In this document: positions 1-64,000 of the stretch, piece by piece
Layout of the letters: every line of letters starts with the position of its first letter
How positions within the stretch are numbered: the stretch's first letter is position 1
DNA from: a virus
Reading direction: 5' to 3' (one strand)
Virus record (IMG/VR): IMGVR_UViG_3300042887_004758
Span: 1-64,000 of that record
DNA: 64,000 nt
The notes under the pieces: generated by a model
Told to the model about the DNA's origin: nothing
The model's input: the letters and a program-made list of their open reading frames with translations, nothing else
Databases searched by the model: none
Position numbers and translations under genes: made by a program

Positions 1-69
1 TCAATCATGGTTTTCATTCATTTGGTTATTAAAATATAATTCGATTTTGGAAAATGTCAAACTTGAATA

Positions 70-657
70 TTATAGAATATCACCATTTATCATATAGACA
101 GAGGATCCCTTATGATCATTATCCAATGTGTATTGAGGTGCACAAATTTCCCCCTTAAAGAAGATTTTGGAGATAAAATCAATCTCGAAATTTGGTGCAA
201 CCACTGATCCGCTTACAAATGAAAAATCTGATGGAACCGGAACTGTGTCGGATTCGATATTCAATTCAAAAAGACCTCCCTTGTATTCGTCAACAAACAA
301 CATAACATTTTCGAATTCTTCATCTATCATAATATCGAAAGTTTCTGACAAATCTTCTTCATCATAAAATTCCTCATGATTGTTGATTTCGGTTCCGATA
401 AATTCACAAACCACATTATTATCGGAATCTTCAACTTTAAACCAAAGATTTTCAAGATTGAAATGTGGTCGTGAAATATCCATAAGTTCCATACCTGCAA
501 GACTGAGCATGGTTTCAATTTCTTCATAAACGGACACAATATCATTTGTGTCGTTTTTCATCAAAATATCTTTGATTGTTTCAATATCAGATTTATCTAA
601 CCCGAATGTACGAAAGTGGTTCTCCCAACCACTAACAAGAACTCTATAACTTTGCAT
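70..657 (-). CDS. hypothetical acidic protein (195 aa)
   Basis: ORF with typical phage composition; no recognised motif. Confidence 0.7.
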   Translation of the reverse strand: MQSYRVLVSGWENHFRTFGLDKSDIETIKDILMKNDTNDIVSVYEEIETMLSLAGMELMDISRPHFNLENLWFKVEDSDNNVVCEFIGTEINNHEEFYDEEDLSETFDIMIDEEFENVMLFVDEYKGGLFELNIESDTVPVPSDFSFVSGSVVAPNFEIDFISKIFFKGEICAPQYTLDNDHKGSSVYMINGDIL

Positions 658-716
658 TTTTTTTATAAAAATATATGTAAAAAAAATTCAATAGACAAAT
701 TATTTTGAAAAAAAAG

Positions 717-790
717 TGACCCCTATGGGATTCGAACCCATGACTCTCACATTAAAAGTGTGATACTCTAGCCAGCTGAGTTAAGAGGTC
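717..790 (-). tRNA. tRNA-Lys(TTT)
   Basis: Cloverleaf GACCTCT/AGGGGTC, anticodon arm TCACA-CT TTT AA-TGTGA, T-loop TTCGAAT; no encoded CCA. Confidence 0.95.
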
Positions 791-797
791 ATTAATA

Positions 798-1082
798 TCA
801 ATCCCGACAATGATATTTGATCAATACTCGGACATCTTCCAAATTCCGATATTTGTTTGCGATCTCATCTGCCTTAGCGGATGCTTCTTCAGGTGAAGAA
901 TTCATGATAGAAGAGAAACCTACATTATATGAATATTCATATTTCGGAAAAACAGAGTTACTTTGAACCTTACGACTTTTGAGACCATCGGAATAACTTA
1001 CTTTCTTACCCAACGCATTGTAGATAGATCGTTTGCGAGGAGAACAAATCTCAACAGAGTAGAAATCAAAAAGGTTTTCCAT
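798..1082 (-). CDS. hypothetical protein (94 aa)
   Basis: ORF preceded by TATATTTG host-type promoter element (~1103-1110). Confidence 0.7.
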   Translation of the reverse strand: MENLFDFYSVEICSPRKRSIYNALGKKVSYSDGLKSRKVQSNSVFPKYEYSYNVGFSSIMNSSPEEASAKADEIANKYRNLEDVRVLIKYHCRD

Positions 1083-1172
1083 ATCGGTTTTCTTCAGTGA
1101 AACAAATATACAACCAATTCACCGAATTACCAAATATTTTAAAGAAAAGGAAGAGTTCTTTTGTTTATTTAT

Positions 1173-1538
1173 TTATTCACCCATTATGATTGACCCATAA
1201 CGATTAGTCAATCGGTTTTCTAGTTTATCTAATCTACTGTCCAAATCACGATTAAAGTTCATCTCAACTTCATCGATTCGTCTGTGAAGGTGATCTTTTG
1301 ATAAGTCAAGCTCACGAGACAAATCATCAACAACTTCTGAAACACGTCTATCCATCATTTCACGATCACGAGCATAGTTGGAATGATCGTATGACATTTG
1401 TTCTCTTATGTCATCTATTTCTTGTTGTTTTTCTTGCAACAATTTGATTTTTTTGTTCACGGAAACTAAAAACACTATCAAACCAATAAAACCTGATAGT
1501 ATCATACCCCCCACGAAATTTAATAATTCTATTGTCAT
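1173..1538 (-). CDS. membrane-anchored coiled-coil protein
   Basis: N-terminal hydrophobic helix followed by heptad-rich charged region. Confidence 0.7.
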   Translation of the reverse strand: MTIELLNFVGGMILSGFIGLIVFLVSVNKKIKLLQEKQQEIDDIREQMSYDHSNYARDREMMDRRVSEVVDDLSRELDLSKDHLHRRIDEVEMNFNRDLDSRLDKLENRLTNRYGSIIMGE

Positions 1539-1575
1539 TTTTTAAATTTTTTTAATGTCAAAGAACTCTTCCTTG

Positions 1576-1648
1576 TCGAGAAAGCGAGACTCGAACTCAC
1601 AACTTCTGCGTCCCAAACGCAGCGCTCTACCAATTGAACTATTTCTCG
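1576..1648 (-). tRNA. tRNA-Pro(TGG)
   Basis: Acceptor CGAGAAA/TTTCTCG, anticodon arm CTGCG-TT TGG GA-CGCAG. Confidence 0.95.
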
Positions 1649-1658
1649 ATATAACTTG

Positions 1659-1738
1659 TGGGGGTAGATGGACTCGAACCACCGAACCGTTAGGAGCTGA
1701 TTTACAGTCAGCCGCAATTGCCACTATGCGATACCCCC
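1659..1738 (-). tRNA. tRNA-Tyr(GTA)
   Basis: Acceptor GGGGGTA/TACCCCC, anticodon GTA, long variable arm. Confidence 0.95.
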
Positions 1739-1743
1739 AAAAT

Positions 1744-1846
1744 GACCGTTTTTTCCCCCATTAGCCCACCCAAGAGAGGGACCTTGTGATGGATTTTAGT
1801 TCAGGAAGTCTGACAGGGTTTCCCCCATCAGACCGTTACCACGGAC
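1744..1846 (-). ncRNA. unclassified structured RNA in tRNA transcript
   Basis: GC-rich island with 11-bp hairpin GTCTGATGGGG-GAAA-CCCTGTCAGAC (1808-1833) and partly complementary ends. Confidence 0.45.
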
Positions 1847-1850
1847 AAAC

Positions 1851-2561
1851 CTACCCACTTACAACACCAATCATAAAATAATTTTCCTCGTAGATCAAGT
1901 AATTACCAACGGGCAAAGCATCAATTAAAAATAATTTATTTTCCAACATCAATTTCATCGGCATTTCTTTAACTTCTGTATGACCCACGACTTGAATATA
2001 TTGATCATTCAAAAAAGTATTTTTATTTCCCGACATCAAACTTCTTGGACGAATCCAAATCGGTGTTTGCATGATATCATCACCTGTTGGATCAAATATT
2101 CCGTTGAATTCAAAATTTCGTGGTTTGTATTTCCAAATTTCATTTACAAAGTTAGAGATAGGTTCTCCTTCCTTGTATCTATTTTGATTTACCAACCAAT
2201 CATAACCAATACCCGCATGTGAACACAAGATATTATCCATCTCATAACACATTTGAAGGTGGTGTAGGTTTTCTTTAATAAGAAGTTGAATTGCCGGTCC
2301 TGCACTCCGTTGAAATCCACTATACACTTCGTAAGTGTTGATATAATGGAAGTCATGATTACCAATCAACATAATAACCTCACATTCACCTTTTTCTTTG
2401 AACTCAATAATTTCCTTGAAATTATATTGTTGCTCTGCTGATCCAATGTCGAAACTGTCAAAATAATCCCCGATGAAAACAACCCGATCAGGTTTTTCAC
2501 TTTCTACGATTTTTTTCCATATGTCTCGACCATGAATATCTCCGATAAAGATTGTTTTCAT
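1851..2561 (-). CDS. calcineurin-like metallophosphoesterase
   Basis: Motifs GDIHG, GDYFD, GNHD, HAG, GHT. Confidence 0.9.
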   Translation of the reverse strand: MKTIFIGDIHGRDIWKKIVESEKPDRVVFIGDYFDSFDIGSAEQQYNFKEIIEFKEKGECEVIMLIGNHDFHYINTYEVYSGFQRSAGPAIQLLIKENLHHLQMCYEMDNILCSHAGIGYDWLVNQNRYKEGEPISNFVNEIWKYKPRNFEFNGIFDPTGDDIMQTPIWIRPRSLMSGNKNTFLNDQYIQVVGHTEVKEMPMKLMLENKLFLIDALPVGNYLIYEENYFMIGVVSG

Positions 2562-2577
2562 TAGTTTATTATTTTAG

Positions 2578-2675
2578 TAGTCAGGACAGGACTCGAACCT
2601 GTACGTATAGGATTAGCGCGTAGCCTATACACATCTTATTTGAGGAGTGCGTCTAACCAATTCCGCCACCTGACT
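2578..2675 (-). ncRNA. tRNA-like RNA (Leu-type D arm, degenerate anticodon arm, long extra arm)
   Basis: Acceptor AGTCAGG/CCTGACT, T arm ACAGG-TTCGAGT-CCTGT, D arm GGCGGAATTGGTTAGACGC; no canonical 5-bp anticodon stem. Confidence 0.75.
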
Positions 2676-2681
2676 GTGTTT

Positions 2682-2885
2682 TTAGTCTTTAAACTCTCGA
2701 TAAACAAACATGAAAAAACAAATGTAACTAAGGGTCAACCCACCCACTAGAGAGTATCTGATTAGCTCGTGAAGTAGGGTACCGTCGAGTGGCACATCCC
2801 AAAGGATACAAGTTAAAAAAACAATAAATGACAGGATGAAGAGTGTGAGTGATGCAAATCCTGTGATGTTGATTAGTTTTTTCAT
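2682..2885 (-). CDS. small two-TM membrane protein
   Basis: 67 aa, two hydrophobic segments. Confidence 0.65.
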   Translation of the reverse strand: MKKLINITGFASLTLFILSFIVFLTCILWDVPLDGTLLHELIRYSLVGGLTLSYICFFMFVYREFKD

Positions 2886-2913
2886 AGTGATTCAGATAAT
2901 TTTTATTTTTTTG

Positions 2914-2987
2914 CTCTCCCTCTTGGGCTTGAACCAAGGACCTATTGATTAACAGTCAACCGCTCTAACCGACTGAGCTAAGGGAGA
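2914..2987 (-). tRNA. tRNA-Asn(GTT)
   Basis: Acceptor TCTCCCT/AGGGAGA, anticodon GTT. Confidence 0.95.
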
Positions 2988-2991
2988 AAAA

Positions 2992-3084
2992 GGGTCGAGT
3001 TCAACACGCCAGGAAGGGCCCAACAAGCCTCTTTCACTGAAGAGGAAGGGCCCAACTAGCCTGTAGGTGAAGAACTTTCGACCT
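2992..3084 (-). ncRNA. rod-shaped pseudo-symmetric structured RNA
   Basis: Two copies of AGGCTWGTTGGGCCCTTCCT within a long fold-back closed by GGTCG/CGACC. Confidence 0.65.
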
Positions 3085-3087
3085 GTA

Positions 3088-3160
3088 AGAAGGAGACGAG
3101 ATTCAAACCCGCGACCATCAGATTGGAAGTCTGACGATCTACCAACTGAGATATTCCTGC
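3088..3160 (-). pseudogene. degenerate tRNA-Gly(TCC)
   Basis: Anticodon arm intact (TCC) but two acceptor mismatches, broken D stem and TTTG T-loop. Confidence 0.7.
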
Positions 3161-3165
3161 AAACG

Positions 3166-3238
3166 AGCCTCTAGACGGACTCGAACCCCCGACCCGCTCA
3201 TTACAAATGAGCTGCTCTACCAACTGAGCTATAGAGGC
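3166..3238 (-). tRNA. tRNA-Thr(TGT)
   Basis: Acceptor GCCTCTA/TAGAGGC, anticodon arm GCTCA-TT TGT AA-TGAGC. Confidence 0.95.
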
Positions 3239-3244
3239 AAATAG

Positions 3245-3318
3245 TCCTCCCACTTGGATTTGAACCAAGGACCTACGGTTTATGAGACCGCCGCTCTAAC
3301 CGATTGAGCTATGAGAGG
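3245..3318 (-). tRNA. tRNA with CAT anticodon, probably Ile2 (lysidine-modified)
   Basis: Cloverleaf with CAT; paired C1-G72 (not initiator), C4-G69, A73; TilS gene nearby. Confidence 0.85.
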
Positions 3319-3340
3319 GTTTTTTTATTATTCCGATACT

Positions 3341-3361
3341 TCAAAGAACACCACAAAGATA
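3341..3361 (-). promoter_or_regulatory. Bacteroidota-type -7 promoter element plus boxA-like motif
   Basis: TATCTTTG followed by GTTCTTTGA, ahead of the tRNA run. Confidence 0.7.
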
Positions 3362-3385
3362 TGAATTTTGGATTAATTAACCAAA

Positions 3386-3799
3386 TTAAACTAAACCTTT
3401 TTTCAGTACTTCTGAAACTAATTCTATATTCATTTCGGGATTGTGTTCCTCTCTATGACAATTCGAACAAAGGAGTTCACATTTTAAAAATTCTTGATTT
3501 ATGTAATCAATATTACGATTAGAAAGTATCCTCATATCTAATTTGGATTCTTTTTGTGTTGGATCAATATGATGAAATTCTAATGCCGCTATATTTTTAT
3601 TATAACCACATCTTTTACAAGATCCTCCAGCTTGTTCAATCAAGGATAGTTTTCTACGATAAGCCCTAATTGTTTGAGAATGATACGTATTTGTTTGTTT
3701 TTTTAATCTATGGTAGTGATGTTTTTGTTTACAAGCGCCAGAACAATACATTTTTTTTTGACCAGATAATTCAATATCACATACTATACATTTTTTCAT
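3386..3799 (-). CDS. HNH endonuclease with Zn-finger N-terminus
   Basis: CxxC...CxxxC; CxxCG...FHHIDP...LLCSNCHREEH. Confidence 0.85.
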   Translation of the reverse strand: MKKCIVCDIELSGQKKMYCSGACKQKHHYHRLKKQTNTYHSQTIRAYRRKLSLIEQAGGSCKRCGYNKNIAALEFHHIDPTQKESKLDMRILSNRNIDYINQEFLKCELLCSNCHREEHNPEMNIELVSEVLKKGLV

Positions 3800-3807
3800 G
3801 TTTTTAT

Positions 3808-4425
3808 TTATAAATATACAGTATTATGTTTTTGTTCATAATCCTTGATCATTTTTTTCACGACAGTTTTAAGACCGGGGTTGACCTTTAGAAGTTCGGG
3901 AATAATATTATGTCTGATTCTATTTCTTGAATATTCCACCGAGTTATTTGATTCGTCTTGAATAAAAGGTACATTTTTCCTTTTACACCAACTTTCGAAC
4001 TCAGACTTTTCAGTCAAAAGAAAAGGACGAATAACATTTTCCTTACGATAAGGGATGACCGATTGAAACCCCCTCGTCATAGTGAAAATATATGTTTCTA
4101 GACAATCATCCAAATGGTGACACGTTACGATTGGAAAATCAAATGATCTAAAAAACTTATACCTCAAATCAGACCACACCTTTTCCTTGTTGGATTTTGG
4201 TTTTTGATCCGTCCTTCCAACAAACAAACTCAAACCGTTTTCCTCACAATATTTGGTGATAAACTTTTCAGCATCATCACCGTGTTCTGTATTGTGATTG
4301 AAATAAAGGACGTGTGGATTATAATTTGATCTTCTCAAAAAATCCAAGACGGCCATAGAGTCAACCCCTCCCGAACAAGCAAGACCAAATTCAGAGGTTG
4401 GAATATTTCCGAGTACTTTGATCAT
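3808..4425 (-). CDS. tilS: tRNA(Ile)-lysidine synthetase (short, catalytic domain only)
   Basis: PP-loop SGGVDS, HHLDD, RP.L, D.SN...RNRIRH; start reset to 4425 because the longer ORF overlaps tRNA-Ser. Confidence 0.9.
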   Translation of the reverse strand: MIKVLGNIPTSEFGLACSGGVDSMAVLDFLRRSNYNPHVLYFNHNTEHGDDAEKFITKYCEENGLSLFVGRTDQKPKSNKEKVWSDLRYKFFRSFDFPIVTCHHLDDCLETYIFTMTRGFQSVIPYRKENVIRPFLLTEKSEFESWCKRKNVPFIQDESNNSVEYSRNRIRHNIIPELLKVNPGLKTVVKKMIKDYEQKHNTVYL

Positions 4426-4440
4426 AACATTATTTTTTTG

Positions 4441-4528
4441 TGGAAGGTAAGGGATTCGAACCCTTGCATCAGTTTCCCGACCTAGCGGTTTAGCAAACCG
4501 CCCCCTTCGGCCTCTTGGGTAACCTTCC
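4441..4528 (-). tRNA. tRNA-Ser(GCT)
   Basis: Acceptor GGAAGGT/ACCTTCC, anticodon GCT, long variable arm. Confidence 0.95.
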
Positions 4529-4537
4529 AACTTATTG

Positions 4538-5098
4538 TCACAATATAAGAACCGGTTGATTCAAATATTCGATCAATAAGGTTTTAACTTCGGAATTACA
4601 AATTCCATTTTTGTGATCTGTTGACAAAACAAAATGTTCCAAACCCCACCCTTGTTCTCCAAGTCTCATATCATCGATTGCTACCCATGATGCGACGTAA
4701 GGATGATTGTCCAACCATTTTCTGATTTCCAAAACTCGGGTTTGGTTTAACCCAAGACCCATCTTAAATTCGAACTCAGGTGGAACTTCACTTCGATCGA
4801 TGAAAGGGGTAAAACCGATTGGTTTTTTGATGATCCCCTGACTTTCATAATATTCACCGATTTCTTCCAAAGTTGCCCATGTTCTCCAATCAGAAGAAAT
4901 TACAATCTCACAATCGGTGTCCCTGATGACCTGATTCAGACATTCAACACAACTATGATTGAAGTTGTCAAACCTATCCAAGATTGGGATTTCTTTGATG
5001 GTGGGGCGTGGATCATATTTTTTTTGTTTATCGAATCTTGAACCCCATTCAGATTCCAAACAGATCACACCATCGTGATCCATAAAAATTACTTTCAT
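4538..5098 (-). CDS. HAD-family phosphatase (Swiss-Army-Knife RNA-repair-type HAD)
   Basis: FMDHDGV, ISSDWR, AIDD motifs; start reset to 5098. Confidence 0.85.
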   Translation of the reverse strand: MKVIFMDHDGVICLESEWGSRFDKQKKYDPRPTIKEIPILDRFDNFNHSCVECLNQVIRDTDCEIVISSDWRTWATLEEIGEYYESQGIIKKPIGFTPFIDRSEVPPEFEFKMGLGLNQTRVLEIRKWLDNHPYVASWVAIDDMRLGEQGWGLEHFVLSTDHKNGICNSEVKTLLIEYLNQPVLIL

Positions 5099-5116
5099 TT
5101 GTTTTAATTGTTGCGG

Positions 5117-5202
5117 TAGCCGGAGCGGGGATCGAACCCGCACGGACCCTTCGGTCCATTTGATTTTAAGTCAAACATGTATACCAATTTCATCATCCGG
5201 CC
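5117..5202 (-). tRNA. tRNA-Leu(TAA)
   Basis: Acceptor GGCCGGA/TCCGGCT, anticodon TAA, long variable arm. Confidence 0.95.
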
Positions 5203-5311
5203 ATGATTATTCCGATATGTCAAAGAACACCCAAAACATACAACAAATCTTCTGAAGTTTCAACCCCTCCCTCTATTCTATATTTTTGGGGAGGGGAGAG
5301 GAGCCTACTAT

Positions 5312-5632
5312 TTAGTAGGCGTCCATCTCATCAATCACGTAAGCCACGTTTACGTTTACCTTGTCTTCGTGGTTTCGGATGTCCACAATGAACCCACCCA
5401 TCCCGAAGTTGGTCACTCCTTCCTGTTCGTAGGAAGTGAATGCTTGGTTCATCACGACGGTGGTATAGTCCTTGAGTGTTTGGACGTTGAAAGAGTCGGG
5501 TGACACTTCCAACCAAGAAGTATACATCGCCTCACGGTTCAGAGCCTTTACGACCTTCGCTACGGTTTCGTAGTCGAAGTTGTTGGTTACACGGCCAATC
5601 CGGTTTTGGGGGTTGGAGATGACGTTTTTCAT
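5312..5632 (-). CDS. hypothetical protein, likely highly expressed early gene
   Basis: GC3-richer codon usage; TACCTTTG promoter element upstream; hairpin downstream. Confidence 0.75.
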   Translation of the reverse strand: MKNVISNPQNRIGRVTNNFDYETVAKVVKALNREAMYTSWLEVSPDSFNVQTLKDYTTVVMNQAFTSYEQEGVTNFGMGGFIVDIRNHEDKVNVNVAYVIDEMDAY

Positions 5633-5736
5633 GGTGTGATTGTTTTAACACCACAAAGGTATGGCAGGAGATTGATCTTTCCAAATCTTGATGTGACTTT
5701 TTTCGATCTACGTAAATTAATCTTTAACTGAAGGTA

Positions 5737-6711
5737 TTAATATTCTTCAGGTTTTTCAAAATGTATCACTTCACTACCTCCAGGACCTACTTCATAGTTT
5801 TTATTAGGGAAAACATATACCTTACCACCTATTTTTGCATAAACAATATAATCAATACTTTTACTCTTATAGTCGTTCTTCATACCATAAGTTTTAACAA
5901 AATATTTACCGTCTTCTACGAGGAGTTTAGATAAAGGTTTTATTTGAAAACTCTGACCCCCAATAATCATGTCTATTGATTTGTGTCGGTCAATTATAGA
6001 ACCAGGAGGAAACAACTCAACATTACCTGGTATATGATTAGAAATTACTTCTGAGGCGTATACCTCAGTATTATAACCATTTTCTATTGACCTCCATTGG
6101 ATATCCAACAACTCTTTCATAAAATCTTTGTCGTTTTTAAATACATCCACTAACCATTCCTCTAAATCTCCGTTACCTTCATTATTCCATTTTTGTGATA
6201 TTTTTCTTTGTACTTCTTTTTTTGTATCAAAATAATTCATAATTGACCATGACTCACCCTTACCCGTTCTCTCACCTATTGTATTTATATCTCTAATACC
6301 TGCGCTATATATTTCATCTTGTTCTTTCCAATTATTTGGAAACGCCTTTTTTAACGCACTCCTAATTAAAGTTGATTTTACTTCTCCACTATCCTTACTA
6401 CCGAACAAAATTTTACGAATATCAGGTTTTATTTCTTCAAGTTTCCAATAGTCAACGTAACCCGATTCTCCATTTTTCGTAAAATTAAAATCTGTAGGAG
6501 TAATACCTGTCAACTTAATATTATTTCCAATCAAATTTATATATGTATTTTTACCATGTGAATATTGGCCTTCTTCGGTTTTTAAGTCGTTGAAGTATAC
6601 CCTCCACGGAGCGTATGTTGGTTTATAAGCCCTCATATAACTAAAACTAAAGGTTACAGGACCGTCACCTGAAGTTAATTCTTTTAGAATTTTGCGTATT
6701 TGCTCTCTCAC
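5737..6711 (-). CDS. putative PD-(D/E)xK nuclease-domain protein
   Basis: C-terminal E...ID-x8-QIK motif; N-terminal IRKILKE; TATTTAT upstream. Confidence 0.5.
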   Translation of the reverse strand: MREQIRKILKELTSGDGPVTFSFSYMRAYKPTYAPWRVYFNDLKTEEGQYSHGKNTYINLIGNNIKLTGITPTDFNFTKNGESGYVDYWKLEEIKPDIRKILFGSKDSGEVKSTLIRSALKKAFPNNWKEQDEIYSAGIRDINTIGERTGKGESWSIMNYFDTKKEVQRKISQKWNNEGNGDLEEWLVDVFKNDKDFMKELLDIQWRSIENGYNTEVYASEVISNHIPGNVELFPPGSIIDRHKSIDMIIGGQSFQIKPLSKLLVEDGKYFVKTYGMKNDYKSKSIDYIVYAKIGGKVYVFPNKNYEVGPGGSEVIHFEKPEEY

Positions 6712-6809
6712 GTAAATAAATATTCCTAAATTAAGAAATGTTTAATCAAACCTTTTATCCCACAAACTAAAGATTTGTGGGTTTTTCGGTGGAGTTAATA
6801 AAACAAATG

Positions 6810-6881
6810 CGGTCTATGAGGGTTCCGACCCCTCTACTCCTGCGTGACAGGCAGGTATGATAGCCACTTCACCAATAAACC
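6810..6881 (-). tRNA. tRNA-Asp(GTC)
   Basis: Anticodon arm CCTGC-CT GTC AC-GCAGG; atypical T-loop GTCGGAA. Confidence 0.9.
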
Positions 6882-6885
6882 TTTG

Positions 6886-6959
6886 TACTCGGTACGGGAT
6901 TCGAACCCGTGATTTCTTCCGTGAAAGGGAAGCGTCCTAAACCACTAGACCAACCGAGC
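6886..6959 (-). tRNA. tRNA-Glu(TTC)
   Basis: Acceptor GCTCGGT/ACCGAGT, anticodon TTC. Confidence 0.95.
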
Positions 6960-6977
6960 ATTAATTTAGTTATATAT

Positions 6978-7069
6978 AAGTGTGGGTGAGAATCGAACTC
7001 AGACTCTCCGAATTTCTCCGAAGTTGGGAAACCAACCCGCCTTTGTTTATTTGTGGTCATGCCCACACC
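6978..7069 (-). ncRNA. tRNA-like RNA (acceptor and T arm, no D or anticodon arm)
   Basis: GGTGTGGG/CCCACACT stem, TGAG-TTCGATT-CTCA T arm, two short internal hairpins. Confidence 0.65.
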
Positions 7070-7084
7070 TAATATATAACATTG

Positions 7085-7155
7085 TTTCCCCATCAGGACT
7101 CGAACCTAAAACCACGGAACCAAAATCCGTTGTATTACCATTATACTATGGGGAA
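7085..7155 (-). tRNA. tRNA-Gln(TTG)
   Basis: Acceptor TTCCCCA/TGGGGAA, anticodon TTG. Confidence 0.95.
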
Positions 7156-7156
7156 G

Positions 7157-7230
7157 TGGAGGTCGGAACTGGATTCGAACCAGTGTTGAATCTTTTGCAG
7201 AGATTCACCTAACCACTCGGACATCCGACC
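7157..7230 (-). tRNA. tRNA-Cys(GCA)
   Basis: Anticodon GCA, U73, encoded CCA. Confidence 0.95.
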
Positions 7231-7234
7231 TTAT

Positions 7235-7310
7235 TGGCACGTCAGGTAGGACTCGAACCTACAACTTTCGGTTTTGGAGACCGACGCTCTACCAATTGAA
7301 CTACTGACGC
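7235..7310 (-). tRNA. tRNA-Trp(CCA)
   Basis: Anticodon CCA, G73, encoded CCA. Confidence 0.95.
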
Positions 7311-7316
7311 ATTTTG

Positions 7317-7417
7317 AAGTCAGGACAGGATTCGAACCTGCAATGTGGCCTCGTAAAGAGGATCATACCTTTTCGACTTACCGAGCTTGAGCCCGCTTAC
7401 ATATCCACTACCTGACT
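7317..7417 (-). ncRNA. tRNA-like RNA, same acceptor/T-arm family as 2578-2675
   Basis: AGTCAGG/CCTGACT acceptor and GCAGG-TTCGAAT-CCTGT T arm; unrelated interior. Confidence 0.7.
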
Positions 7418-7424
7418 ATTTTTG

Positions 7425-7496
7425 AGCAATGGATGGGATTCGAACCCACAACATCCAGTTTGGAAGACTGGAACTCTACCATTGAGCTACCATTGC
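7425..7496 (-). tRNA. tRNA-Gly(TCC)
   Basis: Acceptor GCAATGG/CCATTGC, anticodon TCC, U73. Confidence 0.95.
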
Positions 7497-7513
7497 TTTT
7501 TTTTCCTCATATA

Positions 7514-7534
7514 TCAAAGAACGACACAAATATA
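7514..7534 (-). promoter_or_regulatory. Bacteroidota-type -7 promoter element plus boxA-like motif
   Basis: TATATTTG (7534-7527) then GTTCTTTGA (7522-7514) ahead of tRNA-Gly. Confidence 0.7.
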
Positions 7535-7538
7535 CAAC

Positions 7539-7567
7539 AAAAAACCCGAACTTTTGTTGTTCGGGTT
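7539..7567 (-). terminator. intrinsic terminator (attenuator 3:4 hairpin)
   Basis: AACCCGAAC-AACAAAA-GTTCGGGTT followed by T tract. Confidence 0.8.
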
Positions 7568-7591
7568 ACATTTTTTTTAAAAATATACTTT

Positions 7592-7675
7592 TTATACCCG
7601 AACAAATGGACATGATGGTTCCTGCTGCCAATCACAGCCGTTAAATCCTTTGATATGTCCTTTTTTGTTGAGCAT
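7592..7675 (-). CDS. putative attenuator leader peptide MLNKKGHIKGFNGCDWQQEPSCPFVRV
   Basis: 27-codon ORF after TATTTAT motif (7699-7693) and A-rich leader; 3' end complementary to terminator 5' arm; not in ORF track. Confidence 0.7.
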   Translation of the reverse strand: MLNKKGHIKGFNGCDWQQEPSCPFVRV

Positions 7676-7748
7676 TGTTTTAATTTCTGATTATAAATAT
7701 ATCATATATTTTGAAAAATTCAAATTTTTTTTTGGGGAATATATTTAT

Positions 7749-8429
7749 ATGAAAAAGATAATCATGTTAAAGGTAAATCAAGAAGAAAAGGAAAGGATAT
7801 TGAAACTTCATTCAATTGAAGAACAAGCAACTCTAGCAGGTCAGACAAGTGTACCTACTGCTTCTAATCAGTCGAATCAATCTTCAGGGAATGCACAAAA
7901 TAATCGTACATTAGAATTTATAGAGGTACTACGTAAATTGACCGCCGCGTTTCATAATCCGGGTACAAATGTAAAAAAGGCACTCGAAGCATTTCAACGT
8001 GCAAATCCGGCAAAATTCGACGATATTATCCGAGAACTTATGAAAGAAACTACCAAAATTGACACATACAATGGATTAACCGCTGCACTCAATGGTGAAT
8101 ACGGTTTTCAAAATCGAAAAGACTTGGTGAATATAAATAAAGTTTTTACTGATAACAATTCTAAATTTAAATTGGATTGGAAAATAGGTACTGGTGGTGA
8201 TGATGTTAAGTCAATAAGACTCATATTGAATCCGAACTATAAAGCACCTCAGACTCAATCTAAACCTCAAACTCAACCTCAAACTCAACCTTCAACAGTA
8301 AAAAAAGCTATTTCAACAGAAGTTCAGAATAAAACAAAGGAAATACAAAAGGTTTTAAGTTTGACACAAACAGGTACGATGGATCAAGCAACCATAAATA
8401 AAGCTTACGAAATGATAAGTAAATTATAA
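7749..8429 (+). CDS. putative virion protein with Q/P linker and PG-binding-like C-terminus
   Basis: EEKERILKLH..EEQ N-terminal motif; TATTTAT directly upstream; start reset to 7749. Confidence 0.7.
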   Translation: MKKIIMLKVNQEEKERILKLHSIEEQATLAGQTSVPTASNQSNQSSGNAQNNRTLEFIEVLRKLTAAFHNPGTNVKKALEAFQRANPAKFDDIIRELMKETTKIDTYNGLTAALNGEYGFQNRKDLVNINKVFTDNNSKFKLDWKIGTGGDDVKSIRLILNPNYKAPQTQSKPQTQPQTQPSTVKKAISTEVQNKTKEIQKVLSLTQTGTMDQATINKAYEMISKL

Positions 8430-8434
8430 TTACT

Positions 8435-8887
8435 ATGAAAAAATTCATACTGACAGAAAGTGAAAAAAAACATATAAAAAATTTATATGGTTTGAATGAA
8501 CAAGCACAAACAACGACTCCACCAACAAACTATACAATTAAACAATTACAAGATTTGGTAATAAGTAAAGGGGTTAAAATTGTTCCAGATAATAGATATG
8601 GTCCCAAAACAGCAGGCGCGATATTGCAGTTGTTGAATTCTAAACCTACGACACAAACTCAATCTCAACCTCAACCTCAATCTCAACCTCAACCTCAACC
8701 CATCAAAATTGACCCCACCCAAACCCGTACCCCTCTCAATATTAATCTTCAATCTCAACCTGAAGTTAAACCTCAACCTCAAACTCAACAAGAGACAACA
8801 CCACCTGTATCGGCACCCGAAAAAATAAAACCTAAAGGGCCAAATAAAATACCGACAAATCCTCCAAAACCTCAACTTCGAAGATAA
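8435..8887 (+). CDS. putative virion protein, PG-binding-like motif plus Q/P-rich tail
   Basis: LTESEKKHIKNLYGLNEQ N-terminus; LQ...DNRYGPKT; QP repeats. Confidence 0.7.
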   Translation: MKKFILTESEKKHIKNLYGLNEQAQTTTPPTNYTIKQLQDLVISKGVKIVPDNRYGPKTAGAILQLLNSKPTTQTQSQPQPQSQPQPQPIKIDPTQTRTPLNINLQSQPEVKPQPQTQQETTPPVSAPEKIKPKGPNKIPTNPPKPQLRR

Positions 8888-8907
8888 ATAATATTACATA
8901 CAGTGAT

Positions 8908-8941
8908 AAAAAAAAATAGGTCATACGACCTATTTTTTTTT
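8908..8941. terminator. bidirectional intrinsic terminator
   Basis: A9-TAGGTC-ATAC-GACCTA-T9 between convergent genes. Confidence 0.85.
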
Positions 8942-8962
8942 GTTATAATTAAATAATTGGAG

Positions 8963-9457
8963 TTAATATGAGAAACTTGTCATAAACTCATTATACATCT
9001 TTTCCGCTTCAACGGTAAAGATCCCACAGAAAGTTTTGGGTACTTCAACCTTTTTTACAAATTTCATATTTGCTTCTTCAGGAGTTCTATTCCCCTTCCT
9101 TGAATTACATTTCTTGCAACAAGTCACAAGGTTTGCCCAAGTATTTCCTCCTCCCCTTGATTTTGGAATTACGTGATCGATGGATAGGTCATTTTTGGTT
9201 CCACAATAAACACATTCATGATTATCTCTTTTGTATATCTTGTGTCTTGAGATACGTGATTTCACGGGTCTAAAACTTACATAATGCAAAAGACGAATGA
9301 TCAATGGTCTGATAAAATTTCCGATCGAAGTTGCGATGGGTTTTTCACCTCCTTTCAAAATTTCAGCTTTTCCTTTATGTACCAAGACGAATCCCCTCGT
9401 TAAAGTTGTTGTATTGATGGGTGTATAATCTGCGTTTAAAACCAAAACAGCTTCCAT
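8963..9457 (-). CDS. HNH endonuclease
   Basis: VLVLNADY, RD..CVYCG, SIDHVIPKSRGG..W.NLV.CC..CN..KG. Confidence 0.9.
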   Translation of the reverse strand: MEAVLVLNADYTPINTTTLTRGFVLVHKGKAEILKGGEKPIATSIGNFIRPLIIRLLHYVSFRPVKSRISRHKIYKRDNHECVYCGTKNDLSIDHVIPKSRGGGNTWANLVTCCKKCNSRKGNRTPEEANMKFVKKVEVPKTFCGIFTVEAEKMYNEFMTSFSY

Positions 9458-9542
9458 AATTAAAATTTTAAATGAATTATAGTTTATTTTAATTTTATAA
9501 TCAAAAAAAACCCTCCACTTTTTGGTGGAGGGATTCAGGTAT

Positions 9543-9776
9543 TCAACCGTTTTGTTCTTCCTTATTCGGCAGTTGGAACCGTTCTTTGTTTTTCAGGAAA
9601 CCAAAGACGACCAACACGAAACCGACAAGTACTTCAACTGCTTGTACTGTTCCGTCCAAGTTCTCTGTTAGATAATCAACCAAAGGAACATAACTGTTCA
9701 ATCCAAAGAATACCAATAAGGTACCGATAGCTGTGAGAGCGTGTCTTACAACTGATTTAAATTTTTCTGTGTTCAT
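9543..9776 (-). CDS. putative holin-like membrane protein
   Basis: Two TM segments, VRH.LT..G motif, charged C-terminus; TATTTAT upstream. Confidence 0.55.
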   Translation of the reverse strand: MNTEKFKSVVRHALTAIGTLLVFFGLNSYVPLVDYLTENLDGTVQAVEVLVGFVLVVFGFLKNKERFQLPNKEEQNG

Positions 9777-9805
9777 GGGCGTTATTGTTTTATATCAATA
9801 AATAT

Positions 9806-9961
9806 TCATGAACTTCTGAAATTCTTAATTAAGTTATCGATTAATATAATCCCTCCGAGAATAAACAAACCTCCGGGAAGAAAAAAAACCATCAAAGTTA
9901 ACGTTTTGATAAACCAATTCTGTGATTTATAATTCTCAAGGTATTTATAAAAAGTATTCAT
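9806..9961 (-). CDS. possible 51-aa membrane peptide (not in ORF track)
   Basis: MNTFYKYLENYKSQNWFIKTLTLMVFFLPGGLFILGGIILIDNLIKNFRSS. Confidence 0.35.
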   Translation of the reverse strand: MNTFYKYLENYKSQNWFIKTLTLMVFFLPGGLFILGGIILIDNLIKNFRSS

Positions 9962-9968
9962 TTTATCT

Positions 9969-10406
9969 ATGAAATTTTATCTGAACGAAAAACCATCGGT
10001 TGAATTTGACAAAAAATATGGAACAAATGTTTCATATGAATATGATTTTCATCCGTATAATGATCAATATCTTTGGAATGTTTTTATTAACTGTTTGGAT
10101 GAGGATGATGAGGATGCTTGTGAAGAAATGGATGAATTATTACCTTTTATTTTAAGTAAGTTTCCCGATGAAGGATTTGAATCTATTTTTGGAAGTGAAC
10201 CGATGACCGTTGTCTTTGGGATGCTGAGCGGGTATCATCCAAAAGATATAATTCAATACGTTTCAGGTATAACTTATAAGAATAATATTGAAGCCAAAGA
10301 ATTTGAAGAAAATATGAGGGAACACGTAGATCCGGATTTTAATTTCAACGGATGGGTTCCCTCATATTATACTCTGAAAAAACTCAACAAGTTCTTCAAC
10401 TTTTAA
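9969..10406 (+). CDS. hypothetical protein
   Basis: ORF with TATTTAT upstream. Confidence 0.7.
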   Translation: MKFYLNEKPSVEFDKKYGTNVSYEYDFHPYNDQYLWNVFINCLDEDDEDACEEMDELLPFILSKFPDEGFESIFGSEPMTVVFGMLSGYHPKDIIQYVSGITYKNNIEAKEFEENMREHVDPDFNFNGWVPSYYTLKKLNKFFNF

Positions 10407-10825
10407 ACAAGGACATTGACAAGCATCGATGCGTCCCCTTCCCATTTGTCAATCTGACTCTTTGGGATTTTGATTTCAAATTCACCAAGAGATTCGATCT
10501 TGTTTTCAATTTCTTGACGGAACGATTCAACTTGATTCTGTGTGGTTGGGAACTTTACTCCCAAGTGTTTGGAACATACGGGTCCGATGCTGGTGAGTTG
10601 TGACATCGGAGTTTTAAGAGTTGCTCCGCAACAACGGCAAACCTTCCCATTTTCTTTGGTGAGCTTGATCACCAAGTTGATGTTCGTCTTATCAAGGTCA
10701 ACCAAACCTACCACGTCCACAACTCGGGGAAAAAAGGTCAATCCATATTTTTCTTTGATCTGCATTCCGAACTTGCGGTTCATTTTGATCGTGTTGCCAA
10801 CACCCAAGTTGAATACCTTTTTCAT
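10403..10825 (-). CDS. Zn-ribbon (DUF6011-like) protein
   Basis: CRCCG..LK.P.S...IGPVC; start reset to MKKVF; TATATTTG upstream. Confidence 0.7.
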   Translation of the reverse strand: MKKVFNLGVGNTIKMNRKFGMQIKEKYGLTFFPRVVDVVGLVDLDKTNINLVIKLTKENGKVCRCCGATLKTPMSQLTSIGPVCSKHLGVKFPTTQNQVESFRQEIENKIESLGEFEIKIPKSQIDKWEGDASMLVNVLV

Positions 10826-10927
10826 GTCGTTTGTTTTTTCAGAACACAAATATATGAATTGTTTTTCAAAAAAACAAATTTTTTCAGTCCGATCGATATT
10901 TATATAATAAAAATTTCCTGATTAGAT

Positions 10928-11824
10928 ATGAAAAATAAAAAAATTATTTCTGAAATTGATAGGATTAAAGAAATTATGAATCTTATTGTTGAAGCCGAGG
11001 TTGTAACAAATTACGATAAAGATTGGGATTATAAAAAAGATGGAAACATGTTCTATGCGAAGAAAAAAAATGAATCCAATTGGAAACGATTGAGTGGTAA
11101 TGCATTGAATTCGGTAAAACGACTTGTTTTTAAGATTAAAGATCAGAGTGGAAAATCTACAGATAGTGATCAGGACTCAAAAAATAAGGGTATAAAGGTT
11201 GGTAATATTGCACCCGAACAAAGAAGTCAAATAAATTTCAACAACCTGAGTACAACAAGTAGTACTTCGAACATTTGTAAAACTGATTCAACGAATTGTG
11301 CACAATTTGTTAATGATATCAGACCCGATTTGGAATATGTTGGTGACGCTTGGCTCGCTTATCAGAACGAAAACCTGGGTAAACGAATCCATAATTCATT
11401 CAATGATCTTACAACTGATGAACAAAAAAAAATTAAGGATTTGTGGTTGAAAATTTACAAGTCAGGCGGAGATTATGATAATTACAATACTGAAGTGAAA
11501 AATGTAGTGAGTCAATTAGTTCCCGGCACAGGCAAAGTGACAGATTTAAAACTTAATGATGTGGTCGGGATTTTTTATCCACCATCAACACATCATGGAG
11601 AAGCATTTTATGAAGGTGGAAAAAAATGGTTCAAAGACAATGAAAAAGGGGAAAAGATAATTGGAAAAACTCTTGGAACAGGTCTTGGTTGGGGTATGAA
11701 TACTCACATAGGTACAGTTTCGGTAGTGAAAGATGGTGTCCCTTTGGTCTTCCATAATGTCAAAGGAAATGTAAAAAGTGAACCGGCTTCCAATCTCAGA
11801 ATAGCATGGATCAGAAGAAAATAA
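10928..11824 (+). CDS. putative NlpC/P60-CHAP-like amidase, virion-associated
   Basis: NCAQFV (Cys), G.AW, HIG...HN (His); N-terminal EIDRIKEIM motif. Confidence 0.6.
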   Translation: MKNKKIISEIDRIKEIMNLIVEAEVVTNYDKDWDYKKDGNMFYAKKKNESNWKRLSGNALNSVKRLVFKIKDQSGKSTDSDQDSKNKGIKVGNIAPEQRSQINFNNLSTTSSTSNICKTDSTNCAQFVNDIRPDLEYVGDAWLAYQNENLGKRIHNSFNDLTTDEQKKIKDLWLKIYKSGGDYDNYNTEVKNVVSQLVPGTGKVTDLKLNDVVGIFYPPSTHHGEAFYEGGKKWFKDNEKGEKIIGKTLGTGLGWGMNTHIGTVSVVKDGVPLVFHNVKGNVKSEPASNLRIAWIRRK

Positions 11825-12573
11825 TTAGTATCAGAGAAGAAGTTCAAAGGATTAATGAGTTAATTTTTATCACAGAACAAGGTTCTGTTGATAGATTTGT
11901 AGATAATCAATCCAAAACTCTATTAGAACCATTTTTCAAGCAATTTAATGAACTAAAAAAACAGTACCCCTGTGTGCCCTCTAATTTTGTTATACCCTTA
12001 TCAAATTTAATTAATAAAGGATATGATAAAAATTATTTAAAATATGCTTTATCTATAATAGGTAGAGAAAGTTCTTTCGAATCAGGTACAAGGTATAATA
12101 CATACGGTCAGGCAAAAAACATTTTATCGACATTTGGTGTCGACACTTCAAGCGGACCTGCACAAATGAAACCTTCAACAGCGAAAGAACTTGGGTTTAC
12201 TCAACAAGATATTCTAAACAGAGAAAAGGCTTTGTTGGCGGTATATAAATATATCCAAAAATACATACAGGAATCTTCAAAAATGGGATTCCAAAACAAA
12301 CCATCAAACGTAAAAAATGGTTCAGGTAATGCTCAGATTGATATTACCATAGCTTCATATAATAAAGGTGTTCGTGACACAATAGTAAAATGGTGTGAAT
12401 CAAAATTACCCGAAAGAAAAAAACAAGGATTAAAAGATCCTTGTTTTGGTACGAATGGAGATAAGAGTAAACCAATAATGAATTATGTTCCGAATTATGT
12501 TGATGGAAACGCATCAACTCACGGATATATACAAGAAGTCGTACTCAATTACAAAAAATTTAGTTGTTTTTAG
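11806..12573 (+). CDS. putative lysozyme-like / lytic transglycosylase
   Basis: GRESSF (catalytic Glu), GPAQMK, SYNKG. Confidence 0.65.
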   Translation: MDQKKIISIREEVQRINELIFITEQGSVDRFVDNQSKTLLEPFFKQFNELKKQYPCVPSNFVIPLSNLINKGYDKNYLKYALSIIGRESSFESGTRYNTYGQAKNILSTFGVDTSSGPAQMKPSTAKELGFTQQDILNREKALLAVYKYIQKYIQESSKMGFQNKPSNVKNGSGNAQIDITIASYNKGVRDTIVKWCESKLPERKKQGLKDPCFGTNGDKSKPIMNYVPNYVDGNASTHGYIQEVVLNYKKFSCF

Positions 12574-13292
12574 TCAATGGTGAGGTAAGTTGTTGGTTCA
12601 CCCAATGATAATAACTTGGAAATAATTTTTGGTGAAGAGTCGAACCCCACCGAAAATTCACCATTATCGAAGTAGTAATCAACAGAACTTCCACCATCAT
12701 AGAGAATTGCATTTTTCAAATTGAATTTGTTTGCTTCCTCAATAATTTCAGCGATAGTAACTAAACCATTAAATTTAGACGCGATAATTACAATATCTCC
12801 ATTATTATTTTGACCAACAATATTTCTGTACGTCCTTTCTTTGGCATGGTTCATACGAGTTAATCTTTTATTCACCCTACCGTTTTTGATCCCAATTAGA
12901 ATGGATTGAGAGGCAAAAGTTACATTTTTTGGACAGCTAGGTGACACATGACTTTTTCCATTTTTTACGTAAAAATATCCACCTCGATCAACTCTACTTG
13001 ACTTTCTTTTTTTGTTGATTACAACCAATCCGATGGGATTTTCGTTGGGATCAAAAAAATTTGTGTTCATATAGAATGTAGAATTACCTCTTTTATTTTC
13101 GGAGACTTCGAAGTCAGTATTCTTGTCAAAAATGAACACATTCATTTGGTTGTTTTCCAAAATCTTCACGGACTCGTTTTCATACTGTACTCTATAATCT
13201 TGAAATGCGGAAGTAATTCCGTTATTCATGAAAAAATTACATGAAGACAACAATATACTCATGCTCAAGAGAACTAAAAGGATATTTTTCAT
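12570..13292 (-). CDS. lipoprotein, phosphodiester glycosidase (NAGPA-like) family
   Basis: Lipobox LSSC; MN.NFF, R..VG, A..YDGGSS. Confidence 0.7.
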   Translation of the reverse strand: MKNILLVLLSMSILLSSCNFFMNNGITSAFQDYRVQYENESVKILENNQMNVFIFDKNTDFEVSENKRGNSTFYMNTNFFDPNENPIGLVVINKKRKSSRVDRGGYFYVKNGKSHVSPSCPKNVTFASQSILIGIKNGRVNKRLTRMNHAKERTYRNIVGQNNNGDIVIIASKFNGLVTIAEIIEEANKFNLKNAILYDGGSSVDYYFDNGEFSVGFDSSPKIISKLLSLGEPTTYLTID

Positions 13293-13404
13293 GATTCAAA
13301 TTTACAAAATTTAGATGAAAAAAAAAAATTAATTCGTAACTTTATTCGAGGTCTAATAAATATATATCATATCGACTAAGATTACTGAGTGTTCAAAATA
13401 CATT

Positions 13405-13995
13405 TTATCTTCTAACATTTACAGTGGAGTAAAACCTTCTTTGTTCTTTGTCGTAAAGGGTGGATATTGAAATACGATTAAATTTTGGATCTGTAAGAAT
13501 TTTCCAATGAGAAGGACTGTCTCGATATTGAGTTAAAAACATACTTTCCTCGGTTTCATCGAATCGATAATTGAAAGCCACACATTCTCCAACACCGTTA
13601 TATCCGACATATTCGATTCTTTCGGATAAGGTATACTTACCTTCACTATGTGAAATTTTCCTGTTTTGTAGTTGCCATAAGTTGTGAGGATGACTTAAGA
13701 TAAGATACATAGAAGAATCATAGGATAATGAATTCAAATTCATTTCTCTTCTTACCTTATTCAGATGGTTATAAAAATTTAAACTCATTTGATGACATAG
13801 TGAATCGATATTTGTCTCATCAGGATCTAAGTTACGGGTGTTTGAGATGATGTGAGGGTGTTCTTCACAAGAAACAATAATCGTGTCTTTTCCTACTATT
13901 TCAAAACAGGTATAGAACTTTGGTGACATACCTGTGATCTGAGATTTCATCGATATAGAGAATAACAAAAGAGGGATGAGGATCCAAAATTTCAT
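13405..13995 (-). CDS. secreted CAP-domain protein
   Basis: Signal peptide; LN.VR...L, SH, GEC.A, SPSHW.IL. Confidence 0.75.
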   Translation of the reverse strand: MKFWILIPLLLFSISMKSQITGMSPKFYTCFEIVGKDTIIVSCEEHPHIISNTRNLDPDETNIDSLCHQMSLNFYNHLNKVRREMNLNSLSYDSSMYLILSHPHNLWQLQNRKISHSEGKYTLSERIEYVGYNGVGECVAFNYRFDETEESMFLTQYRDSPSHWKILTDPKFNRISISTLYDKEQRRFYSTVNVRR

Positions 13996-14066
13996 GTATT
14001 TCAACGTTTTTAGAAAGATAAAAATATTTAAATTCTTATACAACTATTTATTAAGAAAAAATTAGT

Positions 14067-15368
14067 ATGAAAAAAAATGTTATTTTCGAAATTGATAGGA
14101 TGAAAGAAATGATGGGTTTGATTAATGAACAAACAACTATTGGTCAGTGTTCAGGTAGTAATGAAATTAGTAATCCAGTTGTTGATGTATTGGAAATGTC
14201 ACAAGACGGTAACAGTGTAAAATTCAGATTAAAAGGATTTTTTGGGGCATCTAAAACAGAATCTGATAGTTATACGAGTATGTTGACCAAATTGAAAAAT
14301 ACCATAATTTCTAAATTAGATAAGGCATCGAGTCCTGAAGGATATGAATTGAAATTTATTAATATAGAATCAGCTATAGGATCGGCTAGTAATTATTATA
14401 ACGGACCTCTGAGACCAACTAACGATAATAATGGTAAGTTGATGAATCTTGATGTTTTATATAAACAGGAGCCTTATAAGGATATAAGAAAATTACATGG
14501 AGGGGACCCCAAAAAGTTCGATAGTGATACCGAAACAAATATGGGATTTGCATCTCAGAGAGTAAGTAAATTTCTTAAACATATTCAGGAAACCGCCGAT
14601 AAAACAGGTATTTCTTTAAGTGAAAACTTTACTCAAAGTAAAATATCTCCAATTATCACAGATACTGGAGGTTGTATAGATGAAAAAAGAGATAGTTCTA
14701 AATACCCAAATCCAGGTCAATATGTTGATTTAACAGGGTTAGTTCAGATAAAAAAGAATCCCGCAAAATGTTTAGAGGGTTTAAAAATTGTGGTTGGTTA
14801 TTTTAGATCTCCTAAAGTTGTGGATGGAATAAAAATCCCTAAAAATTCCCAAAATCACACATGTGTATTTGCCACATTTAATATTTTTGCAAATGGTGTT
14901 CCTATTGGTATATCTAATATGAATAATATGACTAAAGACTATCATAATCGGGAGCATTTTGATAAGTACGGTACAAGGTCTAAACTTGATTGGAATACAA
15001 CTCGTATTGGTACTCAAGATAATAGTACTCAAAAAAGATTTGAATTTGTAGAAGACGGTTTAATACCTGAGGATCCAGTATATGGAAAACAAGGATGGAC
15101 TGTCTATACGATCATTGACGTACCTAGTGACAAATTGAAGGAAATTGCGAGTAAAAGCCCTGATGGAAGGGTTAATTTGATGATGTCACCAAACACTGAC
15201 AGTGCACTAAGGGAGGGTGGTAAGGCGCATGGTGATGCGCCAATGGTTGCCGCTTATAAAATAAATAACGGTGTAGTTACCGAATTTTACGGACCAAAAG
15301 AACCCTATGGTAATATAGGTAATGTGAAAAGTGCCGTCGGTATAGGTAGTTTCATACCATGTCAATAA
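14067..15368 (+). CDS. putative virion protein (weak OmpA-like motif)
   Basis: EIDRMKEMMGLINEQ N-terminus; GSAS...N..FA.QR...GQYV. Confidence 0.6.
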   Translation: MKKNVIFEIDRMKEMMGLINEQTTIGQCSGSNEISNPVVDVLEMSQDGNSVKFRLKGFFGASKTESDSYTSMLTKLKNTIISKLDKASSPEGYELKFINIESAIGSASNYYNGPLRPTNDNNGKLMNLDVLYKQEPYKDIRKLHGGDPKKFDSDTETNMGFASQRVSKFLKHIQETADKTGISLSENFTQSKISPIITDTGGCIDEKRDSSKYPNPGQYVDLTGLVQIKKNPAKCLEGLKIVVGYFRSPKVVDGIKIPKNSQNHTCVFATFNIFANGVPIGISNMNNMTKDYHNREHFDKYGTRSKLDWNTTRIGTQDNSTQKRFEFVEDGLIPEDPVYGKQGWTVYTIIDVPSDKLKEIASKSPDGRVNLMMSPNTDSALREGGKAHGDAPMVAAYKINNGVVTEFYGPKEPYGNIGNVKSAVGIGSFIPCQ

Positions 15369-15370
15369 TA

Positions 15371-15397
15371 AATAACCCCCTTTTGAAGGGGGTTATT
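15371..15397. terminator. bidirectional terminator
   Basis: AATAACCCCCTT-TTG-AAGGGGGTTATT. Confidence 0.8.
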
Positions 15398-16010
15398 GTT
15401 TAAAATAAGACTGATCTAAAGTTTTATTTTTGAAGAAAAATTCAGCATTATTATAGTTCAAGGAATGATATGTAAAATTTGTAAAAGTATCGTAATTATC
15501 AAAACTTAAATCACCTCCTTCCACAAAAATTTCAGAATCAAGATCTGACGATAATACATCTGTTTTAATGATAAGGAAAACACCAAACCAATTACGTTCA
15601 ACCATATAAGTAAGAGTTACATCGGAATCAAAATACCATTTGTAATCATAACGAAATGCACATTTCACTCCTTTTAAAGTTGTACTAAGTGTATCAACAA
15701 AAGTTATCGTAGCATCTTCAGTATAACCTTCTGACCAAGAACTATAAAACGCACTGTCAACCAACATCAGAGCATTTTTGAAGGATTCCATACTTTGTGA
15801 ATTATCAAAAATAATTCTGACATCCTGCGATTCACCAAGATCATTAATCTGATAAAAATACACAAACTCATCTTGGTCATTTACAGAAACTGTTATAGAA
15901 TAACTATCACGTAACTTATCAGATGGTTGATACAGACCAAGTAAATGTTGTGAGGTGACAACATTATAACCACCCATAAGGAAAATAAGGACGATAAGAA
16001 ATTTTTTCAT
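15393..16010 (-). CDS. secreted hypothetical protein
   Basis: Bacteroidota-style signal peptide ending S-Q; TATATTTG upstream. Confidence 0.7.
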   Translation of the reverse strand: MKKFLIVLIFLMGGYNVVTSQHLLGLYQPSDKLRDSYSITVSVNDQDEFVYFYQINDLGESQDVRIIFDNSQSMESFKNALMLVDSAFYSSWSEGYTEDATITFVDTLSTTLKGVKCAFRYDYKWYFDSDVTLTYMVERNWFGVFLIIKTDVLSSDLDSEIFVEGGDLSFDNYDTFTNFTYHSLNYNNAEFFFKNKTLDQSYFKQ

Positions 16011-16065
16011 ACCACAAATATAATAAAAATTTTTGTAATTCACAAAAAGTCTTTAATTATTTTAT

Positions 16066-16590
16066 TTATTGAAATACTGTAAAAGTTGCAACAAGAACCC
16101 ATTTGTTTTTTGCTTCAGGATCATATTTTATTTTATATAGTACGATAAAAGTTTGATAATCCCAATCATCTCGTTTGGACCATTTTTTATCACTCATCAT
16201 AACATAATAGTGACCTTTTGGTGAGTTTTTCCAACGAGTGAAAAATTCATAGGCAATTTGTTTTGGGTCGACATACTGACTTGAAAAATTATAAGGACTG
16301 TAGGTTGCTAAAAAATTCTCAATATTAGTTGTTGAATGTGGAAAGTAACTTCCTGTATACATGAGATCATCAACACACCTATCCAGATGTTCAAGGGGAT
16401 TAATAAATTTTGTGACATCTGTCTCGATAGTAACTTTATTTAAATCAGACCTTTGATGAAGGCGAATACTGTCTCTATCATGATTGAGTAAAATATTGAA
16501 GTAGTAATTCACAGAATCAATATCTGATTGTGATTGAGAAAACACACATATCGGTGTCGACAGAAAAAATAAGAAGATCAAATTTTTCAT
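16066..16590 (-). CDS. secreted divergent CAP-like protein
   Basis: Signal peptide (FSQ); LN.DR, EN, WKNSPKGHY. Confidence 0.6.
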   Translation of the reverse strand: MKNLIFLFFLSTPICVFSQSQSDIDSVNYYFNILLNHDRDSIRLHQRSDLNKVTIETDVTKFINPLEHLDRCVDDLMYTGSYFPHSTTNIENFLATYSPYNFSSQYVDPKQIAYEFFTRWKNSPKGHYYVMMSDKKWSKRDDWDYQTFIVLYKIKYDPEAKNKWVLVATFTVFQ

Positions 16591-16646
16591 AGTACAAATA
16601 TAAAAATAAATCCCCAACTCTCAAAATAATCGGGGATTATATTTAG

Positions 16647-17035
16647 TGAAGGCGGGCGGACTCGAACCGCCGTCCCTAGTATCTCAAACAGAGAGTACTA
16701 CACGTTTAGGTCATTATTAATTCACAATAATCCGAAATATCTGAATTCTCACACCGTTCAGCCACGGTGGTAATACTTAAGGAGTACCACATCCTTTGGT
16801 TATTAAGGTAACCAACCTTCAGTGGACTTCTGTTCATAGGTGTATGTCCTGACCGACCCGTAGGTTTTCGGAGCCTTAGGCTACGTAAACCTCTTCAGTT
16901 TGGATCAAACCAATAGACTGAAGTTTTGCGAAAGTTTCGCCAGTTGTTTTTGAAACCGTAGATTAAAGTGATAGATCTCGTCTCACTACGTGCACTCTGT
17001 GCCTGACCATACCGGTCAAATCCAAAATCGCCCCC
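16647..17035 (-). ncRNA. ssrA: tmRNA
   Basis: 5' GGGGGCGA...GGATTTGAC; 3' T arm GGCGG-TTCGAGT-CCGCC; G3-U70; tag ORF 16941-16876 GETFAKLQSIGLIQTEEVYVA*. Confidence 0.92.
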
Positions 17036-17041
17036 ATATTA

Positions 17042-17062
17042 TCAAAGAACACCACAAATATA
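17042..17062 (-). promoter_or_regulatory. -7 promoter element plus boxA-like motif of tmRNA
   Basis: TATATTTG-TGGT-GTTCTTTGA. Confidence 0.7.
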
Positions 17063-17149
17063 CATATTTTTTTTAGATAAAATCAAATCCGTAAAAAAAA
17101 TATTATACAGGTTTGTTAATAAATAGATTTTTTTTTATATATTTGTATA

Positions 17150-17935
17150 ATGAAACAACAAGATTTAGATTTTTTCAAAACACTACTCAGTATTCCATCC
17201 AAAACTTACCAAGAAGATCTGATGGTGAGTTTCATCACGGATTTTTTGTATAGTAGAGGATATGAATTTTACACGGATGATTTATCAAATATCTATGTAA
17301 CCAAAGGTATTGCAGAATATTATCCTTGTTTTGTGTCCCACCTTGATACTGTACATTCTATGACTCCAATCCGAGTTGTAGAAAAGATGTTGCCAAATGA
17401 TAATGGAGAGATGAAACTTGCTTTGCAAGGGTACTCCATGTTTAATGATCAACACGTCGGTATTGGTGGTGATGACAAGTGTGGGATTTATGTGTGTTTG
17501 AAGTTACTTGAATCTTTGGACAATGTCAAGATTGCTTTTTTTGTATCCGAAGAAGTCGGATGTATCGGATCCTCTGAAGCGGATAATTACTTTTTCTCCG
17601 ATGTCGGATATGTGGTTCAGTTTGACGCTCCTTCAAACTATATGGTGAGTGAATATTGTTCAGGTGTCCAATTGTTTGACCGTAACTCTGAATTCTTTAC
17701 TCGTATGGAGCTTGTCTTAAGTGAAACATTTAATCCTGAATTCGAGTTACAAAAACATCCTTATACTGATGTGAAGGCCCTCAAGGAATTATTCCCTCAT
17801 ATCAACATGATTAATCTATCTTGTGGTTATCACAGGTATCATACACCTCATGAATATATCATCGTTGAGGAAGTCGAGAATGCTGTTAATACAGGTATTG
17901 AAATCTATGATAAGTTAGGATGTGAAAGGATCTAA
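17150..17935 (+). CDS. M20/M28-family metallopeptidase
   Basis: SHLDTV, GGDDKCG, EEVG, FD, H...E. Confidence 0.85.
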   Translation: MKQQDLDFFKTLLSIPSKTYQEDLMVSFITDFLYSRGYEFYTDDLSNIYVTKGIAEYYPCFVSHLDTVHSMTPIRVVEKMLPNDNGEMKLALQGYSMFNDQHVGIGGDDKCGIYVCLKLLESLDNVKIAFFVSEEVGCIGSSEADNYFFSDVGYVVQFDAPSNYMVSEYCSGVQLFDRNSEFFTRMELVLSETFNPEFELQKHPYTDVKALKELFPHINMINLSCGYHRYHTPHEYIIVEEVENAVNTGIEIYDKLGCERI

Positions 17936-17937
17936 AG

Positions 17938-17965
17938 AAAAAAGTGGGATTTCTCCCACTTTTTT
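17938..17965. terminator. bidirectional terminator
   Basis: AAAAAAGTGGGA-TTTC-TCCCACTTTTTT. Confidence 0.85.
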
Positions 17966-19983
17966 TATCTCTTTTTTCTTAAGGTCACTTTGTCTTCCTT
18001 CATATATAGTTCGTATTTTTTATCGAGAACTATATTTTTCCTCAACACATTTTCGGATATAAAATCTTCAATCTGTTCTTGTATTGCTCTTTTTAGAGGT
18101 CGTGCTCCGAATTCTTCATCATATCCAATTTTCGAGATATGTTTGTATATACTATCATCGAAGTTGATGTAGTAACCGAGTTCGTCTAATCTATCTTTGA
18201 GTTGAACAAACTCGATCTCAATAATTTTGTGAATGTCGTTCTCATTTAAAGAATTAAAGAGAACTATCTCATCTACGCGATTTAAAAACTCAGGTGAAAA
18301 GTAATTTTTGACTTCCTTTTTTAGAATATCCCTTTTTATTTCCTCTGTGTTTGCTGCTCTTGATGCTGTATTGAAACCAACTCCTGTTCCAAATTCCATC
18401 AATTTTTTCACACCCAAGTTGGAGGTCATAATGATCAAGGTATTCTTGAAGTTGATGTGTCTTCCTGTAGAGTCGGTGATGTATCCATCATCTAAGATTT
18501 GTAACATCAAAGAGAATATATCTTTGTTTGCCTTTTCAACTTCGTCAAACAAAATAACAGAATATGGTTTATTTTTAACTTGTTCTGTTAATTGTCCACC
18601 TTCATTGTATCCAACATAACCCGGTGGAGATCCAATCAATCTACTCAGAGAATGTTTTTCTTGGTACTCACTCATATCAACTCTGATCAAAGAATTTGCA
18701 TCACCGAAGACTTGTTTTGCAAGTTGTTTTGCCAAATATGTTTTTCCGACCCCTGTGGATCCCAAGAAAATGAATGAACCGATTGGTCTGTTTGGATCTT
18801 TAATCCCAAGACGGTTTCTTCTGATTGCTTTTGAAATTTTTTCAACGGCATCATGTTGACCAATCACCTTTTCATTGAGATTATTTTCCAAGTTTATCAA
18901 AGCATCAACATCATCGGCTGATAATTTTGATACAGGTATTTTGGTGATTGATGCAACGACATCATATACCATATCCTCAGATATCTCTTTCCTTATTGTG
19001 TTTTGTTCCCTTTCAAACTTGTTCTTTTGGTCTTCAAGTTCTTTCAAGACTTTTTTCTCTCTATCTCTTAGATTTGCGGCTTCTTCATATCGTTGAGCCT
19101 TAACTACTTCGAGTTTTAATCTTTTGATGTCGGCGGCCTCTTCTTTTAACTTTTCAATGGACTCGGGAAGTTTTGTTGTAACCTGACTTCTTGCTCCAAG
19201 TTCATCCAAAATATCAATTGCTTTATCGGGGAATTCTCTGTTGGTGATATATCTATCGGACAAACGAACACAAGCGGTTATTGCATCATCGTGATATACT
19301 ACTTTATGAAAGTCCTCGTATTTGTCTTTGATATTCATCAGAATCTGAATGGTTTCTTTCACTGATGGTGGTTCAACTACAACCTTTTGGAATCTCCTTT
19401 CTAATGCTCCGTCTTTTTCGATGTTTTGTCTATATTCGTCTAATGTCGTAGCACCAATACATTGAATCTCACCTCGTGCTAAAGCCGGTTTAAAGATATT
19501 GGAAGCATCCAAAGATCCCGAACTATTTCCCGCACCCACGATGTTATGTATCTCGTCGATGAATACGATGACTTCTTTGGTTTCCTGAAGCTCCTCCAAG
19601 ATCACCTTTAGTCTCTCTTCAAATTGTCCTCTATATTTTGTTCCTGCAACTATGGATGTCATATCTAAAGAAACGATTCTTTTGTCACATAAGTTTCTTG
19701 GACAATCCCCTTCAAAAATCTTTTGAGCTAGACCCTCAACTATGGCGGTTTTACCACAACCGGGTTCACCGATTATTATTGGATTATTTTTCTTTCTTCT
19801 TGAAAGAATTTGAGCAATCCGTAAAATTTCTTCATCCCTACCTACAACAGGATCCAACGCTCCGAGTTCAGCAAGTTTAGATAAATCTCTTGAGAAATTA
19901 TCTAAGACAGGTGTTTTGGAGTTTGGATTTTGTTTTGGTTTTCTGTCCTTTTTGGACTCGCTTGGGTCGATATCTTCAATCAT
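17965..19983 (-). CDS. clpC: ClpC-like AAA+ unfoldase lacking the Clp N-domain
   Basis: Two Walker A motifs ([16 protein letters not shown]), UVR middle domain [12 protein letters not shown] loop, GARPL. Confidence 0.9.
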
Positions 19984-20033
19984 TTTTTTTATTTTAAGAA
20001 TATATGTTTTTCATGAAAAAATCAATATTTGTA

Positions 20034-20096
20034 ATTTTGTCAGGTTTTTTTAATTTGTATGACATTTTGTCAGTTTGTAGAGTTTGGCACAGATTT
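20034..20096. promoter_or_regulatory. operator-like palindrome and repeats between clpC and the UVR gene
   Basis: TGACA-TTT-TGTCA (20060-20072), ATTTTGTCAG repeated at 30 bp, TGGCAC at 20085. Confidence 0.45.
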
Positions 20097-20143
20097 GATA
20101 AGTAGAGATTTTCAGAAATAAACTAATAAAAAAATTAATAAAA

Positions 20144-20581
20144 ATGTTACGTAAAAAAATTAACTTCAACAATTTGTTCTCTGAATTTGATTCTTTGTTC
20201 GAAGATTTCGGTTCATTTACTTCACCTTATATGATCAGGGGTAAAAGGAACGTGGAATCGGGAGATGATGAAAATGGATCTTGGACTAAAGAATCATTTG
20301 TATCAGAAGACGGATCATTTCAGGTGACTACAATATATAAAACATCTGGTGATCACAATAAGCCTTCAGGTGAAACATGGGATCTCAAAAAACAACTCGA
20401 AAGTGCGGTTGAAAAACAAGATTATGAGAGTGCCGCTAAACTAAGAGATAAAATCAAATCTATTGAATCTAACAAGGAAAAAATTAAAGAGTTAGAAACA
20501 AAGTTGAATAATTCTGTCACCAATCAAGATTTCGAATCGGCAATAAAATATAGGGATGAAATAAAAAAGTTGAAATCGTAA
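20144..20581 (+). CDS. tandem UVR-domain protein (McsA-like C-terminus)
   Basis: Two repeats of L..AV..QD(Y/F)ESA.K.RD.IK. Confidence 0.8.
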   Translation: MLRKKINFNNLFSEFDSLFEDFGSFTSPYMIRGKRNVESGDDENGSWTKESFVSEDGSFQVTTIYKTSGDHNKPSGETWDLKKQLESAVEKQDYESAAKLRDKIKSIESNKEKIKELETKLNNSVTNQDFESAIKYRDEIKKLKS

Positions 20582-20586
20582 AATTG

Positions 20587-20613
20587 AAGCCCCTCCCCCA
20601 CGGAGGGGTTTTT
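20587..20613 (+). terminator. intrinsic terminator
   Basis: GCCCCTCC...GGAGGGGT followed by T tract. Confidence 0.8.
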
Positions 20614-20635
20614 AATTCTTGATATATTTATAATC

Positions 20636-20938
20636 ATGAATATTAACGATTATTTATCTTCTACAACTGACGACTCAGTCCTTCTTTCTGAATATAGAAA
20701 TTTCAGGACTTTGTTTAATAATCTTTGTGAAGAAGGTACAGATCTGACATCTGAATCAGATAATACTGAGGTATTGAGAAATCAACTAAACAAAATTCAG
20801 GACGAAATTTTAAATTTTAAAAATATTATCCAAAATAATGGGTTTGATATTTCCGATAACAAATTTTTTGAACATATTTATTCAAAATTCAATATAATAG
20901 AAGAAGAAATACCTTTCAAAAATGGCAATAATATCTGA
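20636..20938 (+). CDS. hypothetical protein
   Basis: ORF after TATTTAT. Confidence 0.65.
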   Translation: MNINDYLSSTTDDSVLLSEYRNFRTLFNNLCEEGTDLTSESDNTEVLRNQLNKIQDEILNFKNIIQNNGFDISDNKFFEHIYSKFNIIEEEIPFKNGNNI

Positions 20939-21164
20939 AAAAATAGAAGGAACAAAGATTTTGAATGAGATTGAATCCTCAAACATCAATCAAACAATTT
21001 ATGACACCAAAACTCAAAACCTTGAGGTGACATTTAAAAATGGATTGGTGTATTCTTATGAAGAGGTTCCACATCAAATTTATACGAAGTTCAGAATGGC
21101 GGAATCACAAGGGTCATTTTTTAATAAAGAAATCGCCAAAACTTTCAAATATACTAAAAAATGA
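20922..21164 (+). CDS. KTSC-domain protein
   Basis: SSNI...YD....L.V.F..G..Y.Y..VP......A.S.GSFFN..I. Confidence 0.9.
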   Translation: MAIISEKIEGTKILNEIESSNINQTIYDTKTQNLEVTFKNGLVYSYEEVPHQIYTKFRMAESQGSFFNKEIAKTFKYTKK

Positions 21165-21919
21165 ATTCAATCAATCAGGTCGTTGACACCTTGTTATATA
21201 AGGATGAGTTGAATCCCAAGTTTTGGGACAATCCTAAAACACCTGATAGTTCAACTTTGAAAGAAAACATCAGAAAACAACTCATGAAAATTAGTGAGGA
21301 GTTTTTTGAGTATTTGGATCTCGATATATTTTTGTCAGACATCACGATGACAGGATCTTTAGCGAATTTTAACTGGTCTGACTTATCTGATGTTGACCTT
21401 CATTTTATTTTGGATTACAAACAATTAGAAGGAAACGAAGAATTATATAAAGAATATTTTAACCTCAAAAAAACTTTATTCAACAGTACTCATGATATTA
21501 CGATTTATGGACATGATGTGGAAGTTTATATCCAAGATATATTGGAGTCTCATCATTCTTCTGGTGTATACAGTATCTTACATAATGATTGGGTTGAAAT
21601 ACCCAAACAAGAAGAAACACAGATTGACAAAGATATTTTAAAGAGAAAAATCAAGAATGTTATTTCACAATTTGATGACGTATTTTCAAATTTAAATGAC
21701 GAGGATCCCAAAAAAGCTATAGAAATATTGGATAATTTTAAAGATAAACTAAAAAAATATAGGTCAACTGGGTTACTCAAAGGTGGAGAAAAATCATATG
21801 AAAACCTCGTTTTTAAATATATGAGGAGGGCTGGATATATTCAAAAACTATTTGATGCTAAAAATAAAATTATAGACAAAACACTTTCTTTAGAATCACA
21901 TAGTAGGAAAAAAAGATAA
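21161..21919 (+). CDS. Pol-beta-superfamily nucleotidyltransferase
   Basis: TGSLA...SDVDLH, third acid in VEVY. Confidence 0.75.
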   Translation: MNSINQVVDTLLYKDELNPKFWDNPKTPDSSTLKENIRKQLMKISEEFFEYLDLDIFLSDITMTGSLANFNWSDLSDVDLHFILDYKQLEGNEELYKEYFNLKKTLFNSTHDITIYGHDVEVYIQDILESHHSSGVYSILHNDWVEIPKQEETQIDKDILKRKIKNVISQFDDVFSNLNDEDPKKAIEILDNFKDKLKKYRSTGLLKGGEKSYENLVFKYMRRAGYIQKLFDAKNKIIDKTLSLESHSRKKR

Positions 21920-21957
21920 TTTGTATTTATCTCTATATTTATTTATAAAAAACTATA

Positions 21958-22143
21958 ATGGCAATAACCGCTTGTACTCAATCAAACTACGCTAACGTAA
22001 ACAGAATAAGTGTGGCAAGAAATGACGCAGCTCCTTTCTACTCAATTCCTACTCCATTATGGACAGAGGGAGATAATACAACAGAAATTGCATATCAATG
22101 TAACGCCGTTACTCTTGGAGGTTTTCGAGGGTTAAATTCATAA
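21958..22143 (+). CDS. small hypothetical protein
   Basis: 61 aa, TATTTAT upstream. Confidence 0.6.
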   Translation: MAITACTQSNYANVNRISVARNDAAPFYSIPTPLWTEGDNTTEIAYQCNAVTLGGFRGLNS

Positions 22144-22168
22144 AATTAAAAATTAACAAAAAATACAA

Positions 22169-23413
22169 ATGTCAGATTTGAGACCATTAGGAAGCGAAAG
22201 ACTTCAAGGGGATGAAAAAATCAGAAGAATCTTGGAGATCGCAAGATATAAAGAAGTTCCAAAGCAGGTAGTTAACGAAGTATCTAGCGTGGAATATTCC
22301 AAAACATTAAGTGATGGTGTAAAGTATGTCATAGCCAAAGAAAAGCTTGGATATATTATAAAAAAATCTATCAACGAAGGTGTTGAGGAATACATTGAGC
22401 CTATGAAGAATAGACGATATTATAATTCGTATTCTCAAGCTCTTAAGAGATTAAATTTATTGGCTCGTGAGGTCAATTACACTCAAGGTGTAAATGAAGA
22501 AACAACTCTTTTTGGTGAACAAAAGAAATTTGTATTAAAAACGCCCAAATCCGCACCTGAACCAACATATGATGAACCATCTGCTGATCTTGGTATGGAC
22601 GCAGGATTGGAAGCTCAAACTGACTTGGAGATGCCGGCAGAACCATCTATGGATGCTGGAACCGATACGGGATCTGATTTAGATTTCGATTTGGGTATGG
22701 ATGCTGGTACAGAGGAAACCCCTGATATGGGGATGGAACCTCCAACAGATGAGGAAGGTACTGACTTTAAAACAATCCAAAAAATTACAGGCAAACTTTC
22801 TCAAAAGTTGAGAGAATTGGATTCTACCCAAGGGTTGGACTCCTCAAATATGAAATATGTTATTAATTCGATTCTTTCGGCGATGGATTTAGAAAAATTC
22901 AAAGATGAAGATAAAGATGAGGTTATTGAAAGATTGGAAGGGGAAATTGATTATGGTATGGAGGATACATCCGTTGATGTAACAGCAGATGAAGATGGAG
23001 GTGGAATGGATATGGAATTAGATATGGAAATGGGCACTGAAGAAACACCAGAATCTCCTGAAAAAACAGAGGAGTTAGGTGAGGGTGGTGATTATATGAT
23101 GGAGAAACCAAAAAGTGACTTAGATAAGATTATGGATTCAATATTTGCAGAATCGAAGGTTGAAAAAACTATCAACAAATACTTGAGTGAATCCGTTATT
23201 AAGGAAACCAAAATCAAAAACGAAAAGAAGAAACAACTTATGATTGAGTCAGTCAACAAAATGGCTACAACATATGAACAAGAAGTTGCTTCCAAGAAAA
23301 TCATTAAGGAATTTAAAGAGGTTGAGTTAATCGGAAGAACAAACAAGAAAAATATCGTTGTCAAGATCAATGGTGAAGAATTCAAAATTAATCAAAAAGG
23401 ATTTTTGGAATGA
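22169..23413 (+). CDS. acidic putative head/core protein
   Basis: Acidic low-complexity linkers; in head operon. Confidence 0.7.
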   Translation: MSDLRPLGSERLQGDEKIRRILEIARYKEVPKQVVNEVSSVEYSKTLSDGVKYVIAKEKLGYIIKKSINEGVEEYIEPMKNRRYYNSYSQALKRLNLLAREVNYTQGVNEETTLFGEQKKFVLKTPKSAPEPTYDEPSADLGMDAGLEAQTDLEMPAEPSMDAGTDTGSDLDFDLGMDAGTEETPDMGMEPPTDEEGTDFKTIQKITGKLSQKLRELDSTQGLDSSNMKYVINSILSAMDLEKFKDEDKDEVIERLEGEIDYGMEDTSVDVTADEDGGGMDMELDMEMGTEETPESPEKTEELGEGGDYMMEKPKSDLDKIMDSIFAESKVEKTINKYLSESVIKETKIKNEKKKQLMIESVNKMATTYEQEVASKKIIKEFKEVELIGRTNKKNIVVKINGEEFKINQKGFLE

Positions 23414-23805
23414 AACTCGTCTATGTGAATGAACTTGGACCTGACTATAAAGGAAATAACACATACGAATTTATTTTCTCAAAAAACGAAGAGGTCTACG
23501 GTGAAGATTGGGATGTAAGTCCCGCCTCAGGGAGACCATTTCCACCCCAATTGGAGTTCATTCATTGTGTTTTAAAACTGAGCAGTTCCGACATTAAGTT
23601 GGAACTTGTTCGTAATTCTGATTACTTCAATATGTACGATGCAATTGATGGTGTCATTTCTTTGGCTTGGGAATCTGAAGACTCGGGATATGAAGGAAAC
23701 CAAAGATTGGTCTTTAGATTTGGAGATGATATTTCTATAATAAAGGATAAATTTTACGAAAGAGATATAGTTCTTTCAGAGGAAAAAATATTGCAAACAC
23801 CATGA
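23410..23805 (+). CDS. hypothetical protein
   Basis: ATGA-overlap coupling with neighbours. Confidence 0.7.
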   Translation: MKLVYVNELGPDYKGNNTYEFIFSKNEEVYGEDWDVSPASGRPFPPQLEFIHCVLKLSSSDIKLELVRNSDYFNMYDAIDGVISLAWESEDSGYEGNQRLVFRFGDDISIIKDKFYERDIVLSEEKILQTP

Positions 23806-24767
23806 ACAAAAAAAATATCAAAGTCTTACTTGACGAAGGTTTTTCAATTAAAACAATTCGTTCTTTAAGTGAAAACCAAAGAAATATTTTGGCAAAAAAA
23901 ATATTAAAAGAAGCTCAAACTTCTATTGTGAAACAAACAACTTATCCAAAAGCGGAAGTTGATAAAATGAAAAAAGAAGGGGGATTGCCTGTGAATGGTA
24001 AAGTTGTTCCGAATCAAGATGGATCTTTGACTGTTGTTTCAGGTGATGGAGAAATGAAAGAAAATCAGGATGATTTGACTGCTCTCACAAGAGAAGGACT
24101 ACATGATGCTGACGACATGGCGCCTGATGGTATGGATGATGATTCCGACAATAATAGATCAATGATGAATGAATTATCTGACGAAGAAATTGATCTTATG
24201 TTAGATATCATTAAGTCAAAAAAATCAAATGGTGAAAAAGGTGAAATCGAAGAAAAGTTTCAAAGTAAATCACAACAAAAATACTTCTTTGCTAAATGTA
24301 ATGATGAATCATTAAGTAAAAAAGAAAGAAATAAGTGGTGTAGTATGGCTGACGAATTTGCACAACACACAAATTTCAAAAAACTACCCGAAAAAGTAAA
24401 AGAAGATAATCTTAAATCTTTGGAGGAAAGTGTTATGAAAATTGTTAAAAAACATATTCCAGCAAGTATTACCAAGGGTGACTTGGTTAAATTAGTTAAT
24501 GAAGCTCCTTTAACCAAACCTGTACCTGTAAAGGAACCTGGTGTTGTTCCGTCGAGACCTGAAAGAAAAACACCTTTTCAACCAAAACACAAACCAAAAC
24601 CAAAGGCAGGAAAAGAATTACCTGATTGGATGAGTTATTCGGAAATTTTTGATTCTGAACCATTTACAAAGCCAGTACCTGTAAAACCAGATGTTGCACC
24701 ATCCAAACCTGAAAGAAAAACTCCATTTCAACCAAAGCATAAACCAAAACCAAAGGCGGAGAAATAA
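23802..24767 (+). CDS. hypothetical protein with duplicated Pro/Lys-rich C-terminal repeat
   Basis: TKPVPVK...PERKTPFQPKHKPKPKA twice. Confidence 0.7.
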   Translation: MNKKNIKVLLDEGFSIKTIRSLSENQRNILAKKILKEAQTSIVKQTTYPKAEVDKMKKEGGLPVNGKVVPNQDGSLTVVSGDGEMKENQDDLTALTREGLHDADDMAPDGMDDDSDNNRSMMNELSDEEIDLMLDIIKSKKSNGEKGEIEEKFQSKSQQKYFFAKCNDESLSKKERNKWCSMADEFAQHTNFKKLPEKVKEDNLKSLEESVMKIVKKHIPASITKGDLVKLVNEAPLTKPVPVKEPGVVPSRPERKTPFQPKHKPKPKAGKELPDWMSYSEIFDSEPFTKPVPVKPDVAPSKPERKTPFQPKHKPKPKAEK

Positions 24768-26056
24768 TGAGACAGGATTTAAAAAATACAGTAAGAAAGG
24801 CTTTATTAGAGGCACCGATTAGATATGATGGTCCTGAAAGAATGGATCCTTCTTTGGAAGATCTTTTTAACAGAGGAGAAACACCTTATAGTAAAAATCC
24901 TGCTCTTCCCGATAAAAATAACGATGGAATACCTGATTCTTTCGAACAAATTATCGCAAGTAAAAGATTCAAGGATGTTATTGAAAATTTGAAACGCCTT
25001 ACAGGTGTAACAAATTTATCGGGAATGAATGGTATGATGCAGTTACAAACTTTGGTTATGGGAGCATCGAATAGAATTCTACAGATTCAATCTAGTCACA
25101 AAGAATATTTGGAAAATTTGGCAATTGATTTGGTGAAGAAGGAAACCGGTATTACAGATCAAGTAAATTTTGAAGCGGACTTAGTTAATCCAGGTGAAAT
25201 TTCAAAACAAGGTATGAGTTCTAAACCAGAAGAGTACGATGAGGATGAAATTGAAAAACAATTCGGAGGTGAAGAGGACGAAGAAGAAGATTTTCAAGAT
25301 GACTTTATGTCATTTATGAATTCTATGGAGAATTTTAACGCGGAAACCGCAAAAAGAAGAATTTTAAATGCATTGATTCAGGGTGGTGCAAAAAAAGGTC
25401 ACTACATGTACCAACTTGTAGTTCCAGAATTAGATAGATTGAATCCTGATTTGGTAAGATTATATGGTGTTATAATGTCATATGCTGACTATCTATATTG
25501 GATTATGCCTAACCAACAAATGTTGAATATGGCAGGTAGTGGTGAAGGAATGATGGGTAAAGAAGAAGTTGACGAAACTACAGATCCTCCAACCGTAAAA
25601 GCACAGGCTACATGGTTTCCACTTCTCATTCATGAACTACTTAAAGGTGTGAACGATTTGGTTATGACTCAGGGTTTACCTGACGATCCAAGATCGGCAG
25701 AAATGGTTATGGGGGTTGCAGACACTTTACCACATGAAATTTGGGATATGAGAGTCGGACCAATTATATATGAAAAATTGGTAAATGCTTATCCTGATGA
25801 ACTATTTGACGAAGACAAGAAAATCATTCAGTTCTATCTCAAATCAAGAATTGCCTCTCTGAGTACTGACGAGTTCTTCAAGACTATGAAAGAAATTCTC
25901 GCAGAAACACCAAAAGGCAAGCAAATTGTGGACAAAATGGTAAAAGAGATTATTCAGGAACTCAAAGATCAAGAATATGAAGATGCTATGGGTTCAGAAG
26001 ATGATGATGAAGACTTGGATAATTTCCTCTCTAATCTCGGAATAAGTTTAAATTAA
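24767..26056 (+). CDS. hypothetical protein upstream of terminase
   Basis: 429-aa ORF in operon. Confidence 0.7.
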   Translation: MRQDLKNTVRKALLEAPIRYDGPERMDPSLEDLFNRGETPYSKNPALPDKNNDGIPDSFEQIIASKRFKDVIENLKRLTGVTNLSGMNGMMQLQTLVMGASNRILQIQSSHKEYLENLAIDLVKKETGITDQVNFEADLVNPGEISKQGMSSKPEEYDEDEIEKQFGGEEDEEEDFQDDFMSFMNSMENFNAETAKRRILNALIQGGAKKGHYMYQLVVPELDRLNPDLVRLYGVIMSYADYLYWIMPNQQMLNMAGSGEGMMGKEEVDETTDPPTVKAQATWFPLLIHELLKGVNDLVMTQGLPDDPRSAEMVMGVADTLPHEIWDMRVGPIIYEKLVNAYPDELFDEDKKIIQFYLKSRIASLSTDEFFKTMKEILAETPKGKQIVDKMVKEIIQELKDQEYEDAMGSEDDDEDLDNFLSNLGISLN

Positions 26057-26059
26057 TGG

Positions 26060-27829
26060 ATGGGGTTAACAAGAGAACAGGTATTATTAGAATATGCCAA
26101 ATGTGTCAAAAGTCCTGAATATGCGTTAAAAACATATTTGAAAACTTATGATCAAACAGTTCAGGGGTTCGTACCCCTGAAGTTGTTTCCTGACCAAGTG
26201 AAATTGATTGAGGATTTTGAAAAGTTTGAAGAAAATATTGCGTTAAAATATAGACAGGCGGGAGTTTCCACTGTCACCGCAGCTTGGATTTCCAAAAAGT
26301 TGATCACAGCTCCGAAGGGAAAACCTGAAAAGATATTGATCATTGCCAACAAACTTGACACTGCCGTTGGTATGGCCGATAAAATCAGGTCTTTCCAAGA
26401 GCAATGGCCCGATTGGTTTGGCGTTAGTTTTTCATCGGAAAAAAACTCCCAACGTCACTTCAGATTGACAAATGGTTGTGAAGTAAAAGCGGTTGCAACA
26501 TCAAAAGACGCATTGAGAGGTTATACCCCAACTATCCTTGTATTTGACGAAGCAGCATATATTGAAGCGGATGATGATTTCTGGGCGGCTTGTATGGCCT
26601 CACTCTCAACGGGTGGTAAAGTTATAGTTATTTCAACTCCCAACGGATTTGATCAAATTTATTATTCAATTTACGATCAAGCTTTACGGGGTATGAATGA
26701 TTTTAAAATATCTGAAATGTATTGGTATAGAGATCCAAGATATACCAAAGACCTTTATTTAGTAAAAACCAAAGATATAGTTCATTATTTGTTAAATAAA
26801 GAAGAATATTCTGAAGAGGAACACGTAATTAGGTTGGATGGTGCGGGTTGGGATTTGGATCTTGAATTTGTTATTCAAAAAATCAATGAAGGTTATAAAC
26901 CTTGTTCTTCTTGGTTTGAAACTATGGTTAAGAAGTTGAAATACGATAGAAGAAAGGTGTCTCAAGAATTGGAGTGTAACTTTCTTGGTTCGGGTGACAA
27001 TGTCATTGACTCTGGAACTATGGAAAAAATCAAGAAAAATGATATTAAAGAACCCAAAGACAAGATGATGGGAGGGGCGTTATGGGTTTGGGAGGATCCA
27101 ATATTGGATCACAAATATATTATGGGTGTGGATGTGTCAAGAGGTGATTCAGAGGACTTTACAACCTTTAATATAGTTGATTTTGATACAAGAGAACAGG
27201 TTGTTGAATTTTTGGACAAAGTTCCACCTGATATTGCCGCTGAAATTGCCTTAAAATGGGCACAAAGATACAACGCATTTGTGGTTATTGACATCACGGG
27301 TGGTATGGGTGTATCAACGGCAAGGAAGATGCAAGAGCTGGGGTATAAAAACCTTTATATCGATGGTCAAGTATCGACTGACATATGGAAATATGATCCA
27401 AAAGCGCAAGAGAAAATACCGGGAATTAATTTCAATAACAAAAGGGTTCAGATTATTGCAACTTTTGAAGAATATATTAGACACGGTTTCAAAATCAGAT
27501 CATCAAGATTATATAATGAATTACTAACTTTTGTTTATATAAACGGAAGACCTGACCATATCAAAGGACAACATGACGACTTGATTATGTCTGTTGCTAT
27601 GGCTTTATATGTTGGGGAAAGTAGTTTTTCCAAACTTACAAAGGTGACCGAACAAGCAAAAGCAATGATTGATTCTTGGACGGTAAATGAAAGTGTAAAA
27701 TATAAAACTGACTTTATGAATCCGAGTGTTCCATCGTATTATGGTCAAACAAATAACGATTCCAATCGAAGTTATAATCAGAAAGACGTAGAGAAATATT
27801 TATGGCTCTTCGGAGGAATGAGAAGATAA
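26060..27829 (+). CDS. terminase large subunit (T4 gp17-like)
   Basis: KYRQAGVST, FDEAA, ISTPNG, GVDVSRG, HDDLIM. Confidence 0.92.
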   Translation: MGLTREQVLLEYAKCVKSPEYALKTYLKTYDQTVQGFVPLKLFPDQVKLIEDFEKFEENIALKYRQAGVSTVTAAWISKKLITAPKGKPEKILIIANKLDTAVGMADKIRSFQEQWPDWFGVSFSSEKNSQRHFRLTNGCEVKAVATSKDALRGYTPTILVFDEAAYIEADDDFWAACMASLSTGGKVIVISTPNGFDQIYYSIYDQALRGMNDFKISEMYWYRDPRYTKDLYLVKTKDIVHYLLNKEEYSEEEHVIRLDGAGWDLDLEFVIQKINEGYKPCSSWFETMVKKLKYDRRKVSQELECNFLGSGDNVIDSGTMEKIKKNDIKEPKDKMMGGALWVWEDPILDHKYIMGVDVSRGDSEDFTTFNIVDFDTREQVVEFLDKVPPDIAAEIALKWAQRYNAFVVIDITGGMGVSTARKMQELGYKNLYIDGQVSTDIWKYDPKAQEKIPGINFNNKRVQIIATFEEYIRHGFKIRSSRLYNELLTFVYINGRPDHIKGQHDDLIMSVAMALYVGESSFSKLTKVTEQAKAMIDSWTVNESVKYKTDFMNPSVPSYYGQTNNDSNRSYNQKDVEKYLWLFGGMRR

Positions 27830-27869
27830 TAATATTGTATTTATTGAAAAAACTACTATTTTAATTACT

Positions 27870-29738
27870 ATGGCACAAACTAATCAACAATATACAATTT
27901 GGCAACGACTTTCAAGGGTCTTTGGACCAGATTCCACATTGGATCAACAAGTTCCTCAATATAGGTTCGATAAAAAAGAAATTTTAAGAACCAAATCTAA
28001 AGGGGAATACGAAAAGGAAAAACTTCAAGCTCAACAGAGTTTGTATTTGGCAAACCAATGGTCAAAGGTTGAAAACAATCTTTACACACAAGCCGTATAT
28101 TATGAACCAACAAGGTTGGCTTCATATTATGATTATGAATCTATGGAGTTTACACCCGAAATATCCGCAGCTTTGGACATTTATGCTGAAGAATCAACAA
28201 CCCCAAATGAAAATGGATTTATACTTCAAATATATTCAGAATCCAATAGAATCAAAAGTATTTTGGCCGACTTGTTCAATAACAAGTTGGATATTAATAC
28301 CAACTTACCTATGTGGACAAGAAATACTTGTAAGTATGGTGATAATTTTCTCTATTTAAAGATAGATCCTGAACAAGGTGTTGTCGGAGCACAACAATTA
28401 CCAAATATTGAAATCGAAAGATTCGAGAGAGGTATGGTTGTTAATACCGTTGCAATGAATACCGGTGTTGAAAATACCCACTTAACTTTTACTTGGAAAA
28501 ATAAAAATATAGAATTCAATACGTGGGAGGTTGCTCACTTTAGACTTTTGGGTGACGACTCAAAATTACCCTATGGAACTTCTATGTTAGAAAAAGCAAG
28601 AAGAGTTTGGAAACAACTTCTTTTGTCGGAAGATGCGATGTTAATCTATAGAACATCAAGAGCACCTGAAAGAAGAGTTTTCAAAGTTTTTGTTGGAAAT
28701 ATGGATGATAAAGATGTTGAAGCCTATGTCCAAAGGGTTGCCAACAAATTCAAGAGAGACCAAATTGTGGATCCAAAGAATGGTAATGTGGATATGAGAT
28801 ATAATCAGATGGCCGTGGATCAGGATTATTTTATTCCTGTTCGTGATCCGAACGCACCAAATCCAATTGATACTTTACCTGGCGCTCAGAATCTGAGTGA
28901 AATTGCGGATATTGAATATATTCAAAAGAAATTATTGACCGCTTTAAGAATACCGAAAGCTTTCCTTGGATTTGAAGAAGTGGTTGGTGATGGTAAGAAT
29001 CTTTCTCTTTTGGATATTAGATTTTCAAGGACCATCAATAGAATTCAACAAGCGATGATTCAAGAATTAAATAAAATCGCGATTATTCATCTATATATCT
29101 TGGGATTTGAGGACGAACTTAATAACTTCACTTTGGGTCTAACCAATCCATCAACACAACAGGATATGTTGAAGATTGAACAACTTCAATCCAAAATCCA
29201 ACTCTACAGAGACGCAGTTACTGATCCTGGAAATGGTATTCAGGCGGTATCCGCTTCTTGGGCTAAGAAACATATTCTTGGGTTCAGTGATGAAGAAATT
29301 AAGTTGGATATACAACAACAAAGAATTGAAAAAGCTGTAGCTAAGGAACTTGAAGAAACTCCGAATGTAATTACCAAGACAGGTATATTTGACAATATTG
29401 ACAAGTTGTACGGTAATGGAAAACCAAAGGAGGGAGGTGAAGCAGGTGCAGGTGAGGCAACAACACCAGGTGGTGGAGAAACAACAAGTCCTGATTTAGG
29501 TGGTTTTGGTGAGGTAGGGGGTACAACCACAGTTCCTGAACCTGCGGCTGAAACAGGTGGTACTGAAACAGAGACTATACCTCCACCGGCTGAAGTAACT
29601 CCTGAATCCAAAGAAAAAGATGAAAATTTAATCCTTGAAGATAATATGTTAAACGGTGTTGTAGAACTCAATATCAACAAAGCTAAAAAATCTTTACAGG
29701 AGATTGATAAAAAACTAAACGAGTTACTAGGATCATAA
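27870..29738 (+). CDS. portal protein (T4 gp20-like)
   Basis: EDAMLIYRTSRAPERRVF, DYFIP.R, IDTLPG. Confidence 0.92.
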   Translation: MAQTNQQYTIWQRLSRVFGPDSTLDQQVPQYRFDKKEILRTKSKGEYEKEKLQAQQSLYLANQWSKVENNLYTQAVYYEPTRLASYYDYESMEFTPEISAALDIYAEESTTPNENGFILQIYSESNRIKSILADLFNNKLDINTNLPMWTRNTCKYGDNFLYLKIDPEQGVVGAQQLPNIEIERFERGMVVNTVAMNTGVENTHLTFTWKNKNIEFNTWEVAHFRLLGDDSKLPYGTSMLEKARRVWKQLLLSEDAMLIYRTSRAPERRVFKVFVGNMDDKDVEAYVQRVANKFKRDQIVDPKNGNVDMRYNQMAVDQDYFIPVRDPNAPNPIDTLPGAQNLSEIADIEYIQKKLLTALRIPKAFLGFEEVVGDGKNLSLLDIRFSRTINRIQQAMIQELNKIAIIHLYILGFEDELNNFTLGLTNPSTQQDMLKIEQLQSKIQLYRDAVTDPGNGIQAVSASWAKKHILGFSDEEIKLDIQQQRIEKAVAKELEETPNVITKTGIFDNIDKLYGNGKPKEGGEAGAGEATTPGGGETTSPDLGGFGEVGGTTTVPEPAAETGGTETETIPPPAEVTPESKEKDENLILEDNMLNGVVELNINKAKKSLQEIDKKLNELLGS

Positions 29739-29750
29739 TATTTATTTAGT

Positions 29751-30422
29751 ATGAAAACACTAGGAAGTTATATCACCCAACTCGAAAATGAATTGGTGGA
29801 AGGTTATAAAAAAGGAACCTTCAAAAGTTCATTTACCAAATTTAAGAATCAGGTTTTAAAAAATAAGAACTTAAAGGAGGCGACAAATATATATTACGAA
29901 TTGTCATCCAAAAAAGGATATGACAAGGAATTCAGTGAAATGTTCCTTAATGAATCTATCGATAGATTAAAAGAATTATATAAAAGAAAAGATATTCAAA
30001 AATATTTGTCTGAAGGATCCAACAATTACGAATCTATTGACAACTTGATTTTCTCAACAAACATAGAAAAAAAGGTTGAGACAAAACTTTCTCTGTTGGA
30101 AAATCTTCGAAAAAAGGATGAGGTAAACGAAACCATTTATCTTCCTTTATCTATGCAAGTAGACATTGCAAATTCCAAAATCAAACCAATCTTAGAAAGT
30201 CTTTCAGAGGAAGAACTTTCATTACTCAAAGAAATGAAGGAATTAACTGAAGGTGATTTAACAAACTTGATTGAAGAAACTAAATCTGAAATTGTTTCTG
30301 TATTTGAGAAAAATACTATAGAAGAAGGTAAATTGGATCAGTTGAAGTCAAAGTTGGGGTCTTATGATAAATCCCACCGTTCGTTGTTTGAACTCAGAAA
30401 ATTCTTGAACGAGATAGTTTAA
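29751..30422 (+). CDS. hypothetical head-module protein
   Basis: ORF after portal; TATTTAT upstream. Confidence 0.7.
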   Translation: MKTLGSYITQLENELVEGYKKGTFKSSFTKFKNQVLKNKNLKEATNIYYELSSKKGYDKEFSEMFLNESIDRLKELYKRKDIQKYLSEGSNNYESIDNLIFSTNIEKKVETKLSLLENLRKKDEVNETIYLPLSMQVDIANSKIKPILESLSEEELSLLKEMKELTEGDLTNLIEETKSEIVSVFEKNTIEEGKLDQLKSKLGSYDKSHRSLFELRKFLNEIV

Positions 30423-30604
30423 TCCTTTTTAAACTTGTCGTTCACATAGATGGCCTTATTCATCTTTTCTCTGTTTTTCACTGAATCTTTAATATATTCT
30501 TTATTTTCCCACAGTTTTTTGTGAACTTGGGTCTTATAAACTTTATATTTATAAGTTTTCAGAGCGGCCTCTATATTTTTTTTATTTACCTCTACTATTA
30601 TCAT
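30419..30604 (-). CDS. rpsU: ribosomal protein bS21
   Basis: MIIVEV...NIEAALK.YK.KV......L...KEY.K.SV..R....KA.Y; start reset to 30604. Confidence 0.8.
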   Translation of the reverse strand: MIIVEVNKKNIEAALKTYKYKVYKTQVHKKLWENKEYIKDSVKNREKMNKAIYVNDKFKKD

Positions 30605-30714
30605 AAGTTGTATTTGTAACGATAAATACAAACGAATTTACGAAATTTTGACAATAACCCTTATTTTTATTATGTTTTTCAAAAAATAAACGTTTTTACA
30701 TATGAAGGGATTTT

Positions 30715-31167
30715 ATGAAGAAGGGAAAATCAATAAAAATTAATGGATTTAAAGATTTCAAAATAAATTATGGTACGGTAGATTTCAAATCTATGAAATC
30801 AATTTATTTGGTCATTCAGGCGTGGGTGGAACCAATAACAGATCTTGAATCGTGGTCATCGGTGGTCAATACATTAAGAAGGGACATAAAACACAAATTA
30901 TTGGATTCAATAGATCTGAATATATTCAACGGAAGAACAATAGTTGATCTTGATCTCAGAACCTCAGGAATTCAGGAAGGGAAGAGGAGTTTTATGAATT
31001 TGGAAATCACATTATTTTTGGATGAATATATTGATTTCAAATCAGAACAATTAAAAAAATCATTAACAACAATCTGTAAATATATTACAAAAAATAGTTT
31101 CAAATCCAACAGGTATTTCTCATTTCATCTTTCAAAGATGGAAACACCCGTAAAATTGTTGGCGTGA
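30715..31167 (+). CDS. hypothetical protein
   Basis: 150-aa ORF. Confidence 0.7.
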   Translation: MKKGKSIKINGFKDFKINYGTVDFKSMKSIYLVIQAWVEPITDLESWSSVVNTLRRDIKHKLLDSIDLNIFNGRTIVDLDLRTSGIQEGKRSFMNLEITLFLDEYIDFKSEQLKKSLTTICKYITKNSFKSNRYFSFHLSKMETPVKLLA

Positions 31168-31182
31168 ATTATATTTATTTAT

Positions 31183-32028
31183 ATGATTGAAAAATTTATT
31201 GAGTTATCACAAGAAACCGATAAAAGTCTCGTAGAATTTATCGAGGCTTTTTTCGGTGGTAATATTGAAGTTTTTTATAAAAAAATTAAATCGAGTGGTG
31301 ATTCAATTCCTGCCTCTATTTTACTTGATCTATATCACCAATATCCAGCATCAACTTTAAAATATGTTTCATCTGTCGGTGATCAGGAACTTAATGAACT
31401 TATATTTGAGGTGTTAATTGATCATAGTAGGGGTTTATCAAAGGATGGTGATGAATATTTCTATCGTATTGATAAGTTAAGAGATTTTGAGATATTCTTT
31501 GATCGTGAGACAAAAGAAGATAGATGGTTAACACAAGGGTTTTGGGACATAGATTGTTATGATTATTGGAATGATGTAATATCTTCTGAAAACAAAAAAA
31601 ATATTAAGAATTTTTCGGATTATGAAAAATCTATAATTTGTATATTCATAGAAACAGCAATTAAAATTTCAATAAAAGATAAAATAAATTCCAAAATATT
31701 TCAGACAATCAGTGATTATTTGGGATACCCCGATGGATCGGGTGTTCGTGAAGATGGAAATGGATATATTTTAAATGTCACCAAAATGATTTCTCAATTG
31801 GCTGAGGACACAAAAGAGTTAATCGAAAATGGTGAAGTTGACAATTCAACACAGCTTGCTTGGGACAACGGAATGTTTTATTTAATACGTTTTACTGTCT
31901 CTATTGAGGTTGAATTCGGTTCATTAGTTGACGAAAACTCGATAAGAAAAGTCTCAAAAGACATTAATAATTATATTACAACATATTTATCTAGTAAAAA
32001 AAATGAAAGAACAACTAAGAGTACTTGA
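31183..32028 (+). CDS. hypothetical protein
   Basis: 281-aa ORF, TATTTAT upstream. Confidence 0.65.
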   Translation: MIEKFIELSQETDKSLVEFIEAFFGGNIEVFYKKIKSSGDSIPASILLDLYHQYPASTLKYVSSVGDQELNELIFEVLIDHSRGLSKDGDEYFYRIDKLRDFEIFFDRETKEDRWLTQGFWDIDCYDYWNDVISSENKKNIKNFSDYEKSIICIFIETAIKISIKDKINSKIFQTISDYLGYPDGSGVREDGNGYILNVTKMISQLAEDTKELIENGEVDNSTQLAWDNGMFYLIRFTVSIEVEFGSLVDENSIRKVSKDINNYITTYLSSKKNERTTKST

Positions 32029-32731
32029 GGCTCACGAAACCGGTAAAGGTATTTTGGTGGAGCACGATGCGGGATATATCTCACCAAATCATCCTGAAAA
32101 CGAAAAGGTTATCATGGAATCCAAGTCAATGAGAGATCATTCCAAACCATTTATATTCTATGCTGTTCTTCAAAAGTTTGATACTCCAAATAGAAACGGA
32201 AGATTATATCCCGAAAAAATATTAAAAAGAGAAGCCGAAAATTATAAGAGAATGATCCAAAAGGGAACTTCCCTTTCAGAGTTGAATCACCCCGAATCAT
32301 CTATTGTAGATTTGGAAAGAGTTTCACACATTATTGATGATGTATGGTGGGACGGAAATACCTTGATGGGTAAACTCAGACTTCTAACCTCACCAGCGTT
32401 TCACGAAACAGGTATTGTTTCTACACCTGGTGATATTGCTGCAAACCTTATGAGACAAGGATGTACAATGGGTATATCTTCAAGAGGGGTGGGGACTCTA
32501 AAAAAGAAGGGAGAACAAAATGAAGTACAAGACGATTTTGAACTTATCTGTTTTGACTTAGTTAGTTCACCATCAACACCAGGAGCATATCTTTTTGACA
32601 AACCTGAAGATAAATTCAACTTTGAAGAAAACATAGAAGAAGAAAGAAATTTAAGAAAACCTGAATCTGAAAAAGGATTGGGTAAGTCTCTTGATTTAAT
32701 GAACAAACTTTCCGATTTTTTGGGAAGATAA
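32003..32731 (+). CDS. prohead protease (T4 gp21-like)
   Basis: NRNGRLYP, ELNHP, VSH, GISSRGVG, FDLVSSPS. Confidence 0.92.
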   Translation: MKEQLRVLEAHETGKGILVEHDAGYISPNHPENEKVIMESKSMRDHSKPFIFYAVLQKFDTPNRNGRLYPEKILKREAENYKRMIQKGTSLSELNHPESSIVDLERVSHIIDDVWWDGNTLMGKLRLLTSPAFHETGIVSTPGDIAANLMRQGCTMGISSRGVGTLKKKGEQNEVQDDFELICFDLVSSPSTPGAYLFDKPEDKFNFEENIEEERNLRKPESEKGLGKSLDLMNKLSDFLGR

Positions 32732-32741
32732 ATAATTAATT

Positions 32742-32954
32742 ATGGACGAAAAATATTTCATTGCAAAAATCCAATTTGAAACAGTAGATATTCAAACTGG
32801 TAAAACCAAAAAAACAAGAGAGGAGAAATTGGTGAGGGGTTTTAGTGTAACCGATGTTGAAGCAAAAGTTACAAAGATTTTTGAAAGGTACACTGAAGAT
32901 TGGAGAATCACAAGTGTAATAGAAAGTAAAATCAACGAAGTAATTGAAAAATAA
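32742..32954 (+). CDS. small conserved-looking protein (DUF4494-like)
   Basis: K..RE..LV.GFSVTDVEAKV...I.SV.ESKI.EV. Confidence 0.6.
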   Translation: MDEKYFIAKIQFETVDIQTGKTKKTREEKLVRGFSVTDVEAKVTKIFERYTEDWRITSVIESKINEVIEK

Positions 32955-32981
32955 AAGAGGGGTCATTTGACCCCTCTTTTT
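32953..32981 (+). terminator. intrinsic terminator
   Basis: AAAAGAGGGGTCA-TT-TGACCCCTCTTTT. Confidence 0.8.
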
Positions 32982-33068
32982 ATTTAATTTCATTAATATA
33001 CAAAAAATGTTAGATTTTTCTATAGAAGGGTATATTTATTTAGAAAAATAAATCTACTTAAATAGAAA

Positions 33069-34322
33069 ATGAGCAAAAAAGAAATTCTATTAGACGATAC
33101 ACTCTTACAGTTGAAGAACTTAGAAGAGTCTATTGCAAAAAACACAAAAGGAATACTTGCTTCAGTAATGAAGGAAGAAATCAAGTCTTTAGTAAAAGAA
33201 TCTTTAGGTGGTGACACCGATGAGATTAAAGAACAAGGTGAGGAAGATGAACTCGATCTTGAACTCGACACCGAGATGGGTGATGAGGGAGAAGAAGAGG
33301 AAGTTGAACTCGACCTTGATGATGAAGAGGAAATGGACGTTGACCTTCCTGCTGAATTCGGAGACGAGGACTTGGAATCTATGGATGACGAGGAACTCGA
33401 AATGGATTTTGAAGACGAAATGGAAGACGAAGATTTAATCGACATCACAAACATGAGTGATGAAGAACTCGTAAAGGTTTTCAAATTGATGGGTGATCAA
33501 GATGGAGTTATCGTTCAAAAGGAAGATGACGAAATTCACTTGAAAGATGAAAATGCAGATGTAGAATATGAAATTCAATTGGAAGGTGAAGATCACGAAT
33601 TGGAGGAAATGATGGACATGGAGGAAATGATCGACATGGATGAACTCGAAGAAGAAATGGAAGTTTCTGAAATGGAGGACATGGAAGTTTCTGAAATGGA
33701 GGACATGGACGAAGAGGAAGTGATGTACGAAATTGAGTTTGACGAAGAAGAAGAAGACGAAGAAGAAGAGGAAGAAGTTGAGTTAGAAGAAACATACGAA
33801 GAGGCTCACGAAGGTGAGGCACACAAAGAAGAAGCCAAGGAAGCGGCTAGAACCTTGGGTAATGGAAAGGCTTTTGGTAGAAAAGGTTTACCAAAACCAA
33901 GATCAGCACCTTATCATTTGAAAGTAGAATCTTATGAAAAACAAATAAGTCTACTCAAAGAAAAGAATGAAGAGTACAAAAAGGCTCTTGACCTTTTCAG
34001 AACTAAATTAAACGAGGTTGCGATTTTCAACTCAAATTTAGCTTACGCTACCAGATTGTTCACTGAACATTCTACAACCAAACAGGAGAAAATCAATATT
34101 CTTAAAAGATTTGACAACGTAGAGACATTAAAAGAATCAAAAAATCTCTATAAGTCAATCAAGAATGAATTGGTTTCCTCTACAAATGTTGTAACCGAAT
34201 CTGTGGTAAACAAAGTTCAAAAAACACCACAAAAAGGTTCAACAAACTTAGTTGAATCTAAAACATACGAGAACGCTCAGTTCTTGAGAATGAAAGATTT
34301 AATGAACAAAATAAACAAATAA
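33069..34322 (+). CDS. prohead core/scaffold protein
   Basis: Very acidic coiled-coil protein between protease and capsid genes. Confidence 0.8.
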   Translation: MSKKEILLDDTLLQLKNLEESIAKNTKGILASVMKEEIKSLVKESLGGDTDEIKEQGEEDELDLELDTEMGDEGEEEEVELDLDDEEEMDVDLPAEFGDEDLESMDDEELEMDFEDEMEDEDLIDITNMSDEELVKVFKLMGDQDGVIVQKEDDEIHLKDENADVEYEIQLEGEDHELEEMMDMEEMIDMDELEEEMEVSEMEDMEVSEMEDMDEEEVMYEIEFDEEEEDEEEEEEVELEETYEEAHEGEAHKEEAKEAARTLGNGKAFGRKGLPKPRSAPYHLKVESYEKQISLLKEKNEEYKKALDLFRTKLNEVAIFNSNLAYATRLFTEHSTTKQEKINILKRFDNVETLKESKNLYKSIKNELVSSTNVVTESVVNKVQKTPQKGSTNLVESKTYENAQFLRMKDLMNKINK

Positions 34323-34343
34323 ACTAAACAAAAAAAAATTAAT

Positions 34344-36146
34344 ATGGGAGCATTATTAGAAAGTGGTTTAGTTGGTAACATCGGTCTTAAGCACCTTAAA
34401 GTTATCAAAGAAGACACTATAAACAAATGGGACAAACTTGGTTTCTTGGAAGGATTGGGCGGACACTTAAAAGAAAACATGGCTCAACTTTATGAGAACC
34501 AAGCGTCACACTTAATCAACGAAGCGGCATCAACAGATTCTTCAGGTTCATTTGAGACTGTTGTATTCCCTATCATCAGAAGAGTTTTCTCAAAACTTTT
34601 GGCTAATGATATCGTTTCTGTTCAGGCGATGAACTTACCTATCGGTAAACTTTTCTACTTCGTACCTAAGATTCAAGCTTATGATACAGGAAATGCACAT
34701 TATCCACCGGTTGGTTCACCTGAAGCGGTTGCAAACGGGGATAATAATCCAAACCAAGGATATTCAACAGGTAAAAACCTTTATGATAGATTCTATGAGG
34801 GTAATGAAGCAACTTTGGACCCTCCTGGTTTGTTCGACTACTCAAAAGGAAGATATTCTTCAATTACTTCAACTGACGTTGTTACACAAGTTTGGAGTAG
34901 TGGTGATTTGATTGCATCAGGTTATGGTGCTGGTGAATACAGAAAAGTTCTCCTTACATTATCAGGATTTAGTAACGGTGGTTTTGGTAAATTACTCGGA
35001 CCTGACGGTAATATGGTTGATAGTGAGACTTTCCTTTCGGATTTGACTGTAAAAGCAACAACTATAGCTGGAGGTGCATTCTCAGGTGCTGGTAGTGGTA
35101 ACTTACTCTTTAGAGTTGTGACTCAAAAATACGGAAAAGGAATTGTTCAATATGGATCACAAGAAACTGTAGCTTTCGGACAAAGCAATACAGGTAATGG
35201 TGGAACTTTTGACAATATTTGTGATGCGAATGGTAAAATTTACTTAGAAGTTGACCTTCAGGTTCCTTGTTCCATAGGTGCAAATTCATTGGATGGTTAC
35301 TCAGGTTTAACTACTACCTTTGCAGGTACTTCAATTGCGGGATCCCAATTCTACTGTACTTACAGAATTTATGAAGAACTCGAATTCGAAGATAAGATTG
35401 GTGAAGTTTCATTTGATCTTGAGTCTGTGACTGTTTCTGTTTCAGAAAGAAAGTTGAGAGCTCAATGGTCTCCTGAACTTGCTCAAGACGTTGCTGCGTT
35501 CCACAACATCGACGCTGAGGCTGAATTGACAGCGTTGTTATCAGAACAGGTCGCGGCAGAAATCGACAGAGAAATCTTGAGAGATTTGAGAAAAGGTGCG
35601 GCATGGCAGTTAAGATGGGACTACAACGGTTGGAAGAGAGGTACATCATCTAACCCATTAACCCAGTACACACAGAAGGATTGGAACCAAACATTGATCA
35701 CTGCGATCAACCAACTTTCTGCACAAATCCACAAATCAACATTGAGAGGTGGTGCGAACTGGATCGTTGTTTCATCCGAAGTTTCAGCTATTTTTGATGA
35801 CTTGGAATACTTCCACGTTTCAAACGCAGCTCCTGAACAGGATCAATACAACATGGGTATTGAAAGAGTTGGTACATTATCTGGTAGATACCAGGTTTAC
35901 CGTGACCCATACTTCCCACCAAACCAAATCTTGATTGGTCATAAGGGAACGTCATTACTTGACACAGGTTACGTTTACGCACCATATGTACCTCTCCAAT
36001 TGACACCAACAATGTATAACCCATTCAACTTCACCCCAATCAAGGGTATCATGACCAGATACGCTAAGAAGATGGTGAACAACAGATTCTACGGTAGAAT
36101 CACTGTTGATGGTGTTAGAACATTCGACCTCAACGAATTGAGATAA
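34344..36146 (+). CDS. major capsid protein (T4 gp23-like)
   Basis: VQAMNLP.G, RKLRAQWSPELAQD, EIDREI, YAPYVPL, KGIMTRY. Confidence 0.95.
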   Translation: MGALLESGLVGNIGLKHLKVIKEDTINKWDKLGFLEGLGGHLKENMAQLYENQASHLINEAASTDSSGSFETVVFPIIRRVFSKLLANDIVSVQAMNLPIGKLFYFVPKIQAYDTGNAHYPPVGSPEAVANGDNNPNQGYSTGKNLYDRFYEGNEATLDPPGLFDYSKGRYSSITSTDVVTQVWSSGDLIASGYGAGEYRKVLLTLSGFSNGGFGKLLGPDGNMVDSETFLSDLTVKATTIAGGAFSGAGSGNLLFRVVTQKYGKGIVQYGSQETVAFGQSNTGNGGTFDNICDANGKIYLEVDLQVPCSIGANSLDGYSGLTTTFAGTSIAGSQFYCTYRIYEELEFEDKIGEVSFDLESVTVSVSERKLRAQWSPELAQDVAAFHNIDAEAELTALLSEQVAAEIDREILRDLRKGAAWQLRWDYNGWKRGTSSNPLTQYTQKDWNQTLITAINQLSAQIHKSTLRGGANWIVVSSEVSAIFDDLEYFHVSNAAPEQDQYNMGIERVGTLSGRYQVYRDPYFPPNQILIGHKGTSLLDTGYVYAPYVPLQLTPTMYNPFNFTPIKGIMTRYAKKMVNNRFYGRITVDGVRTFDLNELR

Positions 36147-36164
36147 TCAATTTAGAACACAAAG

Positions 36165-36192
36165 AAAAAGGGAACTTCGGTTCCCTTTTTTT
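36165..36192. terminator. bidirectional terminator after capsid gene
   Basis: AAAAAGGGAAC-TTCG-GTTCCCTTTTTT. Confidence 0.9.
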
Positions 36193-36430
36193 ATTCCTCA
36201 GAATTTCTGATTTTTCTTATAGATTTACTTATAATTTCAGCTTCTTCCAAACTTAGAATACCCTTCCCTTGTGCGTATTCACAGCACCACATCAAACAGA
36301 ACATGGATTGTTCTACTGTAAGATTATCTATAAATTTGTTCAAATCATCAACTGTGTAATAATTCAGAGTATTGAATAAAATACCGAGTGGTTTTTGTTC
36401 TTCTTCATTTTCCATAGGTAAAAAATACAA
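36191..36430 (-). CDS. hypothetical protein
   Basis: 79-aa ORF (start may be 36415). Confidence 0.6.
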   Translation of the reverse strand: MYFLPMENEEEQKPLGILFNTLNYYTVDDLNKFIDNLTVEQSMFCLMWCCEYAQGKGILSLEEAEIISKSIRKIRNSEE

Positions 36431-36458
36431 TTTTCCGATATATTTATCAATAAAAAAG

Positions 36459-37361
36459 ATGTCTCAGTTAAAAGAAGATTTAGCGGTTTGGTTTGGTAAA
36501 AAGAAAAAATCTAAAGGGTCAAAACAACCACAAGGGCCGTGGGTGAATATATGTAAAAAAAAGGAAGGTGGTGGTCATCCTCCCTGTGGAAGAGATGAGG
36601 GTGAAACAAGAGGTTATCCTGTATGTAGGGCTAGATCTGTGGCTTCCAAAATGACTGAAGAGGAGAAAAAATCTGCTTGTGCAAGAAAAAGATCAAAAGA
36701 AAAGAAAGACCCTCAATCAGGGAAGGGACAAAAACCAACAAGAATTCAAATAAAAGGATACAAAAAAGAATCAGTTATGGATAAAAAGCCAATTTTTGAG
36801 TGGAAAACTCTCAACGAAAATAAGATTGTTTTGAGTGAAGAAATGAAATATCATATTGATAATAATATTTCAATTCACGAAAATGTTTTTAGGATGGGAT
36901 CTGACAAATATTTCTCTTTATTTAGGGAAGCAAGAAGTTTGGGTTATGAAAACTTCAACAATCAAGTGGATAGATGGTTAATTAAAAATACAGATATTGG
37001 TTTGTTTGAACTATATGAAGGGGAATTAGTTCCTTTAGATGTCCCGATGTTATATGAAGCCGAGTATCAGGGAAAAAAGGTTCAATTAAATAAACCTATG
37101 AGAGGGGGTAGTGGTGGAAAAAAATTCAAGGTTTATGTAAAAGATCCAAAGACGGGTAATGTAAGAAAAGTTTCATTTGGTGCCGCTGGAGGTGGTGGAT
37201 CCTTGGCTGTTAAATTAAAAGATCCTGCGGCTAAGAGATCATTTGCCGCAAGACACAAATGTCATACAACCAAAGACAAAACAACTGCGTCTTATTGGGC
37301 ATGTCGTTTACCAAGATATGCTAAGTCTTTGGGGTTAAGTGGTGGTGGAACATGGTGGTAA
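36459..37361 (+). CDS. basic Cys-containing phage protein (DUF5872/DUF6321-like domains)
   Basis: PCGR...YPVCR; AEYQGKKVQLNKP...SFAARHKC...YWAC; start reset to 36459. Confidence 0.65.
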   Translation: MSQLKEDLAVWFGKKKKSKGSKQPQGPWVNICKKKEGGGHPPCGRDEGETRGYPVCRARSVASKMTEEEKKSACARKRSKEKKDPQSGKGQKPTRIQIKGYKKESVMDKKPIFEWKTLNENKIVLSEEMKYHIDNNISIHENVFRMGSDKYFSLFREARSLGYENFNNQVDRWLIKNTDIGLFELYEGELVPLDVPMLYEAEYQGKKVQLNKPMRGGSGGKKFKVYVKDPKTGNVRKVSFGAAGGGGSLAVKLKDPAAKRSFAARHKCHTTKDKTTASYWACRLPRYAKSLGLSGGGTWW

Positions 37362-37621
37362 ATCCTTATCAGGAAGAAGTAAATGACCGTGTAATCACCC
37401 GCATTTTCAACGAAAATGTTGGGAGTGATGAACTGGTATGGCATCGTGATAGAAACGACCGTATTGTGGAGATATTGGAGTCTGACGGATGGTATTTTCA
37501 GTTTGAAGATCAGTTACCAACAGAAATGAAAAAAGGGGATGTATTGAACATCCCCAAAGAAAGTTATCACCGAATTATCAAAGGTTCAAATGATTTGATT
37601 GTGAAGATTTACGAAATTTGA
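37352..37621 (+). CDS. cupin-like small protein
   Basis: WHRD...W.FQ...IP...YHR.IKG. Confidence 0.7.
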   Translation: MVVNPYQEEVNDRVITRIFNENVGSDELVWHRDRNDRIVEILESDGWYFQFEDQLPTEMKKGDVLNIPKESYHRIIKGSNDLIVKIYEI

Positions 37622-37754
37622 TTTGGTAGTGTGGTGAAGACATTAAATCTTCGTGGAATAAATTAAAATAATCTAACGCTGAATCCGCAGATTGAGCCTC
37701 TGTTTGGTTAATAACTTTTCCTTCCTTAATTAGTTCATAGGTCCGATAATTCAT
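37578..37754 (-). CDS. small hypothetical protein
   Basis: TATTTAT upstream; start uncertain. Confidence 0.5.
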   Translation of the reverse strand: MNYRTYELIKEGKVINQTEAQSADSALDYFNLFHEDLMSSPHYQIKFRKSSQSNHLNL

Positions 37755-37801
37755 TGTTATGGGATTTGTCAATAAATACACAAAAATGTGTAATAATTAC
37801 A

Positions 37802-40585
37802 TCAATTGAAATTATATTTCAAACTAAAATTGACATTTGATCCCATCCTTGTTTCTTGCCATCTGTTGTCCCCTTCATCCAATTTTTCATTACCGTTAAG
37901 GTCTTGGAACATCACCAAATCTTGTGAGAGTAAATCTCTAACATTAAATTTCATTTCAATATTTCCGAATTTTTTGGAAACCTGAAGATCAATCAAATTT
38001 CGCCCATTTTCCCAAACCGATGGTTCTTGAATATTTCCGACGATGAAGATTCTCGGACCGACCATATTGTAACTTGCGGAAACATTCCAATTATTTTGTG
38101 TGTTATATAACAAACCAAAGTTATAAACATAAGGTGATTGACCCTGTAATGGTCTTCCATTTTCAGATCCCTCAAATCCATTCAAATCAACTTCAGATTG
38201 AACCAATGAAACATTGGATGTAAGATTTAGATTGTCAATCAGATTTATTTTACCTTCAAATTCAATACCTCTGATAAACGCACTTTCAACATTCGAATAA
38301 TAAATCTCTGGTGCCCCTGAAACACCAGTTCTATTAATCAATTCAATTGGATTGGTTAAGTTCTTGTTGAATATCGAAATAGAAAAAATCTCATTTAAAT
38401 CGGGATAAAACTCAAACCTTACTTCTTGGTTATTTATTTTTGTTCTTTCTAAATATGGATTTCCTGTGATGATATTATCTTGAATAAAGTTGTAGAAGGT
38501 GAAGGGTGCGAGTTCTCTAAATTCAGGTCTTGAAACACTTGAATATACGGACGACCTAAGTTGGGTCTTTTCATTTATTGTATAAACAAAATTGAATGAA
38601 GGTAAGAAGTCAGTTATATTACTATTAATATGAATTGGTTTATTTGAACCAAATTCTGTGTAGAAAAAGTTTTGATTGTAATTTTCAATTCTTACACCAT
38701 AGATAAATCTGAATGATTTATATTTTGTATCAAATGATGTATATCCCGCCCCTAATGTGGAGTTTGCATTATAACTATCATCCACATTGGTTGATTCATC
38801 TAATTTAAAACCACCCATCCCATTGTCCAATAGTCCCATATTTTCTTGTGAAAAAATCTGACTTGGATCCAAAAGAAGTAATGAACTATCAAAATAACCG
38901 TTTTGTGGTTTGTATTGTGAATAACCTAAGTTACGAGAGATAAAATTTCTATCTCTGTGTTGATACATCCCACCTATCTTCACTTCATTTTCAAATGAAC
39001 CGAGTGTTATATTTCTTGACCAATCTAATTTTCCTGAATATAGATCTTCATCAGAATAAGACCAAAACATATTTCCCGCTGCGGTGGGGATAGTTCCATT
39101 TGATTGTATTACAGCAGTATATTGTGTATTTGGATCATCTTCATTCAAAGAATATTTTCGGTAAACTATTCTTCTTAAGTTTGGAATATCTCTTCTAACA
39201 TTGTTGTAACTCAAATTCCAATTCAACTTTGAATTTATGATGTTGTGAGTTCCAATTAACTGTTGTGATAAAAAGTTATTTTGTGTATACCAAAAATTTG
39301 TGGATCTTTCCCATTGTCTTGGGTCATTATCCATCTCTCTTACACCTTGTCTTACGTTAATTCTATCTTCAGAATTTATGGTGTAAAAGTTCTTTAATTT
39401 TATGGTATTATTAGGATTTAATAACAAAGAAAAATTAAGAAGACCACTGTTTGCGATATTGTGAACAAAAACTGAGTCATTAAGTTCCATCTTTTGAACA
39501 ACACCCAAACTTTGTTCTTCAAAATCTCTTCTTGTTGTAGTGGTGGTATTAAACTGACTTGAATAATTATAAGCTCCGCTTAAAAGAAGGGTTCTACTTC
39601 CAAATGAATAATTTTTTCCTACTGAATATTGAAAAGTAGAAGATACAGGTGCTTTTCTTGAATATGTTGACCAATCCGTTTGAATCAACGATGCAAGTTC
39701 AGCTCTTTCTTGTTTGGATAAATTTACAAACTCAGAAGTGTTTGGAATATTGTCGGGTAAACATCTAAATTCCGATCCCAACCCAATTGGATCCATCGGA
39801 CTCCCTCTGTAAGTTCCAAAGTCTTGGAAGGTGGTCATCGTGTTGAATGATGTTCCGATCTGAAAATTCTGATATGTCACTTCCTTCGGATCTGTTGTAT
39901 TGATGTTAATTAAACCACCTGAGAATTCACCAGAGAGATCAGGTGAGGACGATTTATTAACATACAAGTTGTCAATCATATTGGAAGGAAACAAATCAAA
40001 TGAAAATGCTCTTCTATCTGATTCGGTTGAAGGGAGAGGAGTTCCATTGATATAAGCGAAGTTATATCTATCGTTTAAACCCCTGATAATAACAAATTTA
40101 TTTTCTTGTATTGTTACACCCCCAACTCTTTTGAATACATCGGATGCTTTAGCGTCGGGTGTTTTACTAAAAACCTCTGAAGAAACACCATCAATAACTG
40201 ATGCTGATCTTTTTTGTAAAGCAATCATCTGTGTTGCAGATTGTTGATTTGCCTGAGCAACAACTGTGGCCTCACCTATTTCCAAAAAGACGGGGTTAAG
40301 AGATACATCAACAACCCCACTTTTTCCAACCATATTTATACTTTCAACTGAAGTGTCATAACCGATAAAACTGAATCTAACATTATAAACCCCTGAAGGA
40401 ATATTTTGAATTGAGAAGTTTCCATCAAGGTCACTCATCGTCCCTTTACCTAATTCCTCAATATATACCGTTGCACCAATCAACGACTCCCGTGATTGAG
40501 AGTCGTTGACCGTGCCAGATAAATTATATTGTGAAAATAAACAAAAAGGTAAGAATAAAAATATAAATAAGTTGAAGTATTTCAT
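37802..40585 (-). CDS. TonB-dependent receptor with CarboxypepD-like N-domain
   Basis: Signal peptide, G.V.D...E.LIGATV, plug IRGL.DRY, SRPEFRELAPF, GNP.L, C-terminal Y.F. Confidence 0.92.
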   Translation of the reverse strand: MKYFNLFIFLFLPFCLFSQYNLSGTVNDSQSRESLIGATVYIEELGKGTMSDLDGNFSIQNIPSGVYNVRFSFIGYDTSVESINMVGKSGVVDVSLNPVFLEIGEATVVAQANQQSATQMIALQKRSASVIDGVSSEVFSKTPDAKASDVFKRVGGVTIQENKFVIIRGLNDRYNFAYINGTPLPSTESDRRAFSFDLFPSNMIDNLYVNKSSSPDLSGEFSGGLININTTDPKEVTYQNFQIGTSFNTMTTFQDFGTYRGSPMDPIGLGSEFRCLPDNIPNTSEFVNLSKQERAELASLIQTDWSTYSRKAPVSSTFQYSVGKNYSFGSRTLLLSGAYNYSSQFNTTTTTRRDFEEQSLGVVQKMELNDSVFVHNIANSGLLNFSLLLNPNNTIKLKNFYTINSEDRINVRQGVREMDNDPRQWERSTNFWYTQNNFLSQQLIGTHNIINSKLNWNLSYNNVRRDIPNLRRIVYRKYSLNEDDPNTQYTAVIQSNGTIPTAAGNMFWSYSDEDLYSGKLDWSRNITLGSFENEVKIGGMYQHRDRNFISRNLGYSQYKPQNGYFDSSLLLLDPSQIFSQENMGLLDNGMGGFKLDESTNVDDSYNANSTLGAGYTSFDTKYKSFRFIYGVRIENYNQNFFYTEFGSNKPIHINSNITDFLPSFNFVYTINEKTQLRSSVYSSVSRPEFRELAPFTFYNFIQDNIITGNPYLERTKINNQEVRFEFYPDLNEIFSISIFNKNLTNPIELINRTGVSGAPEIYYSNVESAFIRGIEFEGKINLIDNLNLTSNVSLVQSEVDLNGFEGSENGRPLQGQSPYVYNFGLLYNTQNNWNVSASYNMVGPRIFIVGNIQEPSVWENGRNLIDLQVSKKFGNIEMKFNVRDLLSQDLVMFQDLNGNEKLDEGDNRWQETRMGSNVNFSLKYNFN

Positions 40586-40586
40586 T

Positions 40587-42179
40587 TTACTTTTGTATTA
40601 CAAACTTCTGAACATCATTGGATGTTTGAATGAAATAAATTCCATCTTCAAAGTTTGAAAGATTGATTGTGGTTGGTGCATAATCCTCATAAACTCTTTG
40701 ACCCACCTGATTCATCACGAAGATGGGAGTTCTATTTGGTGAAACAACATTCAAAAAGTCAGAGGTTGGGTTGGGGTAAATTGTGAAGTTGGATGTGGTT
40801 TTGTTGTCAACACCGATCACAACAGGATTTGACAAAAGTGGATGTGTGAAATCCGCTCCCAAAGCTGGTGAATTACTTTCGCTAAGTCTAGCATCAGGAG
40901 TCAAACCCAAATCAACAAACAAATTAACCCAATCAATTTGTTCAACTGTTGTTGTTGAGTCGTTGTTGTTTACACCGAAGAATGAGTTGTAAAAATCCTC
41001 CGTTCCTGAAACACAATTTGAACCATTCGGAAGATCAGCCAAAATATTATTTGCAAACACCAAATCTCCGATTGTTACATTCACTTGTGACGAAATACCT
41101 TCAATTGACACGCCTTTTTCCCAACCTGTAACCAAAGAATTGAAGATAGAAGTTGAGGTGTTTCTTCTCAAACGAAATGCCTTTTCAAAGGTCTCACCAT
41201 TTGGAAGAGTTTCTGTAACATCATCACCAAATGGTCCAACCAAAGTTACATTAGAAAAAACAGGTGAGGTTAGAGGTTCATTAGGAGATCCTTGACCATC
41301 GTTGTCTGATTCAAATGAGTTAGAGTCACCAACTGCATCATACATATATTTGTTTCTAATTGACAAAACAAATTGAACTTTTCCTCTGTAACCAAAGTCT
41401 GTGTCAAAATCATCATCAATACCACTATAAGCGATGAGGTGCTTACAATTTACAGTTCCACCGAACCATTCAAATGAATCATCACCTGAATAAGATACTT
41501 GAACATTATTTACATAAGTCCCTGAACCGACAGAACCAAAGGTAATGCCGTTGATTTCTTTATTTGGTTCAAGAGCAATACCACAAAATTCAACTCTAAC
41601 ATATTCTAATATACCTGAGTTGTCATTATCATCAGTTCCACCGTATTCAGTATCCGAAGAGGCTGGAATACCTTCGATATTTGCAATACCACCAGGTTGA
41701 TTATTGATTGCATTACCCAAAATAACTAATCCTCCCCAATCACCCTCAGCTCTCTCACCCACAGGTTGATTGGATGTAAAAACGATGGGTTGGTCTTGTG
41801 TCCCTTGTGCAATAATTTTGGAACCTTTCGTGACAATCAAAGTTGCTTGTGTTGATGCGTCTCCTCTGATAATTGTTCCTGGTTGAATTGTCAAAACCGC
41901 ACCATTTTTGACATATATTTTGTTTTGGAGTTCAACAACACCTCCGATGGTTGTATTAACCGTAATATCAGAAGAAAGGATCATAGACGGGGTTGGGTAT
42001 TCTGTGTTTTGTGGATCCCAATTTGTCCATCCATAAGTCCAATCGGTGGCTGTTGTGTTGTCAGTCACAGGGAAGGCACCTCTGTAGTTTACATAATCCC
42101 AAGTCCATTCTTGAGCATTAGTCGTCAAAAGACCCATAAATAGTGACAGGGTCAGCAAAATTTGTTTTCTCATAATCAT
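40587..42179 (-). CDS. T9SS-sorted beta-helix protein
   Basis: Signal peptide; PIVFTS, DWGGL, DD.FEWFGG, DDDFDTDFG; C-terminal IYPNP...G.Y.I...KF sorting domain. Confidence 0.85.
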   Translation of the reverse strand: MIMRKQILLTLSLFMGLLTTNAQEWTWDYVNYRGAFPVTDNTTATDWTYGWTNWDPQNTEYPTPSMILSSDITVNTTIGGVVELQNKIYVKNGAVLTIQPGTIIRGDASTQATLIVTKGSKIIAQGTQDQPIVFTSNQPVGERAEGDWGGLVILGNAINNQPGGIANIEGIPASSDTEYGGTDDNDNSGILEYVRVEFCGIALEPNKEINGITFGSVGSGTYVNNVQVSYSGDDSFEWFGGTVNCKHLIAYSGIDDDFDTDFGYRGKVQFVLSIRNKYMYDAVGDSNSFESDNDGQGSPNEPLTSPVFSNVTLVGPFGDDVTETLPNGETFEKAFRLRRNTSTSIFNSLVTGWEKGVSIEGISSQVNVTIGDLVFANNILADLPNGSNCVSGTEDFYNSFFGVNNNDSTTTVEQIDWVNLFVDLGLTPDARLSESNSPALGADFTHPLLSNPVVIGVDNKTTSNFTIYPNPTSDFLNVVSPNRTPIFVMNQVGQRVYEDYAPTTINLSNFEDGIYFIQTSNDVQKFVIQK

Positions 42180-42238
42180 CTTTTTTTAAATTTATTGTAA
42201 ATTATACGTCTATAATTACAATAGGTCAAAAGAAGGTT

Positions 42239-42254
42239 GTTAAGAGAAAGTTAA
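42239..42254 (-). promoter_or_regulatory. Pho-box-like direct repeat
   Basis: TTAAC-N6-TTAAC (11-bp period) about 60 bp upstream of the T9SS/TBDR operon. Confidence 0.5.
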
Positions 42255-42272
42255 GTAAATAATAATAAGGAG

Positions 42273-42527
42273 TTATTTTTTTTCTTTACAGTAGGAACCT
42301 GAACATCTTTTCTTACCATCAAGACCAGGCATCCTTCCTTTACACACTTGAACCGCATATCCATTAGCATATGCACTTGGATAAACATCATATTTTGCTT
42401 TAGCGGCTGATATACCACGAGAACACAACTTATTTGATTTTTTCTTTTTCTCGGTAATGTAAGCCTCAATAAGAAACCTTCTCAAGATTTCTTTCATATC
42501 TTCATTATTTAAAATAATTTTACTCAT
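42273..42527 (-). CDS. small basic phage protein (DUF5872-like)
   Basis: AKAKYDVYPSAYANG. Confidence 0.65.
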   Translation of the reverse strand: MSKIILNNEDMKEILRRFLIEAYITEKKKKSNKLCSRGISAAKAKYDVYPSAYANGYAVQVCKGRMPGLDGKKRCSGSYCKEKK

Positions 42528-44023
42528 TTTTTATTTACGACTTGGAAATTTATTTCGTTTTTGTATGTGACAATATTATTATTTTGATTTAGTTGTAAAT
42601 CAATAAAATATTCATTTGGGATCTTGTCTTTAAGATCTAAAATAAAGAAATATTCCTGAGGTGTTCTATTAAGTTCAGTCCAATCTGTAACCTGAACCTC
42701 GGTTTGACCCTCCTTTACATATATCCTGTATTGAACATCAATGTCGTCGACAATATGTGATTTCGTATAAGCCTTTTTAGGTATAACCGATATTTTTCTT
42801 TGATCTGTGTTCAATATTTTCTCGGCGTATTGAATTCCATAGAATGTAAATCCGTACTCTTGAGTGTCGGGTAATGAGGTGTCATATTGTAAACTATCAC
42901 TATAAGATTTGAGTTCAAATTCATTTTCTATATTGGATAATACAACACCATTTAATACAAGATTTTTCCATCTATCGGTATATAAACAATTCAAACTTCC
43001 CCCCGTAATGGCAGGTACTGAAACCTTATATATCCCTTTACTAACTCTACAGGTTGATATACCTGTCAATCCCGCAATTTCATCGCCATTTGGATCTAAG
43101 ATGTCCACCGTAGGACTTGAATCCAAATTTATTGGGGATCCATTTCTTGAAATGTAGAGATAAAGTTCATTGGATGTACCTTCGGTAAAATTAGTTCTTG
43201 AATCATCAATCACATCATTCCAAGTGGAATAAAGGTAGGGTTCATAAAATGTTTGAGTATGTCTTGTAAAGAATCCCACAAAATATGATTCACTCAAACC
43301 TGTTAAGTTTTCTACTTGTGGAACATAAGCGACACCCCACCCTACATTATTTGTCAAAGATCCGTTTAAAATGGAGTTTATTTCACTTGTCATATCGAAT
43401 GAAATATCTTCGTCACCAAATTCAAAATGTTGGGTGTCTACAATGGTGAGTGCTGAATAATTAACCTGACCACTTGTTCCGGTATTATCATTTATATAAA
43501 TTCCGTTTGTACTCCAATCGTAAATAAGTTGTCTGTCAAAGTAATTGGATGGTCTCAATGAATAGGATTTATCAGTTTCAATAATGTTTCTATAATATTG
43601 ACTGTTAACATTGTCTACAGAGGTTTCGTTGAAATCATATCCAACACCTTCATCCCAACTTTGTGTTGTTCCTGTCGCTCCACCCGATTTTGGTATTCTA
43701 AAAAGAATCAAATCAAATGAAGTAGCTCTTCTTCTACCATCACTATTTGTTTCGTTTAGTAGATCCTCAAAGGCCGACGAATTGGTCATTCTTAATTCGT
43801 GGGTGATGTTTGTGTTACAGGATAAATTAAGATATCCTTCGGTAATTTTCTGTTGGAGAGGTTCTAAATCAAGATCAAAAATAAATCTCGAGAAAGATTT
43901 TGTTCCGATGGCGGGAAAGTTTGATCCGAAAAATAATTCTGTAACAGGGTTTCTACCCGTGTTTACTTCAGAATTAAAAACTATAGTATTGTTTCTACTA
44001 AAATATGAACGATGGTCAGACAT
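42524..44023 (-). CDS. putative virion structural protein
   Basis: Beta-rich, SWDEG.G motif; TATTTAT upstream. Confidence 0.6.
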   Translation of the reverse strand: MSDHRSYFSRNNTIVFNSEVNTGRNPVTELFFGSNFPAIGTKSFSRFIFDLDLEPLQQKITEGYLNLSCNTNITHELRMTNSSAFEDLLNETNSDGRRRATSFDLILFRIPKSGGATGTTQSWDEGVGYDFNETSVDNVNSQYYRNIIETDKSYSLRPSNYFDRQLIYDWSTNGIYINDNTGTSGQVNYSALTIVDTQHFEFGDEDISFDMTSEINSILNGSLTNNVGWGVAYVPQVENLTGLSESYFVGFFTRHTQTFYEPYLYSTWNDVIDDSRTNFTEGTSNELYLYISRNGSPINLDSSPTVDILDPNGDEIAGLTGISTCRVSKGIYKVSVPAITGGSLNCLYTDRWKNLVLNGVVLSNIENEFELKSYSDSLQYDTSLPDTQEYGFTFYGIQYAEKILNTDQRKISVIPKKAYTKSHIVDDIDVQYRIYVKEGQTEVQVTDWTELNRTPQEYFFILDLKDKIPNEYFIDLQLNQNNNIVTYKNEINFQVVNKK

Positions 44024-44045
44024 ATAGATATTTTATCTATAAATA

Positions 44046-45569
44046 TCAATTTATCTTAAAGTTTTGACTTAAAACTTTTTGATAAGCATCCATCATTTTT
44101 TTCATTAATTCAGTTGTCGTCGCCCCATTTGTTGTAGTTGGTACTGGTGGTAGACCATGATAAGAGTGAACGTGAGTTATCAAATACTCGATTATGTAAT
44201 TCAACAATTCCAATAGCTCTTCACCTCTCACCATAGAAGACACATTCGGAACAATATTTTCATTTATAAAATCAGCTGATACTCCATAATTTGTCCCCTC
44301 TAAATTGACTTTTTGTTTTCCTGGTATTGTAGATTGGTGAGATAAAAAATAAAACTTATCGGCTCCGAATATTTGTACAGTTGAGTTGTCGGATGAAGTC
44401 TTCGAATCTTCTAAATTAAGTTGTCTAATCTGAACTGGATTATCTTTTTTATCCTTCGAAAAAATTAATCCGAATCCACCAAAACCAGAAGATTCAGTTG
44501 AACTCAAAGATATGCCTACTTGACCTTGAAATTGTAATGAGTTAAGTAAAACACGGGCATCAGAGGTTTGAGTTGTTGCCTCCAAAACTCTTTGTGTTGG
44601 TCTGTAATAAAATGGAAATACATTACCTAAAGAAGGAGAAATACTTAGAGTTGAGTTTTTGAATTTGTCTAATAAAGTATTGATGAACTCAATCGCTTCG
44701 TCTATGGGTTTTCCAAGAAAGCTTTCTTTATAAGCTAATGTTTTTCCTTCGACAATAGTATCAGGAAGGATGTCCATAGTTCTTACATTTTGACCGGCAT
44801 CAATTCTATAAAAATAGATGTCGCCTGAAAAGTTGGACGTACTATCCAAATTAATTATATCCCACTCAACTAAATAAGATACATTAGTTACGACAGGTTC
44901 GAATTTAAAAACTTTTTTCAAAGTTTTTTCAGAAGTTGTTGTCTCCAAATTACTTAATTGAATAAACGATCTTCTTGGGTTCTCGTAGGGATAAATTTGT
45001 CCATTAGGCATTTTGAGTCCAATAGATTTTGCCTTCCCTGATCTCAATAAAAGATCTTCATCTTTTAAAATTATATCGGTATTATATCTTCCTAAAATTG
45101 CAATATCATTCGGATCGGGAAAAACAGATTGTGTTTTTGGATTGATATAAGAACCATCAGGGTTTTTTAGGTCCGGCATAGATGTAACTCTATTTCCCGT
45201 ATTTAATAATTGTTCAGAATTTGCATATACATCTTTATATTGAACTACAGGTGAAGAAATTGGCCCCTGAACATAAAACTTATTCTTATCATCTTCATAT
45301 TTTGGGTTAGAATAAATAATGTGAACATATTCACCGACCTTAGGAATTTGTCTGAAAAAGTATGGAATTAAAGAATTATAGACAAAAGGATCTCGTTTAG
45401 TCCAAAAATACTTAGAAGGAATATCACCGGGAATGTCAAATACTTCATCAGGAAAACTCGCCTTTATGATGTCATTACTATATCGTGTGGTTGGGCGAGC
45501 ACGAATTCTACCAATCACCAAAGGATCGTCAACCGAAACACATATTCCAGGATGTATTATTTTGGGCAT
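44046..45569 (-). CDS. putative baseplate hub/spike (gp5-like)
   Basis: N-terminal OB-type DDP...GRIR..PKVGE; GRY..D; RGE.L...H.H near C-terminus. Confidence 0.65.
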   Translation of the reverse strand: MPKIIHPGICVSVDDPLVIGRIRARPTTRYSNDIIKASFPDEVFDIPGDIPSKYFWTKRDPFVYNSLIPYFFRQIPKVGEYVHIIYSNPKYEDDKNKFYVQGPISSPVVQYKDVYANSEQLLNTGNRVTSMPDLKNPDGSYINPKTQSVFPDPNDIAILGRYNTDIILKDEDLLLRSGKAKSIGLKMPNGQIYPYENPRRSFIQLSNLETTTSEKTLKKVFKFEPVVTNVSYLVEWDIINLDSTSNFSGDIYFYRIDAGQNVRTMDILPDTIVEGKTLAYKESFLGKPIDEAIEFINTLLDKFKNSTLSISPSLGNVFPFYYRPTQRVLEATTQTSDARVLLNSLQFQGQVGISLSSTESSGFGGFGLIFSKDKKDNPVQIRQLNLEDSKTSSDNSTVQIFGADKFYFLSHQSTIPGKQKVNLEGTNYGVSADFINENIVPNVSSMVRGEELLELLNYIIEYLITHVHSYHGLPPVPTTTNGATTTELMKKMMDAYQKVLSQNFKIN

Positions 45570-45571
45570 TT

Positions 45572-45784
45572 TTATGAATTTGTTCTATTTTTATATCTAA
45601 CTAAAAGTTCATTGTAAACCGTTTCAGTTATTTTCATATGTTCAGAAACTTTTTCGATAATTTTCTTGGAATCATCAAAATCTCTTCTAAGAATATCCAA
45701 AACTTCGGTAATTTTTTTATTTGGGGTATTATCGAAGTCAGATATTACTTCCTTTATAAATTTTTGTTCGTTTTCTGTAATCAT
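45572..45784 (-). CDS. hypothetical protein
   Basis: Coupled ORF. Confidence 0.65.
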   Translation of the reverse strand: MITENEQKFIKEVISDFDNTPNKKITEVLDILRRDFDDSKKIIEKVSEHMKITETVYNELLVRYKNRTNS

Positions 45785-47721
45785 GTTACTTTACCATATA
45801 GTTTAGCTGGACCCAAAAAACCACCCGCAGTAGGTACTAATGGTGTAAGTTCATTTCCAAAATTTACTGTTGAAATTTGAACTTTTGAGTTTTCATCCAT
45901 TTCTTTTTTATATGCCCTCATTTGTGAGAAAGCATCTATCAAACCTAAATTTGGTGATCCATCAGGCATATCCCCGTTTGGGAATCCTAGTTTGTCTCTC
46001 TGTTCAATGTGATTTGAAAAAGCTCTGATTTCGGAAAATCCTTCCAACAAACCGGCAAAAGCAAGTGCGGGAAGAGGTATATCCAGTTTAGGGGCCAACA
46101 ATCTCAAAAGTGTTAATAACTCGTCAACTATACTTCTACACCTTTTGTAGTCACGAATCAAATTTACTAAAACAAAAGCAATAGAAAGTAATTTAGTGAT
46201 GATTACTATATATGAATTCTTAACTGATTTACTTATTTCTTTATTTAAGGAAGTAATGAGTTTGTAAATTTGTTTTTTTATTATTATAACTAAAACTTCT
46301 TTGAATTTTGCTTGAATTTCAGCAATCAAAGTGATCATGATATTTCTCATGTTGTCCAAGAAACTTTGGAAATCTTCTACTAAATCGACAAAATTTTGTT
46401 TTAATGCTTTGAACATTATAAAAATCGGCAACAAAACTTTAGGACTAATCAAAGACATAACAATAGTTTTGGGGAGTTGCCTCAGTACTTCTAAGTTTAG
46501 AACCGCATTAAAGTCAATTGTAGGAAGATTTTGTGACCACTCGGGGTTTTGTGCGGTTTCTTTAATATATTCTAAGAGTTCTTCTTGCAGTTGTTCATCA
46601 GTTTTATTTGAAGGGTTTTCCCAAATATTTGAAATATTAGTAATAATTTGATTGTAATCGACAGGTAATTTAACAGTATCACAACCCTCGAATTCAGAGA
46701 CTCGATTCATTACGTTATTGACCTCATTTTCTACATCTCTCAACTCAAATTCGGATAATTCAAAAAAAGAATCATCGATTTCCTCCAAAACAGAAATTTT
46801 AGAAGTTCCACCCACCTCAATTTCTTGAGTATTGTCAAAACATAGTCCAAGTATTCTCTGTATTATTTTCAATGAAACCGAAACATCCTCCAATTTTTTT
46901 TGACCAACATTCAATGACATATCAAGACATCCTGTAAGTAAGTTCATGATATTTTTGGCTATGTCCGTAAATTCAAAAATTTGGACACTTTGATAATAAT
47001 CAACTAAAAAGTCAGAAACGGTAGTAGGTGAGTTGAGTTTAGGTTGAAGTGTTATTTCATAAAAATCACCAAAATTACCAGTGTTAAGATCTTGAGTAAC
47101 ATATTTTATATCAAAAAGATCTTGACCTGAATTTCCTTTATAAAATTGACCATATTGTTCCGAATAACTTTGACTACTTAAAGTTCGATTATATAATTCT
47201 CTATTCATCGAAAATGGATTATTTTGAATAGAAAGAGGATCTTTTTCGTACAAAATTTTAGTTTGATTATCGTCGGGTGAATATTTTAAATAATCTAACA
47301 GGTCAATAGATTCGAGTTTTATGTATATTTTTTCGTTTGGAACATACTGTTGTTCTTGGTCACACCCTAAAGCTTTGATGGTAGAATCGGTAAGAAGTGT
47401 GGGGAGTTGATTTTTGACTTCTCTTGCCGCGTCCAACATGGCTTTCAATAAAATATCCAAAGTTTCACTTCCCGTCTCTGGATTTCTTACCAATTCTAAT
47501 AGCTGATCGTATTGGTTTTTTACCTTAGAAGAATTAAACTTTTGTGTTGCATTCTCTTTAGCGGAATTCAGTGTTTCAGAAAAAAACTTATTACTGGCAC
47601 TTTCAGCGTCACCAAGTCTTGTTTCTATTGAACTTATTTGTTTGAGTATTTTTTTACTGGTCTGACCACTTTTGATCTTACTCTTAATCTGATCGAAGTC
47701 ACCGCTTAAATCAAGTGCCAT
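45781..47721 (-). CDS. large hypothetical protein
   Basis: 646-aa ORF. Confidence 0.75.
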   Translation of the reverse strand: MALDLSGDFDQIKSKIKSGQTSKKILKQISSIETRLGDAESASNKFFSETLNSAKENATQKFNSSKVKNQYDQLLELVRNPETGSETLDILLKAMLDAAREVKNQLPTLLTDSTIKALGCDQEQQYVPNEKIYIKLESIDLLDYLKYSPDDNQTKILYEKDPLSIQNNPFSMNRELYNRTLSSQSYSEQYGQFYKGNSGQDLFDIKYVTQDLNTGNFGDFYEITLQPKLNSPTTVSDFLVDYYQSVQIFEFTDIAKNIMNLLTGCLDMSLNVGQKKLEDVSVSLKIIQRILGLCFDNTQEIEVGGTSKISVLEEIDDSFFELSEFELRDVENEVNNVMNRVSEFEGCDTVKLPVDYNQIITNISNIWENPSNKTDEQLQEELLEYIKETAQNPEWSQNLPTIDFNAVLNLEVLRQLPKTIVMSLISPKVLLPIFIMFKALKQNFVDLVEDFQSFLDNMRNIMITLIAEIQAKFKEVLVIIIKKQIYKLITSLNKEISKSVKNSYIVIITKLLSIAFVLVNLIRDYKRCRSIVDELLTLLRLLAPKLDIPLPALAFAGLLEGFSEIRAFSNHIEQRDKLGFPNGDMPDGSPNLGLIDAFSQMRAYKKEMDENSKVQISTVNFGNELTPLVPTAGGFLGPAKLYGKVT

Positions 47722-48092
47722 TACTTAAGATGATATTTACCATCATCAAGTTTGTCAATGTCTTTTCCGATTAAATTTTGAAGAACATCATCATCAATTT
47801 CACTTAAACTGAAATTTTCTTCACTTTGGTTGTTAGATTTTTCCCAAATCTGAGATTGAAGTTTTGACAAACTTAATTTTTTCTCGATGGTGTCATTTAT
47901 TATTTTTTGTTGTTCTTTAATAATTGGACCTAACACAGTCAAATCTTCAGGATCTTTCATCATTGAAGCCATCTTGTTCTGAAGTCTAACTGCAGTATTT
48001 CTTTGTTCAACCAACTCGTTGTAAATTTCTTGCATCAATCCCAAGATTGAATCTTTGGATAATTTGATTTCTTTTCTGCGTGGTTTTGTCAT
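47721..48092 (-). CDS. coiled-coil hypothetical protein
   Basis: Coupled ORF. Confidence 0.7.
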   Translation of the reverse strand: MTKPRRKEIKLSKDSILGLMQEIYNELVEQRNTAVRLQNKMASMMKDPEDLTVLGPIIKEQQKIINDTIEKKLSLSKLQSQIWEKSNNQSEENFSLSEIDDDVLQNLIGKDIDKLDDGKYHLK

Positions 48093-48100
48093 ATCTATAA

Positions 48101-48844
48101 TTATTCAGAATTCAATTTATTTAAGAATTCATAATACAGATGACGGTACTTTTTGATTGAACTCCTGACTTCTTTTGTGGACATGTTTGTCATTTCTCTT
48201 ATTGAAAGAAGTATGACGTTTTTATTGAATTTGTTGTTGTCGTTACCCAAGAAAACTCTCTCATAGTTTTTCAATAATTCAACAAGAGCATATCCCAACT
48301 TTATTTCATTTGTATTGAGATCAGATTTTTCAATAAAATCTTCAAGTTTTTCAACATACATATCAATGACTTCGGTCGTTTCTACATTTTCATATTCTAA
48401 ATAATAAATCAAGTCAGGTCTATTCTCTAAATTACTTGAAATATCCTCATATGAAATTCTTCTATTCTGATCTTTTTGGTCTTTTATGATCTGACCCATC
48501 AAATAGTTTTTACATATGGTTCCGAAATAAGAATATGCTTTTTTGTTTTTTTCAGGTTGAAATTTATCAACTTTGGTCAATAAAAAAGAATGCGTATCAC
48601 TATGGATGTCATTAAAATCCATATCTTTTCTGTATAACTTATATCGTCTTATGATTGATGAAATCATCTTATCCAATGGTGCGTGGAGAAACTCATCGTA
48701 GATTTTGTTTTTTTCACCCCACGTTTCGGCCTGAAGGAACATACGAACTGCATGTTCCTCCCTCTCGGCGAAATAATTTTTTTCTTTGGGTTTACGTCCC
48801 TTCTTAACTTTTTCAGTTTCCGTTACTGCTGACGTTGGATTCAT
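48101..48844 (-). CDS. putative late sigma factor (T4 gp55-like)
   Basis: NYF, KF.PEK..KAYSYFGTI.KN resembles sigma region 2 of gp55-type proteins. Confidence 0.65.
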   Translation of the reverse strand: MNPTSAVTETEKVKKGRKPKEKNYFAEREEHAVRMFLQAETWGEKNKIYDEFLHAPLDKMISSIIRRYKLYRKDMDFNDIHSDTHSFLLTKVDKFQPEKNKKAYSYFGTICKNYLMGQIIKDQKDQNRRISYEDISSNLENRPDLIYYLEYENVETTEVIDMYVEKLEDFIEKSDLNTNEIKLGYALVELLKNYERVFLGNDNNKFNKNVILLSIREMTNMSTKEVRSSIKKYRHLYYEFLNKLNSE

Positions 48845-49652
48845 CCACTAATTCAGGTTCGTATTTTATTTCCCTATCCTGAATGAAGAAGTATTCCTTT
48901 TTGGCAACTTCTAACCAAAACTTAGCTTCATCAGGACTTAAAGGACTTTCACCGAACTTATAATTCCAAAAAATGGATCCTAACCTCATATTCGTATGTT
49001 TGTAACCAATCTTAGGGATGGTTCTTATAATTGCGGAATTATATGTCATTCTCATTAAGAATTCATACACAAATGTTAACTTCATCGACTCTTTAAATCC
49101 TCCATAATCCAAGAATGTTTCTTTTCTAATAACCATCCCACTACTTTGGAAGTTCTGAAAACGAGCGAGTAACTCGTTTGTAACTATACCGTAATCCAAA
49201 TTAAAGTTTGCGGCAAAGGTTGCTTCGTTGGTGAAACCAGCAAATTGGTTTTTGTCATCGACATCAACAACTACAGGCAAAAATGCTTGAGAGTCAGGAT
49301 ATGCTTCTTTATAGATTTCTACATTTTTGAACCAAATTGCGGAATATTCATCATCGAATTCACAAAAAGAAACCCACTCGTTAGTTGCTTTTGACACACC
49401 ATAGTTTATTTGTGCTTGAAATGATGGTTCACCTTCATAAGTCTCGATTTTGACTATATTTTGTAAGTCTCCGAAATCATAATCTGTCAAAAATAACTGA
49501 AGTGATTCTTCGGCGGTGGGGACGATTATGAATTCTGTTGGTAATACCTTTTGTTTTTGTATTGATTCAACAAGTTTTGAAAAAAAATCCGAAAAGTCTT
49601 TTGTTTTGGATGACTTGATCGGTAATATTATTGTAGTATTTGATGTACTCAT
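48813..49652 (-). CDS. glycosyltransferase family 2-like
   Basis: TIILP, IN.G, EFDD, GGF. Confidence 0.75.
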   Translation of the reverse strand: MSTSNTTIILPIKSSKTKDFSDFFSKLVESIQKQKVLPTEFIIVPTAEESLQLFLTDYDFGDLQNIVKIETYEGEPSFQAQINYGVSKATNEWVSFCEFDDEYSAIWFKNVEIYKEAYPDSQAFLPVVVDVDDKNQFAGFTNEATFAANFNLDYGIVTNELLARFQNFQSSGMVIRKETFLDYGGFKESMKLTFVYEFLMRMTYNSAIIRTIPKIGYKHTNMRLGSIFWNYKFGESPLSPDEAKFWLEVAKKEYFFIQDREIKYEPELVDESNVSSNGN

Positions 49653-50713
49653 AGTTCAGCTTCTACTGGTTTAAGTTTATCTAATTGTTGTTCCAATGAT
49701 TCAACTCGATTAGAAACATATTCTTGAAATAATTTATTCGAAAGAGTTACGAACTCTTCATGATTCTGATATTTTTTGGCAGTGTCCAAACCTTCTTGTA
49801 TTAAAGTTTCCGACACATTATCTTCTAACCAATTTTTAATATATTCTGCCAAGATATCAACCAAATCAAAATTATTTGTTGTCCAAATACCATTCTTCTC
49901 ATTAATCCATTCAGGTTCGATATAGGGAATTCTTCCAATGACTGGTGTACCCACAGACATTGACTCCAACGGATATGTTCCAAAAGATGATTTTTCATCT
50001 ATCCAAACAGAAACACATGCGTCTCGGAGTGGTTCATAAAATTGATCTTGATTCATAGATCTCATATCACGGAATGTAAACCAACGGTATTGAGGATATT
50101 TCTGATAGAAAATTTTAATCAAATTCAAAGAGTCTCTCTGTTCTCTTGAGTGAATCGCAATAATTGGTTTTGCTGGTTTATCTTTTTCGGTTGCGTATTT
50201 TGATAGAGGAACGGGTAAAACATCAACAGACACACTTCTGAAAATATCTCTTACCTTTTCAGCTAAAATTTCTGAAGTGGTCAAACACTTGTACACTCCA
50301 AATCCATTCCAACTTTGACCTGGTTTGAGAGTCTCGAATACATGATCATATGCTTGTGTGAGAATAATTTTACCACATGGAAGATTTTGAACCTGTTCGA
50401 TGATATATCCCAATAACTCAGGAATAATCAAAAAATCCTCAACCCCAACCTGTAAATTCTGACCATTTACATAATTTTCTTCGAGATCCTCGTATCCTTC
50501 ACCCAACCATGTTTTGTGTGATGTATATCCTTTTTCTTCAAACAAAATGATTGCATTTTTTCCATTTTGTTTCAAAGCATTCGCCAAATCATAAATGTAT
50601 TTTATTGATGCTTTGGGATTTCCTTTTGTATCTTGCACAAAAAAATAAAACTTATTAGTTCCGTTCTTAAGTGCTAAAATAGTTTTCTCTATTTTTACTA
50701 TATTATCTGTCAT
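49649..50713 (-). CDS. GT-B glycosyltransferase
   Basis: IIPE; SFGTYPLESM..GTPVIG. Confidence 0.75.
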   Translation of the reverse strand: MTDNIVKIEKTILALKNGTNKFYFFVQDTKGNPKASIKYIYDLANALKQNGKNAIILFEEKGYTSHKTWLGEGYEDLEENYVNGQNLQVGVEDFLIIPELLGYIIEQVQNLPCGKIILTQAYDHVFETLKPGQSWNGFGVYKCLTTSEILAEKVRDIFRSVSVDVLPVPLSKYATEKDKPAKPIIAIHSREQRDSLNLIKIFYQKYPQYRWFTFRDMRSMNQDQFYEPLRDACVSVWIDEKSSFGTYPLESMSVGTPVIGRIPYIEPEWINEKNGIWTTNNFDLVDILAEYIKNWLEDNVSETLIQEGLDTAKKYQNHEEFVTLSNKLFQEYVSNRVESLEQQLDKLKPVEAEL

Positions 50714-51011
50714 CGTCTTCTGTTTTTTTCAATATATTATCTTTAACTAAGGTATTAAATGCTAATTTAAAATCTATAGGAACATCACTTCCTCTCATCC
50801 CCATATTTTCATCGATATCTTCTTTCTCTGTTAATAAAACTTCAATCAAAAATTTGTAAACTTCGTAACTTACAACATTTATTGAAATTTTTTCATCAAC
50901 ATCGGCTCCATCTTCTTCTGTAATGACTTGTGTTGGTTTTGCGTCAATACGAAGTTTCGCATCTAGATGATTTAAATCTAAATACCATTCATCTCCAAAA
51001 ATTTTAAACAT
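50703..51011 (-). CDS. hypothetical protein
   Basis: Coupled ORF. Confidence 0.7.
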   Translation of the reverse strand: MFKIFGDEWYLDLNHLDAKLRIDAKPTQVITEEDGADVDEKISINVVSYEVYKFLIEVLLTEKEDIDENMGMRGSDVPIDFKLAFNTLVKDNILKKTEDDDR

Positions 51012-51612
51012 TAATTATATTATTTTTATAAAAATTTATAAATTCTTCTAAAGAGTAAATCCTTTTACCGTATTCATAAGATGAGTTTTGTTCGTTACTA
51101 AATAAAACTACATTCGGAATCCAGTTTTTATAATCGTTTATTAGTGAGGTGTTACAAGTTACCAACACATCGACATCTTTCAAAATACGATCAATAGTTT
51201 TATCATTGTAGAATAATATCTCCTCAATTTCACATCCAAATTTAGACAGAAAAAATAAAGTGGAGGGTTTAGATCTACCGATTTCATCTGAAACAATAAT
51301 TATTTGATTGTCATCTCGTAGTTCTTTATAGATTTGGTTCAGAACTTGAAATGTATTCATTTCTGTTGATGGGGCATGACCAAAAATAGTCATTGGGTTT
51401 TCTATATAAATAAATTCATACAGTTCATCGTCAGATTGAAACTTGAAATGATCTTTAATAATTTCAGTGTTGATGGGTCGTACTATTTCGTATTGGAATT
51501 GTTCTTCCTCTTCACCAACCTCTAACTCATCTATCAAATATTTCTCATATGTAGATTCCAATTTTTTAATGGTGTCCCGAAGAACACCATTTACTTCGAA
51601 AGCGATCCTCAT
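51004..51612 (-). CDS. HAD-like (5'-nucleotidase-type) protein, catalytic motif degenerate
   Basis: RIAFEVNGVL in place of DxDGVL. Confidence 0.6.
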   Translation of the reverse strand: MRIAFEVNGVLRDTIKKLESTYEKYLIDELEVGEEEEQFQYEIVRPINTEIIKDHFKFQSDDELYEFIYIENPMTIFGHAPSTEMNTFQVLNQIYKELRDDNQIIIVSDEIGRSKPSTLFFLSKFGCEIEEILFYNDKTIDRILKDVDVLVTCNTSLINDYKNWIPNVVLFSNEQNSSYEYGKRIYSLEEFINFYKNNIINV

Positions 51613-52361
51613 TCTTCGTATTTATCTAATATTTTATTGATCAGGGGATTACGAATAATGTCTTTATTGTCAAAACTAAATACACCAATATCTTCAACAT
51701 TTTGGAATTTGACCAAAGCGTCGTATAATCCCGAATGAGTTTTATCCTTGTATCTATCAGTCTGTTCTAAGTCGCCCGAGATAAAAAATTTACTATTGAA
51801 TCCAATACGAGTAAGAAGAAGTTTCATTTGTTTTGGAGTGGCATTTTGACCTTCTTCAAATATTAGAATTGAGTTGTCAATATTCATACCCCTCATGTAC
51901 GCCAAGGCAAAGACCTCAATTACCTCTACTTCTTTCAATTTTTCTCTAGCTTCTTTACCAATGATCTTATTCATTAAGTAATAACTCGGAAAGATGTAGG
52001 GATCAAGTTTTTCTTCTACATTACCAGGTAATGATCCTAATTTTTCTTCAGCTTCAACGGCTGGTCTTACTATTATAATTTTCTCATAACCATTTTCAGG
52101 GTCACAAAGTAAATCAATAGCCGCTCTCATAGCAACAAAAGATTTCCCAACACCAGCCGGACCTGAACAAATCGTGATCTGATTGTTACAAAGAATATCA
52201 TAATAATCTTTTTGTGAATCAGTCAAAAACTTTTTTCTTGGTCTTTTAGTGACTATAGAATTTATTAATTCTTTCTTGTTTACATAAACCTCTCTTGGTT
52301 TAGTATCTTCTTTTTTTCTTTGTGTTCTTGTTTTTTTATACTCCTGTTGACCCGAATCCAT
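51609..52361 (-). CDS. phoH: PhoH-family ATPase
   Basis: GPAGVGKS, LGSLPG, YMRG, EEGQN, LTRIG, GDLEQ.D, IRN. Confidence 0.92.
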   Translation of the reverse strand: MDSGQQEYKKTRTQRKKEDTKPREVYVNKKELINSIVTKRPRKKFLTDSQKDYYDILCNNQITICSGPAGVGKSFVAMRAAIDLLCDPENGYEKIIIVRPAVEAEEKLGSLPGNVEEKLDPYIFPSYYLMNKIIGKEAREKLKEVEVIEVFALAYMRGMNIDNSILIFEEGQNATPKQMKLLLTRIGFNSKFFISGDLEQTDRYKDKTHSGLYDALVKFQNVEDIGVFSFDNKDIIRNPLINKILDKYEE

Positions 52362-52905
52362 TCGCGTTTCTATCTTTATCGTTTATTTCGTTGACTTTGG
52401 TAAGATTAACTGAATCACCATTTAACACAGGTGCCATTACCGCTTGAGCAACTTTCATTCCTTTGTGTATTGTAATGTCCATCGTACTGTTATTCATTAA
52501 TATAACCTTTATTTCACCATTGTAACCAGAATCGACAGTTCCTGGAGAATTTAAGACGGAAATACCTTTATTAAGGGCAAGACCACTTTTGGATCTTACT
52601 TGAATTTCATATCCATAAGGAATATCGAAATATAGTCCTGTTGGGACAATAGACCATGATTTAGCCGATATGGTCACTTCAACATTTGATAGTAGATCAA
52701 AACCTGAATCACTTCCATAATTGTAAAAAGGGTCAGGGTTGTCTGATTTATTTACAAAAGACAAAGCGATTTTAGGTTTATAATCTTTTATCTGTTGTTC
52801 CAACAAAGACATGGTTTCTTGCATTTTTGACTGATCGGCTGACATATCCATCAATTCTTTTAGTGCCGACATTGTACTTGTAAAATTTTTAATCTCTTTA
52901 ATCAT
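52336..52905 (-). CDS. dut: dUTPase (trimeric)
   Basis: SGFDL, RSKSGLA, GTVDSGY.GE, AQ, R...GFGSTG. Confidence 0.92.
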   Translation of the reverse strand: MIKEIKNFTSTMSALKELMDMSADQSKMQETMSLLEQQIKDYKPKIALSFVNKSDNPDPFYNYGSDSGFDLLSNVEVTISAKSWSIVPTGLYFDIPYGYEIQVRSKSGLALNKGISVLNSPGTVDSGYNGEIKVILMNNSTMDITIHKGMKVAQAVMAPVLNGDSVNLTKVNEINDKDRNANGFGSTGV

Positions 52906-53606
52906 TTTAAATCAAATATTTTTTTAATTATGTGAGCAAGTGCCACTGTATCTTTTTCACAATACTCACCAATCGTTTCAAGATTTTTGGTTTTGTAATA
53001 ATATTCATTAAGATTTTCACCTGTTACTTCACTGTCTTTGGGAGATTCAATTCCCATACTTACACACAAGAGATCCAAAGAACCAATTGAATAAGGATTA
53101 TTATAATTCCACAAATCTTTAGTATCAATTGCTTTTACTTCCCAAGGCTTTGTATTGTAAATTGGAAATATTTTTGGTGGTTTCATGTCGTTGATTACGA
53201 ATCTTTTACCGAGTGTTGGGATATCAAAAAGTTTGATATTATGACCACACATGTAAAAATCCAATCTTTCAATACGATTAAAAAGATTTCTAATTTCAGT
53301 CAGAAGTTCAACCTCGTTGTGGTTAGTAAAGGTTGTTCTATGAAGTTCTTTTTTAGTATCATAAAAACAAAAAGAGGCCGCAACAACTCTTGAAAATTCA
53401 GGAACAAGGGCTGCACGTTTGAAGTAGGTTTCTTCGGGTGAAATATCGCCATCTTCAGGGTACCTTCGTTTGAAGAAATCAATATAATCCAAAAAAACTT
53501 TATGTAACTTTGGTTTTTGTTTCTTTAACTCGGACAAAGTTTCAAATTCAGATACTGTTTCAATATCAAAAAACAGGATCTTGTCAAGTGGTTTATCTAA
53601 TGTCAT
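52902..53606 (-). CDS. PolB-related 3'-5' exonuclease
   Basis: FDIETV, GHNIK.FDIP, YCEKD. Confidence 0.85.
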   Translation of the reverse strand: MTLDKPLDKILFFDIETVSEFETLSELKKQKPKLHKVFLDYIDFFKRRYPEDGDISPEETYFKRAALVPEFSRVVAASFCFYDTKKELHRTTFTNHNEVELLTEIRNLFNRIERLDFYMCGHNIKLFDIPTLGKRFVINDMKPPKIFPIYNTKPWEVKAIDTKDLWNYNNPYSIGSLDLLCVSMGIESPKDSEVTGENLNEYYYKTKNLETIGEYCEKDTVALAHIIKKIFDLK

Positions 53607-54817
53607 AATGAATTATAGAAATTTCTTCTGTTTTCGGAAAGTACTTTCAAATGATATTTTTCATTTACAGTTTCATAGAGTTGCTCACCCAAATCTTCAA
53701 CCCAACTCGGATTTTCGATCAGTTTTTTCATGAACTTACTCCAATCTTTGTGGTTCTTGTATTCATCAACCAAGAGTCCATTTGCGCCTTTGACAAATTC
53801 ACCGTTATTCAATCCGTGTTTAATGTCAATTGTATAAGGACCGATATTGGATGCGATAATTGCCTTCTTGTAGAACCCCGCTTCAATGACTTTGAGTTGT
53901 GACTTCATCCGATTGAACATCGTATTCTTAATCGGTGCAAGTGATACGTCAAATTTACTGTAGTTCTTGGCATATGAAGTGACAGGTGCGGTCCAAACCC
54001 TTGTATAGAAAGGATCGGGTTCATCCATATAATCTTCCTGTTTCCATTTCATCAAAAATTCTTTTTGTTTTTCAGAAACATATTTGTAGTTTGATGTAAA
54101 AATCTTTTCATATTTAGCCCAAACAGTTTCTTCGGGAAGGATGGGTCTTTGTTTTTGTGTACCCGTTGCTTTATCAATCTCAGTCACTGTTCCACGAGTA
54201 TCAAAACCACAAATGTACAGACGATATTTGTCTTTCAAGTCAGAAATTTTATCAAATGTGCCATCCAAAATCATAAGGTCGTGTAAGTGAGATGACCCAC
54301 CCAACCATCCAAATCTGACTTTATCGGATGGGATTGTTTTCTCTTTGAATTGTGGTTCTTCTGGATCGATTCCGTTTGGAATGACGTGAACATTCTTGTT
54401 AATAGTTTTTCTAATTTCATTAGCAAAAATATCAGTGGTGGTGGTCACCCACTCCGCTTCACGTAGATTATTAACAATTATTTTATCAAACTTTCTTTCA
54501 ACAACCATTGCGTGAGCAGGGTGTTCCATACCCGGCATCCAATAATCGTCAATATCACAGACAGTTTTAATACCCATCTGTTTGAGTTGTCCGATTACTT
54601 CTCTTGATTTTTCATAGTTTGTGTTAAGTGATCTATGAAATGATACAATATCATAATTTTTGAAGAAATTCAAATCGTCAATACTGATATCGTACATAAT
54701 ATCAATATGGAATTCGTCGGGATATTGCTGTTGTAGATAAGTGTGTGGTTGAACAGAACGAAACTTACCAACACCTGTTCTGTCGCTCGGTAATACTAAA
54801 ATTCGTTTTTTTGACAT
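53603..54817 (-). CDS. GT-B glycosyltransferase
   Basis: DIDDYW, GWLGGSSH..DL, FN..KSQLK.IEAG. Confidence 0.85.
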   Translation of the reverse strand: MSKKRILVLPSDRTGVGKFRSVQPHTYLQQQYPDEFHIDIMYDISIDDLNFFKNYDIVSFHRSLNTNYEKSREVIGQLKQMGIKTVCDIDDYWMPGMEHPAHAMVVERKFDKIIVNNLREAEWVTTTTDIFANEIRKTINKNVHVIPNGIDPEEPQFKEKTIPSDKVRFGWLGGSSHLHDLMILDGTFDKISDLKDKYRLYICGFDTRGTVTEIDKATGTQKQRPILPEETVWAKYEKIFTSNYKYVSEKQKEFLMKWKQEDYMDEPDPFYTRVWTAPVTSYAKNYSKFDVSLAPIKNTMFNRMKSQLKVIEAGFYKKAIIASNIGPYTIDIKHGLNNGEFVKGANGLLVDEYKNHKDWSKFMKKLIENPSWVEDLGEQLYETVNEKYHLKVLSENRRNFYNSL

Positions 54818-54863
54818 ATTTTTTTATTGAAAGTATAATTAAAAACTCTCAATAAAAAAAGGG

Positions 54864-55436
54864 TTACTTAAGTTTTTTGATACTTGTAATCTTACCTTCA
54901 AAAATATGTTTACCTACCGAAAGCTTCATTGTTTCGTTAGTAACCTTGGATTCAGAGATCATTCCTTTTATATCACCAAATTCTTCTTTGATAACATCTC
55001 TAACTGTATCTCTCACTAAATTTCTGATCATAGTCTTGAAACTTTCATCAATAATCGGACTTTGTGATGATTGTTTTTTGGGTTGAGTCCCTGATTGACT
55101 TTGAATTAATTTCGCAGCACCTTCAATAATTTCATCTGGTAATGTTGCACTGTATGAGTCAGGTTTTGCTATAGGATTTTCAATCATCAATCTTTTGATT
55201 TCATCAGGAAGATTCGAGCTCATAATTCTTTGTTCGTTGATCTCTGGCTCCGATACTTTGGGTTGCGCGGGAATGTTGTATATTGGTTCTTTATATTCTG
55301 ACGGGATATTGATGTTTGGAGATTGTCTAACCTCACCACGACCCATATTGTCGTGTCTCTCCATTATTTTTTTGGAAACTGCCAATTTCTGCATCAGGGA
55401 ATTCATATCGTTTGACATCTTAATTAAATTTTGCAT
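54864..55436 (-). CDS. hypothetical protein
   Basis: ORF in operon. Confidence 0.7.
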   Translation of the reverse strand: MQNLIKMSNDMNSLMQKLAVSKKIMERHDNMGRGEVRQSPNINIPSEYKEPIYNIPAQPKVSEPEINEQRIMSSNLPDEIKRLMIENPIAKPDSYSATLPDEIIEGAAKLIQSQSGTQPKKQSSQSPIIDESFKTMIRNLVRDTVRDVIKEEFGDIKGMISESKVTNETMKLSVGKHIFEGKITSIKKLK

Positions 55437-55806
55437 TTTTAAATACTCTCGTCATAGATTTGTCACCGTTTGGGTTATAACCTGGACGAGCCTCAGTAAA
55501 TTTATCACCTGTTAGATTAAAAGAAAATGTTTTAGGTACAATAAATAAACGCCAACCTGGTAAGGGTTGTTTACCTATTGTAGATGTATGTGATGCACCC
55601 TCTCTTTCCCAAGCTCTCAACACCAAATTTCCTTTTTTTGATATTCCTAAACATACTGGTTCGAGTTCTCTCAATCCTTTACCTCCCGGTTCATCACCAT
55701 CATAGTTTATGACAATAATATTTTTATTGCGTATTGCGTCTATAAGGTCTTTTTGGGACGCGACCTCAAGAATAATTTGTTTTTTTAATATCTCTAATAA
55801 CTTCAT
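55420..55806 (-). CDS. WYL-like domain protein
   Basis: I.Y......R..EP..LG.....LRAW......WRLF. Confidence 0.7.
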   Translation of the reverse strand: MKLLEILKKQIILEVASQKDLIDAIRNKNIIVINYDGDEPGGKGLRELEPVCLGISKKGNLVLRAWEREGASHTSTIGKQPLPGWRLFIVPKTFSFNLTGDKFTEARPGYNPNGDKSMTRVFKNAKFN

Positions 55807-56099
55807 TATTCAGGAATAGTATAACCTTTGTCCTTGTTATACTTATTGATCTTGATGTTATTTGTTCTTTCAGCAGTATCTAATGAAGTACCGGCTTGAA
55901 CATTATAAACATCCAAGTAAAATCCAGTTCCTCTTCCGATATCATCACCATCAGCAAGAGCGTCAGGGTGAACGGATGAATAACTCTGTGAACGAGGTGA
56001 GAAATCATTTCTTGGGAATAATATACCTCTTTGTTGTTCAGCGATTTTACTCAATTCATTTGCAGGTTGTGCAAAATCTAATCTATCATTTGCTTCCAT
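55806..56099 (-). CDS. hypothetical protein
   Basis: ORF in operon. Confidence 0.65.
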   Translation of the reverse strand: MEANDRLDFAQPANELSKIAEQQRGILFPRNDFSPRSQSYSSVHPDALADGDDIGRGTGFYLDVYNVQAGTSLDTAERTNNIKINKYNKDKGYTIPE

Positions 56100-56550
56100 A
56101 ATTTATTAATTTTTTTATTCTGTTTATTTCCTCATTTATATTTTCAGGGGCAAGTTGTTTAAAGTGACTCTGATGTGTATTGTCAGATGCATTTGGAACT
56201 ATAGGATTGAGATCTGTATCAGGTTTTGTATGTTTTTGAATAATGGATGACTTCTTATCTTTTTCTCTCATAGACTGAAGTATACCAGTAACCCAACTCC
56301 TCATTTTATCTCCTCCGAGAAGTTCAAACGACAATCCTTCTTTCGGGTTGGTTTTGAACCAATTTTGAATTCTCTCCAAGTTTTGGAATGTCAACATACC
56401 CTTCTTTACCAAGTCCAAATTTCTTTTCCACCCTTGAGTTTGAGATAATTCCTCTTTGGATTTTCCCGCACCGAGTTTTTGTTTCTCTTTTAGAAGACTT
56501 ATAAGTTCTTGTGGAACCTTTATTTGTTTTCCGTAGAGTGAACTATTCAT
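56086..56550 (-). CDS. hypothetical protein
   Basis: C-terminal INEEINRIKKLI motif shared with putative virion proteins. Confidence 0.65.
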   Translation of the reverse strand: MNSSLYGKQIKVPQELISLLKEKQKLGAGKSKEELSQTQGWKRNLDLVKKGMLTFQNLERIQNWFKTNPKEGLSFELLGGDKMRSWVTGILQSMREKDKKSSIIQKHTKPDTDLNPIVPNASDNTHQSHFKQLAPENINEEINRIKKLINYGSK

Positions 56551-57323
56551 AGGTTCTTTATTAATTTCAATAATTCAGACATTGTTAATCCTTCTTTGTC
56601 TGCCAATTTTTTGATGGATTTTATATTTCTTTGTAAGATTTTTGATGTTTTTGGTTCTTTATCACTAACATCATTATCTTTTGATGATTTTCTAACCAAG
56701 ATATCTTCCACCATCTTAATCGCTTTTTGTCGTTGTTCTTCTTGAATTTCTCTTTCTTTTAGAACACTTCTTGATACGAAATTTGGATCGTCTTTGTATG
56801 GTGATTTTTCGTCCATTTCTGATTTTTTTCCGAATTCTATGGTTCTATCTTCAGCATCGGCAACATCCATACCCAGTTCTTTTTCAAGGTACTTAATTGT
56901 ATCTTCCGCGTCCATAAATTTGGTTTCTTCATAACCAAATGCATCTTCAAAATTTACTTCTTTCAACGAAGGTGAAAAATAAGCTCCGAAAGCTCTGAAA
57001 CCTCTTGATAGTGGATCGTTAGTAATTCTTGCGTTTGGAATGGTTTGATCCATCGTTTTTCTTGGATGAAGTTTTGGGTTAAGTCCAAATGGTATTTTAG
57101 AACTGTTCATAGTTCCATCAAAATCAATTAATTCATCCAATTCTTTTTTGGGTTCCTTTGATTTTGAAACATATTGTTTTTTGGGTTCCTTTGATTTTGA
57201 AACATATTGTTTGTGACTTTTGCATGGCATAAAGACCTCACCGTGTTTGTGAGTTCCTTCACAACCGAGTTCTTCTGCCTTTTTTTCGGCCGTTGTTTCT
57301 AACTTATATCCCTTAAGTTTCAT
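56547..57323 (-). CDS. hypothetical protein with N-terminal GC.G.H....MPC motif (DUF3721-like)
   Basis: AEKKAEELGCEGTHKHGEVFMPC; internal 11-aa duplication. Confidence 0.65.
   Translation of the reverse strand: MKLKGYKLETTAEKKAEELGCEGTHKHGEVFMPCKSHKQYVSKSKEPKKQYVSKSKEPKKELDELIDFDGTMNSSKIPFGLNPKLHPRKTMDQTIPNARITNDPLSRGFRAFGAYFSPSLKEVNFEDAFGYEETKFMDAEDTIKYLEKELGMDVADAEDRTIEFGKKSEMDEKSPYKDDPNFVSRSVLKEREIQEEQRQKAIKMVEDILVRKSSKDNDVSDKEPKTSKILQRNIKSIKKLADKEGLTMSELLKLIKNL
57147..57212. repeat. perfect 33-bp tandem duplication
   Basis: tttgggttcctttgattttgaaacatattgttt x2 (KQYVSKSKEPK x2). Confidence 0.9.
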
Positions 57324-57380
57324 TAAGTTTTTTTATCTATAAATACAAGGTGAGATGTATTTATTTTAAAAAAAGAATCC

Positions 57381-59777
57381 GTGGGAATACAAAATATCCG
57401 AAATCATTCCAACAACTCCATTAAATTGAGATTGGATACTTCTGAGTATTATGATTTTTATCTATCTAAAGATGAAATTGAATATGATCAGGAGACCGTA
57501 TTTTCAACAAATTTGATCGGTTTTGATGACGGAAATGTATTACCTGTTAATATAAGATTGTGGGATCCGGATTGTTCACCTCAACTCGAATTATTTTACG
57601 ATGATTTTGAAACTGATAATAATTTAGTATCGGATAAGTTCTATCCTTTTCCTGATTTAGTTGATGCATCTTGTTACTCGTTGAGTGGAATTTGTGATGT
57701 TGGATTAACAGGAATTGACAATGGACTCACAGACAGAATGAGTGGTGAAACACTCTATTACACAAGAGGATTATTAGATTCAATTAACAAATTTGACAGA
57801 TTAACATACGATAGACATCTTAAATTAATTTCGGTCACATCAAATGTAAGATCACCCAACTCAAGATTTTCAGGTATAACGGCAAACACCCTATATAATA
57901 TAGTTTCAAAACAAGAGGCGGGTATAGGATACTACCAAGAATTATATGGTGGTTTTTATCAAGGTTTTTACAAACTATACGAATATGATTGGCAAATATT
58001 ACCCGAAAGATATGAACTCGGATGGTCTATGGAGACGGTAATAAAGCCAAGAATATATGATGAATTTGAACCCGGCGCAGGTGAGACCACTCTAAACGAA
58101 ATCTATCCAAATAACGCAGGGATTTTCTTCTATATGGGGACAAGAGCGGAAGATAAATTCTATCATTATGCCACAGGTCATCCTGAAAGTTACACAGCTT
58201 ATACACGAGTAACCGAAGAATTAAGTTGTTTGAAAACTTGTTCTTGTACTTTGACGGCATTCACTTCAGATTGTTACAATGTTTACCCAATATCAGGTGA
58301 CACCTATCAAGGAACGGATTGTACCGTTTGTGGAAATGCATGTGAACACAAAGTGGTTGCCATACCACCCAAAGATCCAACGATAGATGTATTATCAAAT
58401 TCATTTGCAATACGATTATCGGGTGACCCAAAAAACCCAAAAATTAATATAAGGACAATTACCATCACGGGAGCATGTCAAACAACTGCGGATTGTGAAA
58501 CACACGAATATTATTTAACAGGATATACAATCAACAACATTTATTCCAATATTGGAATTTACGATTTCTGTTCGGGAAGTACCAACCAAACTGACTTTTT
58601 GAATACTGAAAAATGGTTACAGGTTGATGTCGTATTCAAACGATATACTTTCTACGAGGGATGTGACTTATTCTATGAAGGTGGAATTGGGGAAATGAGT
58701 TCCTTAATTTACCCTGCAACTGAAAGAGGTGACACTTTAAGTTTAATTCAACCACCTTATACTCACGACCAAGAAAAAGAATACCCCGTCCAAAGAGTCG
58801 TTATGAATAGAGATTTCATTGACTCAAAAGATAAAAGACTTGGATCTTTGAAAGTATATCTCAATGGTTATTTATTTATGATCGTAGAAAACTTTGAGGA
58901 AATTATTCCAAGACCTTTGAATACCGAAAAAGAAAAACAAATCGGTGTAAGTTATTCAATGTCATGGGGTGGTGGTACTCAAGGATTAAGGGAGAATCTA
59001 ACATTTAATAGTTGTACAGGAACCACTTACCAACAGGATCCTGAGTTATTTCCCGATACAGTTTTGTCAGGTACATCACTTTCACAATTAGAGACCGGTA
59101 TTTTATTAGAAAAGTACTTTGGGGGAACTTTTGATGGTGCAATTTCAGAATTTAGATTCTATGCCGAACCATTGAATGGTGGACAAGTTCAACACAATAA
59201 CAGAATTTTAAGAAATACTTATGATCTCTTTGATTATTTCTGTTTGGATTGTGAAAATTTCGAACCTTTACCAACACCATCACCAACCCCAACACCTACA
59301 GTTACACCAACGGTCACCAAAACTCCAACAAATACGCCAACAGTAACACCAACACTTACACCTTCAATTACCCAAACAATAACACCTACTCAAACAATTA
59401 CTCCCACACCCACAGAAACACCTACACCCACGGCAACAGTAACACCCACAGAAACACCTACACAAACCCCTACACCATCTATTACTCCGAGTATCACACC
59501 AACAATATCTTTAACTCCAAGTCAAACAGTTACACCTGGACTTACTCCAACACAAACACCAAGTGTAACCCCCACTCAAACTCCAACACAGACACCAACA
59601 GTTACGACGACACCAACGGTGACAACTACTCCAACACCAACTCAAACTCCAACTCAGACTCAAACTCCAACCGTATCACCGACAACTACTATAACACCAT
59701 CAATTACGCCTTCTATTTCAGAAACACCTACCGCTTCGGGTATAAGAACTGTCTTTGTTAGATTTAATACGCTGTAA
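57381..59777 (+). CDS. putative virion protein, LamG-like fold with mucin-like Pro/Thr tail
   Basis: LKVYLNG...F.G.ISEFRFY; about 150-aa TP/PT repeat region. Confidence 0.7.
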   Translation: MGIQNIRNHSNNSIKLRLDTSEYYDFYLSKDEIEYDQETVFSTNLIGFDDGNVLPVNIRLWDPDCSPQLELFYDDFETDNNLVSDKFYPFPDLVDASCYSLSGICDVGLTGIDNGLTDRMSGETLYYTRGLLDSINKFDRLTYDRHLKLISVTSNVRSPNSRFSGITANTLYNIVSKQEAGIGYYQELYGGFYQGFYKLYEYDWQILPERYELGWSMETVIKPRIYDEFEPGAGETTLNEIYPNNAGIFFYMGTRAEDKFYHYATGHPESYTAYTRVTEELSCLKTCSCTLTAFTSDCYNVYPISGDTYQGTDCTVCGNACEHKVVAIPPKDPTIDVLSNSFAIRLSGDPKNPKINIRTITITGACQTTADCETHEYYLTGYTINNIYSNIGIYDFCSGSTNQTDFLNTEKWLQVDVVFKRYTFYEGCDLFYEGGIGEMSSLIYPATERGDTLSLIQPPYTHDQEKEYPVQRVVMNRDFIDSKDKRLGSLKVYLNGYLFMIVENFEEIIPRPLNTEKEKQIGVSYSMSWGGGTQGLRENLTFNSCTGTTYQQDPELFPDTVLSGTSLSQLETGILLEKYFGGTFDGAISEFRFYAEPLNGGQVQHNNRILRNTYDLFDYFCLDCENFEPLPTPSPTPTPTVTPTVTKTPTNTPTVTPTLTPSITQTITPTQTITPTPTETPTPTATVTPTETPTQTPTPSITPSITPTISLTPSQTVTPGLTPTQTPSVTPTQTPTQTPTVTTTPTVTTTPTPTQTPTQTQTPTVSPTTTITPSITPSISETPTASGIRTVFVRFNTL

Positions 59778-59779
59778 AA

Positions 59780-61000
59780 ATGGAAACGAACAATTTACTC
59801 CAATCAATTGAAAATTTAAAGATAGAATATAACAATGATTCAATTTGTTTGGGAAAAAAAATCAAAAATGGTGTGGTTACTGATGAATTATCTATAGTTT
59901 TTTTTGTTGACGAAAAAAAACCAATAGAAAATTTAACTCAAAGTGATCTAATACCATCGAGAATAAATGTTGGTGGGACTATTTTGAAGACCGATGTTGT
60001 TGAAAGTACAACACTGAACGTTCATCCTTGTCCAACAGAATTTAATTCAACCTGTATCTTTAATCCAGTACCAAATAGATCTTATATAAGACCAATAAAG
60101 GGTGGTATTTCAATAAGAAAAACAACTGATGGTATTGGAACTCTTGGTTTTTTGGCTAAACATACTGAAACAGGTGCATTGGTTGGTGTTACTAATTTAC
60201 ACGTTGCACTAAAAGTACATTTTAATGCAAATGACCTTTGTAAAGAACCACCTTGTACGTTTGATTATAACTCCCTAATTGAACAAATTTATCAACCAGG
60301 TGAAAGTTCATCTTACGAAACAGATTTTTATAACTTAGGCCGTGTTATGTATTGTACTTTACTTTATAATACTGGTTCGGCTGAAATTGATTGTTGTTTA
60401 GTGGCTTTAAAAGAAAGTGTATTGTCAAATAGTGAATCTTTCAAACAATATGGATTGAGTTTTACAACACCCCCTGTATTTGCAACAACCGCTGAGCTTG
60501 ATTCTATTTTAACAAATAATATTCCTTTAGCCGCGTCCGGTAGATCATCAGGACCGAAAGAAGGTTCATTGTGTGGACTAAAAGCATTATATGTAAATTA
60601 TTCATCTATGGTTAATGGATATAGAAAAAACAACGACGGATACGTTTGGGGTAAGAGATTTGCAAATCAAATTGCCTATACTAGAGTAGATCAAGATTGT
60701 CCTGACCCATCAATACCCGGTGATTCGGGTTCCGCGGTTTTTGGAAATTTCGGAGGAACTTGGAAAGTTGTTGGTCTGAACTTTGCCGGTGGAACTATGA
60801 GTTCAGGCATTGATATAGGAATATTCAATAGAATCGATAGGGTTGCGGCCTTAATGGGAATTGAAGCGTGGGATGGATCTCAATTGAATTTTATAGATCT
60901 TAATAATGTCAGTACTTACCAAGTTCAAGGTTTCAACTCCAACAACACAATAACTGTTGATGGTTCTACTTATTGTCAATCTGGATTAGTTAATAGTTAA
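59780..61000 (+). CDS. trypsin-like serine protease
   Basis: GTLG, TNLHV (His), ID (Asp), PGDSGS (Ser), VGL.FAG. Confidence 0.85.
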   Translation: METNNLLQSIENLKIEYNNDSICLGKKIKNGVVTDELSIVFFVDEKKPIENLTQSDLIPSRINVGGTILKTDVVESTTLNVHPCPTEFNSTCIFNPVPNRSYIRPIKGGISIRKTTDGIGTLGFLAKHTETGALVGVTNLHVALKVHFNANDLCKEPPCTFDYNSLIEQIYQPGESSSYETDFYNLGRVMYCTLLYNTGSAEIDCCLVALKESVLSNSESFKQYGLSFTTPPVFATTAELDSILTNNIPLAASGRSSGPKEGSLCGLKALYVNYSSMVNGYRKNNDGYVWGKRFANQIAYTRVDQDCPDPSIPGDSGSAVFGNFGGTWKVVGLNFAGGTMSSGIDIGIFNRIDRVAALMGIEAWDGSQLNFIDLNNVSTYQVQGFNSNNTITVDGSTYCQSGLVNS

Positions 61001-61062
61001 TATTTACCTCTTCAAAACTTAATTTATGATTTGAATAAAATAAATTTTCAAACATAATTAAA

Positions 61063-62307
61063 GTGACTATATTTGTCCAAATAGCATCATACAGAGATCC
61101 CGAATTAGAAAACACAGTTAGGGATATGATTTCAAACGCCGATCGACCCGAAAAATTAAGGTTTGGTATTGCAAGACAATATAAAGAAGAGGACGGTTTT
61201 GATAAATTAGAAGAATTTAGAAATGATGATAGATTCAGAATTTTAGATATACCTTACGAAGAATCAAACGGAGCTTGTTGGGCGAGACACCTTATCCAAC
61301 AACTTTATAGGAATGAAACCTATACCCTCCAAATCGATTCACATATGAGATTCGAAAAGGGTTGGGACACCACTTTGATCGATATGATTGACCAACTACA
61401 AGAAGATGGACATGAGAAACCACTTCTAACAGGATATGTAAGTTCATTTGATCCTGATAATGACCCCGCAGGAAGAGCAAGAGATCCTTGGAGAATGGCA
61501 TTCGATAGATTTATCCCCGAGGGTGCAGTTTTCTTCCTACCTGAAACAATACCTGGTTGGACTGAACTAACCAAACCAGTTCCCGCTAGATTTTATTCCG
61601 CACACTTTTGCTTCACACTCGGAAAATTTTCAAAAGAAGTTCAACACGACCCTGAATATTATTTCCACGGAGAGGAAATCAGCATCGCAGCAAGAGCATA
61701 CACTCACGGATATGATTTGTTTCACCCTCACAAGGTAGTTGTTTATCACGAATACACAAGAAAAGGACGAACCAAACAGTGGGATGACGATAAGAAGTGG
61801 GTTGAAAAGAACAATCATTCTCATAAGAGAAACAGACAACTTTTTGGTATGGATGGTGAAGAAATGGTTGACTTAGGTCAATTTGGATTTGGTCCCGTCA
61901 GAACTTTAAGAGATTATGAAAAATATTCAGGTCTCCTCTTTAGTAAAAGAGCGGTTCAAAAATACACTTTGGATAAGGAATATCCACCAAATCCAAATAA
62001 TTACGAAACGGAGGAAGACTGGATCAACTCATTCACAAAACAATTCAAACATTGTATCGATGTTGCCTATGATCAGGTTCCCGAAAGAGATTATGATTTT
62101 TGGGTGGTTGCATTCCATGATCACAAGGATGAAACAATATACCGTAAGGATGCGGATAAACACGAAATTCAAGGGTTTTTTAGAGATCCTGACGGGTATT
62201 GTAAAGTTTGGAGAACTTTCAATGCTGAAGAAAAACCTGCATATTGGGTTGTTTGGCCACACTCTGAATCTAAAGGGTGGGGTGAAAGAATGACAGGAAA
62301 TTTATAA
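61063..62307 (+). CDS. GT60-like GlcNAc transferase
   Basis: IFVQIASYRD, G.CWAR, QIDSHMRF..GWD, F.GEE, T.GYD. Confidence 0.85.
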   Translation: MTIFVQIASYRDPELENTVRDMISNADRPEKLRFGIARQYKEEDGFDKLEEFRNDDRFRILDIPYEESNGACWARHLIQQLYRNETYTLQIDSHMRFEKGWDTTLIDMIDQLQEDGHEKPLLTGYVSSFDPDNDPAGRARDPWRMAFDRFIPEGAVFFLPETIPGWTELTKPVPARFYSAHFCFTLGKFSKEVQHDPEYYFHGEEISIAARAYTHGYDLFHPHKVVVYHEYTRKGRTKQWDDDKKWVEKNNHSHKRNRQLFGMDGEEMVDLGQFGFGPVRTLRDYEKYSGLLFSKRAVQKYTLDKEYPPNPNNYETEEDWINSFTKQFKHCIDVAYDQVPERDYDFWVVAFHDHKDETIYRKDADKHEIQGFFRDPDGYCKVWRTFNAEEKPAYWVVWPHSESKGWGERMTGNL

Positions 62308-62311
62308 AAAA

Positions 62312-62872
62312 ATGAAAGATTTATTTCTCAATTTAAAAAATGAAGACTTGGATGAGTTGAAAATGGAATCTTATTCTTTAATCAATAATGAAGAATATCA
62401 AAATTATTTTTTACAAAAATCATCTCAGGAACACTATCGACTACTAACTTTTTTATCCAATTATTTTGATGGTGTATCATTTGTTGATGTCGGTACTTTA
62501 TTAGGTTGTTCAGCATTGGCTTTGGCCGCAAACAAAACAAATAAAGTTTACTCATTTAATTTGACAGATCAATTACAATTGAAAGAAAAACCGCAAAATG
62601 TTGAGTTTATAGTCGATGACGTAATGAGTGATAAATACAAAGAAATCATATTAGATTCCAAAATAATTCTGTTAGATACTTTCCATACAGGAGATTTTGA
62701 ACTTATTTTTTTGAACTATTTGAAAAAAATTAATTATAATGGAATATTGATATTAGACGACATACGTTTGAATAATGAAATGTCTCAGTTTTGGGAGACA
62801 ATAAATGAAGATAAAATGGAAATCACCAACTTGGGTCATGTATCAGGGACTGGTGTTGTTTTTTTTGATTAA
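62312..62872 (+). CDS. SAM-dependent methyltransferase
   Basis: DVGT..G.SA, D..H, ILDDI. Confidence 0.75.
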   Translation: MKDLFLNLKNEDLDELKMESYSLINNEEYQNYFLQKSSQEHYRLLTFLSNYFDGVSFVDVGTLLGCSALALAANKTNKVYSFNLTDQLQLKEKPQNVEFIVDDVMSDKYKEIILDSKIILLDTFHTGDFELIFLNYLKKINYNGILILDDIRLNNEMSQFWETINEDKMEITNLGHVSGTGVVFFD

Positions 62873-62874
62873 AG

Positions 62875-63507
62875 ATGATAAAAAGTTGGACATATAACAC
62901 CACCGGTGGTAAAAGGGAAGACATAAAAAAATATATATCCGACAACAATTTGAAAACAGTTGATGTTGGTGCATCTTACATGTTTTGGTCTTATCCTGAG
63001 TGTAAATTTGTTGCCGATTCGATTGTTGTCAATAAGGATGATGTTACTTTTTTTAATTTGAATTTGGAAGATAAAACCACATGGGGTGAGATATTATCAT
63101 ATGTCGAAACCTATGGAAAATTTGATTTCTCTATTTGCTCACACACAATTGAAGATGTATTTAATCCTTTGGAATTAACAGACTTGTTGACTAAAATATC
63201 ACTTGAGGGGTTTATTGCGTCACCATCAAAATATGATGAATTTTCGTTTTTATACCAAAATAAATATCGTGGTAATGCCCATCATAAACAATTTTTAGAA
63301 ATTATTAACAATGAAGTTGTTATTTTTCCAAAATTTTCTTGGATTGAAAATGATGTTAGAAGTGATGAAATCTTGATGAAAAATAAAGGTAAGGAAATTT
63401 CTTTTTTTTGGGAAAAGGAAATACCTATAAAAGTATTCGGAAATGGTATACCGTTTCAATCAGATAGTAACTTAATTAATGAATATTATAGACAATTGGA
63501 TAATTAA
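62875..63507 (+). CDS. methyltransferase-like protein
   Basis: VDVGA, FDFSICSHTIED. Confidence 0.7.
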   Translation: MIKSWTYNTTGGKREDIKKYISDNNLKTVDVGASYMFWSYPECKFVADSIVVNKDDVTFFNLNLEDKTTWGEILSYVETYGKFDFSICSHTIEDVFNPLELTDLLTKISLEGFIASPSKYDEFSFLYQNKYRGNAHHKQFLEIINNEVVIFPKFSWIENDVRSDEILMKNKGKEISFFWEKEIPIKVFGNGIPFQSDSNLINEYYRQLDN

Positions 63508-63508
63508 T

Positions 63509-64000
63509 ATGGAAAATGAAAAAATTTGCCTGATTACAGTATTATTTGACTATCCTGATTATTACGAACCATCTTTTTATAAAAACGCGTTGAAATATTT
63601 TTCATCTGAGGATATTCACATAGTCAGAAATTCTGGTTTGGTTAAGAATGGATCTTACTATGACAAACTGTATTACTATAAAATAGTAAATCTTTTAGAA
63701 TACATTAAATCTCAAATTCTTGGGAAGTATAAATATATACTATTTTTAGATGCCACGGACACAAATTTTATCGGTTCACCAAAAAATATAGTTGAAGATT
63801 TTCATTCATTGAATTGTAGTATAGTTATGGGAGCTGAGAAGGGTTTGTGGCCACCGACTAACTATACTCACTTATATGAAAAAAAAAGGTCTATAAACAA
63901 TTCCAAATATCTTAACTCAGGTACATATTTCGGATACACTGAAAAAATAATCTATCATTTAGAGGATATTATTACTAAAGAATATCAAACGGGTATTGAT
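63509..64000 (+). CDS. PLOD-type glycosyltransferase domain protein (truncated by window end)
   Basis: Own translation: LFLDATDT, GAEKGLWP, YLNSGTYFG. Confidence 0.7.
   Translation, partial: MENEKICLITVLFDYPDYYEPSFYKNALKYFSSEDIHIVRNSGLVKNGSYYDKLYYYKIVNLLEYIKSQILGKYKYILFLDATDTNFIGSPKNIVEDFHSLNCSIVMGAEKGLWPPTNYTHLYEKKRSINNSKYLNSGTYFGYTEKIIYHLEDIITKEYQTGID

Follow-up and report, generated by a model that had tools for sequence, protein, structure and literature searches.

A rod-shaped RNA encoded between a degenerate tRNA-Gly and tRNA-Asn in the tRNA island of a giant freshwater phage is probably an RNA gene: a lineage-specific, internally duplicated and stem-extended member of an uncatalogued family of ~65-nt hairpins found in giant phages. 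The rod lies on the minus strand of the window, by which we mean the whole stretch of DNA analysed, the first 64 kb of the 109,981-bp IMG/VR virus record IMGVR_UViG_3300042887_004758. An earlier note on this DNA had placed it at positions 2992-3084, which prove to delimit exactly its paired part.

Genomic setting of the rod

CheckV estimates the completeness of the 110-kb record at ~36%, which puts the whole phage at ~300 kb. Its DNA has a G+C content of ~34%, and the record encodes a T4-like terminase, a portal and a major head protein; the closest cultured terminase, that of Flavobacterium phages, is only 28% identical. The tRNA island spans bases 700-7500 and contains 14 tRNAs by ARAGORN and 16 by Rfam, all on the minus strand, with genes for a TilS-like PP-loop protein, a HAD_SAK_2 protein, a calcineurin-type phosphoesterase and an HNH protein among them. 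Read along the minus strand, the neighborhood of the rod consists, in order, of a promoter box, tRNA-Met(CAU), tRNA-Thr, a degenerate tRNA-Gly(UCC), the rod, tRNA-Asn, a 67-aa ORF, a tRNA-Leu-like gene and the phosphoesterase gene. The 67-aa ORF downstream of tRNA-Asn is a membrane ORF. The features of this setting, in window coordinates, are:

16644-17035: tmRNA (Rfam scan of the window)
7424-7496, minus strand: true tRNA-Gly, aligned with its decayed paralogue (alignment)
3354-3361, minus strand: TATCTTTG, candidate Bacteroidota-type -7 box upstream of tRNA-Met (window sequence)
3244-3318, minus strand: tRNA-Met, upstream member of the putative rod operon
3088-3160, minus strand: degenerate tRNA-Gly(UCC) paralogue, immediately 5' of the rod (Rfam tRNA, 37.9 bits)
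2988-3087, minus strand: whole spacer between the pseudo-tRNA-Gly and tRNA-Asn, comprising a 4-nt 5' lead, the rod and a 3' U-run (sequence and fold)
2913-2987, minus strand: tRNA-Asn(GUU), immediately 3' of the rod (ARAGORN and Rfam)

The rod had been described as lying between tRNA genes. This holds for tRNA-Asn on its 3' side; on its 5' side the neighbor is degenerate: the Rfam tRNA alignment contains acceptor- and D-stem mismatches, and ARAGORN makes no tRNA call at 3088-3160. In four rod-bearing homologue records the corresponding pseudo-tRNA-Gly has an 8-nt deletion in the T arm.

Situated between co-oriented tRNA genes, the rod has neither a promoter nor a coding frame of its own. Upstream of tRNA-Met, TATCTTTG fits the Bacteroidota -7 box consensus, TAnnTTTG, and the block that holds it is identical in four related genomes. 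Inspection of the sequence from this box down to the rod found no other Bacteroidota-type promoter box, and none was found that would belong to tRNA-Asn, the 67-aa ORF or the further genes 3' of the rod. On this reading of the sequence, the operon to which the rod belongs probably begins at TATCTTTG.

Repeat and fold of the spacer

A 20-nt unit occurs twice in the spacer; its minus-strand readings, AGGCUAGUUGGGCCCUUCCU and AGGCUUGUUGGGCCCUUCCU, are identical at 19 of 20 positions (95%) and lie 32 nt apart. When the 100-nt spacer was shuffled 2000 times, the best 20-mer match never exceeded 16 of 20. Read on the minus strand, the spacer folds into a single rod with a two-fold pseudo-symmetric core and a minimum free energy of -40.9 kcal/mol, compared with -28.0 ± 3.3 kcal/mol for shuffled sequences (z = -3.9; 1 of 200 shuffles as good). 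Both the repeat and the fold, with its paired GGGCCC words, two 6x2 internal loops, cap and base helices, agree with what the earlier note had described. The parts of the rod are:

2992-3084, minus strand: paired rod, 29-32 base pairs in four helices (minimum-energy fold, the same in all five distinct homologues)
3043-3062, minus strand: unit 1, AGG-CUAGUU-GGGCCC-UU-CCU (repeat search)
3011-3030, minus strand: unit 2, AGG-CUUGUU-GGGCCC-UU-CCU (repeat search)
3054-3059, minus strand: outer 6-nt internal-loop strand CUAGUU, facing UU at 3014-3015 (fold); the site taken in the hairpin family by UUMAAAA x G
3022-3027, minus strand: inner 6-nt internal-loop strand CUUGUU, facing UU at 3046-3047, equivalent to the CUWGYU loop of the family (fold and family alignment)
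3028-3045, minus strand: cap hairpin CCUCUU-CAGUGA-AAGAGG, with loop CAGUGA (minimum-energy fold)
3016-3053, minus strand: core common with the hairpin family, GGGCCC-UU-CC-cap-GG-CUUGUU-GGGCCC (match of covariance model R2)
2988-2991, minus strand: U-run from the base of the rod to the first base of tRNA-Asn, 4-6 U in homologues (sequence)

The base helix of the rod consists of GGUCGA/UCGACC followed by CAGG/CCUG. At its center the two GGGCCC words pair with each other, between the CUAGUU x UU loop on one side and the UU x CUUGUU loop on the other; the third position of CUAGUU varies between A and U among homologues. In the window sequence alone the plus strand folds equally well, so the strand had to be decided by comparison of homologues. 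Computed as a homodimer, the rod reaches -90.2 kcal/mol, a modest gain over two monomers (-81.8 kcal/mol) that does not decide between the two forms. As a separate observation, GCCCUUCCUCUU could pair with the 3' end of tRNA-Asn in one 12-nt match.

The earlier note did not recognise the family of the rod, and neither does Rfam 15, which gave no match to it at gathering score in the window and nothing relevant at E ≤ 10 in positions 2560-3330. Several known classes were considered and set aside. A tRNA relic is ruled out, as no T arm, T-loop or cloverleaf occurs in 2988-3087 and neither ARAGORN nor the Rfam tRNA model makes a call there; a 5S-like or SRP-like RNA is ruled out by the lack of an Rfam match, and a CRISPR-repeat mimic by lengths that do not fit. 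ToxI-like RNAs consist of tandem direct repeats of ~34-45 nt followed by a gene for a ToxN/AbiQ-type toxin. A ToxI-like type III antitoxin was rejected here because no tandem array is called by TRF, the likeness is limited to 20 nt in each 32, and the neighbors are tRNAs, the 67-aa membrane ORF and the phosphoesterase gene.

Conservation of the rod among homologues

The rod is present in six phage or metagenome records, always in the order pseudo-tRNA, rod, tRNA-Asn. A sister contig (L066) was reached via the neighboring phosphoesterase gene (98% protein identity), and four further records (L092, L094, L104 and L105) came from one metagenome scan. The pseudo-tRNA/rod/tRNA-Asn block is retained in all of them while the DNA on either side differs. 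Identity to the window is 92-97% for the rod and 53-77% for the adjacent pseudo-tRNA. L105 is the most distant genome: its tRNA-Asn has 92% identity to the window and its phosphoesterase gene 76%, and Fisher tests for it separate the rod from the pseudo-tRNA (p = 1.5e-4) and from the phosphoesterase gene (p = 5e-7). To judge from these sequence comparisons, selection on the rod is stronger than on the dead tRNA and at least as strong as on tRNA-Asn.

All five distinct rod sequences have the same minimum-energy rod, and 145 of 145 pair cells are standard pairs. None of the 12 substitution events breaks a pair, whereas 12 random substitutions spare every pair in only 0.02-0.2% of simulations (P ~2e-4 to 2e-3). 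The substitutions are loop changes, C-to-U changes opposite G, or changes that turn a mismatch into a pair; the Watson-Crick pairs have undergone three changes, all of them C-to-U opposite G. Across homologues the pair 26-84 is C.C, C-G or G-C and the pair 8-100 is A.C, A-U or G-C, and three lineages have gained extra base pairs. One pair is truly compensated; covariation within the rod is thin because its homologues differ by no more than 8%. Conservation, which the earlier note had named as a check on its proposal, is thus evident in both sequence and pairing. The substitutions in the stems give G-U on the minus strand only and would be A.C on the plus strand, and in four of the five sequences it is the minus strand that folds more stably (in L094, -44.4 vs -35.9 kcal/mol). 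Together, the strand-specific G-U changes and the stability of the minus-sense fold show, at the level of sequence comparison, that purifying selection acts on the rod as a structure of the RNA made from the tRNA strand. CsrA-like or Shine-Dalgarno-like GGA motifs on the plus strand were dismissed, being on the wrong strand by the G-U evidence.

This conservation bears on a reading of the rod as a decaying relic, according to which a tRNA-Gly and its accompanying hairpin became redundant, the tRNA died, the hairpin was scrambled by slipped duplication, and the remnant is functionless and looks conserved only through the closeness of the genomes. Such a history would suit the adjoining pseudo-tRNA, which decays differently between lineages, the absence from the rod of the A-rich loop that is invariant in the hairpin family, and a known distribution limited to one small clade. 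It is quite improbable given that the rod evolves several-fold more slowly than both the adjoining pseudo-tRNA and a coding gene in the same genomes, that 12 of 12 substitutions are structure-neutral and strand-specific, that base pairs have been gained in three lineages, and that the block has been kept while its surroundings were reshuffled.

Single copies of the rod at one locus

A search with covariance model R1, built from the rod, found a single rod in the 110-kb record. The rod is absent from cultured phages (INPHARED search) and, by pattern search, from 185,579 GTDB species genomes, and it was not seen in other contexts in metagenomes. Four rod-specific patterns run against IMG/VR found no rod beyond the known sister contig: the paired-unit pattern returned collagen-like repeats only, the single-unit pattern the sister contig only, the outer-stem pattern chance matches in coding sequence, and the cap pattern chance matches. 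Related phage loci found via the phosphoesterase gene (L067-L072) are without the rod, and in other phages whose tRNA-Asn is near-identical, the place upstream of it is taken by tRNAs, ORFs or an unrelated hairpin. The phosphoesterase has 4132 homologues.

At the DNA level, the rod could in principle be a MITE-like mobile hairpin, or its repeats could bind a protein, for example as arm sites for an integrase next to a tRNA-like attP core: two 20-bp direct repeats lie 32 bp apart beside a tRNA fragment, the rod has inverted ends (GGTCGA...TCGACC), and both of its flanks carry pyrimidine-rich words. We regard this as extremely improbable, since the substitutions yield G-U on the transcribed strand alone, pairing is preserved in helices beyond the repeats, the 110-kb record contains no integrase, and the element occurs as one copy per genome at the same locus with no dispersed copies in the 185,579 species genomes, metagenomes or IMG/VR. 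As specific candidates, attP arm sites were rejected on the lack of an integrase in the 110-kb record and the signs of RNA-level selection, and a MITE or mobile hairpin on the single copy per genome, always at the same locus.

A widespread family of GGGCCC hairpins

Beyond the rod itself, model R1 gave a weak full-length match behind tRNA-Met in an unrelated phage contig (L132). The match keeps GGGCCC-UU-CC...GG-CUUGCU-GGGCCC; its cap is different and compensated, and its outer stem is different. A pattern based on this core found 40 IMG/VR contigs, of which 39 were new and the remaining one was the sister contig. These family searches used exact patterns.

Members of the family are hairpins of ~65 nt, ~62 nt of which lie in the paired structure, built to a common design: a stem of 6-7 bp, UUMAAAA, GGGCCC, UU, a CC-cap-GG hairpin, CUWGYU, GGGCCC, a lone G and the returning strand of the stem. 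The cap hairpin varies in sequence and length with compensating changes. Across 24 distinct family sequences and 17 pairs, pairing holds in 98.5% of the cells, and nine pairs change on both sides; none of 500 shuffles reaches these pairing and covariation values, and sliding the register lowers pairing to 17-54%. All seven pairs of the outer stem covary. The UUMAAAA loop and the lone G are invariant, though absent from the requirements of the search pattern. A pattern that imposed no sequence on the GGGCCC helix gave 22 true matches, of which 21 kept GGGCCC/GGGCCC, one had a single uncompensated mismatch and none covaried, in a test that covers only matches keeping the other conserved words. 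Five canonical members gave no Rfam match at E ≤ 0.1, and the canonical hairpin was not found in cultured phages (INPHARED).

The family occupies a consistent genomic position. In 20 of 25 loci the core starts 14-18 nt past the end of a co-oriented tRNA (tRNA-Gly in 12, tRNA-Met in six, tRNA-Leu in two), which, after subtraction of the 7-nt stem strand and the 7-nt loop, places the start of the hairpin itself 2-3 nt behind the tRNA. A second tRNA lies within 14-19 nt downstream of the hairpin in 13 of the 25, and 16 have a tRNA-Gly immediately adjoining the hairpin, either on one side or on both. The copy number is exactly one in each of four near-complete genomes (288-311 kb, 92-100% complete). 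A U-run is frequent after the hairpin and missing in several members (L139, L140 and L143). The GGGCCC hairpins are a widespread, uncatalogued RNA family of giant (~300 kb) freshwater phages.

The rod as a probable doubled member of the family

A second covariance model, R2, was built from the 24 family sequences with no rod included. R2 matches the core of the rod at 3016-3053 on the minus strand with 32.4 bits and E = 1.1e-5, as a local 38-nt match over model positions 21-57 that reaches no further, and in every rod homologue its match falls at this position. Compared with the family, the rod has an inner half of standard design, reading GGGCCC, UU, CC-cap-GG, CUUGUU, GGGCCC, whereas the outer half has no counterpart in it. 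At the site of the family's UUMAAAA x G loop, another CUWGUU x UU loop is found in the rod, again closed by GG/CC and followed by ~17 bp of additional outer helices, so that the paired structure takes in ~92 nt rather than ~62 nt. Rod and family have in common the core, the strand, the place behind a tRNA-Gly-type gene in a tRNA operon, the single copy and, in many family members, a U-rich tail. The rod starts right behind the pseudo-tRNA-Gly(UCC) and ends 4 nt before tRNA-Asn, which is the placement that the family follows; unlike the family habit, the upstream tRNA in the rod records is dead. That a dead tRNA-Gly is dragged along in the conserved block is explained by the rod keeping the family's place behind tRNA-Gly.

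These relationships change the meaning of the symmetry. The earlier note took the two-fold core as a sign of a dimeric protein or a kissing RNA, a step that the evidence does not favor: the core matches a family that is itself not two-fold symmetric (R2, E = 1e-5). The two units lie 32 nt apart, a distance that corresponds to one period of the family core (6+2+6+6+6+6 nt), and with a family that lacks two-fold symmetry this makes an internal duplication the simpler reading. With only 20 of the 32 nt still alike, TRF calls no tandem repeat, so the origin that we propose for the rod, a partial tandem duplication or an unequal exchange involving its two GGGCCC words, is inferred rather than observed. 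As GGGCCC is palindromic, a pseudo-two-fold rod would be the automatic outcome of such a duplication, and the symmetry would most simply be historical. The later conservation of the doubled form shows, as far as sequence can, that the doubled form is in use. Having lost the invariant A-rich loop, the rod might also have lost the function of the family.

Of the earlier note's proposal, the part that still stands concerns recognition of the GGGCCC helix. The combination of one copy per genome with loops and a helix that are invariant amid covarying stems argues for a dedicated RNA gene with sequence-specific recognition and against a terminator or processing hairpin of a generic kind, and an invariant palindromic GGGCCC helix in that sequence context fits sequence-specific, possibly symmetric recognition. 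A bolder version, which we offer only tentatively and consider doubtful, is that the GGGCCC-helix hairpins are a new class of functional, single-copy RNA genes in giant phages whose palindromic helix is read symmetrically, either by a homodimeric protein or by another molecule of the same RNA, with the rod as a natural, covalent two-site version; if so, the two-site rod would show that the working unit is a dimer. Equally tentative is a catalytic, self-processing role of the two conserved loops in maturation of the tRNA precursor.

Expression and possible function

Most likely, as we interpret its position and conservation, the rod is a passenger RNA gene excised by tRNA processing; its place between the pseudo-tRNA-Gly and tRNA-Asn suits the release by tRNA processing that the earlier note had suggested. 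What the sequence data show is the existence of the rod, its strand, fold, purifying selection, kinship with the family, genomic placement and copy number; co-transcription, excision, stability and any binding partner are inferred, the first two on established tRNA biology. Transcription would start at the promoter box at 3354-3361 and would include tRNA-Met, tRNA-Thr, the dead tRNA-Gly and tRNA-Asn together with the rod. RNase P cleavage at the 5' end of tRNA-Asn would leave the rod with a 3' end that carries a few U residues, and the 5' end of the rod would form when the pseudo-tRNA before it is processed at its 3' end or decays. Where the pseudo-tRNA is broken the product may be ~170 nt long, and the computed fold of this ~170-nt pseudo-tRNA plus rod context still forms the rod. 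The functional determinant would be the invariant GGGCCC/GGGCCC helix together with the asymmetric loop beside it (UU opposite CUWGYU), a module that the rod would present twice, two-fold around one helix and with the A-rich loop of the family lost. As a hypothesis, the rod could then engage two copies, or a dimer, of one putative trans partner. Models for TROVE, RtcB, RNase III, class II aaRS, TGT and integrase found nothing in the 110-kb record, which represents ~36% of the genome.

A hairpin in this position could instead act in cis, as a leaky terminator or attenuator controlling tRNA-Asn and the downstream genes or as an RNase III-type processing or insulating hairpin. In all five homologues the G+C-rich base helix is followed after 0-1 nt by a run of 5-7 U, and the interrupted duplex of ~30 bp could draw RNase III; RNase III processing of a T4 tRNA precursor is known. 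We nevertheless consider a cis-acting element unlikely. There is one family copy per genome despite up to 26 tRNAs and many junctions; the loops and helix that stay invariant amid covarying stems are not needed by a terminator; several family members (L139, L140 and L143) have no U-run; and tRNA-Asn, the 67-aa ORF and more genes lie downstream without a promoter box of their own. Furthermore, a terminator scan makes no call at the rod, and the 110-kb record contains no phage RNase III gene. A terminator or RNase III site is thus a possible fit for the rod and a poor one for the hairpin family.

The loop and helix sequences also bear some resemblance to anticodon loops, and the rod could be a decoy that titrates an enzyme reading such loops: a synthetase or modification enzyme, or an anticodon nuclease with which the host defends itself. 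CUWGUU contains GUU, the Asn anticodon, after CU, and CUUCC corresponds to positions 32-36 of tRNA-Gly(UCC); members of the family are associated with tRNA-Gly genes, the rod with tRNA-Asn, and the TilS-like, HAD_SAK_2 and phosphoesterase genes give the island a flavor of tRNA repair. These matches are post hoc and extend over only 3-5 nt, the bases concerned lie in internal loops and helices and not in 7-nt hairpin loops, the adjacency to tRNA-Gly may be inherited synteny, and no gene for such an enzyme was found in the 110-kb record (~36% of the genome). A decoy function is therefore very unlikely in our estimation. With the rod read as a passenger RNA, a well-defined and testable family is at hand, with dozens of members and one copy per giant-phage genome. 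The rod is a natural variant of it in which one module is doubled and the other deleted, so that the contrast between rod and hairpin tells which module is separable, and rod and canonical hairpin are ready-made constructs for comparison.

Comparison with known systems

The closest precedents are RNAC and RNAD (species 1 and 2) of phage T4, stable non-coding RNAs that lie among the phage tRNA genes, derive from tRNA transcripts and have no assigned role (PMC3014915, PMC9697503). The rod is likewise a small RNA among co-oriented phage tRNA genes. It differs from the T4 species in that neither R1 nor R2 finds anything in the T4 tRNA region (L116), and in that the fold of rnaC has a tRNA-like T arm at its end, a feature missing from the rod. 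GOLLD and ROOL, structured RNAs from phages or environmental sequences with no assigned function, often occur near tRNAs and are thought to be co-transcribed with them (PMC5737381). The freshwater-1 motif (RF02979) is found ~100 nt downstream of tRNA-Asn in one rod contig (L105). GOLLD, ROOL and freshwater-1 all differ from the rod in sequence, size and architecture, and no Rfam model matches the rod or its family.

Y RNAs and YrlA, the ligands of Ro60-Rsr, occur in phages near tRNA-like modules. The rod resembles them in a closing stem formed from both ends (GGUCGA.../...UCGACC), a bulge and a 3' U tail. It is unmatched by the Y_RNA and YrlA models at E ≤ 10, has no tRNA-like domain, and belongs to a phage in whose 110-kb record (~36% of the genome) no TROVE gene is found. 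The 3' external transcribed spacer of the glyW-cysT-leuZ operon of E. coli acts as a sponge for small RNAs by base pairing through single-stranded sequence. It illustrates how a by-product of tRNA processing can have a trans function of its own; that spacer acts single-stranded, whereas the rod is almost fully double-stranded.

Small RNAs of phage tRNA operons have been known since RNAC and RNAD of T4, none of them with an assigned function, and a partner of the rod, if found, would give the first way into the function of phage passenger RNAs as a class. The rod is of a known kind in being a small RNA embedded in a phage tRNA cluster; what is new is the doubled variant and the undescribed hairpin family to which it is related.

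Hairpins and the interrupted tRNA-Asn at the rod locus

In L120, a contig from another freshwater phage, the slot held in the window by the rod (the ~100-nt symmetric RNA) is occupied by a hairpin of ~81 nt that has no relation to it (L120:4305-4402, minus strand; 13-bp closing stem, fold z -3.2), the homologous tRNA-Asn starting 5 nt downstream. The slot 5' of tRNA-Asn therefore accepts differing passenger hairpins. The canonical GGGCCC hairpin is also carried by this contig, placed behind tRNA-Met. Among the members of that hairpin family found, only L174:2307-2353 has an altered invariant helix, in which GAGCCC replaces GGGCCC and leaves an uncompensated C.A mismatch.

The rod-adjacent tRNA-Asn of L092, a metagenome record with the rod block, is the homologue of window 2913-2987 (minus strand) and contains an insertion of ~200 nt in its anticodon loop (L092:270-476, minus strand). 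The insertion looks like an intron; the Rfam group I model scores below its gathering score at this site, and the interrupted tRNA is not called by ARAGORN.

Unusual tRNA-like elements

One gene of the window combines a perfect acceptor and T arm with 39 nt where the anticodon arm is expected, and it has counterparts in L092 and, in divergent form, in L105, another rod-bearing record.

Window 2578-2675, minus strand: 98-nt tRNA-like gene (Rfam tRNA, 37.4 bits)
L092:173-269: copy of this gene (ARAGORN: tRNA-Leu(CAA))
L105:453-536: divergent counterpart (ARAGORN: tRNA with a 4-base anticodon, aagg)

Two further spacers of the tRNA island fold strongly (window 6960-7083 and 7311-7423, both minus strand; z -5.4 and -2.7) and look tRNA-like, with AGUCAGG/CCUGACU acceptor stems, T arms and odd cores. 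A similar element lies at L068:5723-5833 (z -3.7), in a related phage.

tRNA genes with a UUA anticodon were identified in two giant-phage contigs that bear the hairpin family, L132 and L171.

L132:2632-2707: UUA-anticodon tRNA (ARAGORN 'tRNA-Stop')
L171, 3' of the hairpin: UUA-anticodon tRNA (ARAGORN 'tRNA-Stop')

Judged from their anticodons, these tRNAs would decode UAA; they may serve as suppressors, or they may point to recoding of stop codons.

Protein genes and catalogued RNAs of the tRNA clusters

The island also encodes proteins, among them a HAD_SAK_2 protein, a calcineurin-type phosphoesterase and the following.

Window 3808-4440, minus strand: TilS-like PP-loop gene (PF01171, E 2e-32)

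Because this gene lies near a CAU-anticodon tRNA (window 3244-3318, minus strand), its presence suggests that the phage produces its own lysidine-modified tRNA-Ile2.

Known RNA families occur in rod- or hairpin-bearing contigs as well. The tRNA region of L141, a hairpin-bearing phage contig, contains a group I intron (L141:602-818; Rfam RF00028, 75 bits). In L105, of the contigs with the rod the one that has diverged most, a freshwater-1 RNA lies ~100 nt 3' of tRNA-Asn (L105:654-715, minus strand; Rfam RF02979, 74 bits), and thus these tRNA clusters also house catalogued orphan motifs.

Follow-up and report, generated by a model that had tools for sequence, protein, structure and literature searches.

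Leader ORFs matched to the tRNA arrays behind them: a probable ribosome-mediated attenuator in a large phage of Bacteroidota and its relatives

Attenuation by a translated leader is known from the amino-acid operons (trpL, hisL, leuL, pheL and the multivalent thr and ilvGMEDA leaders) and also from pheST. Such an attenuator comprises a short leader ORF with regulatory codons, mutually exclusive 1:2, 2:3 and 3:4 helices, and an intrinsic terminator ahead of the regulated genes, and a ribosome terminating at the leader's stop codon masks segment 2. Each of these elements has an observed or predicted counterpart in the phage module described here. Judged from its sequence, the module would meet the criteria of a trp/his-type attenuator, while departing from that type in its target, in the way it samples codons and in a boxA-like element. 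Its regulated genes are tRNA genes rather than genes for enzymes, and it would sense the supply of the very molecules encoded downstream. Like the ilv and thr leaders, in which several amino acids are sensed by one leader, the phage leader is multivalent, but it has no run of a single codon and instead represents each of 6-13 different tRNAs by one codon or a few. Unlike the amino-acid attenuators, the module is phage-borne and is followed by a boxA-like motif after the terminator.

T-box riboswitches similarly report tRNA status through a terminator/antiterminator decision ahead of translation-related genes, but they do so by direct tRNA-RNA binding and sense one tRNA species, whereas the phage module has no Stem I, specifier loop or T-box sequence and its sensing would be ribosomal. 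An Rfam search of positions 1-20000 of the analyzed DNA, with E values up to 1, returned only tRNA, tmRNA and chance matches, and the criteria for a T-box were not met. A further parallel is the antitermination of rRNA operons by boxA and Nus factors, where, as in the phage module, the motif precedes long untranslated stable-RNA transcripts. The nearest published conditionally expressed tRNA array is the trn operon of Anabaena sp. PCC 7120, an accessory array that is silent by default and comes on when translation is impaired (PMC8421152; PMC10272220). In contrast to the phage leader, the repressor TrcR governs that operon at the promoter by binding to direct repeats (PMC8421152; PMC10272220), and the operon is chromosomal or plasmid-borne, not phage-borne; the terms "leader", "attenuat" and "terminator" do not occur in PMC8421152. 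A full-text literature search found no description of leader-peptide or attenuator control of tRNA genes or arrays. The purpose of phage tRNA genes has itself been debated for decades, and the proposals include codon compensation and the replacement of tRNAs destroyed by host defences (PMC10264068; PMC11464382).

The window, i.e., the whole 64-kb stretch of DNA analyzed here, is the first part of a 109,981-bp IMG/VR virus record (IMGVR_UViG_3300042887_004758) that is estimated to hold about one third of the genome; it is a fragment from an uncultured large phage of Bacteroidota. ARAGORN and Rfam located a tmRNA gene and a series of tRNA genes on its minus strand, and the leader region occupies a 250-bp gap between a plus-strand gene (start at 7749) and tRNA-Gly (7496-7424). 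Coordinates of the leader, terminator and tRNAs are all given on the minus strand, and the features are as follows.

7721-7724, minus strand: TTTG, a -33-type element (consensus match only), separated by 19 nt from the -7-type box downstream
7694-7701, minus strand: TATATTTA, the putative -7-type promoter box for the leader transcript, ending 18 nt before the AUG
7592-7675, minus strand: leader ORF, 27 codons plus a TAA stop, read from the sequence and the ORF list
7655-7675, minus strand: segment 1, the anti-antiterminator arm, AUG included, pairing with 7613-7594 in both the minimum-energy and the centroid fold
7619-7639, minus strand: codons 13-19 (G-C-D-W-Q-Q-E), specifying the amino acids of the six tRNAs in the adjacent array
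7594-7613, minus strand: segment 2, within the final codons of the ORF, with the core TTGTTCGGGT (7605-7596)
7579-7593, minus strand: small A/U hairpin predicted by the fold, located in the spacer of 24 nt that separates the stop codon from segment 3
7537-7567, minus strand: intrinsic terminator, made up of segment 3 (7567-7559), a 7-nt loop, segment 4 (7551-7543) and a T run
7527-7534, minus strand: TATATTTG, a second -7-type box and possible bypass promoter, forming the first half of a 23-nt cassette (7534-7512)
7509-7522, minus strand: GTTCTTTGATATAT, a boxA-like motif that follows the terminator and precedes the first tRNA
6809-7496, minus strand: tRNA array of Gly, an odd tRNA-like element (7417-7317), Trp, Cys, Gln, Glu and Asp (ARAGORN and Rfam)

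The original prediction, which was made from the sequence alone, held that an unannotated ORF at 7675-7592 spells out at codons 13-19 the amino acids of the six tRNAs downstream. The ORF list, ARAGORN and Rfam agreed with it in every particular, and both programs called tRNA-Gly(tcc), Trp(cca), Cys(gca), Gln(ttg), Glu(ttc) and Asp(gtc) at 7496-6809. Low-threshold ARAGORN calls for three odd tRNA-like elements were mutually contradictory and were left unused. The perfect 10-bp complement between TTGTTCGGGT (7605-7596) and ACCCGAACAA (7566-7557), which constitutes the 2:3 pairing, and the intrinsic terminator were likewise present where they had been placed. The terminator (AACCCGAAC/GTTCGGGTT, 7567-7543, plus the T run) was recovered by a consensus scan and has a G+C-rich stem of 9 bp; in the absence of termination data, its activity is inferred. 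The core of segment 2, TTGTTCGGGT, is a near-copy of the terminator's 3' arm, and segment 2 stops 1 nt short of the stop codon. The 1:2 pairing proved to be longer than had been supposed, extending from the AUG through GGACAU (7675-7655) with 7613-7594, so that the start codon is paired beside the stop codon and the ORF spans one long hairpin. Thus, the 1:2, 2:3 and 3:4 layout of trp/his-type attenuators that had been proposed holds for the window, and the ORF, the pairing alternative and the codon match recur in diverged contigs, as described below. The TATTTAT motif previously noticed ahead of the ORF belongs to TATATTTA (7701-7694), a -7-type box of the Bacteroidota kind. The distance between this box and TTTG fits what we take to be the Bacteroidota promoter consensus, and the evidence for a leader promoter is limited to these consensus matches (TTTG, 19 nt, TATATTTA). 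Nothing in our analysis supports the suggestion that this promoter acts late.

Past the end of the window's contig, a near-identical 88-kb relative adds tRNA-Thr, Leu(tag), Arg(tct) and Ser(tga), and with these included 19 of the 22 codons of the leader core have a phage tRNA of the right codon family. No phage tRNA for the His, Ile and Phe codons of the core, or for the Val and Arg(CGG) codons of the leader tail, was found in the contig or in the 88-kb relative. The unmatched His, Ile and Phe codons look like leftovers of a sister-family leader (see below), with which the window leader has an H-I ... F ... C ... W backbone in common. A PP-loop (TilS-like) gene and a gene with a HAD "Swiss Army Knife RNA repair" domain were also observed among the tRNA genes, and both may bear on what triggers the module.

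Several statistics set the leader region apart from its surroundings. The fold of 7700-7530 had a z-score of -5.1 against 200 dinucleotide shuffles, and three of the five occurrences of GTTCGGGT in the 64-kb window fell in the leader region. Among 219,922 seven-codon windows, taken in six frames over the whole 110-kb contig, exactly one carried the amino-acid set {G,C,D,W,Q,E}; it corresponds to codons 13-19, and the array for these six tRNAs begins 123 nt downstream of it.

Relatives retrieved through the downstream 324-aa protein or through a tRNA-Gly 23-mer were nearly identical to the window, which made a conservation test with them impossible. The same leader was found in seven contigs, six of them nearly identical to the window and the seventh, L356, more diverged. 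The 27-codon length and frame of the window leader were kept by seven relatives, and the segment 1 block by all eight that were aligned (8/8), while the terminator stem was invariant and its loop variable. The few changes within this close clade were mostly non-synonymous (codons 5, 21 and 23), and all were compatible with the fold, being located at unpaired positions or converting G-C to G-U. As they fit the RNA fold and are mostly non-synonymous, these changes neither prove nor exclude translation of the ORF. In L356 (leader at L356:650-733:-), segments 1, 2, 3 and 4 were conserved and most of codons 9-23 were rewritten, and the ORF still had 27 codons. Its array consists of Trp, His, Gln, Glu and Asp, without tRNA-Gly, and its leader has one Gly codon versus three in the window leader; the promoter box between terminator and array is absent. 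The gene directly upstream of the module in the relatives encodes an HNH endonuclease and has the same orientation; in the window, the HNH gene and the leader module are separated by two inserted plus-strand genes (7749-8887). No leader homolog was found in contig L010 or in four other HNH-linked contigs. A BLAST search of the region against cultured phages matched only the tRNA genes, and a search with the sister-family module gave no match.

Beyond the close clade, the module was found to recur in approximately 100 other phage contigs from IMG/VR and metagenomes, with differing terminator stems. In viral contigs, a scan for a 2-3-4 word pattern revealed a sister family of 31-32-codon leaders that head arrays beginning Phe, Ile, Gln. 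That first scan required segment 2 and was hence circular for this feature, and it was replaced by two collections that did not require it, one assembled by the post-terminator motif and the other, from metagenomes, by the terminator stem and the motif. The metagenome sample required only this type of terminator stem and the boxA-like motif, and comprised 86 distinct instances. In 81 of them, an ATG-initiated ORF 18-45 codons long ended 10-45 nt ahead of segment 3, as compared with 9.8 ± 2.9 when the upstream sequence was shuffled, and a tRNA followed within 150 nt in all 69 instances with enough downstream sequence (69/69). An exact copy of TTCGGGT was located 35-50 nt (in one case 56 nt) upstream of segment 3 in 49/86 instances, and a 6-mer copy was located upstream of segment 3 in 70/86. 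The distance from stop codon to segment 3 was 19-34 nt, with one outlier of 45 nt, and mostly 23-26 nt; in the window it is 24 nt. Of 84 distinct leaders, 69 had a TAnnTTT[G/A] box no more than 60 nt upstream of the AUG, versus 20 in shuffles, and the commonest distance from box to AUG across the class was 18 nt.

The diversity of the terminator stems, of which at least six kinds (e.g., CCCATCTC, CCCTGAAC, CCCGAGAT and GCCCGATT) were found among 18 representatives, allowed each ORF end to be compared with its own stem and with the stems of others. Complementarity of the last 12 codons to the cognate stem exceeded that to every non-cognate stem in 15 of 18 representatives (mean score, 8.9 for the own stem versus 5.8 for non-cognate stems), including 10 of the 13 that had been collected without requiring segment 2. 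In the window, too, the complementarity of segment 2 to segment 3 exceeded that to all non-cognate stems. This covariation of stem and ORF end provides comparative support, unavailable from the close clade, for the predicted alternative between 2:3 and 3:4. The original prediction had named covariation of the small ORF and the 2:3/3:4 pairing, as well as tracking of tRNA content by the leader codons, as comparisons to be made among relatives; the former was borne out by the ORF and own-stem counts (81/86 and 15/18), and the latter by the composition of the leaders.

In the viral set (18 representatives), 98 of 103 amino-acid types of the arrays occurred in the cognate leader before segment 2, versus 70.9 ± 6.0 of 103 when leaders and arrays were permuted. 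An independent metagenome set (19 representatives) gave the same picture, with 146 of 156 array types covered versus 118.6 ± 4.6 after permutation and 294 of 469 leader residues inside the array set versus 215 ± 12.6; none of 20,000 permutations attained the values of the metagenome set. The match extended to codon families, in that the Arg codons followed the Arg anticodon in 7 of 8 cases, AGA occurring with tRNA-Arg(tct) and CGY with tRNA-Arg(acg).

Individual leaders illustrate how closely this is observed. The array behind the leader L104:5115-5210:- (Phe, Ile, Gln, Lys, Val, Tyr, Cys, His, Arg, Trp, Leu, Asn ... Ile, Met) has 13 amino-acid types, 12 of which appear in the leader before segment 2 along with a single other residue (23/24), and the leader L057:2158-2235:- reads T-T-A-D-R-T-E-A-E ahead of an array of Glu, Ala, Asp, Arg and Thr. 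A second leader is present in L057, but the locus ends so soon that only one tRNA of the array behind this leader remains. Two leaders and two arrays were found in L161 (L161:6680-6754:- and L161:3087-3197:-), where 24/27 and 11/19 core residues match the leader's own array and 4/27 and 7/19 match the other one (the latter by a hand count from the same output). Cellulophaga phage phi17:2, which is cultured, also has two leaders and two arrays. In the first leader (L470:2148-2216), 11 consecutive codons are read by all seven tRNAs of array 1, both Leu isoacceptors included; this leader uses Arg CGT and array 1 has tRNA-Arg(acg), whereas the second (L470:3108-3191) uses Arg AGA and array 2 has tRNA-Arg(tct). 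In seven sister-family leaders, the variable columns numbered 6, 5 and 14 at the first, second and third codon positions, and most replacements remained within the amino-acid set of the array. This pattern points to selection on what is decoded rather than on a folded peptide.

The region between terminator and array had been thought to hold a separate host-type promoter. A -7-type box is indeed present there, but the element also includes a boxA-like motif, and among 84 modules a promoter box between the terminator and the motif was present in 35 and absent in 49. In several of the modules without a box, the T run abuts the motif. The cassette at 7534-7512 is repeated identically before the tmRNA gene (17062-17040) and with three mismatches before tRNA-Met (3361-3339), in both places without any leader; GTTCTTTGA with a variant 3' half is found at three stable-RNA genes of the window. 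A related 19-mer, GTTCTTTGACATATTGGTA, occurred in 108 stretches of genome sequence, nearly all from Bacteroidota, and in the four genomes that were checked it followed the spacer tRNAs and preceded 23S rRNA by 12-27 nt; the window copy departs from the 19-mer in its 3' half. We considered the motif as a tRNA promoter and rejected this on account of its position inside rrn spacers, right before 23S rRNA, and it is because of this same position that we read it as boxA-like. It is also found after the terminator in the relatives, and on the strength of its sequence it places the host in Bacteroidota. By analogy only, as there are no data on NusB/NusE binding, such an element would protect a long untranslated transcript; in rrn spacers, the stretch that contains it could instead be part of a 23S processing stem. 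A literature search with the literal motif returned only unrelated primers.

These observations bear directly on the alternative that survives best, namely that the small ORF, or the RNA from it, is a free-standing gene or sRNA complete with promoter and terminator. In that case the terminator would merely insulate the array from the ORF (and, in the relatives, from the upstream HNH gene), and the array would be transcribed from the promoter at 7534-7527. A cassette of promoter and boxA-like motif does lie downstream of the terminator and, being identical to the one before the tmRNA gene and recurring before tmRNA and tRNA-Met where no leader exists, could feed the array regardless of any attenuator. 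Likewise, in contig L010, which encodes an HNH protein of 90% identity, an 84-codon ORF and the cassette are present without a leader or attenuator, and attenuator RNAs of other bacteria can act in trans once termination has released them (PMC6614838). However, this alternative leaves unexplained why leader composition tracks the array, both across phages and within one genome, why a copy of the terminator's 3' arm lies inside the end of the ORF, and why the distance from stop codon to terminator is constant. Moreover, the 49 of 84 relatives without an internal promoter box have arrays that can be reached only through the terminator. We therefore consider an independent gene or sRNA unlikely, although the box at 7534-7527 means that in the window part of the array expression may bypass the attenuator.

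A translated leader could also sense the general capacity for translation, or could act through nascent-peptide arrest as tnaC and erm do, without regard to specific tRNAs. The window leader and the sister family share a core of Cys, one or two residues and Trp, which could mark an arrest motif, and a response of tRNA arrays to general translational stress has a precedent in the induction of the cryptic arrays of Anabaena (PMC8421152; PMC10272220). The codon-to-array match is nevertheless retained in other leader families that have no Cys-Trp core, and leader composition shifts with the array down to the Arg and Leu codon families, which makes it distinctly unlikely that the specific tRNAs are irrelevant. 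A conditional terminator that works without ribosomes, by binding of a protein, a small ligand or a tRNA to the leader RNA, with the ORF incidental, would account for the strong structure of the leader (z = -5.1) and for close-clade substitutions confined to unpaired positions or G-C to G-U changes. We regard it as highly improbable, given that Rfam detected no T-box or riboswitch in positions 1-20000 at E values up to 1, that an ORF was kept in 81/86 instances as against approximately 10 expected by chance, that third codon positions were the most variable, and that L356 retained its 27-codon frame while its loop sequence was rewritten; across families the loops share composition and not sequence, and ligand-binding RNAs do not evolve in this way. 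A chance ORF with chance complementarity in an AT-rich intergenic region, for which one could cite only that short ORFs are common and that the close relatives are too similar for a conservation test, is already contradicted by the statistics, i.e., the codon window unique in the contig, the fold z-score of -5.1, the clustering at the leader of three of the five GTTCGGGT words, the terminator-arm copies inside ORFs that match their own stem, the ORF in 81/86 instances versus 9.8 expected, and the failure of all 20,000 permutations to reach the observed match, so that it is practically ruled out.

That leader and terminator form a real, conserved module matched to its array is, in our judgment, almost beyond doubt. 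With good though not full confidence, and in the absence of expression data, we interpret this module as a ribosome-mediated (leader-peptide) attenuator placed before a phage tRNA array, which opens when decoding is slow. The alternative structures that the original prediction had proposed were folded with a modelled ribosome, only the RNA 3' of the ribosome being allowed to fold. Equilibrium folding with a masked ribosome was dropped, as segment 1 then pairs around the ribosome, which is physically implausible. Untranslated window RNA was predicted to fold as 1:2 plus the 3:4 terminator, with 9 of the 10 nt of segment 2 paired upstream. With the A site at any of codons 2-20, the footprint model left segment 2 free and the 2:3 helix was the minimum-energy fold, whereas from codon 21 to the stop codon segment 2 was covered and the terminator was favored. 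The claim that a ribosome stalled at codons 13-19 frees segment 2 is thus upheld in this model, but the restriction to those codons is not, the effective window being codons 2-20, with codons 13-19 among the last positions that open the switch. Among the relatives, the 1:2 helix was variable, and two had the antiterminator as their minimum-energy fold. In many relatives the terminator was far more stable than the 2:3 helix, and there the switch would have to be kinetic; classical attenuators likewise decide kinetically.

The attenuator as we envisage it would operate as follows. A host-type promoter (TTTG, 19 nt, TATATTTA) would start a short transcript encoding the 27-codon leader, the translation of which we infer; the third-position variability in the sister family and the frame retained by the diverged L356 are indirect evidence for it. 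Were the leader not translated, segments 1 and 2 would pair, the 3:4 terminator would form and transcription would stop at approximately 7540; a ribosome smoothly reaching the stop codon would cover segment 2, and the terminator would form again. If a ribosome instead stalled in the leader, on account of a tRNA that is scarce, uncharged or damaged, segment 2 would be left free and the 10-bp 2:3 helix would be formed before segment 4 is synthesized. RNA polymerase would then read through, transcribe the boxA-like motif and enter the tRNA genes, and the motif, by analogy with rRNA operons, would confer resistance to later termination. As the leader codons are those read by the tRNAs behind the terminator, the circuit would regulate tRNA supply by negative feedback. 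Both the direction of the switch and its physiological trigger are inferences, and attenuation presupposes a sufficiently tight coupling of transcription to translation in the Bacteroidota host; how tight this coupling is there is not known, which counts against the attenuator.

A leader spelled in the amino acids of its array and followed by a switchable stop suggests that the phage probably makes the tRNAs of the array only when ribosomes run short of them. More tentatively, but still with the balance of evidence in its favor, the recurrence of the module may mean that Bacteroidota phages carry a general, unpublished class of tRNA-supply homeostats, in which arrays are placed behind "codon sampler" leaders. 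The speed of leader translation would then report the capacity of the cell to decode exactly the codons of the array, and a shortage would open the terminator and allow a boxA-type element to carry RNA polymerase through the array. Host anticodon nucleases are one conceivable cause of such a shortage, although this trigger is speculative. The cultured phage phi17:2, with its two leaders, makes the model testable at the bench in Cellulophaga baltica.

If the attenuator is confirmed, classical attenuation would be extended from the supply of amino acids to that of tRNAs, and a rare case of regulated termination upstream of stable-RNA genes would be added to those known. The module also suggests an annotation rule for the regions ahead of tRNA arrays, namely to look for a small ORF and a terminator with a copy of the terminator's 3' arm inside the ORF. 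For the long debate over phage tRNA genes, it would supply a demand-driven logic of expression: at least these phages would express their tRNAs on demand, the leader would name the codons being monitored, and each leader would be a record of which host tRNAs the phage expects to lose.

Upstream of the 27-codon leader ORF that precedes the terminator and tRNA array, two plus-strand genes containing Pro/Gln/Thr-rich, low-complexity stretches were found at positions 7749-8887 of the window. Compared with three related loci in which an HNH gene lies directly upstream of the leader (L003, L005, and L006), these two genes constitute an insertion separating the leader from the HNH gene, and the leader's promoter box directly abuts the end of this insertion. 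The HNH endonuclease gene itself (8963-9457, minus strand; PF14279, PF01844) has relatives in 69 viral loci (L008-L076) at 40-100% identity, and in ~40 of the 69 a tRNA or tmRNA gene occurs within 3 kb of it.

Several unusual tRNA-like elements were also observed. A 101-nt element on the minus strand between tRNA-Gly and tRNA-Trp (7317-7417) possesses an acceptor arm and a T arm plus a long insertion; its Rfam tRNA score of 24.4 bits is below the cut-off, low-threshold ARAGORN calls were contradictory, and the element is kept in L003 and L006. Two further minus-strand regions, 3088-3160 and 2578-2675, gave Rfam tRNA matches of ~37 bits each and no ARAGORN call at default settings. At a low ARAGORN threshold, one of the two resembles tRNA-Gly(tcc) in degenerate form; the second resembles a Leu-like tRNA of type II whose anticodon loop is enlarged. 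In the sister family, where 31-32-codon leaders head arrays beginning Phe, Ile, Gln, ARAGORN reported tRNA-like genes with 2- or 4-nt "anticodons" (tg, ta, tt, and caag) within these arrays, downstream of the leaders (L104, L105, L125, L403, and others). These genes may represent tRNAs with unusual anticodon loops.

The 19-mer form of the boxA-like motif was also found in gut-type viral contigs (L133, L136, L139, L141, L145, and many more), in which a conserved G+C-rich hairpin is followed by the motif and then by conserved, non-tRNA sequence. In the region L348:380-620 (minus strand) of the near-identical, 88-kb relative G006, an additional cassette of -7 box and boxA-like motif precedes ~140 nt of unassigned sequence, after which come tRNA-Thr and tRNA-Leu(tag); the window's contig ends short of this region. 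Within the window, the same cassette as at the tRNA array occurs at 17062-17040 (minus strand), upstream of a phage tmRNA gene (16646-17035, minus strand) whose tag peptide ends in EEVYVA at its C-terminus. tmRNAs with similar tags are also present in the relatives L003, L012, L016, and L072.

Finally, two minus-strand protein genes, 3808-4422 and 4538-5080, are situated among the tRNA genes. One of the pair encodes a PP-loop ATPase domain, as in TilS (PF01171; E = 1e-32); its partner encodes PF18143 (E = 1e-23), the HAD domain found in "Swiss Army Knife" RNA repair proteins. The occurrence of these two domain genes together suggests that they jointly form a tRNA modification and repair module.
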